Positions 1-64,000 of a stretch of 64,000 bases of DNA are shown here, piece by piece. The notes beneath the pieces were generated by a model. The model did not search any database, was not told the DNA's origin, and saw only the letters and a list, made by a program, of their open reading frames with translations. The position numbers and the translations under genes are program-made. Source of the stretch: Nemertoderma westbladi (Eukaryota > Animalia > Xenacoelomorpha); assembly GCA_032718475.1 (NCBI GenBank), contig JAUCBJ010002919.1, positions 55,044 through 119,043 on the forward strand. Direction: 5' to 3'. How positions within the stretch are numbered: the stretch's first letter is position 1; each line of letters begins with the position of its first letter.

Positions 1-960
1 AGGTGAAAATGCGTCAATTGTGGTAATATCAAGAGGGGAAATAATATTAGATTTATCACTATCACCACTATCATATGGTAAACCTAGATCAGATCTGTAG
101 ACCGAAATCTCCAGCAAAACTAAAAGAACACCAATCCCATTTGTTATTATAGATTCAGTTTGTTTCTCAGAGTCACCAAAGATCCGATGTAGTAATTCCT
201 CTACAGTAGATTGGCTTTCCAATGTTGCTAAGAGACAATTGACCTCAACTTTGGTAACGTAATTGTAGAAATGGTCACGGCTAAATCGTATTATTTCCTG
301 CAAACACTGGCTGGCATTACTGTGGGAATCTTCACTTTCATTAGAATCAAGTACTCCTATTAATATTGTAATTAAATTTTGACTATTTAACCACTGAAGC
401 ACTTCTTCGAGAAATAGGTCAGAGGCAGGAACACATGAAAGGCAGCGCAATAATAAATCCATGATTGAAGACGTTGCAATATGATAAACAATTTTCTCAA
501 TAGGGCGTTCTTGGACTTTAAGGAAATCTAACACAGACTGCGGATTGTGCTGCAGCATGACACCAAATAATTTCGAAAAATAGCTGGCAAGCAAAGGATT
601 CAATGGCCGTTCTGTGGATAAAAATGTCCACACCTCAGAAATAATATCTGTACGAATAAGTTTATCATTGATAATGCTGATATCCGTGGTCAATATTTCA
701 CAAGCTATATTGGTCCATTTATACTTTAAACATTCATCAACATCTTTTCCAACTTCAGGCTCGGTCAGAGCGAGTTTAAGAAGTTCTAGTATATTAATAT
801 CTTGAGAAATAAATTCAATCAATTTAGTATTATGAATTCTACATTCTTGCAATATATCATCATCACCAATAAGTTCATGCAATGACAAATCAACCCTTTG
901 AAGCATTGAATCAATGTTACTACTCCTAGGGGACTCAAATTTTCCTGAATTCCAAAACAT
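1..960 (-). CDS. PPP6R: Serine/threonine protein phosphatase 6 regulatory subunit (SAPS/SIT4-associated domain; PPP6R1/2/3-like), N-terminal 320 codons, continues beyond window start
   Basis: Manual translation from the ATG at 960 gives a stop-free frame: MFWNSGKFESPRSSNIDSMLQRVDLSLHELIGDDDILQEC...LKYKWTNIACEILTTD...RPLNPLLASYFSK...HIATSSIMDLLLRCL...SHSNASQCLQEIIRFSRD...LLATLESQ. This matches the SAPS-family motifs MFW, KYPNIxCELLT, PLNPLLASFFSK, TSAIMDLLLR and HSNASQ. Paralog number cannot be assigned. Confidence 0.93.
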   Translation of the reverse strand, partial: MFWNSGKFESPRSSNIDSMLQRVDLSLHELIGDDDILQECRIHNTKLIEFISQDINILELLKLALTEPEVGKDVDECLKYKWTNIACEILTTDISIINDKLIRTDIISEVWTFLSTERPLNPLLASYFSKLFGVMLQHNPQSVLDFLKVQERPIEKIVYHIATSSIMDLLLRCLSCVPASDLFLEEVLQWLNSQNLITILIGVLDSNESEDSHSNASQCLQEIIRFSRDHFYNYVTKVEVNCLLATLESQSTVEELLHRIFGDSEKQTESIITNGIGVLLVLLEISVYRSDLGLPYDSGDSDKSNIISPLDITTIDAFSP

Positions 961-2967
961 TGTTGAAGGAAGAAGGTAAGATAAATACGATGTTTATTCC
1001 GCGTAATAGACCCGAATATATATAAATATATAAGCGTATAGCATAGCTGTATGGTATTGTGTATCACAGTATTAGGCCTACGTCACTCAATAATTTCAAC
1101 AGTCAGACACGTAGGTTGGTCAAAGAAAACTTTTCCGAATTTCAACTCAGTTCGCATCGCACATCAGATGTCATCAAATGGGCCCAAACTTTGATAGATA
1201 CCAAAATTTCGATTTGGGGATGACAGGAACTGCCACGGCAGCAAGGGTACGGCAGACGGCTGCACGGGCCAAATGCAGTAGGCCTAATGCTGTAATGCCA
1301 TACCCTGACCCGGGGCCGGGACCCGTACCGGTAATGCTGTAGGCCTACTCCCTATCTGCCTATTCTGCTATTGAAAATATTTAAATGTACGCCGAACACG
1401 TTCGGCGCAGGATTTAAACTTGCGCCGGGAGCGGGAGCGGGCTCAGTAAGGGAAAATACCCCGAATCGGGGCATAGAGGCAAACCCCGATTCTGGGTTTT
1501 GTAATGCCCCGATTCTGGGGTCTCCCATAGACATTTTTTCTCCTTAATTTCCGCATGTAAGATTTTAATTCCGCAATTTCGTTTTAACATATTCGAATAC
1601 ACATTTATATGTTCTACAAATAAGAAAACTTTGGAGTAATAATGAAATCTTCCGGCTTCAATATTGTACCGGAAAATCTAATGTAAATTGTACCCCGAAT
1701 CAGGGTATCCAGGACTCCCTGTACCCCGAATCGGGGCTTGCGATATTTTCATACAGCCTGCAGAGCACCGATTCGGGGTCAATATTTTCTAGTACACCGA
1801 TTCAGGAATTCAATTTTCTCGAAAATACACCGAATCGGCTCTTTTTTTCCACTCAGACACCGATTCGGTGTATATTTTCTAGTCGTTATTTATATTTTTC
1901 AATGGATTTCCTGATGTAATTTATATTTTAATTAGAATTAATATTATATAAAGTAACAAATTAATTAAAATATTTAATATATTTGCGATGCGAGTATATT
2001 TGATGATTTCATATTGTATTATTGTTAGTTATTAATTATTATACGTACTTTGTCATTGTAATTAATGTATACTACGTTTTAGTGCTTATTGTTAGACAAA
2101 TTGCAATTATATCTATATATAATATTATGTGCTATGATGTACTATAATAATATTATAACTATAATACTATAATAATAATATAATGACAGTCAATGTGTTA
2201 ACTGGGATGGCTCTCCTAATGTCTGTCTCAGTGGGCAATGGAGAATAGTGTGCTATGGAAAGTATTAAGTAATAACGAATCTGCCTTTTTGTATGAAGTT
2301 GGAGGCTGAAAGAAATTTGGGATCTATCTATCTATGTGGCGGGCTGGAGGGCCTTGTTTGTCCACAAAATGGCTTGGCCGCACGAGCATTTAATGAAACA
2401 CTGTGAAACAGGTATCGAATGAAATGTTCTCTAGTTGGTGAAAAAAAAAGTTTGAAAATCTTAGACCAAAGGGTGTCGAGAAATTGACATGTATTGGCTT
2501 TTTGCACAAAATACTCATTTCAGCTGATTTTCAGCGGTTCTACAAGTGGGAACTAATTATTTTACATGGTAAGAATAACTTATTCTTATATAAATATTAA
2601 ATTGCTAGTCTCTAATCTCTATAACCCATTCCATCAAAGTCTTTAATTAATTTAAGAAATTAATGTTAAGAATGCATGTTTTTAATTGATTGAAATGATT
2701 TAAGTGATATTTATTGTTGAATTATCCACGCTGGACACATATTTCCATAGACCACTATTATAGGTAGATTAGCCTTCTTAATTCAGCCTAGCTAGAACTC
2801 CATCTTGCTTGCTTCCATCCAATCACAGACTAATAACTGAATAACTACCTACTATTATCTACTGAATATGAATAATGTATTGACAATAGATATCATATTG
2901 CCGGCAGGTTCAACGAACTGTGTTTATTACACGAACGGATTACGTGGTAAACATTAAACAACTGTAA

Positions 2968-3173
2968 CATAGTGTATGGATGATATAAATCAAATATAAT
3001 ATTGAGGGTCTTTCTGTCTTTAGCTGGTTTATATTATATTAATTAAAGATAACACTAGTAAACGTTTTCAACGGTTTCTGCATCAGACTATTATCTTTCT
3101 GTCTTAAATTAATATAATAAACCAGCTAAAGACCCTCAATATTTTATTTCATTTCTATCATCCATACACTGTG
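2968..3173. repeat. Imperfect ~75-bp inverted repeat (foldback) inside the transposon
   Basis: CATAGTGTATGGATGATA...ATATTGAGGGTCTT...TAGCTGGTTTAT (from 2968) is the reverse complement of ...ATAAACCAGCTAAAGACCCTCAATAT...TATCATCCATACACTGTG (to 3173). No convincing TSD. Confidence 0.7.
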
Positions 3174-3469
3174 TTTATTACCTGATTTATTTGTAAGCTA
3201 TTTCCCACGGTGTTAGTTGATCAGAGTGGCTATTTGGACGAGCCATAAAGGCAGCCAAGACGCATTTACAATTAGCATAATGGTTATTCCTCGGGCCGAG
3301 CCGCAAACGGTGTTGTGAGACATTAGCAAAAAAAATAAAGTGAAAAATAAAATTAAAATTAAAAAAAAAATAAAATAAGATTTAAAAAAATATGATTTTT
3401 GATTGATTATTTATTACAAATACATTATAATAATTAAAAAGGGTAATAAATTTCGCTATTTAAGAAAGC

Positions 3470-4120
3470 CATATCGATCCGATGAAGCCGAGTCGAACTG
3501 ATGGAGCCGAGTCGAACCTATCGAGCTGAGTTGAACCTATCGAGCTGAGACAAACCTATCGAGCCAAGTTGAACCTATCGAACCGAGTCGAACCCATCAA
3601 GCCGAGTCACACCAATTGAGCCAGATCAAGATGAGTCAGACCGTTTGAGCCGAGCCGAACCTATTGAGCCAAGTCGAACCTATTGAGCCGTGTCGAACCC
3701 ATTGAGCAGAGTCGAACTGATTGAGCCGGATCATGCCGTCTTGGACCGATTGAGCTGGAACGAACCTGTCGAGTGGGACTGATAGTGCCGAACGTATCGA
3801 GCTGAGTCAAACTTATCAAGCCGTGTCAAACCTATCGAGCCGAGTCAAACCTAAGGAGCCGAGTCGAACTGATCGAACCAAGTCGAACCGAGTCAAACTG
3901 ATCGAGCCAGATCAATTGGAGACGAACCAATTGAGCTGAATCGAACCGATCAAGCCATGTCGAACCAATCAAGCCAAGTCGAACCATGATCGAGCCGAGT
4001 CGAACCATGATCGAGCCGAGTCGAACCATGATCGAGCCGAGTCGAACCATGATCGAGCCGAGTCGAACCAATCGAGCCAAGTTTAACTGATTGAGCCGAG
4101 TCGAACTGATTGAGCCGAGT
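3470..4120. repeat. Degenerate ~20-21-bp minisatellite (GAGCCGAGTCGAACC[T/A]ATC-like)
   Basis: Repeated gagccgagtcgaacc units, most homogeneous at 3980-4080; source of the spurious ORFs at 3832-4282. Confidence 0.85.
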
Positions 4121-5246
4121 AAATAGGCTTATGTAAGTATGTATGTGCACAATATTGGCTGTATGTATGTACATATTGACATTGGCCCTAGCACCTAGCT
4201 GATAGCAGGACAGGCCATTAGAGTTTGTAATAGGCTTCCAGTAATGATTGGAACCTAGATATTGTCTGCATGCTGGTGCCACCCATACCAGGGCAATAGA
4301 TTTGTCTGCATGGTCACTCAGGGTACTAGTTTGATGGGCAGGTACGTTTAAAGCCAGCTTGCTGGCCTTCTAGTTGAGTTGATGTAAAGGACAAGGCTAT
4401 ACATGGCAATAATAATAAGATCAATTTGTATTCTATTTATTTTAGTTAGATTACCCATAGCCTCGTTTAACATTGCTGCCTAGTTGAATTAGTCTGCCGC
4501 CCAACCTCAACAGCAACGCCGAGTAAAGCCAGGAAATCAGGAATGCTTATAAATTTAATCAGTCTAAATAAAACAAAATATAAAAGCAGAAGCAATATTC
4601 CATTCCAATATTGGATTCCAACGCAAACAAAAAGGTTCAAAGCAAGAATGACTTTCATCAAGTACACAATAATTAATTAATCTATAAAGTCGTAAAATGA
4701 AATTAACTCAGGATTGATTTTATTTTACCACACTTTTAGTGACAAGAGTCATTTATTAGAATCGTATGTTAAAATCAACGCCAGGAATTGCGCCATAATA
4801 TTCAATATTACAGTATTATATGTACACAAACACAACATAGCGCCAATCGGCACTCTGTCAGCCAGTGCCAATGAAGAATAGCCATTGCAATCATAATATG
4901 ATTGATTGACAGGTTCCACTTGACAGATTTCACAGGGAACTAAATAACTCCTATACCCTGATTCGGGGTATACCTAATTTTTTCCGCTGCCTGGAGATTT
5001 TCTAGTAGAACACCAATTCGGGGTATACCTTTCTACTGAAAATCTCGAATCGGTGTCACTATTTTCCACTATAACACCGATTCTGGGTATAGAGCAGTAC
5101 CCCAATTCGGGGTATTTTCCCTTACTGGGGCTGGCTGGCACAGAAATGTTCAGCCCCAGCATAGCATTGGCGTAGCATTACCAAGCAGCCAAGGACAGAC
5201 TGACAGAAGGAAAGGACCAAGCCGGCGCAGGATTTTTTGCACTTGG

Positions 5247-6079
5247 CAGTCGGGGAGCCATTTCTGTATTTTCAACTGAGTTGAAAATCAAATTTATTTT
5301 TTAAAATTCAACTTTTTATTAAAATTCAACTTTTGGAGTAGGCTACTACGTACTAGCAGACTAGACAGCTACCGGCTGACCGGTACCGGTAGTGCGGTAG
5401 TTTAAAATTCACCTTTTTTAAAAATTCAAATTTTGGAGTAGGGCCTAGCTTTGCAGCTTTGGACTGTTCTTGGAAATAATGAAATAAGGAATTGGAACCC
5501 ATTACTGCATTAGTCTGTTAGTCATGGTAGCAGGCCTATTCCATTATAATAACAATAATTAGGCCTATGACATTCAGCGGTAATTTACAGATTTAATACC
5601 GGGCTGCCGGGTACATCTAAAAAATTCCTGTAGTATTTCAGTATTTCAGCTACCCGGTTGCGGTAGGACTACCCCAAACCAGCTAACAGCCTAATTTGCA
5701 AATGTAACCACTTAAAATGTTTTAAATAAAAGTATTCCCGACGGTGAAAGTTTTTATTCCATTGGTAATGAGGGTCAATTTTTCGAATTACGGTACCGGT
5801 CAGCCGGTGGCCGGTCTGTCGGTACATCAATAAAAACAATTAAAACAAAACACCCCTTACAGCCTTATGTCACGTCTTGGGCAGTTGGGGGCCTTCTGCA
5901 GTTCTGCATGTTCTGCCTGCCTGCCATTTTACAGTTTTAGAGTTGAATTTACAACCTGACAACTTCTGAACTTAAGGCCTAAAAGTTGAACTTAAAAAAA
6001 AGTTGTAGGCCTACAGGCCTACCGGTCTGCCGGTATATTTCAACTCAGTTGAAATTTGAACTTCTCCTCTCCCCAACTG
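5247..6079. mobile_element. MITE with CAGT(C/T)GGGGAG termini and 5-bp TSD CTTGG
   Basis: Left end CAGTCGGGGAG (5247); right end CTCCCCAACTG (ends 6079). CTTGG at 5242-5246 and 6080-6084. Inner arms TTCAACTGAGTTGAAA...TTCAACTTTT (5271-5316) are mirrored at 5981-6054. Confidence 0.78.
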
Positions 6080-7629
6080 CTTGGCAGCTTGGCGCCGCGT
6101 TCTGGCAGTCTGGCGCTCGGCGCAGAAAATAAAACTTTTCAATAGGTAGCCTAGATAGGCTGTAATGTAATGGTAACGTGCAGACGTCTGGACCCGGCTG
6201 CCCGGTACTCTGTAACTGCATAGGCCTAATCTAGTAGGCTAGCTGTACAGCTGTACACTTTACAGCGAGGCAGCTGTACCTGTCAGCCTGTAATGCAGTA
6301 CAGACGTGCCGGTTGCCGGTACCGCGGTACCGGAGTTTAATCTGTAGGCCTAGCTGCCTAGTCTGTAGTCCAGTCAGCCAGTGGTCTGCTAGCAGGCTAC
6401 CGCCAGACCGCAGTGCAGTACCGGGCAGCCGGGTACCGTAGTTCATTAAAAAAACGAATGTACCGGTAATCAAAATAAAATGATTCCCGGTCAGCCGGTA
6501 GGCCCTATTAAAAAAACTAATGTTTGTCAGTTAGTTCAGTTTCAGTAGTTGTCCTGTTGTCTCTTACATCTTAGTCTCTGTATCTTCTTATTTCAGTATT
6601 TCAGTTTTTGAGCTACCGGTGACCGGCTGACCGTGGACCGGTAGAGTCTGGCTCATGCCTGCATGCTACCTGTCCTATACTGCTATATAGTATATACGGT
6701 ACTGCTATAGGCTGATAGGCCTATGCAGATACTGAAAAGCAGATCTGAGACATGCCTAATTATTCATAATTACTGAATTAGCTGATTCCGGATTCGTGAT
6801 CTGCTGATAAGTGATAAGAAGACATGACGTGAGAGTAACAAGTAATCCCACAAGCGTAAGCTTGTGTAACCATAACCTACTCGTAGGCTACGCGTAAGCG
6901 CAGGCGATGAAAAGCAGTTTCGACTAGTTACATTTTTGCGTAGCAGCGTAGTGCTGTAGAGACCAATGAATTAAGTCTGGGCACGAGCTACCGCAATGCA
7001 GAGCCACAACGACATGCGTCGAGTATAGGGATATACAGTTATACCGACCCATACCCACCTAATACCGGGACCTGCCGACCTGTCTGCCGTACCGCGCTAT
7101 CACCAACCTACTGTATAAATTGGCTACTAAATATGACTCTTTATTTTAACCAGTAAAGATTTTTTGTAGTGAAATTATCTGATTATTGTTGCCCGTAGCC
7201 GTAAGTGTGCCTGCGAGTAATGTTCTCCTTTTTATTTCATTTTATATGTTAAACATAGATTAATAAAGGAGTGTTTTTTACTTTTATTATTATGTATAGC
7301 TTCGCCAGCTCCTCCGAATGCCGAGAAAGATCAGATCAGAACCCCGGGTTGCGCGAACCGCGCTCCCGGTACATAGAAGCAGACTACACGTCGATCTCGA
7401 CGTGTAGTCTGCCCCCGGTTAGACCCTAACCGAGTCCGAACCGAGTCAGTTCTCAAGATATAGGCGTTGTTACGGCGATCATGCAGCAAACCTGGGGACC
7501 TCTTAATACCGCATCGCGAAGAGAGTTCTAAAGTTCCGTGGTTCATCATCCTGGTGCATATTCGATTTCCTTTGCACATTAAAATATTCACGTATCCGAC
7601 GATGTTTGACGCTAAATGCTGAGTATCTT

Positions 7630-10350
7630 AGGCTGTAGACGTCCTGCGTTCCTTTGCGTTGATGATATCCATCCAATTAGGAACATTGGTTATTGAACCA
7701 CGAATTACATCCTTTGAGTATTCATGGTTAAGTGGGGAAATTGGCTGTGGGACTGGATAACACTGGACGCATTTTGAGTATGCTATGCTGAGCCAGCAGT
7801 CATAATATGTCTTAGAACCATCATTTCCCTCATGCCAGATTATACTCCGTATAATGTAGTGGAGAGGGATAATAGGGCAGTTTGTAATGCGCATAATCAG
7901 ACCGGCGGCCGCTCTATAAACTTTCTGCACTTATAGAATTTGTTTTCACCAGATGGTAGATACATCCATTCGAGACATAGTTTCCAACCATGAATAAGCC
8001 ACGTAAAGTTTTCCTATAATAAGCATCAAGTTGAGCAGAGTGTTTGTCACTTAATCCAGCAGTCAGTCAGGAAAACGAAAGTATATACTGTAGTAGCGAC
8101 GGCAATGCAAATGTATTCCATAGTTTTGAAATTTCTTCAGCATTACACCAGCGCGAGTTCCATCCCAGCTTGTGGAATCTTTCTGACATAATTGTTATGG
8201 CTTTCAGGCATTCTCTGAAGCAGTTGACGGAGGAGCTTGATGCATATAGCTTATGACCTAGAAAATTTGTTTTCATCCAGTGTGTTTTTGAATTTTCTAT
8301 TCGTAGATCTATAGAGGTTAGACCAGTTTCAATGGTTCCAACCATGGGTTCTATTGAAGAGGGCATGGTACTCAACAGTAAAATGTCATCGGCAAAGGAT
8401 ATGCACCCTGCCCATATCCTATATGCAGTACAGCCCAACTGTAGTTGCTTTACAGCACATAATACATCCTTCATATAGTAATTGAATAATAAGGGTGATA
8501 ACAGTGACCCCTGCTTTATACCCTTAGTCATAATCAATCCAATATGTCGATTTCTGTCCCGAACTTTAAATACGCAAGACCAATGGAATAGTAGTCCAGC
8601 AAGAGTAATGATATATAGGGATTCATCGTATTGGCCAGTTTGCTGATGAGGGTAACATGATTCACATTGTCGAAGGCTCCTTCTATATCCAGTTGACAGA
8701 CATATAATCCTGACCCTTGCTGGTGATAGTAATCCATTATTTCTAGCACCGTTGCTACAGTATTACCATATCAGGCCCTTTTCTTGGCTTATAAGCCCAC
8801 ACTGTAAGTCATCACTATCCACATTGCCCATATAGTGCTGTGCGATGATTGACTCAAACATCTTCGCAAAAATACATATTGAACTAACGGGTCGGTATGA
8901 GCTGGGATCATTTCTCTGTTTACCCTTACCCTTATATAGACTGCTAATTACGGTGTTGCCGAACAATAGTGGTAGGCGGCCCAAGTGAAGAGCTGCTGCT
9001 AGCACTTTCTCCATTGATTGACATATCGTGGTTGGCTGCAAGTGGAGGATATGCTCAACTGTCAATGAGTCGGATAGTTATAAAACTCGAAAATAACGAA
9101 AAAGACGAAATTAATAGCAAAAATATCGAAATTATAAAACTTTAAATAAATTCTCGCTGTCCAGTGAGATAGGTATTATTAGAAGGCACACTTTACATTT
9201 TTTAATTAATAAAATCCGATAATTTCGCCCCATTTTCGACCCTAAAAGTAATTTAATACCAAATACTGTCTCTGCTGATTGGTATTTAGGGGTAATCCAA
9301 TGATGGCAAAACACCACAAGATGGAGCTCAAAATAGGACAATACAGTCAGAGTGTAGGCCTACTGCATTGCCACTACTGCACAGCAGTTCTGTCTAGGTA
9401 TGTTCCCCAGTCAGCCTGTTCACAACCACAGCGCCACTTTCTTGGCAGTCACTGTACAGTGTATTAGGGCCCTACACCTGTAACGCGGAGGTACCGTACA
9501 CCGTAATGCGTATGCAGTGAGATGCAGTGCTATGCTTGTGATACACCAGAACACTGATCAGCTGATGCTGAATTGATTCATCCAAGCCGCCATTATTGGT
9601 CAACATCCAACAACCAACCAGCAGACAGTATTTGGTATTAAATTACTTTTAAGGTCGAAAATGGGGCGAAATTATCGGATTTTATTAATTAAAAACTGTC
9701 AACCAGTTTCTTTCTTCTATCTTCTTTGCCAACCAGTTTCTTAATCGTCGAGGAGACCTTTTTGACTGTAGGTAAGACTCATGTATCGGATCATTCATAT
9801 CTTTGCCTTGGTTACACTTCAACACATTTGGCGTATTTTTCTAGCTCCTCGGATGTACATTTCTTCCAATTAAAGCGTAAGTGTATTTTGCTGCATTTAA
9901 AATTGTTTTCCGCGGTGTTATTTTTATATGGAGTGTTGCTGTGTTTCCTAATTTTAATGGTACCAGTAACAGGAACGTGGTCCGAGCTGTTAGAGTCAGT
10001 CTCCTGGCAGCTAACTTTTCCGTCAATAAATGTGGCGCAGCCACTCGTGTTGGTTAAGATATGGTCTATGTATGTGTTTCCATGTCCATAGAAGGTTATA
10101 CATGGGCCATCAAATATATTTGTGGTGTCAATCGCAGTCAAACCCGAGTCTCCCTTATAGTTCATTGTAACTTCCCTCTCTTAGTTGGCTTTATACGATC
10201 ACAGCAATACCTTGGCCCTTGGCCTGCGCCGATGTCTGCATTGCTATCCATTAATATGTATGGGACAGCATTGGAGTATATTGATTTTAGAGATTCTATT
10301 CTGCTCAGAAATTCCGTATAAGCTGTGTCTCCCTTACTGCAATCGGGAGC
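7630..10350 (-). mobile_element. Degenerate non-LTR retrotransposon ORF2 (APE endonuclease + reverse transcriptase; RTE-X/L2-like), frameshifted
   Basis: Endonuclease motifs ILMDSNAD, TYIDHIL and SSDHVPV (9812-10260). RT motifs KGKGKQRNDPSSYRPVS, LDIEGAFDNVNH, GIKQGSLLSPLLFNYY and FADDILLL across ORFs 8067-9065. Boundaries approximate. Confidence 0.88.
9075..9699. mobile_element. Foldback/MITE-like insertion interrupting the LINE
   Basis: ~80-bp inverted arms TTTTTAATTAATAAAATCCGATAATTTCGCCCCATTTTCGACC...ATACCAAATACTGTCT at ~9197-9280 and ~9615-9697. The LINE frame resumes on both sides; the right end appears truncated. Confidence 0.7.
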
Positions 10351-10950
10351 ATATCCAGATAAGACAAGTACTGTACACAGTACTGTACAGTACTGTATAT
10401 TAGTTTCATTCAGTGATTGGCGAGTTAAGCATTATAATTGGAATACGTTGGCAGAGGTAGGAGGACTGCGATTGAACTACAATATATGTACTTGGTTTGG
10501 CTGACGTTGTGTTGGACTGTTTAATGGTTCTGATGTGAATGCATTGTCAAGCTGTTAGGTAGGCCTGTACTTTTGAAAAGTTAAATAAGTTGTATGCATT
10601 TCAATGTGAGTTGAGATTAAAAAAAATGTGCTATGCCGGGTTACTTACACTGGAAGGGCAGTCGCAGAGATGTTCTTCGTCGGTGCCGCAGTCATTCATG
10701 TGTAACATCGGCAAAGATAGACAGATTACATCCCTCCACCAGCACTGCCTGTCCGCAGGCTGTTCTACTGCCCTATCATAGCACACAAAATAAAAAAAAA
10801 TAAAGAGTTAACAAATGTTCCAGAATATGGTATGTATTTATTAAATAGAAAACATTCCCATGCGCAGATGCAAAACCATGCAACATTTGAACGCTCATAC
10901 TGTATCTCAGCTATTTTTCAACGAATTTCAGATAGTATTTCAGATAGATG

Positions 10951-13900
10951 AGCCAACCCTTGGGTCCGTGTTCAAAGAATCTGCCAACCTTTGGGTCCAT
11001 GTTCAAAGAATCTGCCAACCTATGTGTCCGTGTTCAAAGAATCTTCCAACATTTGGGTCGTGTTCAAAGAATCTGCCAACCTTTGGGTCCGTGTTCAAAG
11101 AATCTACCAACCTTTTTGTCCGTGTTTAAAGAATCTGCCAACCTTTGGGTCCGTGTTCAAAGAATCTGCCAACCTTTGGGTCCGTGTTCAAAGAATCTGC
11201 CAACCTTTGGGTCCGTGTTCAGAAGTGTTTATGTTGTGCATTGATGTGTTTGAGTGTTCATAGTATATCTACCAACATTTTTGTCAGTGTTCAAAGAATC
11301 TGCCAACAATTGGGTCCGTGTTCAAAGAATCTGCCAACCTTTGGGTCCATCTTCAAAGAATCTGCCAACCTTTGGGTCCGTGTTCAAAGAATCTGCCAAC
11401 CTTTGGGTCCGTGTTCAAAGAATCCGCCAACATTTGGGTCCGTGTTCAAAGTATCTGACATCCTTTGGGTCCGTGTTCAAAGAATCTACCAACCTTTTTG
11501 TCCGTGTTTAAAGAATCTGCCAACCTTTGTGTCCGTGTTCAAAGAAACTGCCAACCTTTGGGTCCGTGTTCAAAGAATCTGCCAACCTTTGGGTCCGTGT
11601 TCAAAGAATTTGCCAACCTTTTTGTCCGTGTTTAAAGAATCTGCCAACCTTTGTGTCCGTGTTCAAAGATCTGCCAACCTTTGGGTCCGTGTTCAAAGAA
11701 TCTGCCAACCTTTGGGTCCGTGTTTAGAAGTGTTTATGTTGTGCATTGATGTGTTTGAGTGTTCATAGTATATCTACCAACATTTTTGTCAGTGTTCAAA
11801 GAATCTGCCAACAATTGGGTCCGTGTTCAAAGAATCTGCCAACCTTTGGGTCCATCTTCAAAGAATCTGCCAACCTTTGGGTCCGTGTTCAAAGAATCTG
11901 CCAACCTTTGGGTCCGTGTTCAAAGAATCTGCCAACATTTGGGTCCGTGTTCAAAGAATCTGCCAACCTTTGGGTCCGTGTTCAAAGAATCTGCCAACCT
12001 TTGGGTCCATGTTCAAAGAATCTGCCAACCTATGTGTCCGTGTTCAAAGAATCTTCCAACATTTGGGTCGTGTTCAAAGAATCTGCCAACCTTTGGGTCC
12101 GTGTTCAAAGAATCTGCCATCCTTTGGGTCCATGTTCAAAGTATCTGACATCCTTTGAGTCCGTGTTCAAAGAATCTACCAACCTTTTTGTCCGTGTTTA
12201 AAGAATCTGCCAACCTTTGGGTCCGTGTTCAAAGAATCTGCCAACCTTTGGGTCCGTGTTCAAAGAATCTGCCAACCTTTGGGTCCTTGTTCAAAGAATC
12301 TGCCAACCTTTGGGTCCATGTTCAAAGAATCTGCCAACCTTTTGGTCCGTGTTCAAAGAATCTGCCAACCTTTGGGTCCGTGTTCAAAGAATCTGCCGAT
12401 ATTTGTGTCCGTGTTCAACATACAGTATCTGCCAACCTTTGGGTCCGTGTTCAAAGAATCTGCCAACCTTTGGGTCCGTGTTCAAAGAATCTGCCAACCT
12501 TTGGGTCCGTATTCAAAGGATCTGCCAACCTTTGGGTCCGTGTTCAAAGAATCTGCCAACCTTTGGGTCCGTGTTCAAAGAATCTGCCAACCTTTGGGTC
12601 CGTGTTCAAGGAATCTGCCAACCTTTGGGTCCGTGTTCAAAGAATCTGCCAACCTTTGTGTCCGGCTTCAAAGAATCTGCCAACCTTTGTGTCCGTGTTC
12701 AAAGAATCTGCCAACCTTTTTGTCCGTGTTCAAAGAATCTGCCAACCTTTGGGTCCGTGTTCAAAGAATCTGCCAACCTTTGGGTCCGTGTTCAAAGAAT
12801 CTGCCACCGTTTGGGTCCGTGTTCAAAGAATCTGCCAACCTTTGGGTCCGTGTTCAAAGAATCTGCCAACCTTTGTGTCCGTGTTCAAAGAATCTGCCAA
12901 CCTTTGTGTCCGTCTTCAAAGAATCTGCCAACCTTTTTGTCCGTGTTCAAAGAATCTGCCAACCTTTGGGTCCGTGTTCAAAGAATCTGCCAACCTTTGG
13001 GTCCGTGTTCAAAGAATCTGCCAACCTTTGGGTCCGTGTTCAAAGAATCTGCCAACCTCTGTGTCCGTCTTCAAAGAATCTGCCAACCTTTGGGTCTGTG
13101 TTCAATGAATCTGCCACCGTTTTGGTCCGTGTTCAAAGAATCTGCCAACCTTTGGGTCCGTGTTCAAAGAATCTGCCAACCTTTGGGTCCGTGTTCAAAG
13201 AATCTGCCAACCTTTGGGTCCGTGTTCAAAGAATCTGCCAATCTTTGGGTCCGTGTTCAAAGAATCTGCCAACTTTTGGGTCCGTGTTCAAAGAATCTGC
13301 CAACCTTTTTGTCCGGCTTCAAAGAATCTGCCAACCTTTGTGTCCGTATTCAAAGAATCTGCCAACCTTTGTGTCCTTCTTCAAAGAATCTGCCAACCTT
13401 TTTGTCCGTGTTCAAAGAATCTGCCAACCTTTGGGTCCGTGTTCAAAGTATCTGACATCCTTTGAGTCCGTGTTCAAAGAATCTACCAACCTTTTTGTCC
13501 GTGTTTAAAGAATCTGTCAACCTTTGGGTCCGTGTTCAAAGAATCTGCCAACCTTTGGGTCCGTGTTCAAAGAATCTGCCAACCTTTGGGTCCGTGTTCA
13601 AAGAATCTGCCAACCTTTGGGTCCGTGTTCAAAGAATCTGCCAACCTTTGGGTCCGTGTTCAAAGAATCTGCCAACCTTTGTGTCCGTATTCAAAGAATC
13701 TGCCAACCTTTGGGTCCGTGTTCAAAGAATCTACCAACCTTTTTGTCCGTGTTTAAAGAATCTGCCAACCTTTGGGTCCGTGTTCAAAGAATCTGCCAAC
13801 CTTTGGGTCCGTGTTCAAAGAATCTGCCAACCTTTGGGTCCGTGTTCAGAAGTGTTTATGTTGTGCGTTGATGTGTTTGAGTGTTCATAGTATATCTACC

Positions 13901-16900
13901 AACATTTTTGTCAGTGTTCAAAGAATCTGCCAACAATTGGGTACGTGTTCAAAGAATCTGCCAACAATTGGGTACGTGTTCAAAGAATCTGTCAACCTTT
14001 GGGTCCATCTTCAAAGAATCTGCCAACCTTTGGGTCCGTGTTCAAAGAATCTGCCAACCTTTGGGTCCGTGTTCAAAGAATCCGCCAACATTTGGGTCCG
14101 TGTTCAAAGTATCTGACATCCTTTGGGTCCGTGTTCAAAGAATCTACCAACCTTTTTGTCCGTGTTTAAAGAATCTGCCAACCTTTGTGTCCGTGTTCAA
14201 AGAAACTGCCAACCTTTGGGTCCGTGTTCAAAGAATCTACCAACCTTTTTGTCCGTGTTTAAAGAATCTGCCAACGTTTGGGTCCGTGTTCAAAGAATCT
14301 GCCAACCTTTGGGTCCGTGTTCAAAGAATCTGCCAACCTTTGGGTCCTTGTTCAAAGAATCTGCCAACCTTTGGGTCCATGTTCAAAGAATCTGCCAACC
14401 TTTTGGTCCGTGTTCAAAGAATCTGCCAACCTTTGGGTCCGTGTTCAAAGAATCTGCCGATATTTGTGTCCGTGTTCAACATACAGTATCTGCCAACCTT
14501 TGGGTCCGTGTTCAAAGAATCTGCCAACCTTTGGGTCCGTGTTTAAAGAATCTGCCAACCTTTGGGTCCGTATTCAAAGGATCTGCCAACCTTTAGGTCC
14601 GTGTTCAAAGAATCTGCCAACCTTTGGGTCCGTGTTCAAAGAATCTGCCAACCTTTGGGTCCGTGTTCAAGGAATCTGCCAACCTTTGGGTCCGTGTTCA
14701 AAGAATCTGCCAACCTTTGTGTCCGGCTTCAAAGAATCTGCCAACCTTTGTGTCCGTGTTCAAAGAATCTGCCAACCTTTGTGTCCGTCTTCAAAGAATC
14801 TGCCAACCTTTTTGTCCGTGTTCAAAGAATCTGCCAACCTTTGGGTCCGTGTTCAAAGAATCTGCCAACCTTTGGGTCCGTGTTCAAAGAATCTGCCAAC
14901 CTTTGGGTCCGTGTTCAAAGAATCTGCCAACCTCTGTGTCCGTCTTCAAAGAATCTGCCAACCTTTGGGTCTGTGTTCAATGAATCTGCCACCGTTTTGG
15001 TCCGTGTTCAAAGAATCTGCCAACCTTTGGGTCCGTGTTCAAAGAATCTGCCAACCTTTGGGTCCGTGTTCAAAGAATCTGCCAACCTTTGGGTCCGTGT
15101 TCAAAGAATCTGCCAACCTTTGGGTCCGTGTTCAAAGAATCTGCCAACTTTTGGGTCCGTGTTCAAAGAATCTGCCACCGTTTGGGTCCGTGTTCAAAGA
15201 ATCTGCCAACCTTTGGGTCCGTGTTCAAAGAATCTGCCAACCTTTGTGTCCGTGTTCAAAGAATCTGCCAACCTTTGTGTCCGTCTTCAAAGAATCTGCC
15301 AACCTTTTTGTCCGTGTTCAAAGAATCTGCCAACCTTTGGGTCCGTGTTCAAAGAATCTGCCAACCTTTGGGTCCGTGTTCAAAGAATCTGCCAACCTTT
15401 GGGTCCGTGTTCAAAGAATCTGCCAACCTCTGTGTCCGTCTTCAAAGAATCTGCCAACCTTTGGGTCTGTGTTCAATGAATCTGCCACCGTTTTGGTCCG
15501 TGTTCAAAGAATCTGCCAACCTTTGGGTCCGTGTTCAAAGAATCTGCCAACCTTTGGGTCCGTGTTCAAAGAATCTGCCAACCTTTGGGTCCGTGTTCAA
15601 AGAATCTGCCAACCTTTGGGTCCGTGTTCAAAGAATCTGCCAACTTTTGGGTCCGTGTTCAAAGAATCTGCCAACCTTTTTGTCCGGCTTCAAAGAATCT
15701 GCCAACCTTTGTGTCCGTATTCAAAGGATCTGCCAACCTTTGGGTCCGTGTTCAAAGAATCTGCCAACCTTTGGGTCCGTGTTCAAAGAATCTGCCAACC
15801 TTTGGGTCCGTGTTCAAGGAATCTGCCAACCTTTGGGTCCGTGTTCAAAGAATCTGCCAACCTTTGTGTCCGGCTTCAAAGAATCTGCCAACCTTTGTGT
15901 CCGTGTTCAAAGAATCTGCCAACCTTTTTGTCCGTGTTCAAAGAATCTGCCAACCTTTGGGTCCGTGTTCAAAGAATCTGCCAACCTTTGGGTCCGTGTT
16001 CAAAGAATCTGCCACCGTTTGGGTCCGTGTTCAAAGAATCTGCCAACCTTTGGGTCCGTGTTCAAAGAATCTGCCAACCTTTGTGTCCGTGTTCAAAGAA
16101 TCTGCCAACCTTTGTGTCCGTCTTCAAAGAATCTGCCAACCTTTTTGTCCGTGTTCAAAGAATCTGCCAACCTTTGGGTCCGTGTTCAAAGAATCTGCCA
16201 ACCTTTGGGTCCGTGTTCAAAGAATCTGCCAACCTTTGGGTCCGTGTTCAAAGAATCTGCCAACCTCTGTGTCCGTCTTCAAAGAATCTGCCAACCTTTG
16301 GGTCTGTGTTCAATGAATCTGCCACCGTTTTGGTCCGTGTTCAAAGAATCTGCCAACCTTTGGGTCCGTGTTCAAAGAATCTGCCAACCTTTGGGTCCGT
16401 GTTCAAAGAATCTGCCAACCTTTGGGTCCGTGTTCAAAGAATCTGCCAACCTTTGGGTCCGTGTTCAAAGAATCTGCCAACTTTTGGGTCCGTGTTCAAA
16501 GAATCTGCCAACCTTTTTGTCCGGCTTAAAGAATCTGCCAACCTTTGTGTCCGTATTCAAAGAATCTGCCAACCTTTGTGTCCTTCTTCAAAGAATCTGC
16601 CAACCTTTTTGTCCGTGTTCAAAGAATCTGCCAACCTTTGGGTCCGTGTTCAAAGTATCTGACATCCTTTGAGTCCGTGTTCAAAGAATCTACCAACCTT
16701 TTTGTCCGTGTTTAAAGAATCTGCCAACCTTTGGGTCCGTGTTCAAAGAATCTGCCAACCTTTGGGTCCGTGTTCAAAGAATCTGCCAACCTTTGGGTCC
16801 GTGTTCAGAAGTGTTTATGTTGTGCGTTGATGTGTTTGAGTGTTCATAGTATATCTACCAACATTTTTGTCAGTGTTCAAAGAATCTGCCAACAATTGGG

Positions 16901-19900
16901 TACGTGTTCAAAGAATCTGCCAACAATTGGGTACGTGTTCAAAGAATCTGCCAACCTTTGGGTCCATCTTCAAAGAATCTGCCAACCTTTGGGTCCGTGT
17001 TCAAAGAATCTGCCAACCTTTGGGTCCGTGTTCAAAGAATCCGCCAACATTTGGGTCCGTGTTCAAAGTATCTGACATCCTTTGGGTCCGTGTTCAAAGA
17101 ATCTACCAACCTTTTTGTCCGTGTTTAAAGAATCTGCCAACCTTTGTGTCCGTGTTCAAAGAAACTGCCAACCTTTGGGTCCGTGTTCAAAGAATCTACC
17201 AACCTTTTTGTCCGTGTTTAAAGAATCTGCCAACGTTTGGGTCCGTGTTCAAAGAATCTGCCAACCTTTTGGTCCGTGTTCAAAGAATCTGCCAACCTTT
17301 GGGTCCTTGTTCAAAGAATCTGCCAACCTTTGGGTCCATGTTCAAAGAATCTGCCAACCTTTTGGTCCGTGTTCAAAGAATCTGCCAACCTTTGGGTCCG
17401 TGTTCAAAGAATCTGCCGATATTTGTGTCCGTGTTCAACATACAGTATCTGCCAACCTTTGGGTCCGTGTTCAAAGAATCTGCCAACCTTTGGGTCCGTG
17501 TTCAAAGAATCTGCCAACCTTTGGGTCCGTATTCAAAGGATCTGCCAACCTTTAGGTCCGTGTTCAAAGAATCTGCCAACCTTTGGGTCCGTGTTCAAAG
17601 AATCTGCCAACCTTTGGGTCCGTGTTCAAGGAATCTGCCAACCTTTGGGTCCGTGTTCAAAGAATCTGCCAACCTTTGTGTCCGGCTTCAAAGAATCTGC
17701 CAACCTTTGTGTCCGTGTTCAAAGAATCTGCCAACCTTTGTGTCCGTCTTCAAAGAATCTGCCAACCTTTTTGTCCGTGTTCAAAGAATCTGCCAACCTT
17801 TGGGTCCGTGTTCAAAGAATCTGCCAACCTTTGGGTCCGTGTTCAAAGAATCTGCCAACCTTTGGGTCCGTGTTCAAAGAATCTGCCAACCTCTGTGTCC
17901 GTCTTCAAAGAATCTGCCAACCTTTGGGTCTGTGTTCAATGAATCTGCCACCGTTTTGGTCCGTGTTCAAAGAATCTGCCAACCTTTGGGTCCGTGTTCA
18001 AAGAATCTGCCAACCTTTGGGTCCTTGTTCAAAGAATCTGCCAACCTTTGGGTCCGTGTTCAAAGAATCTGCCAACCTTTGGGTCCGTGTTCAAAGAATC
18101 TGCCAACTTTTGGGTCCGTGTTCAAAGAATCTGCCAACCTTTTTGTCCGGCTTCAAAGAATCTGCCAACCTTTGTGTCCGTATTCAAAGAATCTGCCAAC
18201 CTTTGTGTCCTTCTTCAAAGAATCTGCCAACCTTTTTGTCCGTGTTCAAAGAATCTGCCAACCTTTGGGTCCGTGTTCAAAGTATCTGACATCCTTTGAG
18301 TCCGTGTTCAAAGAATCTACCAACCTTTTTGTCCGTGTTTAAAGAATCTGCCAACCTTTGGGTCCGTGTTCAAAGAATCTGCCAACCTTTGGGTCCGTTC
18401 AAAGAATCTGCCAACCTTTGGGTCCGTGTTCAGAAGTGTTTATGTTGTGCGTTGATGTGTTTGAGTGTTCATAGTATATCTACCAACATTTTTGTCAGTG
18501 TTCAAAGAATCTGCCAACAATTGGGTCCGTGTTCAAAGAATCTGCCAACCTTTGGGTCCATCTTCAAAGAATCTGCCAACCTTTGGGTCCGTGTTCAAAG
18601 AATCTTCCAACCTTTGGGTCCGTGTTCAAAGAATCCGCCAACATTTGGGTCCGTGTTCAAAGTATCTGACATCCTTTGGGTCCGTGTTCAAAGAATCTAC
18701 CAACCTTTTTGTCCGTGTTTAAAGAATCTGCCAACCTTTGTGTCCGTGTTCAAAGAAACTGCCAACCTTTGGGTCCGTGTTCAAAGAATTTGCCAACCTT
18801 TGTGTCCGTTTTTAAAGAATCTGCCAACCTTTGTGTCCGTCTTCAAAGAATCTGCCAACCTTTTTGTCCGTGTTCAAAGAATCTGCCAACCTTTGGGTCC
18901 GTGTTCAAAGAATCTGCCAACCTTTGGGTCCGTGTTCAAAGAATCTGCCAACCTTTGGGTCCGTGTTCAAAGAATCTGCCAACCTCTGTGTCCGTCTTCA
19001 AAGAATCTGCCAACCTTTGGGTCTGTGTTCAATGAATCTGCCACCGTTTTGGTCCGTGTTCAAAGAATCTGCCAACCTTTGGGTCCGTGTTCAAAGAATC
19101 TGCCAACCTTTGGGTCCGTGTTCAAAGAATCTGCCAACCTTTGGGTCCGTGTTCAAAGAATCTGCCAACCTTTGGGTCCGTGTTCAAAGAATCTGCCAAC
19201 TTTTGGGTCCGTGTTCAAAGAATCTGCCAACCTTTTTGTCCGGCTTCAAAGAATCTGCCAACCTTTGTGTCCGTATTCAAAGAATCTGCCAACCTTTGTG
19301 TCCTTCTTCAAAGAATTTGCCAACCTTTTTGTCCGTGTTCAAAGAATCTGCCAACCTTTGGGTCCGTGTTCAAAGTATCTGACATCCTTTGAGTCCGTGT
19401 TCAAAGAATCTACCAACCTTTTTGTCCGTGTTTAAAGAATCTGCCAACCTTTGGGTCCGTGTTCAAAGAATCTGCCAACCTTTGGGTCCGTTCAAAGAAT
19501 CTGCCAACCTTTGGGTCCGTGTTCAGAAGTGTTTATGTTGTGCGTTGATGTGTTTGAGTGTTCATAGTATATCTACCAACATTTTTGTCAGTGTTCAAAG
19601 AATCTGCCAACAATTGGGTCCGTGTTCAAAGAATCTGCCAACCTTTGGGTCCATCTTCAAAGAATCTGCCAACCTTTGGGTCCGTGTTCAAAGAATCTGC
19701 CAACCTTTGGGTCCGTGTTCAAAGAATCCGCCAACATTTGGGTCCGTGTTCAAAGTATCTGACATCCTTTGGGTCCGTGTTCAAAGAATCTACCAACCTT
19801 TTTGTCCGTGTTTAAAGAATCTGCCAACCTTTGTGTCCGTGTTCAAAGAAACTGCCAACCTTTGGGTCCGTGTTCAAAGAATTTGCCAACCTTTGTGTCC

Positions 19901-22900
19901 GTGTTTAAAGAATCTGCCAACCTTTGGGTCGGTGTTCAAAAAATCTGCCAACCTTTGTGCCCGTGTTCAAAGAATCTGCCAACCTTTGGGTCCGTGTTCA
20001 AAGAATCTGCCAACCTTTGGATCCGTGTTCAAAGAATATGCCAACCTTTGGGTCCTTGTTCAAAGAATCTGCCAACCTTTGGGTCCGTGTTCAAAGAATC
20101 TGCCAACCTTTGGGTCCGTGTTCAAAGAATCTGCCAACCTTTGGGTCCGTGTTCAAAGAATCTGCCAACCTTTGGGTCCTTGTTCAAAGAATCTGCCAAC
20201 CTTTGGGTCCGTGTTCAAAGAATCTGCCAACATTTGGGTCCGTGTTCAAATAATCTGCCAACCTTTGGGTAAGTGTTCAAAGAATCTGCCAACCTTTGGG
20301 TCCGTGTTCAAAGAATCTAAACTACCAACCTTTGGGTCCTTATTCAAAGAATCTGCCAACCTTTGGGTCCATGTTCAAAGAATCTGCCAACCTTTTGGTC
20401 CGTGTTCAAAGAATCTGCCAACCTTTGGGTCCGTGTTCAAAGAATTTGCCGATATTTGTGTCCGTGTTCAACATACAGTATCTGCCAAAATTTGTGTCCG
20501 TGTTTAAAGAATCTGCCAACCTTTGGGTCCGTGTTCAAAGAATCTGCCAACCTTTGGGTCCGTATTCAAAGGATCTGCCAACCTTTGGGTCCGTGTTCAA
20601 AGAATCTGCCAACCTTTGGGTCCGTGTTCAAAGAATCTGCCAACCTTTGGGTCCATGTTCAAAGAATCTGCCAACCTATGTGTCCGTGTTCAAAGAATCT
20701 TCCAACATTTGGGTCGTGTTCAAAGAATCTGCCAACCTTTGGGTCCTTGTTCAAAGAATCTGCCAACCTTTGGGTCCTTGTTCAAAGAATCTGCCAACCT
20801 TTGGGTCCGTGTTCAAAGAATCTGCCAACCTTTGGGTCCATGTTCAAAGAATCTGCCAACCTATGTGTCCGTGTTCAAAGAATCTTCCAACATTTGGGTC
20901 GTGTTCAAAGAATCTACCAACCTTTTTGTCCGTGTTTAAAGAATCTGCCAACCTTTGGGTCCGTGTTCAAAGAATCTGCCAACCTTTGGGTCCGTGTTCA
21001 AAGAATCTGCCAACCTTTGGGTCCTTGTTCAAAGAATCTGCCAACCTTTGGGTCCATGTTCAAAGAATCTGCCAACCTTTTGGTCCGTGTTCAAAGAATC
21101 TGCCAACCTTTGGGTCCGTGTTCAAAGAATCTGCCGATATTTGTGTCCGTGTTCAACATACAGTATCTGCCAACCTTTGGGTCCGTGTTCAAAGAATCTG
21201 CCAACCTTTGGGTCCGTGTTCAAAGAATCTGCCAACCTTTGGGTCCGTATTCAAAGGATCTGCCAACCTTTGGGTCCGTGTTCAAAGAATCTGCCAACCT
21301 TTGGGTCCGTGTTCAAAGAATCTGCCAACCTTTGGGTCCGTGTTCAAGGAATCTGCCAACCTTTGGGTCCGTGTTCAAAGTATCTGCCAACCTTTGTGTC
21401 CGTGTTCAAAGAATCTGCCAACCTTTGTGTCCGTCTTCAAAGAATCTGCCAACCTTTTTGTCCGTGTTCAAAGAATCTGCCAACCTTTGGGTCCGTGTTC
21501 AAAGAATCTGCCAACCTTTGGGTCCGTGTTCAAAGAATCTGCCAACCTTTGGGTCCGTGTTCAAAGAATCTGCCAACCTCTGTGTCCGTCTTCAAAGAAT
21601 CTGCCAACCTTTGGGTCTGTGTTCAATGAATCTGCCACCGTTTTGGTCCGTGTTCAAAGAATCTGCCAACCTTTGGGTCCGTGTTCAAAGAATCTGCCAA
21701 CCTTTGGGTCCGTGTTCAAAGAATCTGCCAACCTTTGGGTCCGTGTTCAAAGAATCTGCCAACCTTTGGGTCCGTGTTCAAAGAATCTGCCAACTTTTGG
21801 GTCCGTGTTCAAAGAATCTGCCAACCTTTTTGTCCGGCTTCAAAGAATCTGCCAACCTTTGTGTCCGTATTCAAAGAATCTGCCAACCTTTGTGTCCTTC
21901 TTCAAAGAATCTGCCAACCTTTTTGTCCGTGTTCAAAGAATCTGCCAACCTTTGGGTCCGTGTTCAAAGTATCTGACATCCTTTGAGTCCGTGTTCAAAG
22001 AATCTACCAACCTTTTTGTCCGTGTTTAAAGAATCTGCCAACCTTTGGGTCCGTGTTCAAAGAATCTGCCAACCTTTGGGTCCGTGTTCAAAGAATCTGC
22101 CAACCTTTGGGTCCGTGTTCAGAAGTGTTTATGTTGTGCGTTGATGTGTTTGAGTGTTCATAGTATATCTACCAACATTTTTGTCAGTGTTCAAAGAATC
22201 TGCCAACAATTGGGTCCGTGTTCAAAGAATCTGCCAACCTTTGGGTCCATCTTCAAAGAATCTGCCAACCTTTGGGTCCGTGTTCAAAGAATCTGCCAAC
22301 CTTTGGGTCCGTGTTCAAAGAATCCGCCAACATTTGGGTCCGTGTTCAAAGTATCTGACATCCTTTGGGTCCGTGTTTAAAGAATCTGCCAACCTTTGTG
22401 TCCGTGTTCAAAGAAACTGCCAACCTTTGGGTCCGTGTTCAAAGAAACTGCCAACCTTTTTGTCCGTGTTTAAAGAATCTGCCAACCTTTGTGTCCGTGT
22501 TCAAAGAAACTGCCAACCTTTGGGTCCGTGTTCAAAGAATCTACCAACCTTTTTGTCCGTGTTTAAAGAATCTGCCAACCTTTGGGTCCGTGTTCAAAGA
22601 ATCTGCCAACCTTTGGGTCCGTGTTCAAAGAATCTGCCAACCTTTGGGTCCTTGTTCAAAGAATCTGCCAACCTTTGGGTCCATGTTCAAAGAATCTGCC
22701 AACCTTTTGGTCCGTGTTCAAAGAATCTGCCAACCTTTGGGTCCGTGTTCAAAGAATCTGCCGATATTTGTGTCCGTGTTCAACATACAGTATCTGCCAA
22801 CCTTTGGGTCCGTGTTCAAAGAATCTGCCAACCTTTGGGTCCGTGTTCAAAGAATCTGCCAACCTTTGGGTCCGTATTCAAAGGATCTGCCAACCTTTGG

Positions 22901-25900
22901 GTCCGTGTTCAAAGAATCTACCAACCTTTGGGTCCGTGTTCAAAGAATCTGCCAACCTTTGGGTCCGTGTTCAAGGAATCTGCCAACCTTTGGGTCCGTG
23001 TTCAAAGAATCTGCCAACCTTTGTGTCCGGCTTCAAAGAATCTGCCAACCTTTGTGTCCGTGTTCAAAGAATCTGCCAACCTCTGTGTCCGTCTTCAAAG
23101 AATCTGCCAACCTTTGGGTCTGTGTTCAATGAATCTGCCACCGTTTTGGTCCGTGTTCAAAGAATCTGCCAACCTTTGGGTCCGTGTTCAAAGAATCTGC
23201 CAACCTTTGGGTCCGTGTTCAAAGAATCTGCCAACCTTTGGGTCCGTGTTCAAAGAATCTGCCAACCTTTGGGTCCGTGTTCAAAGAATCTGCCAACTTT
23301 TGGGTCCGTGTTCAAAGAATCTGCCAACCTTTTTGTCCGGCTTCAAAGAATCTGCCAACCTTTGTGTCCGTATTCAAAGAATCTGCCAACCTTTGTGTCC
23401 TTCTTCAAAGAATCTGCCAACCTTTTTGTCCGTGTTCAAAGAATCTGCCAACCTTTGGGTCCGTGTTCAAAGAATCTGCCAACTTTTGGGTCCGTGTTCA
23501 AAGAATCTGCCAACCTTTGGGTCCGTGTTCAAAGTATCTGCCAACCTTTGTGTCCGTGTTCAAAGAATCTGCCAACCTTTGGGTCCGTGTTCAAAGAATC
23601 TGCCAACTTTTGGGTCCGTGTTCAAAGAATCTGCCAACCTTTGGGTCCGTGTTCAAAGAATCTGCCAACCTTTGGGTCCGTGTTCAAAGAATCTGCCAAC
23701 TTTTGGGTCCGTGTTCAAAGAATCTGCCAACCTTTTTGTCCGGCTTCAAAGAATCTGCCAACCTTTGTGTCCGTATTCAAAGAATCTGCCAACCTTTGTG
23801 TCCTTCTTCAAAGAATCTGCCAACCTTTTTGTCCGTGTTCAAAGAATCTGCCAACCTTTGGGTCCGTGTTCAAAGAATCTGCCAACTTTTGGGTCCGTGT
23901 TCAAAGAATCTGCCAACCTTTGTGTCCGTCTTCAAAGAATCTGCCAACCTTTTTGTCCGTGTTCAAAGAATCTGCCAACCTTTGGGTCCGTGTTCAAAGA
24001 ATCTGCCAACCTTTGGGTCCGTGTTCAAAGAATCTGCCAACCTTTGGGTCCGTGTTCAAAGAATCTGCCAACCTTTGGGTCCGTGTTCAAAGAATCTGCC
24101 AACTTTTGGGTCCGTGTTCAAAGAATCTGCCAACCTTTTTGTCCGGCTTCAAAGAATCTGCCAACCTTTGTGTCCGTATTCAAAGAATCTGCCAACCTTT
24201 GTGTCCTTCTTCAAAGAATCTGCCAACCTTTTTGTCCGTGTTCAAAGTATCTACCAACCTTTTTGTCCGTGTTTAAAGAATCTGCCAACCTTTGGGTCCG
24301 TGTTCAAAGAATCTGCCAACCTTTGGGTCCGTTCAAAGAATCTGCCAACCTTTGGGTCCGTGTTCAGAAGTGTTTATGTTGTGCGTTGATGTGTTTGAGT
24401 GTTCATAGTATATCTACCAACATTTTTGTCAGTGTTCAAAGAATCTGCCAACAATTGGGTCCGTGTTCAAAGAATCTGCCAACCTTTGGGTCCATCTTCA
24501 AAGAATCTGCCAACCTTTGGGTCCGTGTTCAAAGAATCTGCCAACCTTTGGGTCCGTGTTCAAAGAATCCGCCAACATTTGGGTCCGTGTTCAAAGTATC
24601 TGACATCCTTTGGGTCCGTGTTCAAAGAATCTACCAACCTTTTTGTCCGTGTTTAAAGAATCTGCCAACCTTTGTGTCCGTGTTCAAAGAAACTGCCAAC
24701 CTTTGGGTCCGTGTTCAAAGAATTTGCCAACCTTTGTGTCCGTGTTTAAAGAATCTGCCAACCTTTGGGTCGGTGTTCAAAAAATCTGCCAACCGTTGTG
24801 CCCGTGTTCAAAGAATCTGCCAACCTTTGGGTCCGTGTTCAAAGAATCTGCCAACCTTTGGATCCGTGTTCAAAGAATATGCCAACCTTTGGGTCCTTGT
24901 TCAAAGAATCTGCCAACCTTTGGGTCCGTGTTCAAAGAATCTGCCAACCTTTGGGTCCGTGTTCAAAGAATCTGCCAACCTTTGGGTCCGTGTTCAAAGA
25001 ATCTGCCAACCTTTGGGTCCTTGTTCAAAGAATCTGCCAACCTTTGGGTCCGTGTTCAAAGAATCTGCCAACATTTGGGTCCGTGTTCAAATAATCTGCC
25101 AACCTTTGGGTAAGTGTTCAAAGAATCTGCCAACCTTTGGGTCCGTGTTCAAAGAATCTAAACTACCAACCTTTGGGTCCTTATTCAAAGAATCTGCCAA
25201 CCTTTGGGTCCATGTTCAAAGAATCTGCCAACCTTTTGGTCCGTGTTCAAAGAATCTGCCAACCTTTGGGTCCGTGTTCAAAGAATTTGCCGATATTTGT
25301 GTCCGTGTTCAACATACAGTATCTGCCAAAATTTGTGTCCGTGTTTAAAGAATCTGCCAACCTTTGGGTCCGTGTTCAAAGAATCTGCCAACCTTTGGGT
25401 CCGTATTCAAAGGATCTGCCAACCTTTGGGTCCGTGTTCAAAGAATCTGCCAACCTTTGGGTCCGTGTTCAAAGAATCTGCCAACCTTTGGGTCCATGTT
25501 CAAAGAATCTGCCAACCTATGTGTCCGTGTTCAAAGAATCTTCCAACATTTGGGTCGTGTTCAAAGAATCTGCCAACCTTTGGGTCCTTGTTCAAAGAAT
25601 CTGCCAACCTTTGGGTCCTTGTTCAAAGAATCTGCCAACCTTTGGGTCCGTGTTCAAAGAATCTGCCAACCTTTGGGTCCATGTTCAAAGAATCTGCCAA
25701 CCTATGTGTCCGTGTTCAAAGAATCTTCCAACATTTGGGTCGTGTTCAAAGAATCTACCAACCTTTTTGTCCGTGTTTAAAGAATCTGCCAACCTTTGGG
25801 TCCGTGTTCAAAGAATCTGCCAACCTTTGGGTCCGTGTTCAAAGAATCTGCCAACCTTTGGGTCCTTGTTCAAAGAATCTGCCAACCTTTGGGTCCATGT

Positions 25901-28900
25901 TCAAAGAATCTGCCAACCTTTTGGTCCGTGTTCAAAGAATCTGCCAACCTTTGGGTCCGTGTTCAAAGAATCTGCCGATATTTGTGTCCGTGTTCAACAT
26001 ACAGTATCTGCCAACCTTTGGGTCCGTGTTCAAAGAATCTGCCAACCTTTGGGTCCGTGTTCAAAGAATCTGCCAACCTTTGGGTCCGTATTCAAAGGAT
26101 CTGCCAACCTTTGGGTCCGTGTTCAAAGAATCTGCCAACCTTTGGGTCCGTGTTCAAAGAATCTGTCAACCTTTGGGTCCGTGTTCAAGGAATCTGCCAA
26201 CCTTTGGGTCCGTGTTCAAAGTATCTGCCAACCTTTGTGTCCGTGTTCAAAGAATCTGCCAACCTTTGTGTCCGTCTTCAAAGAATCTGCCAACCTTTTT
26301 GTCCGTGTTCAAAGAATCTGCCAACCTTTGGGTCCGTGTTCAAAGAATCTGCCAACCTTTGGGTCCGTGTTCAAAGAATCTGCCAACCTTTGGGTCCGTG
26401 TTCAAAGAATCTGCCAACCTCTGTGTCCGTCTTCAAAGAATCTGCCAACCTTTGGGTCTGTGTTCAATGAATCTGCCACCGTTTTGGTCCGTGTTCAAAG
26501 AATCTGCCAACCTTTGGGTCCGTGTTCAAAGAATCTGCCAACCTTTGGGTCCGTGTTCAAAGAATCTGCCAACCTTTGGGTCCGTGTTCAAAGAATCTGC
26601 CAACCTTTGGGTCCGTGTTCAAAGAATCTGCCAACTTTTGGGTCCGTGTTCAAAGAATCTGCCAACCTTTTTGTCCGGCTTCAAAGAATCTGCCAACCTT
26701 TGTGTCCGTATTCAAAGAATCTGCCAACCTTTGTGTCCTTCTTCAAAGAATCTGCCAACCTTTTTGTCCGTGTTCAAAGAATCTGCCAACCTTTGGGTCC
26801 GTGTTCAAAGTATCTGACATCCTTTGAGTCCGTGTTCAAAGAATCTACCAACCTTTTTGTCCGTGTTTAAAGAATCTGCCAACCTTTGGGTCCGTGTTCA
26901 AAGAATCTGCCAACCTTTGGGTCCGTGTTCAAAGAATCTGCCAACCTTTGGGTCCGTGTTCAGAAGTGTTTATGTTGTGCGTTGATGTGTTTGAGTGTTC
27001 ATAGTATATCTACCAACATTTTTGTCAGTGTTCAAAGAATCTGCCAACAATTGGGTCCGTGTTCAAAGAATCTGCCAACCTTTGGGTCCATCTTCAAAGA
27101 ATCTGCCAACCTTTGGGTCCGTGTTCAAAGAATCTGCCAACCTTTGGGTCCGTGTTCAAAGAATCCGCCAACATTTGGGTCCGTGTTCAAAGTATCTGAC
27201 ATCCTTTGGGTCCGTGTTTAAAGAATCTGCCAACCTTTGTGTCCGTGTTCAAAGAAACTGCCAACCTTTGGGTCCGTGTTCAAAGAAACTGCCAACCTTT
27301 TTGTCCGTGTTTAAAGAATCTGCCAACCTTTGTGTCCGTGTTCAAAGAAACTGCCAACCTTTGGGTCCGTGTTCAAAGAATCTACCAACCTTTTTGTCCG
27401 TGTTTAAAGAATCTGCCAACCTTTGGGTCCGTGTTCAAAGAATCTGCCAACCTTTGGGTCCGTGTTCAAAGAATCTGCCAACCTTTGGGTCCTTGTTCAA
27501 AGAATCTGCCAACCTTTGGGTCCATGTTCAAAGAATCTGCCAACCTTTTGGTCCGTGTTCAAAGAATCTGCCAACCTTTGGGTCCGTGTTCAAAGAATCT
27601 GCCGATATTTGTGTCCGTGTTCAACATACAGTATCTGCCAACCTTTGGGTCCGTGTTCAAAGAATCTGCCAACCTTTGGGTCCGTGTTCAAAGAATCTGC
27701 CAACCTTTGGGTCCGTATTCAAAGGATCTGCCAACCTTTGGGTCCGTGTTCAAAGAATCTACCAACCTTTGGGTCCGTGTTCAAAGAATCTGCCAACCTT
27801 TGGGTCCGTGTTCAAGGAATCTGCCAACCTTTGGGTCCGTGTTCAAAGAATCTGCCAACCTTTGTGTCCGGCTTCAAAGAATCTGCCAACCTTTGTGTCC
27901 GTGTTCAAAGAATCTGCCAACCTTTGTGTCCGTCTTCAAAGAATCTGCCAACCTTTTTGTCCGTGTTCAAAGAATCTGCCAACCTTTGGGTCCGTGTTCA
28001 AAGAATCTGCCAACCTTTGGGTCCGTGTTCAAAGAATCTGCCAACCTTTGGGTCCGTGTTCAAAGAATCTGCCAACCTCTGTGTCCGTCTTCAAAGAATC
28101 TGCCAACCTTTGGGTCTGTGTTCAATGAATCTGCCAACCTTTGGGTCCGTGTTCAAAGAATCTGCCAACCTTTGGGTCCGTGTTCAAAGAATCTGCCAAC
28201 CTTTGGGTCCGTGTTCAAAGAATCTGCCAACCTTTGGGTCCGTGTTCAAAGAATCTGCCAACTTTTGGGTCCGTGTTCAAAGAATCTGCCAACCTTTTTG
28301 TCCGGCTTCAAAGAATCTGCCAACCTTTGTGTCCGTATTCAAAGAATCTGCCAACCTTTGTGTCCTTCTTCAAAGAATCTGCCAACCTTTTTGTCCGTGT
28401 TCAAAGAATCTGCCAACCTTTGGGTCCGTGTTCAAAGTATCTGACATCCTTTGAGTCCGTGTTCAAAGAATCTACCAACCTTTTTGTCCGTGTTTAAAGA
28501 ATCTGCCAACCTTTGGGTCCGTGTTCAAAGAATCTGCCAACCTTTGGGTCCGTTCAAAGAATCTGCCAACCTTTGGGTCCGTGTTCAGAAGTGTTTATGT
28601 TGTGCGTTGATGTGTTTGAGTGTTCATAGTATATCTACCAACATTTTTGTCAGTGTTCAAAGAATCTGCCAACAATTGGGTCCGTGTTCAAAGAATCTGC
28701 CAACCTTTGGGTCCATCTTCAAAGAATCTGCCAACCTTTGGGTCCGTGTTCAAAGAATCTGCCAACCTTTGGGTCCGTGTTCAAAGAATCCGCCAACATT
28801 TGGGTCCGTGTTCAAAGTATCTGACATCCTTTGGGTCCGTGTTCAAAGAATCTACCAACCTTTTTGTCCGTGTTTAAAGAATCTGCCAACCTTTGTGTCC

Positions 28901-31900
28901 GTGTTCAAAGAAACTGCCAACCTTTGGGTCCGTGTTCAAAGAATCTGCCAACCTTTGGGTCCGTGTTCAAAGAATCTGCCAACCTTTGGGTCCGTGTTCA
29001 AAGAATCTGCCAACCTTTGGGTCCGTGTTCAAAGAATCTGCCAACCTTTGGGTCCGTGTTCAAAGAATCTGCCAACCTTTGGGTCCTTGTTCAAAGAATC
29101 TGCCAACCTTTGGGTCCGTGTTCAAAGAATCTGCCAACATTTGGGTCCGTGTTCAAATAATCTGCCAACCTTTGGGTAAGTGTTCAAAGAATCTGCCAAC
29201 CTTTGGGTCCGTGTTCAAAGAATCTAAACTACCAACCTTTGGGTCCTTATTCAAAGAATCTGCCAACCTTTGGGTCCATGTTCAAAGAATCTGCCAACCT
29301 TTTGGTCCGTGTTCAAAGAATCTGCCAACCTTTGGGTCCGTGTTCAAAGAATTTGCCGATATTTGTGTCCGTGTTCAACATACAGTATCTGCCAAAATTT
29401 GTGTCCGTGTTTAAAGAATCTGCCAACCTTTGGGTCCGTGTTCAAAGAATCTGCCAACCTTTGGGTCCGTATTCAAAGGATCTGCCAACCTTTGGGTCCG
29501 TGTTCAAAGAATCTGCCAACCTTTGGGTCCGTGTTCAAAGAATCTGCCAACCTTTGGTCCGTGTTCAAAGAATCTGCCAACCTTTGGGTCCGTGTTCAAA
29601 GAATCTGCCAACCTTTGTGTCCGGCTTCAAAGAATCTGCCAACCTTTGTGTCCGTGTTCAAAGAATCTGCCAACCTTTGTGTCCGTCTTCAAAGCCAACC
29701 TTTTTGTCCGTGTTCAAAGAATCTGCCAACCTTTGGGTCCGTGTTCAAAGAATCTGCCAACCTTTGGGTCCGTGTTCAAAGAATCTGCCAACCTTTGGGT
29801 CCGCGTTCAAAGAATCTGCCAACCTCTATGTCCGTCTTCAAAGAATCTGCCAACCTTTGGGTCTGTGTTCAATGAATCTGCCACCGTTTGGGTCCGTGTT
29901 CAAAGAATCTGCCAACCTTTGGGTCCGTGTTCAAAGAATCTACCAACCTTTGGGTCCGTGTTCAAAGAATCTGCCAACCTTTGGGTCCGTGTTCAAAGAA
30001 TCTGCCAACCTTTTTGTCCGGCTTCAAAGAATCTGCCAACCTTTGTGTCCGTATTCAAAGAATCTGCCAACCTTTGTGTCCGTCTTCAAAGAATCTGCCA
30101 ACCTTTTTGTCCGTGTTCAAAGAATCTGCCAACCTTTGGGTCCGTGTTCAAAGAATCTGCCAACCTTTGGGTCCGTGTTCAAAGAATCTGCCAACCTTTG
30201 GGTCCGTGTTCAAAGAATCTGCCAACCTTTGGGTCCGTGTTCAAAGAATTTGCCGATATTTGTGTCCGTGTTCAACATACAGTATCTGCCAAAATTTGTG
30301 TCCGTGTTTAAAGAATCTGCCAACCTTTGGGTCCGTGTTCAAAGAATCTGCCAACCTTTGGGTCCGTGTTCAAAGAATCTGCCAACCTTTGGGTCCGTGT
30401 TCAAAGAATCTGCCAACCTTTGGGTCCGTGTTCAAAGAATCTGCCAACCTTTGGGTCCGTGTTCAAAGAATTTGCCGATATTTGTGTCCGTGTTCAACAT
30501 ACAGTATCTGCCAAAATTTGTGTCCGTGTTTAAAGAATCTGCCAACCTTTGGGTCCGTGTTCAAAGAATCTGCCAACCTTTGGGTCCGTATTCAAAGGAT
30601 CTGCCAACCTTTGGGTCCGTGTTCAAAGAATCTGCCAACCTTTGGGTCCGTGTTCAAAGAATCTGCCAACCTTTGGTCCGTGTTCAAAGAATCTGCCAAC
30701 CTTTGGGTCCGTGTTCAAAGAATCTGCCAACCTTTGTGTCCGGCTTCAAAGAATCTGCCAACCTTTGGGTCCGTGTTCAAAGAATCTGCCAACCTTTGGG
30801 TCCGTATTCAAAGGATCTGCCAACCTTTGGGTCCGTGTTCAAAGAATCTGCCAACCTTTGGGTCCGTGTTCAAAGAATCTGCCAACCTTTGGGTCCGTGT
30901 TCAAAGAATCTGCCAACCTTTGGGTCCGCGTTCAAAGAATCTGCCAACCTCTATGTCCGTCTTCAATGAATCTGCCACCGTTTGGGTCCGTGTTCAAAGA
31001 ATCTGCCAACCTTTGGGTCCGTGTTCAAAGAATCTGCAAACCTTTGGGTCCGTGTTCAAAGAATCTGCCAACCTTTGGGTCCGTGTTCAAAGAATCTGCC
31101 AACCTTTGGGTCCGTGTTCAAAGAATCTGCCAACCTTTGGGTCCGTGTTCAAAGAATCTGCCAACCTTTGGGTCCGTGTTCAAAGAATCTGCCAACCTCT
31201 GTGTCCGTCTTCAAAGAATCTGCCAACCTTTGGGTCTGTGTTCAATGAATCTGCCAACCTTTGGGTCCGTGTTCAAAGAATCTGCCAACCTTTGGGTCCG
31301 TGTTCAAAGAATCTGCCAACCTTTGGGTCCGTGTTCAAAGAATCTGCCAACCTTTGGGTCCGTGTTCAAAGAATCTGCCAACTTTTGGGTCCGTGTTCAA
31401 AGAATCTGCCAACCTTTTTGTCCGGCTTCAAAGAATCTGCCAACCTTTGTGTCCGTATTCAAAGAATCTGCCAACCTTTGTGTCCTTCTTCAAAGAATCT
31501 GCCAACCTTTTTGTCCGTGTTCAAAGAATCTGCCAACCTTTGGGTCCGTGTTCAAAGTATCTGACATCCTTTGAGTCCGTGTTCAAAGAATCTACCAACC
31601 TTTTTGTCCGTGTTTAAAGAATCTGCCAACCTTTGGGTCCGTGTTCAAAGAATCTGCCAACCTTTGGGTCCGTTCAAAGAATCTGCCAACCTTTGGGTCC
31701 GTGTTCAGAAGTGTTTATGTTGTGCGTTGATGTGTTTGAGTGTTCATAGTATATCTACCAACATTTTTGTCAGTGTTCAAAGAATCTGCCAACAATTGGG
31801 TCCGTGTTCAAAGAATCTGCCAACCTTTGGGTCCATCTTCAAAGAATCTGCCAACCTTTGGGTCCGTGTTCAAAGAATCTGCCAACCTTTGGGTCCGTGT

Positions 31901-34446
31901 TCAAAGAATCCGCCAACATTTGGGTCCGTGTTCAAAGTATCTGACATCCTTTGGGTCCGTGTTCAAAGAATCTACCAACCTTTTTGTCCGTGTTTAAAGA
32001 ATCTGCCAACCTTTGTGTCCGTGTTCAAAGAAACTGCCAACCTTTGGGTCCGTGTTCAAAGAATCTGCCAACCTTTGGGTCCGTGTTCAAAGAATCTGCC
32101 AACCTTTGGGTCCGTGTTCAAAGAATCTGCCAACCTTTGGGTCCGTGTTCAAAGAATCTGCCAACCTTTGGGTCCGTGTTCAAAGAATCTGCCAACCTTT
32201 GGGTCCTTGTTCAAAGAATCTGCCAACCTTTGGGTCCGTGTTCAAAGAATCTGCCAACATTTGGGTCCGTGTTCAAATAATCTGCCAACCTTTGGGTAAG
32301 TGTTCAAAGAATCTGCCAACCTTTGGGTCCGTGTTCAAAGAATCTAAACTACCAACCTTTGGGTCCTTATTCAAAGAATCTGCCAACCTTTGGGTCCATG
32401 TTCAAAGAATCTGCCAACCTTTTGGTCCGTGTTCAAAGAATCTGCCAACCTTTGGGTCCGTGTTCAAAGAATTTGCCGATATTTGTGTCCGTGTTCAACA
32501 TACAGTATCTGCCAAAATTTGTGTCCGTGTTTAAAGAATCTGCCAACCTTTGGGTCCGTGTTCAAAGAATCTGCCAACCTTTGGGTCCGTATTCAAAGGA
32601 TCTGCCAACCTTTGGGTCCGTGTTCAAAGAATCTGCCAACCTTTGGGTCCGTGTTCAAAGAATCTGCCAACCTTTGGTCCGTGTTCAAAGAATCTGCCAA
32701 CCTTTGGGTCCGTGTTCAAAGAATCTGCCAACCTTTGTGTCCGGCTTCAAAGAATCTGCCAACCTTTGTGTCCGTGTTCAAAGAATCTGCCAACCTTTGT
32801 GTCCGTCTTCAAAGCCAACCTTTTTGTCCGTGTTCAAAGAATCTGCCAACCTTTGGGTCCGTGTTCAAAGAATCTGCCAACCTTTGGGTCCGTGTTCAAA
32901 GAATCTGCCAACCTTTGGGTCCGCGTTCAAAGAATCTGCCAACCTCTATGTCCGTCTTCAAAGAATCTGCCAACCTTTGGGTCTGTGTTCAATGAATCTG
33001 CCACCGTTTGGGTCCGTGTTCAAAGAATCTGCCAACCTTTGGGTCCGTGTTCAAAGAATCTACCAACCTTTGGGTCCGTGTTCAAAGAATCTGCCAACCT
33101 TTGGGTCCGTGTTCAAAGAATCTGCCAACCTTTTTGTCCGGCTTCAAAGAATCTGCCAACCTTTGTGTCCGTATTCAAAGAATCTGCCAACCTTTGTGTC
33201 CGTCTTCAAAGAATCTGCCAACCTTTTTGTCCGTGTTCAAAGAATCTGCCAACCTTTGGGTCCGTGTTCAAAGAATCTGCCAACCTTTGGGTCCGTGTTC
33301 AAAGAATCTGCCAACCTTTGGGTCCGTGTTCAAAGAATCTGCCAACCTTTGGGTCCGTGTTCAAAGAATTTGCCGATATTTGTGTCCGTGTTCAACATAC
33401 AGTATCTGCCAAAATTTGTGTCCGTGTTTAAAGAATCTGCCAACCTTTGGGTCCGTGTTCAAAGAATCTGCCAACCTTTGGGTCCGTATTCAAAGGATCT
33501 GCCAACCTTTGGGTCCGTGTTCAAAGAATCTGCCAACCTTTGGGTCCGTGTTCAAAGAATCTGCCAACCTTTGGTCCGTGTTCAAAGAATCTGCCAACCT
33601 TTGGGTCCGTGTTCAAAGAATCTGCCAACCTTTGTGTCCGGCTTCAAAGAATCTGCCAACCTTTGGGTCCGTGTTCAAAGAATCTGCCAACCTTTGGGTC
33701 CGTATTCAAAGGATCTGCCAACCTTTGGGTCCGTGTTCAAAGAATCTGCCAACCTTTGGGTCCGTGTTCAAAGAATCTGCCAACCTTTGGGTCCGTGTTC
33801 AAAGAATCTGCCAACCTTTGGGTCCGCGTTCAAAGAATCTGCCAACCTCTATGTCCGTCTTCAATGAATCTGCCACCGTTTGGGTCCGTGTTCAAAGAAT
33901 CTGCCAACCTTTGGGTCCGTGTTCAAAGAATCTGCAAACCTTTGGGTCCGTGTTCAAAGAATCTGCCAACCTTTGGGTCCGTGTTCAAAGAATCTGCCAA
34001 CCTTTGGGTCCGTGTTCAAAGAATCTGCCAACCTTTTTGTCCGTGTTCAAAGAATCTGCCAACCTTTGGGTCCGTGTTCAAAGAATCTGTCAACCTTTGG
34101 GTCCGTGTTCAAAGAATCTGCCAACCTCTGTGTCCGTCTTCAAAGAATCTGCCAACCTTTGGGTCTGTGTTCAATGAATCTGCCACCGTTTGGGTCCGTG
34201 TTCAAAGAATCTGCCAACCTTTGGGTCCGTGTTCAAAGAATCTGCCAACCTTTGGGTCCGTGTTCAAAGAATCTGCCAACCTTTGGGTCCGTGTTCAAAG
34301 AATCTGCCAACCTTTGGGTCTGTGTTGAAAGAATCTGCCACCGTTTGGGTCCGTGTTCAAAGAATCTGACAATCTTTGGGTCCGTGTTCAAAGAATCTGC
34401 CACCATTTGGGTCCGTGTTCAAAGAATCTGCCAACCTTTGGGTCCC
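10951..34446. repeat. 31-bp satellite array (~750 units, 23.5 kb), consensus GTGTTCAAAGAATCTGCCAACCTTTGGGTCC, with higher-order repeats
   Basis: Head-to-tail 31-mers with recurrent variants and 11 copies of a divergent marker (AGAAGTGTTTATGTTGTGC(A/G)TTGATGTGTTTGAG) at 11221, 11726, 13848, 16807, 18432, 19525, 22121, 24366, 26962, 28587 and 31707. Confidence 0.98.
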
Positions 34447-34520
34447 ATAAATCTCGTGCTTTGGCGGCCTCATGGAGTGAATAAGCATGGTGGACAGCCA
34501 ATAACTTTCTTGAGACTCTT
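34447..34520 (+). mobile_element. Short RTE-clade LINE 3' fragment
   Basis: NLVLWRPHGVNKHGGQPITF matches the copy at ~60842-60905 (NLVLWQPHGVNKRSGQPMTF). Confidence 0.75.
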
Positions 34521-34855
34521 CTTACTGTGGTTCAACAAGTAAAATTATTTTTTCAATATTTTCTGGAGACCATCCCATTAGATTCAAAATTCATTCGATG
34601 TAAATTTCAAAAATTAAACTCCCTTGACTTGAATGCTAAGCATTCAAAAGTTATAAGCATTTTTCGTTGAAATTTTTCATAGCGGCGCGCCTAATTTTTC
34701 AAAATTTGGCTAATCTTTTGAAATTTATTTATTTTGAAATTTTTTCTCAGACTTCCACACTAGAGCAGAATTTTATGTATATTACGAAAATCCAACTCAC
34801 ATCACCTGAATCCTAATTCCTAATACGAGTTTTGATTTTCAGCTCCGTTTACTTC

Positions 34856-34995
34856 AGCAAATAAACTTTGTATAACAACCTCGGCCTTCGGCCTTGGTAG
34901 TTATACAAGTTTATTTGCTTCAGGTTGATATATCGTATATCACTCCTAGAACAGGTGATATTCTCTGTTTATCACCTGTCCTGGGAGTGAAATAC
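34856..34995. mobile_element. Double-hairpin non-autonomous element (Crypton-like architecture)
   Basis: Hairpin 1: AGCAAATAAACTTTGTATAAC..TCGGCC-TTC-GGCC..GTTATACAAGTTTATTTGCT. Hairpin 2: TCACTCCTAGAACAGGTGATA...TATCACCTGTCCTGGGAGTGA. Family assignment is by resemblance only. Confidence 0.5.
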
Positions 34996-36660
34996 AGTAT
35001 ATTTCACAAAATATAGGCAAATAAATTTAGCGGCATCCATTTGTAGTATAGGTACTGTACACAAAATTTACACCTATCATGAAGACGAGCTATACAAACT
35101 TGCAACACAGGAAATGATTTTAATTGGTTGTGATTGGTGAACTTTGCTGCATGCCTGATAAGTGATAATGATTAGTTCTGCTTGCTATAGATATTGTTTG
35201 CATATTTGCTTGGCTTGATATTATTTGTGTGGTAAGATGGATAAGGATAAGACTATGTCTGACAGACAGAGGAACTGACTTCTGTTGGTTTGGTATGCAA
35301 AATTATTACGTTTAAAGGTCAACATTTAAAATATTAAATGTTCAAAGGTCATTTCTACCAATTTTCATATGAGTGCATAACGCAATATCGTACCAAGCTG
35401 CCAAGTTTGGTTTAATTCCATCAATAATTAATGATTAACGGACATGGTTTTATCAAAAGTCTGAAACTACCGGTACCGACAGAGCGACTGGTGACTGGCA
35501 GACGGTCTGATTTAACATGGCAACTTGAAAGGACCAGAGGACAGGAGGACTCAGGACTGCAGACTGAATCCCTGAATCTGAATGATGCAATGGCAATGGG
35601 GGAATTAGGGATTGACAAATTTCAGGATTTGGCATCTTATTACAGTATTAGCTTCGATTAAAAAGTGATAAAGAATTCTGGATGCTGGAATGGCCTTCTG
35701 ACAGTCTGAACTGCTGAACTGGTGCGAAGTCCCAGAGTCCAGACAAGGACAAGCTGACAAGACACCCGGAAAAGTCCAAGGTAGGTCAGTGCAGCAGTAA
35801 TACTGTAATAGCTGAATAGGCAGTAGCCTGTAGCTGTAATAGTGGCCAGGGGCCTACCACCAGACTGCCAGACCACAGTCAGACAGTACCGGCAGACAGG
35901 CAGACTGCAAGAATAAATAAATCAGTCACAGTTGACAGTCCTGCTGTCAGTAATAGGCCTACTGTAATACCGGTACCGTACAGTCGTAGGCTACCCCTAT
36001 CTGCCTATGCCGTACCGTACAGCCGTACCGTAGGCCTAGTCAGTCTACGGTACTTTCAGACGTTACCGGTATTTGATTATCAGATTATTAAATCATGATA
36101 CATTTTTTTGTAGCATAGGCCTACCGGTAGGCCTAACAGCCTAATTCTTAAGGGCCAACATGAAAAAAAGATAGAACGAAATTCCTTTCCTGGCAGACCG
36201 GTACCAGTACTGCAGTAATGCACTCTAATGTTACAATTACAACAGTCTGTCTGACAGTATGCAGTACATACATGTAAAAAGTAAGTACTGGAATCGGATT
36301 CCAATTATCGTACTCTTCAACTGATCAACTAACGCTAACGCCTGTTTCTGCCTTACCCAGGCCTGCAGGCAGCCAGGTACCGCGTTACCCAGATACAGGT
36401 ACCTACGACCTACCTACCTACTCAAAAACCGAATGACCAATAATTTAGTGTTCTGTTTCTCGAATATTCTGATATTTACGCCTATCAGCCTATTACTGTA
36501 TTACGTACCGACAAGGGCAACTACTGAACTAGAGACTGAGAGCTGGAGAGCCGCTTAGCTAACTACCTACGTAAACCAAATACCGGTAGGCCCTACTGGA
36601 TATTGCAGTAGGCCTATTGAGTTCCGTTATGGAACGGTACGGTACGGGTACGCTTTGCAG

Positions 36661-37256
36661 GGGTGACAGACCGAACGTAATCAGGATCGAATGTAACATA
36701 GTTTTTATGAATCGAACGTAACCTCAATTATGTTACATTGGATCCTATAACTATGTTACATTCGATCTACAAATTACTAAGCTCGAATGTAACATACTAG
36801 ATTCTGGATATTAACATATGTACATTTATTTCAGTTGTGTTTTGATTTCAGGAGTTAACCAATGAAATGCTTCGTTTATTTACAGGAAAAAACAGTTTGG
36901 TGAGTACAAAACAAAGACCCAAGACCCAATTAAGTAACCTGCATAATCTTGTAACATGTGTTAACTTTCGTTTATTGTTTTGGTTCCCCCAACACGCCTC
37001 TGTAACCTGCTCCTTTCAGCCTTTAAATAAAAGTAACCTGCATAATCTTGTAACATGTGTTAACTTTTGTTTATTGTTTTGGTTCCCCAACACGCCTCTG
37101 TAACCTGCTCCTTTAAATGTTACATTCGGACTTAGTAATTTGTAGATCGAATGTAACATAATTATAGGATCCAATGTAACATAATTGCGGTTACGTTCGA
37201 TACGTAATAAAATAATTATGTTACATTCGTTCCTGATTACGTTCGGTTATGTATCC
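36661..37256. mobile_element. Mutator-like (MULE) MITE with ~130-bp TIRs and 9-bp TSD
   Basis: Arms ACCGAACGTAATCAGGA..CGAATGTAACAT (36670-36795) are mirrored at 37118-37250. GG...CC termini; flanks GCTTTGCAG (36652-36660) and GCTTGGCAG (37257-37265). Internal ~100-bp tandem duplication at 36931-37115. Confidence 0.8.
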
Positions 37257-37700
37257 GCTTGGCAGTTATTAAAGTTGCAATAACCTTTGAGTGTGAGTGT
37301 GCATGGATTTTGCTCAAGTTTTTCAAAACCTTTTCTACTTCAATCAGTCAATGCTCTTTCAACTGTTCAACACATGTAATAAAATTTAAGATATTCCACC
37401 AAAAATATTTTATCTTAATTCTTTCGCAGGAAAAAGTCAAATCAATGCGATCAGCAATCCTATGGTTTTTTTCCCTTGGGAAAAAAGTACTTCCGCTAGT
37501 TTTTCTCCTGCTTTTGGGGTATATCAGTCAGTAGGCATTCGAGCTAAAAAAAGTTATAAATTTTTAAGAATAAAAATATTTACTCAGTCTGTTTCATCCA
37601 TTGTTACTTATTTCTAAGATGTGTTATTTTTCATTTATAGACTTAAAGCTTAAGTAAAATACAAAAGGCTACCGCCATCTCAATTCTCCCATCTACCCCT

Positions 37701-37886
37701 ATGGAATCATATCAACGCGAACCGTTCAATCGCACTAACCCAAATCGTCTGAGCGATACCAGCATCAAGAGGGATGTGGAACGAATCAAGAGCACCACGC
37801 TCTCTTATCAATCGAACTTACATTCCTCTGTCGGAGGACATTTGTCTTCTCCTCACAGAGTTGGCTTATATCGCGACAATGTACAG
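37701..37886 (+). CDS. SIPA1L: SIPA1-like Rap-GAP gene, putative first coding exon
   Basis: ATG at 37701, MESYQREPF...YRDNVQ, donor CAG|GTTGGC, phase 0 matching the next exon. An upstream acceptor TTTATAG at 37640 suggests a further 5' UTR exon. No conserved motif, so less certain than the other exons. Confidence 0.6.
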
Positions 37887-39214
37887 GTTGGCGGAATTAA
37901 TTTTGAAAACCTATTTAAATTTAACTTTTTTTTTAGTTACTTTCAAATAGCCTACCTCTACCGCGCTACGTCTACGTTGTCTTTTTAATACCCCCTAAAA
38001 AGTCTAAAAATATATGCGAATCACCGTTTCTCATGTTTTTCTCCTTATCACATACTGTAAATAACCTTGATGTTTAATTTACATAGAAACAATTTGCTGT
38101 ATAGAACAATTATTTGTTGCAGCCAAACTTGTAGTCCAATGACAACCGATTGGCTGAACTATGCAATTCTACATTATTTAGTTTATAGAACAACGGAAAT
38201 TTGTCTAATCATTTTTATTATTACTCTACAGTATACACCTATATATATATATATATATATAGTAATTTCGCATAATAATATATATAATAGCAAGTTATAT
38301 GGGAATAAGTTAATCAAATATTGTTACCAGTACAAATTAATACAACAATTTCTAGGACTGTAAAGTACATGGAAGGACAACTAAACAAAGCAAACACCGT
38401 AATTGGATGGAATTTGTGCATCGGAAACTGTGCATGGAATTAAAATAGGAAAGCAGAAGGGATAAGGCTATATATGGATGGACTAACCAGAGGGGAAGGA
38501 GTGATGAAAAGGACAACAAAATATACTTTAGTAAAGGCGGGGTCTATAGCAGTGGAACTCACAGAAGTCTGTATGGGCAGGGAGGGTACCTAGCACAGCT
38601 GTCTAGCACAGCTCTGTGGCATTGCCACGCACTATGTTAATAACACAACTTTCATACTATATGGGGTCACGTCATAAGACGTAACTCACCCATTATCAGG
38701 TCTGTCCCTATTAGTTGAACGTAGTCGTACAAATTTACCGTCGTACTATATGCTGTACTATTACTGGCTATGTAATATGTTCGAAATACACTTAATAATA
38801 ATAATATAAACCTCTTGTTCCCAAAATATTGGCCAGTTCTATCAAAAACTCTTGTAAATACGTTAGGGTCCACGGATTCCCAGATCCTGCTAGCACTATG
38901 ACAGTGATGTGGCATTACATGTAGAAGATGTCAGCCTATTGGAGCAGCCAGAACAGTGCCTGTGTTGGGTTGGGGGGGGGGGGGGGGGGGGGGGCATTAT
39001 TGAAGATTTAGGCATGGGTGGAGTGGGTTCTGGGTACGTCCCCTACTCACAGTCGGCGGCAGGGCTGTAGGACATGGGTCAGGGTAGGGGCTGTAATCAA
39101 CCAACTGCGGCTTACTGCGATGCAGCTTATACGTCCCGAGCTCTCGAGCTAGAAGTAGCAGTGGTACTTCTACTTATAGATGCTTGATGATGATTAAGTT
39201 TGTATTTGTTCCAG

Positions 39215-39377
39215 CGCCAATACGGAAGCTGTACTAGTATAGACACCGTGGGTGCCGAAGTATCTGATAACAATTTATTGTCTCTTCTTGCTAATTTGAG
39301 TTCGCAAAATCCCGACAGCCTAAACAACAATGATTCTCAACGGTCGGCCAAACCAACAGTTCTTTCAAGAGTTAAAG
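39215..39377 (+). CDS. SIPA1L: SIPA1-like Rap-GAP gene, coding exon 2
   Basis: Acceptor TTGTTCCAG; RQYGSCTSID resembles the SIPA1L motif REYGSTSSID; donor AAG|GTAATA; phase 0->1. Confidence 0.8.
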
Positions 39378-40014
39378 GTAATAATAATAAAGTTATAAAT
39401 TGTTAAATATTATTTAGACTAGAGAATCTATATATAATATTAACTTTTCAATTATAAATGGAACTTGAACACTATATGCCTAACACAACTACCGGCCCAC
39501 GACGAGTACCACACCGAACTTAGTTATACAATAACCATGACCAGCCGGAGTCAAGCATATGGAGCGCCTAGCATGTATAAAAATGGCCCCTCCGTTCTAC
39601 CTCACCAGCACCAGTGCAATTATATGTGTATATTTACCTCGAGAATTGTGAAAAAAGTTATACTTTTTTCCCAACTAATAAAATTATTATTTACCTTTTA
39701 CAATCCTGCATTGTCGTGTAACTCGTGTTAACTTTAGTTTATTGTTTTGGTTTACCCAATCCGCCTCTGTAACGTGCTCGCTCCTTTACTAACTTGCCTA
39801 CATCACGGTACAAATACAATTTAACGAATTGATGCCAAAGAATAAATGTCAGCACATTTTAAAAGTATGTCCACTTGTTTCGCTTGCTTTACCGAATATA
39901 ATACCGAACATTTTTTCTATTACTTCGTACACAATTTCCTCGTCCCTCTAACACCAAGGTATCTTGTTTAAATATGAAGCGAGTTTGAAAGATGTCGTTC
40001 GCGGCGAATACATA

Positions 40015-40627
40015 CTAAAATCGAGTTATATTGGTGTTGTAAGGGTCTAAGCCACGATTCTAAGTAAAACAAATTCCTTTTTATCATATGGCCATTTCGT
40101 GTATTAACACACGTCTTCAGTGATATAAATATATATTAAAATGTTTACATAATATACATATTAAAATAAGTACGTACGCGGTTAAATTTAATTGAATAAT
40201 ACTGTAAAGATACTAATTTATACGAGGCTATCGTACAGTACATGCCTGGTTATTTTCGGATGAACAATCGACAAAATGCGAAGTGTGAATAAAATATGAG
40301 CACTGGTAAAAAAAAGAGATTAGGCTGACATGGAGGATAAGTTAAATTAAAATAGGTAAGGAAAATAAAGTTAAATATATAATAATGTGATACTTTTCGG
40401 ATGAACATTCGATAAAATGCGAAGTGTGACCAAGGCTAGGTAGATACAATTAATTAAGTTAAAATAAGTAAAAATAAATAAAAAGATATACGGCAGTTCA
40501 GGTATGGACGGCTTGGAAGGTACAATTAAATAAAATGAAATAAAGTGAAATGAAATAAAATAAAATTATTTAAAACATGAGCAGACAATCAGACGACCCT
40601 TACAACACCAATATAACTCGATTTTAG
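40015..40627. mobile_element. MITE with perfect 33-bp TIR and TA flanks (Tc1/mariner-type)
   Basis: CTAAAATCGAGTTATATTGGTGTTGTAAGGGTC (40015-40047) and its exact reverse complement (40595-40627); TA on both sides. Confidence 0.8.
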
Positions 40628-40747
40628 TAAGGTATCTTGTGACGTAGATGTTTTTGCATTCCCGTACGATTGTACGATAGAAATCACAAAGTGAGTTATA
40701 TTTGTCTCAACTCTTTATCTTTACTCGGTCCGTCTCCGTTGTTTTAG

Positions 40748-40963
40748 GAACAGATAGTCCAGGTGGTTTGTTTCGCAATCTCCTTAGGAATAGTATTAAA
40801 GGAGTTTCTCAACAATGTGAGGGCGACTCTGTTGAGATAGTCGACGCAGAGCGGGATCGTAAACGCTCTGTCGTCCACTACGATACGCGCTCTATCTCCG
40901 TGAGTTTCTCGCAACAAGCGCGAAAGATAAACTCCATATCTCGACGGAGGAATACAGCCACCG
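40748..40963 (+). CDS. SIPA1L: SIPA1-like Rap-GAP gene, coding exon 3
   Basis: Acceptor GTTTTAG; VVHYDTRSI...RRRNTAT(G) matches SIPA1L AHYDVQS...RRNTTTG; donor CG|GTACGT; phase 1->1. Confidence 0.88.
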
Positions 40964-41084
40964 GTACGTTCGTGTCATTTGTAATAGTATCGATCGCTTG
41001 TATCACGTTACCTTATCAGTCCATCTATACGTCTGTATTATTCTGTATTTTTATTATTTATTATTAGTATTTTTGTGAACTATT

Positions 41085-41138
41085 GGTTTCTTATTATAGT
41101 TTTCGTTTGGCACAGCTTAGCAAAGTCGGCAGTGACGT
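41085..41138 (-). mobile_element. Head-less fragment of the tRNA-derived SINE
   Basis: GGCACAGCTTAGCAAAGTCGGCAGTGACGT matches GGCACAGCTTTTTGCAAAGTCGGCAATGACGT at ~63428-63458. Confidence 0.6.
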
Positions 41139-41320
41139 GTGATTGGTTGTGATGATTGCTGATATGTTATAATGATTGCTGATTGGTTGCAATGATTGGT
41201 TATTGATTGCTGATTGGATGCAGTGGTTGTTGATTGTTTGCTGATTGGATGCAGTGGTTGTTGATTGTTTGCTGATTGGATGCAGTGGTTGTTGATTGTT
41301 TGCTGATTGGTTGCAATGAT
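41139..41320. repeat. ~31-bp minisatellite (TTGATTGTTTGCTGATTGGATGCAGTGGTTG), about 5 degenerate copies
   Basis: Direct tandem copies ending just before the exon 4 acceptor. Confidence 0.8.
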
Positions 41321-41341
41321 CCTTGTTGGTCTACCTTGTAG

Positions 41342-41580
41342 GCGCGTCAGCAGCTGCCTCGGGCCATCGCTCGCATCGCTCCAACTCAACCCGGGCCTCC
41401 GAACAGTTAGACCGCGGTGACGATAAATCTTCCCAACTTCTACTCTGTTGCCCCTATTTCCGCAATGAGGTGGGATTAGAAGAGGAGAAACGAGTTTATT
41501 TGAGTCGCAAGTATATTGGATCGACGCCTGCAGGTTCCAATTCCGGGGATTTATATTCCAGCACTTTCGCACATATTAAT
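41342..41580 (+). CDS. SIPA1L: SIPA1-like Rap-GAP gene, coding exon 4
   Basis: GASAAA...DRGDDKSSQLLLCCPYFRNEVG matches SIPA1L GASAAA...[22 protein letters not shown]; acceptor CTTGTAG, donor GTAAGT; phase 1->0. Confidence 0.92.
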
Positions 41581-42560
41581 GTAAGTTTCAGCTCATCTGG
41601 AATATATTGTTGTAATATAGTTGATCTACCCCACGCTATTAATAAATTAAAATCAAATTGATAACATGCAACACCATGCCACGGAACATTGCGTCTTAAT
41701 TCAGTGGCTTTGACTCCCCCCCCCCCCCCCCCCCCATATCTGTGAAATTTAGATATGAAAGTGAAAATGTAAATTCTGACTTGCCAAGTTAAAGAGGATG
41801 CCGGAGATGATAACTATCTCAAATTTCATGCAATCTCATTAAGATTTGTAGAATTGTTTTTAATGTTATGATTGTGTGGGGGGGGGGGGGGGGTACAGAA
41901 TTTTGACACTAATTTCCGGCCCCTGCATGGCGTACATCATCACGAACTATTCACCCGCATACACCATACAGTATTATTGTAAGTTATAACCGGGACTAAC
42001 TGCGATGCCTGCTGATAGTACTCTCGTAAATCTTGGTATTTAAGGAATTAATTTCAGAATTTTAATACTGTAAAGGTATTTAAATTGCCCGCTCTTTAAC
42101 CCGCTCCTTTCCCTGTATTGTTAACGATATCGTTATGGTTTCGGTTATAAAAAACAGCCTCTGTAGCGTGCTCCTTTTCATCAATTGGTGAAGTGATCGT
42201 TTATTAATTTGAATTATTGTAACCAATTGAGTGAAAGGATCAGATTTCAGCCGCAGGTTTTTCTTACTAAAACAATAAACGATTTCGTTACCAATGGGGA
42301 GGGAAAGGAGAAAGGAGCTTGTCAGTTTCAGGCATTTCTAATCAAAACAATAAATGATACCCAGTATAATATTTACTGCTTTACTGATAACGGTATTGAT
42401 GCCGTAAGGGAGAAGTATCAAATAAAAAAAAACGAGGATTTATATTGCCATATTGCCATATGAGTTCCAATTCAATATTAAACACCGTATATACTATTTG
42501 TTTTGTAAAGTGAAAACGGAATGAAAGGTAAAGGGACATGATATTACATTTTTACACGCG

Positions 42561-43023
42561 ATATTTTTACTCACCATATTTTTACTCGCCATGTTTTTAC
42601 TCACCATGTTTTTACTCACCATATTTTTACTCACCGTATTTTTACTCACCATGTTTTTACTCACCATATTTTTACTCACCATGTTTTTACTCACCATGTT
42701 TTTACTCACCATGTTTTTACTCACCATATTTTTACTCGCCATATTTTTACTCACCATGTTTTTACTCACCATGTTTTTACTCACCATGTTTTTACTCACC
42801 ATGTTTTTACTCACCATATTTTTACTCACCATATTTTTACTCGCCATGTTTTTACTTACCATGTTTTTACTCACCATATTTTTACTCACCATGTTTTTAC
42901 TCACCATGTTTTTACTCACCATGTTTTTACTCACCATGTTTTTACTCACCATGTTTTTACTCACCATGTTTTTACTCACCATGTTTTTACTCACCACGTT
43001 TTTACTCACCATATTTTTACTCA
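42561..43023. repeat. 15-bp minisatellite CCAT(G/A)TTTTTACTCA, ~31 copies
   Basis: Near-perfect tandem array; 2-3 further units at 43942-43977. Confidence 0.95.
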
Positions 43024-43870
43024 AAACCGGTCACCCTTCACAAAACTCACCTGTCTAAGAAAGAGTTCCGCGACGCTCTGTGTCTGCGCTACGGCTGGCA
43101 ACCGAAGTCGCTTCCTTCTCGTTGTGTCTGTGGGGAACGATTTTCCCCCTTCACACGTCCTGTCGTGCCCCACCGGGGGTTATGCCTCGATAAGGCACAA
43201 CGAGATACGCGATTTCGTTGCCGACGCTCTAACCGAAGTAGCCCACAACGTCACAGTAGAGCCAACACTCCAGCCTCTGACAGGTGAGGAGTTCACCCAC
43301 AGATCCACCTCCACAGAAGATCAGGCGAGGTTGGACGTCTCTGTCAGCGGGTTCTGGGGTGGCCGCTTCGAGAAGACTTACTTCGACGTCTCGGTCTACA
43401 ACCCTCTAGCGGCCACCAACGCAGCCATGACCACCGAGGGCGCTTATTCCCACCACGAGGCGCGGAAACGCCTAAAGTACGAGGAGCGCATCCGAGAGGT
43501 CGAACTGTCGTCGTTTGTGCCTCTGATACTTTCAGCCTTTGGCGGTACGGCGCCAGCGATGCAACAGTTCGTTAAGCGTTTATCGCTTAAACTCTCGGAT
43601 CGTCGCGACCTCAGCTACTCTGAGTGTATCTGCTGGACGCGGAGGAAGATAAGCTTCGCGCTTCTCCGCTCCAGTTTGATGTGTCTCCGTGGAGCGAGAT
43701 CCGCCGCCAAACGCCCCGTTTATCATCAGGTGTCCGCAGACTCGATTCGCCTGACTAACGCCGATACCAACACCGGCTAGACTGACTGTCAGTGGTCGTC
43801 ATAGGCCTCTAAACAGGCCCTTCTTTCTTTATTTATTTTTTTATTATGTTTATGTTTATAATTATGTTGC
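43024..43870 (+). mobile_element. 5'-truncated CRE-clade non-LTR retrotransposon (zinc knuckle + restriction-like endonuclease)
   Basis: LSKKEFRDALCLRYGW..CVCG..(frameshift ~43145)..HVLSCPTGG..RHNEIRD..RLDV..GFW..FDVSVYNP..HEARKRLKY..FVPLILSAFGG..LRGAR; stop at 43780, followed by an AT-rich tail. Confidence 0.82.
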
Positions 43871-44065
43871 TAGGAAACTGGTAAAGGGAAAGTGTACAGT
43901 ACATAATGATAATGTATATAGTTTTTAAATGTGATGTTTGCCCATATTTTCACTCACCATGTTTTTACTCACCATATTATCCGTATGTGGGCCTACGTGA
44001 TATCATACAATACATACTATTTGCTATCACAACATTTAATTTTAACCTTTTTCCGTACTTTACAG

Positions 44066-44301
44066 ATACTTTGTCCGGAATGGTGTCCGAACAACTGCGA
44101 CCAGTGCGACGGTTGCGATCATCCTTTAGAGTTTATAGATCGAGGGGCGTTGTACTACCGGAATCACTTCCTGGGTAAGGACCATCGTAATTACTATGGC
44201 AACGACGATGTAACATACGGCCCATTGGCTGTTAGTTTACTCAGAGAACCAGTTCCTGCGGTTGCCTACTTAGACCAAGAAAGTGACGTCAGCAGATACA
44301 G
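44066..44301 (+). CDS. SIPA1L: SIPA1-like Rap-GAP gene, coding exon 5
   Basis: LEFIDRGALYYRNHFLGKDHRNYYGNDDVTYGPLAVSLLRE (Rap-GAP dimerisation region); acceptor CTTTACAG, donor AG|GTTGGT; phase 0->2. Confidence 0.9.
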
Positions 44302-44619
44302 GTTGGTCGTGTTTGCATTGGCTTTGGATACCTGGGGGGGGGGGGGGGGGGGGGTAATGTTTTTTTTTCTATGATTCTAGTGGTAGCAGTGTGTGGTTCA
44401 GCACTAATACTACTAACTGTATAATTGGCCTGCTGAATTGCAGCTACACATTGAGATTGCTATGATGGCTTAACAAAATACTTGAGCCTCCACCATGCAA
44501 TCGATAATTGACATGCCCCAAGAATTAAGAATGCTATACCGGCTTATCAGCAAAGTTGCACCGCCACAACTCCCTATCCCTTTCTCCCTATCACTTTCGC
44601 TAGATTATCCGCATCTCCA

Positions 44620-44840
44620 AGACCAGTGTCCTTTAAGATGTTTTTACTCCTACGTCTTTATTAAGAAAGACGTGGATTGTCCACCACGCTTATTCACTCA
44701 ATGAGGCCGCAAAAGCACAAGATTATGCACTGGCTGGTCCTCACGGCGAAAGCAATGTCCTGCAAAGCGGAGGCGGCTTTGTTCTAGTGCCAAGCTTGGG
44801 AGAACCAATGAAACACCTCCAATGTTATATAGTGTCTGGT
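44620..44840 (-). mobile_element. RTE-clade LINE 3' fragment
   Basis: Reverse complement of ~60729-60950 (ACCAGACACTATATAACATTGGAGGTGT...GCCGCCTCCGCTTTGC...GAGTGAATAAGCGT). Confidence 0.85.
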
Positions 44841-44895
44841 GTCCTCAGCAGTTAGAGCCCAGCGGGCACCTTAAGACCAACCCCACCCCCCTCCC

Positions 44896-45705
44896 CTCAC
44901 TTCTCGGTAACCTAGACAGGTTCTCGTTAACACGGGTTGTACTGTGGGGCAGGGACCCGTCGCCGTCACTCCTCGGTAACCTACACAGGTTCTCGTTACA
45001 CGGGTTGTACTGTGGGGCAGGGACCCGTCGCCGTCACTCCTCGGTAACCTACACAGGTTCTCATTACACGGGTTGTACTGTGGGGCAGGGACCCGTCGCC
45101 GTCACTCCTCGGTAACCTAGACAGGTTCTCGTTAACACGGGTTGTACTGTGGGGCAGGGACCCGTCGCCGTCACTCCTCGGTAACCTAGACAGGTTCTCG
45201 TTAACACGGGTTGTACTGTGGGGCAGGGACCCGTCGCCGTCACTCCTCGGTAACCTACACAGGTTCTCGTTACACGTGTTGTACTGTGGGGCAGGGACCC
45301 GTCGCCGTCACTCCTCGGTAACCTAGACAGGTTCTCGTTAACACGGGTTGTACTGTGGGGCAGGGACCCGTCGCCGTCACTCCTCGGTAACCTACACAGG
45401 TTCTCGTTACACGTGTTGTACTGTGGGGCAGGGACCCGTCGCCGTCACTTCTCGGTAACCTAGACAGGTTCTCGTTAACACGGGTTGTACTGTGGGGCAG
45501 GGACCCGTCGCCGTCACTCCTCGGTAACCTAGACAGGTTCTCGTTAACACGGGTTGTACTGTGGGGCAGGGACCCGTCGCCGTCACTCCTCGGTAACCTA
45601 GACAGGTTCTCGTTAACACGGGTTGTACTGTGGGGCAGGGACCCGTCGCCGTCACTCCTCGGTAACCTAGACAGGTTCTTGTTAACACGGGTTGTACTGT
45701 GGGGC
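44896..45705. repeat. 68/69-bp GC-rich minisatellite, ~12 copies
   Basis: Unit GGGCAGGGACCCGTCGCCGTCACTCCTCGGTAACCTA(G/C)ACAGGTTCTCGTTA(A)CACGGGTTGTACTGTG. Confidence 0.95.
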
Positions 45706-45819
45706 CGTTAAATAATTTATACTATAGGCTCCGCATAATTTTATTTGAAAGCTACACAACTTCAATTTTTTATCAACATTTTATTATTTATTTTTTTTAA
45801 TAATACAATATTTTTATAG

Positions 45820-46000
45820 ATATTGCGTTATAATACGCACCAGTGATCTGGTGGCTTTGAGAGTTTCTGTATTAGAAGATGCGATTCCGTCGGCTGTTAA
45901 ACCCGCAGCTAATCGTGTCGTTCCCGTTAAAGATGTTCTAGAGTTGGTTGCACCGGGTTTGCCTCTTGGTTGTTTGAAGTTGGGAACTTCTGATTCTAAG
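45820..46000 (+). CDS. SIPA1L: SIPA1-like Rap-GAP gene, coding exon 6
   Basis: YCVIIRTSDLVALRVSVLEDAIPS...VKDVLELVAPGLPLGCLKLGTSDSK matches SIPA1L RTSELMTLRGSVLEDAIPS...LKEVLE; donor AAG|GTTGGT; phase 2->0. Confidence 0.92.
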
Positions 46001-48016
46001 GTTGGTGTCATTATTCCTACTGATTCTAAGGTTGGTGTCATTATTCCTACTGATTCTAAGGTTGGTGTCATTATTCCTACTGATTCTAAGGTTGGTGTCA
46101 TTATTCCTACTGATTCTAAGGTTGGTGTCATTATTCCTACTGATTCTAAGGTTGGTGTCATTATTCCTACTGATTCTAAGGTTGGTGTCATTATTCCTAC
46201 TGATTCTAAGGTTGGTGTCATTATTCCTACTGATTGGTGTCATTATTCCTACTGATTCTAAGGTTGGTGTCATTATTCCTACTGATTCTAAGGTTGGTAT
46301 CATTATTCCTACTGATTCTAAGGTTGGTGTCATTATTCCTACTGATTCTAAGGTTGGTGTCATTATTCCTACTGATTCTAAGGTTGGTGTCATTATTCCT
46401 ACTGATTCTAAGGTTGGTGTCATTATTCCTACTGATTCTAAGGTTGGTGTCATTATTCCTACTGATTCTAAGGTTGGTGTCATTATTCCTACTGATTCTA
46501 AGGTTGGTGTCATTATTCCTACTGATTCTAAGGTTGGTGTCATTATTCCTACTGATTGGTGTCATTATTCCTACTGATTCTAAGGTTGGTGTCATTATTC
46601 CTACTGATTCTAAGGTTGGTATCATTATTCCTACTGATTCTAAGGTTGGTGTCATTATTCCTACTGATTCTAAGGTTGGTGTCATTATTCCTACTGATTC
46701 TAAGGTTGGTGTCATTATTCCTACGGATCCTAAGGTTGGTGTCATTATTCCTACTGATTCTAAGGTTGGTGTCATTATTCCTACTGATTCTAAGGTTGGT
46801 TTCATTATTCCTACGGATCCTAAGGTTGGTGTCATTATTCCTACTGATTGGTGTCATTATTCCTACGGATCCTAAGGTTGGTGTCATTATTCCTACGGAT
46901 CCTAAGGTTGGTGTCATTATTCCTACTGATTCTAAGGTTGGTGTCATTATTCCTACTGATTCTAAGGTTGGTGTCATTATTCCTACTGATTCTAAGGTTG
47001 GTTTCATTATTCCTACTGATTCTAAGGTTGGTGTCATTATTCCTACTGATTCTAAGGTTGGTGTCATTATTCCTACTGATTCTAAGGTTGGTGTCATTTT
47101 TCCTACTGATTCTAAGGTTGGTGTCATTATTCCTACTGATTGGTGTCATTATTCCTACTGATTGGTGTCATTATTCCTACTGATTGGTGTCATTATTCCT
47201 ACTGATTGGTGTCATTATTCCTACTGATTCTAAGGTTGGTGTCATTATTCCTACTGATTCTAAGGTTGGTGTCATTATTCCTACTGATTGGTGTCATTAT
47301 TCCTACTGATTGGTGTCATTATTCCTACTGATTGGTGTCATTATTCCTACTGATTGGTGTCATTATTCCTACTGATTCTAAGGTTGGTGTCATTATTCCT
47401 ACTGATTCTAAGGTTGGTGTCATTATTCCTACTGATGATTCTAAGGTTGGTGCCATTATTCCTACTGATTCTAAGGTTGGTGTCATTATTCCTACTGATG
47501 ATTCTAAGGTTGGTGCCATTATTCCTACTGATTCTAAGGTTGGTGTCATTATTCCTACTTATTCTAAGGTTGGTTTCATTATTCCTACTGATTCTAAGGT
47601 TGGTGTCATTATTCCTACTGATTGGTGTCATTATTCCTACTGATTCTAAGGTTGGTGTCATTATTCCTACTGATTCTAAGGTTGGTGTCATTATTCCTAC
47701 TGATGATTCTAAGGTTGGTGCCATTATTCCTACTGATTCTAAGGTTGGTGTCATTATTCCTACTGATTCTAAGGTTGGTGTCATTATTCCTACTGATTCT
47801 AAGGTTGGTGTCATTATTCCTACTGATTCTAAGGTTGGTGTCATTATTCCTACTGATTCTAATGTTGGTGTCATTATTCCTACTGATTCTAAGGTTGGTG
47901 TCATTATTCCTACTGATTCTAAGGTTGGTGTCATTATTCCTACTGATTCTAAGGTTGGTGTCATTATTCCTACTGATTCTAAGGTTGGTGTCATTATTCC
48001 TACTTATTGGTGTCAT
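45991..48016. repeat. 30-bp (with 22- and 33-bp variants) tandem array spanning the exon 6 donor site, ~70 units
   Basis: Unit TGATTCTAAG|GTTGGTGTCATTATTCCTAC; the first 10 nt of the first unit are exonic. Confidence 0.96.
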
Positions 48017-48040
48017 CCGGGTACTGTAAACCTGTACCTA

Positions 48041-51000
48041 GAGGACATGAAATCCTCGCTTTTTACTTAGTATATATTTGTCCGCTAACTTTAACTTAAT
48101 ATATATATATAGTTAGAAGACATGTCCGCTAACTTAATATATATATAGTTAGAAGACATGTCCGCTAACTTAATATATAGTTAGACGACATGTCCGCTAA
48201 CTCAATATATATCGAGTTAGAAGACATGTCCGCTAAATTAATATATATATATAGTTAGAAGACATGTCCGCTAACTTAATATATAGTTAGAAGACATGTC
48301 CGCTAACTTAATATATATATAGTTAGAAGACATGTCCGCTAACTTAATATATATATAGTTAGAAGACATGTCCGCTAACTTAATATATATATAGTTAGAA
48401 GACATGTCCGCTAACTTAATATATATAGAGTTAGACGACATGTCCGCTAACTTAATATATATCGAGTTAGAAGACATGTCCGCTAACTCAATATATATCG
48501 CGTTAGAAGACATGTCCGCTAAATTAATATATATATATAGTTAGAAGACATATCCGCTAACTTAATATATAGTTAGAAGACATGTCCGCTAACTTAATAT
48601 ATATATAGTTAGAAGACATGTCCGCTAACTTAATATATATAGAGTTAGACGACATGTCCGCTAACTTAATATATATAGAGTTAGAAGACATGTCCGCTAA
48701 ATTAATATATATATATAGTTAGAAGACATGTCCGCTAACTTAATATATAGTTAGAAGACATGTCCGCTAACTTAATATATATATAGTTAGAAGACATGTC
48801 CGCTAACTTAATATATATAGAGTTAGACGACATGTCCGCTAACTTAATATATATCGAGTTAGAAGACATGTCCGCTAACTCAATATATATCGAGTTAGAA
48901 GACATGTCCGCTAAATTAATATATAGTTAGAAGACATGTCCGCTAACTTAATATATAGTTAGAAGACATGTCCGCTAACTCAATATATAGTTAGAAGACA
49001 TGTCCGCTAACTTAATATATAGTTAGAAGACATGTCCGCTAACTTAATATATAGTTAGAAGACATGTCCGCTAACTTAATATATAGTTAGAAGACATGTC
49101 CGCTAACTTAATATATATCGAGTTAGAAGACATGTCCGCTAACTCAATATATATCGAGTTAGAAGACATGTCCGCTAAATTAATATATAGTTAGAAGACA
49201 TGTCCGCTAACTTAATATATAGTTAGAAGACATGTCCGCTAACTCAATATATAGTTAGAAGACATGTCCGCTAACTTAATATATAGTTAGAAGACATGTC
49301 CGCTAACTTAATATAGAGTTAGAAGACATGTCCGCTAACTTAATATATAGTTAGAAGACATGTCCGCTAACTTAATATGTAGTTAGAAGACATGTCCGCT
49401 AACTTAATATATAGTTAGAAGACATGTCCGCTAACTTAATATATATAGAGTTAGAAGACATGTCCGCTAACTTAATATATATAGAGTTAGAAGACATGTC
49501 CGCTAAATTAATATATAGTTAGAAGACATGTCCGCTAACTGAATATATAGGTAGAAGACATGTCCGCTAACTTAATATATAGGTAGAAGACATGTCCGCT
49601 AACTTAATATAGAGTTAGAAGACATGTCCGCTAACTCAATATATATCGAGTTAGAAGACATGTCCGCTAACTCAATATATATTGAGTTAGAAGACATGTC
49701 CGCTAACTTAATATATAGTTAGAAGACATGTCCGCTAACTTAATATATATAGAGTTAGAAGACATGTCCGCTAACTCAATATATATCGAGTTAGAAGACA
49801 TGTCCGCTAAATTAATATATAGTTAGAAGACATGTCCGCTAAATTAATATATAGTTAGAAGACATGTCCGCTAACTTAATATATAGGTAGAAGACATGTC
49901 CGCTAACTTAATATATAGGTAGAAGACATGTCCGCTAACTTAATATATAGTTAGAAGACATGTCCGCTAAATTAATATATAGTTAGAAGACATGTCCGCT
50001 AACTGAATATATAGGTAGAAGACATGTCCGCTAACTTAATATATAGGTAGAAGACATGTCCGCTAACTTAATATATAGTTAGAAGACATGTCCGCTAACT
50101 TAATATATATAGAGTTAGAAGACATGTCCGCTAACTTAATATAGAGTTCGAAGACATGTCCGCTAACTTAATATATATAGAGTTAGAAGACATGTCCGCT
50201 AACTTAATATATAGTTAGAAGACATGTCCGCTAACTTAATATATATTGAGTTAGAAGACATGTCCGCTAACTCAATATATATCGAGTTAGAAGACATGTC
50301 CGCTAACTTAATATATAGTTAGAAGACATGTCCGCTAACTTAATATATAGGTAGAAGACATGTCCGCTAACTTAATATATAGTTAGAAGACATGTCCGCT
50401 AACTTAATATATATAGAGTTAGAAGACATGTCCGCTAACTCAATATATATCGAGTTAGAAGACATGTCCGCTAACTCAATATATATCGAGTTAGAAGACA
50501 TGTCCGCTAACTTAATATATAGTTAGAAGACATGTCCGCTAACTTAATATATAGTTAGAAGACATGTCCGCTAACTTAATATATATAGAGTTAGAAGACA
50601 TGTCCGCTAATTTAATATATATAGAGTTAGAAGACATGTCCGCTAACTTAATATATAGTTAGAAGACATGTCCGCTAACTTAATATATAGTTAGAAGACA
50701 TGTCCGCTAACTTAATATATATTGAGTTAGAAGACATGTCCGCTAACTCAATATATATCGAGTTAGAAGACATGTCCGCTAACTCAATATATATCGAGTT
50801 AGAAGACATGTCCGCTAACTTAATATATAGTTAGAAGACATGTCCGCTAACTTAATATATAGGTAGAAGACATGTCCGCTAACTTAATATATAGTTAGAA
50901 GACATGTCCGCTAAATTAATATATAGTTAGAAGACATGTCCGCTAACTGAATATATAGGTAGAAGACATGTCCGCTAACTTAATATAGAGTTAGAAGACA

Positions 51001-54000
51001 TGTCCGCTAACTTAATATATAGTTAGAAGACATGTCCGCTAACTTAATATATATAGAGTTAGAAGACATGTCCGCTAACTTAATATAGAGTTCGAAGACA
51101 TGTCCGCTAACTTAATATATATAGAGTTAGAAGACATGTCCGCTAACTTAATATATAGTTAGAAGACATGTCCGCTAACTTAATATATATTGAGTTAGAA
51201 GACATGTCCGCTAACTCAATATATATCGAGTTAGAAGACATGTCCGCTAACTTAATATATAGTTAGAAGACATGTCCGCTAACTTAATATATAGGTAGAA
51301 GACATGTCCGCTAACTTAATATATAGTTAGAAGACATGTCCGCTAACTTAATATATATAGAGTTAGAAGACATGTCCGCTAACTCAATATATATCGAGTT
51401 AGAAGACATGTCCGCTAACTCAATATATATCGAGTTAGAAGACATGTCCGCTAACTTAATATATAGTTAGAAGACATGTCCGCTAACTTAATATATAGTT
51501 AGAAGACATGTCCGCTAACTTAATATATATAGAGTTAGAAGACATGTCCGCTAATTTAATATATATAGAGTTAGAAGACATGTCCGCTAACTTAATATAT
51601 AGTTAGAAGACATGTCCGCTAACTTAATATATAGTTAGAAGACATGTCCGCTAACTTAATATATATTGAGTTAGAAGACATGTCCGCTAACTTAATATAT
51701 AGTTAGAAGACATGTCCGCTAACTTAATATATAGTTAGAAGACATGTCCGCTAACTTAATATATATTGAGTTAGAAGACATGTCCGCTAACTCAATATAT
51801 AGTTAGAAGACATGTCCGCTAACTTAATATATAGTTAGAAGACATGTCCGCTAACTTAATATATATTGAGTTAGAAGACATGTCCGCTAACTTAATATAT
51901 ATAGAGTTAGAAGACATGTCCGCTAATTTAATATATATAGAGTTAGAAGACATGTCCGCTAACTTAATATATAGTTAGAAGACATGTCCGCTAACTTAAT
52001 ATATATTGAGTTAGAAGACATGTCCGCTAACTTAATATATAGTTAGAAGACATGTCCGCTAACTTAATATATAGTTAGAAGACATGTCCGCTAACTTAAT
52101 ATATATTGAGTTAGAAGACATGTCCGCTAACTTAATATATATAGAGTTAGAAGACATGTCCGCTAATTTAATATATATAGAGTTAGAAGACATGTCCGCT
52201 AACTTAATATATAGTTAGAAGACATGTCCGCTAACTTAATATATATTGAGTTAGAAGACATGTCCGCTAACTTAATATATAGTTAGAAGACATGTCCGCT
52301 AACTTAATATATAGTTAGAAGACATGTCCGCTAACTTAATATATATTGAGTTAGAAGACATGTCCGCTAACTCAATATATATCGAGTTAGAAGACATGTC
52401 CGCTAACTTAATATATATCGAGTTAGAAGACATGTCCGCTAACTTAATATATAGTTAGAAGACATGTCCGCTAACTTAATATATATTGAGTTAGAAGACA
52501 TGTCCGCTAACTCAATATATATCGAGTTAGAAGACATGTCCGCTAACTTAATATATATTGAGTTTGAAGACATGTCCGCTAACTCAATATATATAGAGTT
52601 AGAAGACATGTCCGCTAACTTAATATATAGTTAGAAGACATGTCCGCTAACTTAATATATATTGAGTTAGAAGACATGTCCGCTAACTTAATATATATTG
52701 AGTTAGAAGACATGTCCGCTAACTCAATATATATAGAGTTAGAAGACATGTCCGCTAACTTAATATATAGTTAGAAGACATGTCCGCTAACTTAATATAT
52801 ATTGAGTTAGAAGACATGTCCGCTAACTCAATATATATCGAGTTAGAAGACATGTCCGCTAACTTAATATATAGTTAGAAGACATGTCCGCTAACTTAAT
52901 ATATATTGAGTTAGAAGACATGTCCGCTAACTCAATATATATCGAGTTAGAAGACATGTCCGCTAACTTAATATATATCGAGTTAGAAGACATGTCCGCT
53001 AACTTAATATATAGTTAGAAGACATGTCCGCTAACTTAATATATATTGAGTTAGAAGACATGTCCGCTAACTCAATATATATCGAGTTAGAAGACATGTC
53101 CGCTAACTTAATATATATTGAGTTAGAAGACATGTCCGCTAACTCAATATATATAGAGTTAGAAGACATGTCCGCTAACTTAATATATATTGAGTTAGAA
53201 GACATGTCCGCTAACTCAATATATATCGAGTTAGAAGACATGTCCGCTAACTTAATATATATTGAGTTAGAAGACATGTCCGCTAACTCAATATATATCG
53301 AGTTAGAAGACATGTCCGCTAACTTAATATATATTGAGTTAGAAGACATGTCCGCTAACTCAATTAATATATAGTTAGAAGACATGTCCGCTAACTTAAT
53401 ATATATTGAGTTAGAAGACATGTCCGCTAACTCAATATATATAGAGTTAGAAGACATGTCCGCTAACTTAATATATAGTTAGAAGACATGTCCGCTAACT
53501 TAATATATATTGAGTTAGAAGACATGTCCGCTAACTCAATATATATCGAGTTAGAAGACATGTCCGCTAACTTAATATATAGTTAGAAGACATGTCCGCT
53601 AACTTAATATATATTGAGTTAGAAGACATGTCCGCTAACTCAATATATATCGAGTTAGAAGACATGTCCGCTAACTTAATATATATCGAGTTAGAAGACA
53701 TGTCCGCTAACTTAATATATAGTTAGAAGACATGTCCGCTAACTTAATATATATTGAGTTAGAAGACATGTCCGCTAACTCAATATATATCGAGTTAGAA
53801 GACATGTCCGCTAACTTAATATATATTGAGTTAGAAGACATGTCCGCTAACTCAATATATATAGAGTTAGAAGACATGTCCGCTAACTTAATATATAGTT
53901 AGAAGACATGTCCGCTAACTTAATATATAGTTAGAAGACATGTCCGCTAACTTAATATATATAGAGTTAGAAGACATGTCCGCTAATTTAATATATATAG

Positions 54001-57000
54001 AGTTAGAAGACATGTCCGCTAACTTAATATATAGTTAGAAGACATGTCCGCTAACTTAATATATAGTTAGAAGACATGTCCGCTAACTTAATATATATTG
54101 AGTTAGAAGACATGTCCGCTAACTCAATATATATCGAGTTAGAAGACATGTCCGCTAACTTAATATATAGTTAGAAGACATGTCCGCTAACTTAATATAT
54201 AGTTAGAAGACATGTCCGCTAACTTAATATATATAGAGTTAGAAGACATGTCCGCTAACTTAATATATATAGAGTTAGAAGACATGTCCGCTAACTTAAT
54301 ATATAGTTAGAAGACATGTCCGCTAACTTAATATATAGTTAGAAGACATGTCCGCTAACTTAATATATAGTTAGAAGACATGTCCGCTAACTTTATATAT
54401 ATAGAGTTAGAAGACATGTCCGCTAACTCAATATATATCGAGTTAGAAGACATGTCCGCTAAATTAATATATAGTTAGAAGACATGTCCGCTAACTTAAT
54501 ATATAGTTAGAAGACATGTCCGCTAACTTAATATATATAGAGTTAGAAGACATGTCCGCTAACTTAATATATAGTTAGAAGACATGTCCGCTAACTTAAT
54601 ATATATAGAGTTAGAAGACATGTCCGCTAACTTAATATATAGTTAGAAGACATGTCCGCTAACTTAATATATAGTTAGAAGACATGTCCGCTAACTTAAT
54701 ATATATAGAGTTAGAAGACATGTCCACTAACTCAATATATATCAAGTTAGAAGACATGTCCGCTAAATTAATATATAGTTAGAAGACATGTCCGCTAACT
54801 TAATATATAGTTAGAAGACATGTCCGCTAACTTAATATATATAGAGTTAGAAGACATGTCCGCTAACTTAATATATAGTTAGAAGACATGTCCGCTAACT
54901 TAATATATAGTTAGAAGACATGTCCGCTAACTTAATATATAGTTAGAAGACATGTCCGCTAACTTAATATATATAGAGTTAGAAGACATGTCCGCTAACT
55001 TAATATATAGTTAGAAGACATATCCGCTAACTTAATATATATCGAGTTAGAAGACATGTCCGCTAACTTAATATATAGTTAGAAGACATGTCCGCTAACT
55101 TAATATATAGTTAGAAGACATGTCCGCTAACGTAATATATAGTTAGAAGACATGTCCGCTAACTTAATATATATCGAGTTAGAAGACATGTCCGCTAACT
55201 TAATATATAGTTCGAAGACATGTCCGCTAACTTAATATATATATAGTTAGAAGACATGTCCGCTAACTTAATATATATCGAGTTAGAAGACATGTCCGCT
55301 AACTTAATATATAGTTAGAAGACATGTCCGCTAACTTAATATATATCGAGTTAGAAGACATGTCCGCTAACTTAATATATAGTTCGAAGACATGTCCGCT
55401 AACTTAATATATATTGAGTTAGAAGACATGTCCGCTAACTTAATATATAGTTAGAAGACATGTCCGCTAACTTAATATATATCGAGTTAGAAGACATGTC
55501 CGCTAACTTAATATATAGTTCGAAGACATGTCCGCTAACTTAATATATATATAGTTAGAAGACATGTCCGCTAACTTAATATATATCGAGTTAGAAGACA
55601 TGTCCGCTAACTTAATATATAGTTAGAAGACATGTCCGCTAACTTAATATATATCGAGTTAGAAGATATGTCCGCTAACTTAATATATAGTTCGAAGACA
55701 TGTCCGCTAACTTAATATATATATAGTTAGAAGACATGTCCGCTAACTTAATATATATCGAGTTAGAAGACATGTCCGCTAACTTAATATATATATAGTT
55801 AGACGACATGTCCGCTAACTTAATATATATTGAGTTAGAAGACATGTCCGCTAACTTAATATATAGTTAGAAGACATGTCCGCTAACTTAATATATATCG
55901 AGTTAGAAGACATGTCCGCTAACTTAATATATAGTTCGAAGACATGTCCGCTAACTTAATATATATTGAGTTAGAAGACATGTCCGCTAACTTAATATAT
56001 AGTTAGAAGACATGTCCGCTAACTTAATATATATCGAGTTAGAAGACATGTCCGCTAACTTAATATATAGTTAGAAGACATGTCCGCTAACTTAATATAT
56101 AGTTCGAAGACATGTCCGCTAACTTAATATATAGTTAGAAGACATGTCCGCTAACTTAATATATATCGAGTTAGAAGACATGTCCGCTAACTTAATATAT
56201 AGTTAGAAGACATGTCCGCTAACTTAATATATATCGAGTTAGAAGACATGTCCGCTAACTTAATATATATCGAGTTAGAAGACATGTCCGCTAACTTAAT
56301 ATATAGTTCGAAGACATGTCCGCTAACTTAATATATATTGAGTTAGAAGACATGTCCGCTAACTTAATATATAGTTAGAAGACATGTCCGCTAACTTAAT
56401 ATATAGTTAGAAGACATGTCCGCTAACTTAATATATATCGAGTTAGAAGACATGTCCGCTAACTTAATATATATCGAGTTAGAAGACATGTCCGCTAACT
56501 TAATATATAGTTAGAAGACATGTCCGCTAACTTAATATATATTAAGTTAGAAGACATGTCCGCTAACTCAATATATATCGAGTTAGAAGACATGTCCGCT
56601 AACTTAATATATAGTTAGAAGACATGTCCGCTAACTTAATATATATCGAGTTAGAAGACATGTCCGCTAACTTAATATATATCGAGTTAGAAGACATGTC
56701 CGCTAAATTATATATATATATAGTTAGAAGACATGTCCGCTAACTTAATATATATAGAGTTAGACGACATGTCCGCTAACTTAATATATATCGAGTTAGA
56801 AGACATGTCCGCTAACTTAATATATAGTTAGAAGACATGTCCGCTAACTTAATATATATCGAGTTAGAAGACATGTCCGCTAACTTAATATATATCGAGT
56901 TAGAAGACATGTCCGCTAACTTAATATATATCGAGTTAGAAGACATGTCCGCTAACTTAATATATATAGAGTTAGAAGACATGTCCGCTAACTTAATATA

Positions 57001-58638
57001 TAGTTAGAAGACATGTCCGCTAACTTAATATATAGTTAGAAGACATGTCCGCTACCTTAATATATATCGAGTTAGAAGACATGTCCGCTAACTTAATATA
57101 TAGTTAGAAGACATGTCCGCTAACTTAATATATATAGAGTTAGACGACATGTCCGCTAACTTAATATATATCGAGTTAGAAGACATGTCCGCTAAATTAA
57201 TATATATATATAGTTAGAAGACATGTCCTCTAACTTAATATATAGTTAGAAGACATGTCCGCTAACTTAATATATAGTTAGAAGACATGTCCGCTAACTT
57301 AATATATAGTTAGAAGACATGTCCGCTAACTTAATATATATCGAGTTAGAAGACATGTCCGCTAACTTAATATATAGTTAGAAGACATGTCCGCTAACTC
57401 AATATAGAGTTAGAAGACATGTCCGCTAACTCAATATATATCGAGTTAGAAGACATGTCCGCTAACTTAATATATAGTTCGAAGACATGTCCGCTAACTC
57501 AATATAGAGTTAGAAGACATGTCCGCTAACTCAATATATATATATATAGTTAGAAGACATGTCCGCTAACTCAATATATAGTTAGAAGACATGTCCGCTA
57601 ACTTAATATATATATAGTTAGAAGACATGTCCGCTAACTTAATATATATCGAGTTAGAAGACATGTCCGCTAACTCAATATATAGTTAGAAGACATGTCC
57701 GCCCACTCAATATAGAGTTAGAAGACATGTCCGCTAACTTAATATATATAGAGTTAGAAGACATGTCCGCTAACTTAATATTTATAGAGTTAGAAGACAT
57801 GTCCGCTAACTCAATATATATCGAGTTAGAAGACATGTCCGCTAACTCGATATATAGTTAGAAGACATGTCCGCTAACTTAATATATATAGAGTTAGAAG
57901 ACATGTCCGCTAACTCAATATATATCGAGTTAGAAGACATGTCCGCTAAATTAATATATATATATAGTTAGAAGACATGTCCGCTAACTTAATATATAGT
58001 TAGAAGACATGTCCGCTAACTTAATATATATCGAGTTAGAAGACATGTCCGCTAACTTAATATATAGTTAGAAGACATGTCCGCTAACTTAATATATAGT
58101 TAGAAGACATGTCCGCTAACTTAATATATAGTTAGAAGACATGTCCGCTAACTTAATATATATCGAGTTAGAAGACATGTCCGCTAACTTAATATATAGT
58201 TAGAAGACATGTCCGCTAACTTAATATATATATAGTTAGAAGACATGTCCGCTAACTTAATATATATATAGTTAGACGACATGTCCGCTAACTCAATATA
58301 GAGTTAGAAGACATGTCCGCTAACTCAATATAGAGTTAGAAGACATGTCCGCTAACTCAATATAGAGTTAGAAGACATGTCCGCTAACTTAATATAGATC
58401 GAGTTAGAAGACATGTCCGCTAAATTAATATATATATATAGTTAGAAGACATGTCCGCGAACTTAATATATAGTTAGAAGACATGTCCGCTAACTTAATA
58501 TATAGTTAGAAGACATGTCCGCTAACTTAATATATAGTTAGAAGACATGTCCGCTAACTTAATATAGAGTTAGAAGACATGTCCGCTAACTTAATATATA
58601 GTTAGAAGACATGTCCGCTAACTCAATTTCATGTCCTC
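48041..58638. repeat. 32/36-bp palindromic satellite (~300 units) bounded by 13-14-bp inverted termini
   Basis: Unit GTTAGAAGACATGTCCGCTAACT(T/C)AATATATA[+/-4 nt]; GAGGACATGAAAT at 48041-48053 and ATTTCATGTCCTC at 58626-58638. Confidence 0.95.
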
Positions 58639-58876
58639 TTAGGGACTCCATATATAGAAGCATTTTAAAAAGTTGACATATGTAATAACAATTCGTTGAC
58701 TCTGATGGTATGCCTGCTGGCCATGCAAGTATTCCAATTCTAAATATTAAAAAAAAAGTTTAAAAATATATTAGAATTTTGTTATCTCTCTGTTCCTGAA
58801 CATTATGTCAGTATCTTGAAGTAAACAGTAGTTCATTTATTAAGCGATTAAATTGTTTTATATATTTATTTTTTAG

Positions 58877-59038
58877 GCAACTGAGGTACTTTTAAAGGTT
58901 GATGAACAATGTTTATTGAATCACTACAAAATTGGTGTTCTTTACTGCAAGCCAAACCAAACTACAGAAGAAGAAATGTATAACAATGAACACGGATCAC
59001 AAGCTTTCAATGAGTTTCTTGGACTTCTTGGTAATAAA
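58877..59038 (+). CDS. SIPA1L: SIPA1-like Rap-GAP gene, coding exon 7
   Basis: ATEVLLKVDEQCLLNHYKIGVLYCKPNQTTEEEMYNNEHGSQAFNEFLGLLGNK; acceptor TTTTTTAG, donor GTTAGT; phase 0->0; missed by the ORF track. Confidence 0.93.
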
Positions 59039-59324
59039 GTTAGTTTGAACAGTAATTGATTATTTTTAGTCATAATGTCAACTTAGCTCTGGTGATACCG
59101 TGGAAACAACTCTTCAACCTCTTCGTTCTATTTCATTTTACAGTTCAGTTTTTCCGTTTTTTTTTTTCACAATTACAGGTTATTTATTTTGTTATATTTC
59201 TGAATGAAATAAGTTGAAATTTTGAGCTTTTATGACTTTTCCAAAGTCTACCGGCTTCATAACAGGAACATTTCGAGTCATACCACCATGACCTACTAAA
59301 ATTATATTTTTAGTAGGTCATATG

Positions 59325-59765
59325 GGTTTTCAAGGTCGCTGATCACGATGAAACTCGTTAAAATCATTCGTAACGCAACTGTTATTTTTGGTGCTTGTCT
59401 GGTGTTACGAAAAATACAAGTAGCATACAATTTCAAACGGCAAAAATCTAATTTGGTTGGATAATACGATATTTTTCAGTGTCATATTCGTGATCAGCGT
59501 CCCAGAAAACCCATAATGTCTTAAAATCAGTTGATTTGTTAATGATTTTTGATTATCCAATTTGTGCTACTTGTATTTTTCGTGCCGCGCATTGACATAT
59601 ATCCAAAAATGCCCTAATCAACAAGGTACGAATTATTCCAATGTCGTATTCGTGATCAACATTCAACATCCCAAAAAATAAATATTTAAATCAATTAATT
59701 TAAATAAATCAATTTGATTGTGTGGTTATTTTTCATTCATATTTGCTCTACTTGTTTTTTTTCGT
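59325..59765. mobile_element. Degenerate foldback element
   Basis: Inverted pairs GGGTTTT..GTCGCTGATCACGA / TCGTGATCAGCGTC..AAAACCC and ACGAAAAATACAAGTAGCA / TGCTACTTGTATTTTTCGT. Confidence 0.45.
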
Positions 59766-59929
59766 GCACCAGGGGGCACATTCAAAATTACCAAATATTA
59801 TCTTTAATGTTATATTTGAGTTTTCTATAATCGTTACCAGTTACCATAATCGTTATCTGTCAATTCGCCCCCTAGCGGGAGATAGATCATCATAATTAGC
59901 AAGTCGTAGGACTTGATTACTGTAAGAAT

Positions 59930-60140
59930 TGTTGGCTGATTGATTGACTGGCTGACTGACTGGCTGGCTGGCTGACTGACTGACTGACTGATCTACAGCC
60001 AAAACTATTCGAACGATTTTGATGAAATTTTCACAGCGGCTAGATACCGCGATTCTAAGGTCCCTGGTGTGTTCCGCTATTTCGTCCATGAGCCGTGGGC
60101 TCGAAAAATAGACATAAACGAAAAAACGCCATAGGCGCAA
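59930..60140 (+). mobile_element. Possible Helentron-associated (HINE/DINE-like) non-autonomous element fragment
   Basis: (CTGA/CTGG)n microsatellite followed by AAAACTATTCGAACGATTTTGATGAAATTTTCACAG, a layout resembling such elements. Confidence 0.4.
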
Positions 60141-60209
60141 TGGTAAAATAACACCAATGACAGCTTGTTGATGGAATTTACATTTGATTGATGACTTCCG
60201 ACTTGCTTA

Positions 60210-61010
60210 ACGGCGTCTTGACGCCGTCTCTAGTGATGATGGGGTGATGGTAACTCCACCTCTGGCTCCAGTAGTCGAGGAAATCATGCCAAGTACCTAA
60301 CTGATCTAGACTTTGCTAATGACTTAGGAGTACTCTAAGAATCAAGAGGGAGCCCAACGGCTCCTCAGCTCATTAGAACAGGCTGCTTCTAGTGTTGGTC
60401 TTTTTATTAACTCCAGAAAGACCCAACTTTTGACAGTTAACTTTGAAAGTCCTCAGCAAGTCTCTGATCGGATGAGCATAAGCTCAAAGGATGGTATGCT
60501 TGAGTATGTGGGCGACTTCTGTCACCAGGGATCATGGATCCGGAAGTCTTTGAATACGTAAGTTCTTTCCAGAATTTGGAAGTCACACAGCATTCATCGG
60601 GCACTTAAGGTCCGATTATTTATAGAGCAGCAGTAGTTCCAGTGCTGAGGACACCAAATCTCTGGATGGCACATTCACAAGAATGCTACGCTGGGTTCAT
60701 TGTGTCAAGTACAATGCACACATCTCCAACCAGACACTATATAACATTGGAGGTGTCTCATTGGTTCCCCCAAGCTTGACACTAGAACAAAGCCGCCTCC
60801 GCTTTGCTGGACATTGCATTCGCCGTGAGGACCAGCCTGTGCATAATCTTGTGCTTTGGCAGCCCCATGGAGTGAATAAGCGTAGTGGACAGCCCATGAC
60901 TTTCCATGACGCCTTCTTAAGGACACTGACGTTGAAGATGCAGTTAATCTCGCGAAAGTCATGTGGGATAGGGAGTTGTGGCGGTTCAACTTTGTTTATA
61001 AACCTGCATA
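60210..61010 (+). mobile_element. 5'-truncated degenerate RTE-clade LINE
   Basis: DLDFANDL..AQRLLSSLEQAASSVGLFINSRKTQLL..LSRIWKS..KVRLF..LDGTFTRMLRW..SRLRFAGHCIRREDQPVHNLVLW, with frameshifts. Confidence 0.85.
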
Positions 61011-61343
61011 GAATTCTTAATTAATAACATTTATAACATTTTGCATTGGGCTTGCCAGTTTCAATGCAACAGGCCGATTATAGTAGTAGTAGTTGGGACC
61101 GAAACAACCTTATCAGTTCCCAATGGCTCCCAACCTTTTGATGGGATCTTTATCTGGACATGCGACATGTAGTGGTCAGGAATATAAATATAGCTGTTCA
61201 GTGTTGGGCTATCGTTTGCCAAAAATTGTGTTTAAGTGCGTAACAATCGGGTTGTAGAATTATCGAATAACGTCATCAATAGTATTATAGACCCGACGCG
61301 AACTTACAAAATAACTTTTTACACGGAATTTATTTAATCTCAG

Positions 61344-61547
61344 GTGAAATTGAAAGGATTTGACAAATTTACCGGCCAATTGGATACAAAACAGGATGCA
61401 ACGGGCCAATATTCAATATACGCGACTTACAGGCAGTATCAGATTATGTTCCATGTTTCTACGTTACTACCCTTTACGCGAAATAACAAACAACAATTAC
61501 TTAGAAAACGTCATATTGGGAATGATATTGTTACTATTATATTTCAG
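61344..61547 (+). CDS. SIPA1L: SIPA1-like Rap-GAP gene, coding exon 8 (catalytic Rap-GAP motif); gene continues downstream
   Basis: [16 protein letters not shown]...[10 protein letters not shown]...[19 protein letters not shown], containing the Asn-thumb motif KRHIGND; acceptor TCTCAG, donor CAG|GTAAGT. Confidence 0.96.
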
Positions 61548-61601
61548 GTAAGTTAACTCAAAATGATATTGTTACTATTATATTTCCAGTAAGCTAACTC
61601 A
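61521..61601. repeat. 41-bp tandem duplication of the exon 8 end plus donor site
   Basis: AATGATATTGTTACTATTATATTTCAGGTAAGTTAACTCA is followed by AATGATATTGTTACTATTATATTTCCAGTAAGCTAACTCA. Confidence 0.9.
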
Positions 61602-62433
61602 CAATTCTCCCTACAATGGTTGTAGTTTGTTAAAATTGTAAAAGGATTGTTATCGATTGTCCTTTATTTGCATCCTTTTAACATCCTTTTTGGCGTACTT
61701 TTTAGTTCGTCTTATTTAGTAGTATTCGAATTTAATTTAAACTATAAACATGTACCGTATATATTTTTATATATAAACTTATTAGAATTACATAAATTTA
61801 TGTAACATTCTATATAAAACACTCAACAAGGCTTTCAGATAAGTTGAACTTGACCATATATCTGGTCCTATCCTGCCTATTATGTCACTTGCTTTAATCC
61901 ATGTCGCCGTGGAACAAGTTGTATTGCTAGCTAAACACACCTCTATTGAAATAGCTATAAAACAATTAAATCTCCATTAAATTTTGATTTAGAATCTATC
62001 ATGACCCTGAATTCAATTCATACTGATTTCAGAATATATATTTTTTATTCTGAATTTTAGAATATACTGTATTTTATTTATTCTGAATTTCAGAATATAT
62101 ATCATATCATATTATATTGGGTTTTGGGAAACTTTATTATTCACTAAAAATGGAAATATCATGGAATGAAATATCATGGAAATATCATGGATTAAAATTG
62201 ATTTTTTTCATGTCATCTCGGTCACTATTTAATTCATAACGTTTATTATACAGGTCCCTGCACAAGTTCGAATATTATCGAAGTTCGCTTTGCATCTATA
62301 GTGTGGTGTTACATAGGTATTGCCTTTACAGCTATAAACATGAATATATTTCTGTAAGTGGGATCTAACTCCGCCGAGGTAGGATCTACCTACTGTATGT
62401 TCATCAGAGGTCAGGCCTTTACATCTAAATTCG

Positions 62434-62470
<37 letters not shown>

Positions 62471-63016
62471 TAATAAATCTGGCTAGCACTTACTGACTTA
62501 TAAAGCGCATGGCAATATGAGCAAACGCATACGAGATGGCAAGAAACTGCCGAACATCGAACCGTCTCCTTTCAAACCATGTTAAAAGGAAGACCTAGTC
62601 TGCTATGGGGGGAGAAGCTCCATGCTTTACTCAATATAACAGTCAGCAATATCAAATTAGCCGCACTTTCCTCAAGATGGCGCGTTGAATTTATTTTCCC
62701 CTGGGCAGGGATGAAATTTGATTGCATGGAACACAAACCCACAGCCCCAACCCCCGCGTGTTCTATCATGGAACTTTTTTTTCTATCTCTGGAAATCATG
62801 GAAATATTATGGAAATTTTTCATCTTATTTGACCACTTTTTTTCCTTTATATCATATCACCCCTAATATGATCGGCGTCATAATTAACCGCATGGATTCA
62901 GCAAAATAAATAGCATATTTCATTTCATTTTATTTAATCAATAAAATAATTAATCAATATATAATCATCCATAAATAATCAATAAATTTATCTAGCATCG
63001 AAGTATTCTCCGCCAC

Positions 63017-63123
63017 TGATTTCCCATCCGCTCCCATGTTAGCGTCACATTACTCTATAGGATAGGAATGATTTCCCATCCGCTCCCATGTTAGCGTCAC
63101 ATTACTCTATAGGATAGGAATGA
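63017..63123. repeat. Perfect ~52-bp tandem duplication
   Basis: TGATTTCCCATCCGCTCCCATGTTAGCGTCACATTACTCTATAGGATAGGAA x2. Confidence 0.9.
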
Positions 63124-63420
63124 CACTGGATAGTTTAATGGATATTTTGTATATTTTAGACCAATATCTAATGTAATAATTTTGATTTAACACAGCTTTG
63201 ATGAGGCTAACGTCATAGAGTTAATCTAAGTCGTACAAAGGTACCAAGTTTAAATAGACTTGCATGAGCTCAGTACTACCTTGCATTCTTTAATGTTCGC
63301 TAAATCAGTACCAGTTCCCTGCGTTGGGAATATTGTTCTGGTTCTGGGTGACATGAAATATGTCTTATAGTTTATTATTGGTTTTATGGGTGAATGAGTG
63401 GTTACATATTATTATAACTT

Positions 63421-63526
63421 TTTGTTGGGCACAGCTTTTGCAAAGTCGGCAATGACGTCCAGGTCGGATCGAACTGGTGACCTCCGAGTTGGAAGTCTGA
63501 CGCTCTAACCATTCAGCCAGCGGCTC
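63421..63526 (-). mobile_element. tRNA-derived SINE (Pol III A and B boxes)
   Basis: Minus strand GAGCCGCTGGCTGAATGGTTAGAGCGTCAGACTTCCAACTCGGAGGTCACCAGTTCGATCC: A box TGGCTGAATGG, B box GTTCGATCC. Acceptor and anticodon stems pair poorly; the body is shared with 41085-41138. Confidence 0.7.
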
Positions 63527-63749
63527 AGGTAAAAGATAGACCTGGAAATACTACCTGCTACCTGTATTGTATGTCCGCAATTTACCTCCTCACGCCCTCC
63601 CATATGCTGCCACTGTGCTCAACCCTACCGTACTTGGCCGTCTTTAACCACTCGCTACAATGAAAGGGTAGTGTACATTAACACATGAACCATCACGGCC
63701 ACAATGGTTAATTATACACTGTAGCTACTAATTTTGGTTCCATGTAAAT

Positions 63750-63946
63750 TGAACCAACGTCAATTGAAACACGTCAATTGAACCATGCGTCAATTGACCC
63801 AGCGTCAATTAAACCAGCGTCAATTGAACCAAGAGTCAATTGAACCAAGCGTCAATTGAACCAAGTGTCAGTTGAACCAAGTGGCAATTGAACAAAACGT
63901 CAGTTGAACCAAACGTCAATTGAACCAAACGTCAATTGAACCAAGC
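63750..63946. repeat. ~17-bp minisatellite GTCAATTGAACCAA(G/A)C, ~11 copies
   Basis: Direct tandem copies with a palindromic TCAATTGA core. Confidence 0.85.
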
Positions 63947-64000
63947 ATAAATAAACCCATAATCAAATAAAGAATCAATGAAATTGAATTCCAAAAAATA

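Follow-up and report, generated by a model that had tools for sequence, protein, structure and literature searches.

Genes, repeats and motif tracts in the window

The window, that is, the whole 64-kb stretch of Nemertoderma westbladi DNA analysed here, carries two divergent genes with a 23.5-kb satellite of a 31-bp unit between them (10952-34445). The start of the coding sequence of a PP6R/SAPS gene occupies 1-960 on the minus strand, with the start codon side at 960, and its protein is 38-47% identical to homologues among the matches listed. At least 320 codons of this gene run without an intron, and the neighbouring RapGAP-like gene has long introns; exons of the latter lie on the plus strand from ~44 kb onwards, with Pfam domains PF21022 and PF02145 in the downstream exons. 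Exon 1 of the RapGAP-like gene, a likely 5′ UTR, lies at 35475-35780 (plus strand), where a single 4,935-bp contig from run X4 spans the exon and then continues as sequence from 37641, across a GT...AG intron (intron 1, 35781-37640, plus strand). The 5′ side of this contig carries adapter-like letters, and X4 is treated as cDNA-like on the splice junction and these letters only. Exon 1 contains seven ATGs ahead of the probable start in exon 2. Another stretch covered by an X4 contig (6729-7280) begins directly after an AG, contains AATAAA at 7262 and ends 13 nt past it; it may be the terminal exon of a non-coding transcript that runs divergently to the SAPS gene.

Across the window, 76 perfect N5-C(A/T)G-N5 motifs were counted, each consisting of CAG or CTG between two copies of the same 5-mer and referred to below as scars. 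Hotspot 1 (5128-7200) holds 37 of them, 35 within 5160-6800, together with minor-spacer and decayed scars. A gene-proximal part of the same tract (1040-1443), with perfect scars at 1285, 1351 and 1360, is cut off from hotspot 1 by a 3,684-bp element; with the element subtracted, tract 1 extends from 325 to ~2,500 nt upstream of the SAPS start codon, and its position relative to the transcription start is one that we infer. Hotspot 2 (35390-36660) comprises 25 perfect scars, located from 82 nt before to 1,063 nt after the 5′ end of the cDNA-like contig, so that tract 2 starts ahead of that end, passes through exon 1 (8 scars inside) and runs into intron 1. Markov simulations predict 0.03-0.32 motifs for 35390-36560, where all 25 lie, and 28 are present in 35390-37360. 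Neither hotspot 2 nor the small cluster at 1285-1360 (3 motifs) had appeared in an earlier note on this DNA, which described the crowding in hotspot 1. Repeated 8-bp additions within 35475-35780 would shift the upstream reading frames of the seven ATGs.

Two further motifs are piled up in the same tracts (1040-1443, 5128-7200 and 35390-36660): TAGGCCTA occurs 13 times against 0.22 expected and TACCGGTA 8 times against 0.56 expected, with no occurrence of either in 16 kb of background. They probably represent scars left by other elements, with TA as their target. RapGAP-like introns harbour arrays of 69-, 30- and ~34-bp units (44897-58623). At 9071-9700, a 350-bp stretch containing scar-like motifs is enclosed by inverted copies (two; 80 nt, 96%) of a repeat at very high depth, the CAG-bearing ends of which face it. 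Broken retrotransposon pieces with reverse-transcriptase fragments (Pfam PF00078) are found at 7500-9100, 43020-43780 and 60200-61020; one ORF among them, with no Pfam match, presumably resembles the endonuclease end of CRE-type elements. Two long-TIR non-autonomous elements, at 36670-37247 (94-nt arms at 93%) and 40013-40629 (35-nt arms at 100%), are not of the CAG/5-bp type.

Specificity and decay of the five-base duplications

In the segment singled out by the earlier note (5160-6800), for which ~30 perfect motifs had been reported, 35 are present (20 CAG and 15 CTG), and the 12 examples quoted there lie exactly where they had been placed (12/12). Markov simulations of order 1-4 (1,000 runs each) gave means of 0.06-0.38 motifs for this segment and a maximum of four. 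Among lag-8 repeats of at least five bases, 35 of 40 were N5-C(A/T)G-N5, with the next spacers occurring four times or fewer each. The edge of the duplication is sharp at 5 bp: when the hot tracts were pooled, N5 flanks were found at 65 of 224 CWG sites and N6, N7 and N8 flanks at none (0/224), and matches just outside the 5-mers numbered 13-23 of 71 per neighbouring offset, which is the chance level. N2-CWG-N2 likewise occurred at chance (16 against ~15). The 5-mers mostly differ from site to site while the spacer is constant, full 8-bp tandem copies are rare and other lags are approximately at chance. In the tracts of this window, the excess is thus confined to C(A/T)G spacers and to 5 bp, the specificity on which the original claim had been made to depend. 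Scars occur at 18-23 per kb within the tracts and at 0.2-0.8 per kb in most of the remaining DNA, and the 960 bp of SAPS coding sequence contains none. Contigs from three DNA runs (X1, X2 and X3, from two samples) are identical to the window over 6117-7246 and over 35452-36686, with 0 differences in either interval, so the motifs are not assembly errors. The crowding of 8-bp additions, each a CAG or CTG together with one extra copy of the adjoining 5-mer, is confirmed as real.

CAG and CTG scars are balanced (37:37 among 74 scars). In the 3,748 bp of hot DNA, the borders of which were drawn from the scar data themselves, CWG spacers number 64 against 0.32 expected. Two shorter classes are also in excess, namely CA/TG/CG (18 against 1.0 expected) and C/G (13 against 2.1 expected), each at a level reached in 0 of 200 simulations; these sets were taken from a Sleeping Beauty paper, after the lag-6 and lag-7 lists had already been inspected. 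The remaining spacers of 1-6 nt are approximately at expectation (4 against 1.9, 6 against 3.4, 10 against 3.9, 5 against 4.2, 7 against 4.1 and 6 against 4.0), and the no-spacer class (12 against 4.6) shows no excess over the background inflation (41 against 19). The CA, TG, CG, C and G spacers are the same as the minor footprints of Sleeping Beauty in the part of that report available to us (10.1101/659086), and this spectrum adds support for mariner-like staggered excision.

The 5-mers of the scars have a roughly symmetric logo of not-G, not-G, any, not-C, not-C. Compared with peeled local background, G is low at positions 1 and 2 (p = 4e-5 and 3e-6) and C is low at position 4 (p = 1e-4), with a C depletion at position 5 at p = 0.07. 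Avoidance of G at positions 1-2 and of C at position 4 is as expected of a palindromic target site, as described for P elements in the accessible text of PMC2577343. Near-perfect forms are also in excess (~29 with one mismatch and ~19 with two), which indicates a range of ages. Perfect scars account for 14% of tract length, and the excess one- and two-mismatch forms raise this share to ~24%. Iterative peeling brought to light just a single nested scar, which lies in tract 1.

Resident elements, scar-free copies and inheritance

Both of the intact CAG...CTG elements with 5-bp target site duplications (TSDs) that had been reported in or beside the cluster were recovered. The first, a 3,684-bp non-coding element beside hotspot 1 (1444-5127), has CAGT...ACTG ends, a TSD of GGGCT, terminal inverted repeats (TIRs) identical over the first 23 nt and palindromic subterminal repeats. 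Its ends reach ~20-fold over single-copy depth in X1, a depth that is not to be read as a copy number. It divides tract 1 and contains only three scars, consistent with a later arrival. The second, an 833-bp non-autonomous element inside hotspot 1 (5247-6079), has CAGT...ACTG ends, a TSD of CTTGG, a TIR match of 10/11 nt and palindromic subterminal repeats, and is directly followed by a CAG-CTTGG scar. Its ends are at high depth and its interior is single-copy. Seventeen of the 35 scars sit within this element; they are therefore younger than it and are not its own footprints, and the element itself became a target after landing. Other copies of it lack 49 bp before 5691, a length not divisible by 8.

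Twenty-one CAG...CTG pairs reach a TIR identity of at least 10/11; among them, just these two have an exact flanking duplication of at least four bases, and in both it is five. The anticipated agreement between element TSDs and scar 5-mers held for CTTGG, which falls in the top range of the scar logo, and failed for GGGCT, which scores below all 74 scars (n = 2); the 3,684-bp element may come from a different family or simply be atypical. The two elements are presumably linked to the scars. None of the 76 ORFs in the window (10 + 66, at least 68 aa) matched a transposase in Pfam, the matches being only SAPS, RapGAP and reverse-transcriptase fragments, and an Rfam scan of the window returned 0 matches.

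The 8-bp unit also separates related copies. An inverted-repeat arm contains TCTTT-CTG-TCTTT at 3009-3021, where its partner arm (3105-3182) shows TCTTT just once. Likewise, the first copy of a 99-bp tandem duplication contains CCTTT-CAG-CCTTT at 37012-37024, and the second has a single CCTTT, with only four matching bases to its right. In both in-window repeat pairs (2/2), the difference is thus precisely one 8-bp unit. In a high-depth paralogue of the host repeat, 5242 is followed by 8 letters and then by 6113, which makes it a net 862 bp shorter; this figure is the sum of the element (833), its TSD (5) and three 8-bp units, with the perfect scars at 6080 and 6101 providing two of these units. 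At hotspot 2, 13 of the 14 repeat-derived contigs among the matches listed have alignments starting at 35401-35403, which is where the scar at 35393 has its second copy; this is no more than suggestive. The prediction that sequences would differ by exactly these 8-bp units was therefore borne out between paralogous copies and not between alleles: among the matches listed for the two DNA samples, no allelic 8-bp difference was seen at tract 2 or at 6117-7246. An X2 contig aligned over 5705-6066 differs by 23 gap letters, which is no whole number of 8-bp units. Neither resident element was found replaced by a scar in any contig (0 contigs), and the forms that lack an element at 5242-6120 are also free of the scars and are probably paralogues. 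The middle bases of the scars are the same in the three DNA runs and in the cDNA-like run, which argues for germ-line inheritance and against somatic elimination.

Proposed excision model and relation to known transposons

We read the motifs, with a probability of roughly 0.85, as inherited excision scars of CAG-ended cut-and-paste transposons with 5-bp TSDs and presumed 3-nt CAG overhangs. The earlier note had proposed such a system, combining a 5-bp TSD with mariner-like staggered excision and repeated entry and exit, and the specificity of the motif, the paralogous 8-bp units and the minor spacers support that proposal. An element would land at a 5-bp site of loosely palindromic sequence (not-G, not-G, any, not-C, not-C), which it would duplicate, a step for which both the elements with CAG ends and 5-bp TSDs and the target logo are observed. 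By analogy with Sleeping Beauty, the transposase would then nick the non-transferred strand at each end, 3 nt into the element, producing two 3′-CAG overhangs that could pair around an A:A mismatch. End-joining would yield N5-CAG-N5 or N5-CTG-N5 equally, and more rarely CA, TG, CG, C or G spacers, a spectrum that is observed and a pathway that is conjectural. The cycle would recur in the germ line, in open chromatin at gene 5′ ends, with 8-bp additions tolerated outside coding sequence. Location at a gene 5′ end is observed for tract 2 and presumed for tract 1; open chromatin is its presumed cause.

In the available portions of the Sleeping Beauty literature, staggered cuts leave 3-nt overhangs, the repair of which gives TA-CAG-TA or TA-CTG-TA (10.1101/659086, PMC8151067), with minor footprints of CA, TG, CG, C, G or nothing (10.1101/659086). 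The likeness to Tc1/mariner extends to the CAG ends, to TSD-CAG-TSD and TSD-CTG-TSD as main products and to CA, TG, CG, C and G as minor ones. However, the TSD is TA in Tc1/mariner, whereas here it is a variable 5-mer, non-TA in both elements, and TA-CWG-TA is not enriched in the tracts (5 against 4.0).

The same scars could be made by a hairpin-forming hAT/Transib-type enzyme if its first nick fell inside the element and the terminal bases in the hairpin loop survived opening, and many hAT elements do start with CAG. The 5-bp TSDs (2/2 intact elements), TIRs and subterminal repeats seen here also recall hAT5, a described animal group with 5-bp TSDs within the Blackjack lineage (Kapitonov and Jurka 2007, as cited in the accessible part of PMC12730594). 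However, tested hAT elements excise via flank hairpins and leave variable footprints with flank-complementary insertions and deletions, according to the available sections of PMC3499496 and PMC8151067, whereas the junctions here are uniform, with both 5-mers intact, an element-like spacer and other spacers near chance, in counts that junctions having lost TSD bases would escape. We consider such an origin improbable. Transib/RAG elements have CAC ends, in contrast to the CAG ends and C(A/T)G spacer found here. They share with the present elements a 5-bp TSD and CA..TG termini, the CMCT clade being described in the parts available of PMC12730594 and PMC8151067 with CA..TG termini, TSDs of up to 5 bp and, as a further difference, hairpin excision.

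Still less probable is an origin independent of resident elements, in which C(A/T)G is added directly at 5-nt staggered breaks in open chromatin by the transposase-like or repair enzyme that made them, or in which an insertion is reversed at once within one complex. About 20 scars per kb would be very high for full cycles of insertion and excision, the contigs yielded no excision product of either resident element and one TSD misfits the logo; against this, elements with exactly such ends and 5-bp duplications lie in and beside the tract, and the minor spacers are those of overhang repair. Programmed somatic removal of germ-line elements, with the scars marking germ-line insertions, would suit the uniform junctions, but 50:50 repair would mix the middle bases, whereas three DNA runs equal the window throughout 35452-36686, and the scars are mutationally decayed and differ between paralogous copies, which makes this explanation very remote. 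Repeats formed by slippage, a direct-repeat motif under selection for a regulatory role or an error of assembly, which the position of the tracts at gene starts and their richness in short repeats might suggest, are already largely excluded by 5-mers that vary around a fixed spacer, the rarity of 8-bp tandem copies, other lags near chance and confirmation by independent runs.

For excision scars of a staggered-cutting transposon, the reading that we prefer, P elements offer a partial parallel, as they excise by non-hairpin staggered cuts, with a stagger of 17 nt, and show a promoter bias; TSDs in their superfamily may also be 7 bp. The palindromic target motif and hotspots of P elements, in the accessible text of PMC2577343, are further likenesses, but an 8-bp TSD and long retained ends there differ from 5 bp plus 3 nt here. 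A gene-associated ACAGT microsatellite in Trichoplax, as far as the available part of PMC2871265 describes it, resembles the scars in being a short CAG-containing unit heaped near genes in an animal genome; it is a fixed five-base unit, whereas the 8-bp unit here has a variable 5-mer. A subterminal-motif scan of viral contigs gave six loci with single chance matches, and a scar-plus-palindrome scan gave 12 metagenome loci, none with more than two scars, and 0 viral loci; neither scan revealed the pattern in another organism, a result of little weight because these collections are poor in animal contigs.

In our literature search we did not find a description of N5-C(A/T)G-N5 scars, of hAT5 terminal sequences or excision, or of 5-bp landing combined with mariner-style exit; the original hAT5 reports and two classification papers lay outside this search, which does not establish absence from print. 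The enzyme may be hAT5-like, at somewhat less than even odds, with only slightly lower odds for a Tc1/mariner-related lineage with a 5-bp target and, equally, for another DDE group. Excision chemistry is treated as a superfamily trait, with flank hairpins in hAT/Transib and staggered hydrolysis with TA targets in Tc1/mariner. An element with free 5-bp targets and mariner-type scars breaks that pairing, pointing to a mechanistic switch inside hAT or to an unclassified transposase. There are about even odds that an undescribed cut-and-paste system, either hAT5-like with mariner-style staggered hydrolysis in place of flank hairpins or a new lineage related to mariner whose 5-bp target is free, is drawn to the starts of genes. 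Such a system would have produced, 8 bp at a time, up to a quarter of the DNA close to promoters and in 5′ UTRs, and would have left a genome-wide, self-dating archive of germ-line insertion sites that is readable by one regular expression. Because each scar keeps its own target sequence, the scars reveal, without experiment, the target logo of an uncharacterised enzyme, the range of its repair products and the places where it has inserted. Given that they make up 14% (perfect) to ~24% (with decayed forms) of promoter-proximal tracts, the coming and going of transposons would rank among the main forces that shape regulatory DNA in this animal.
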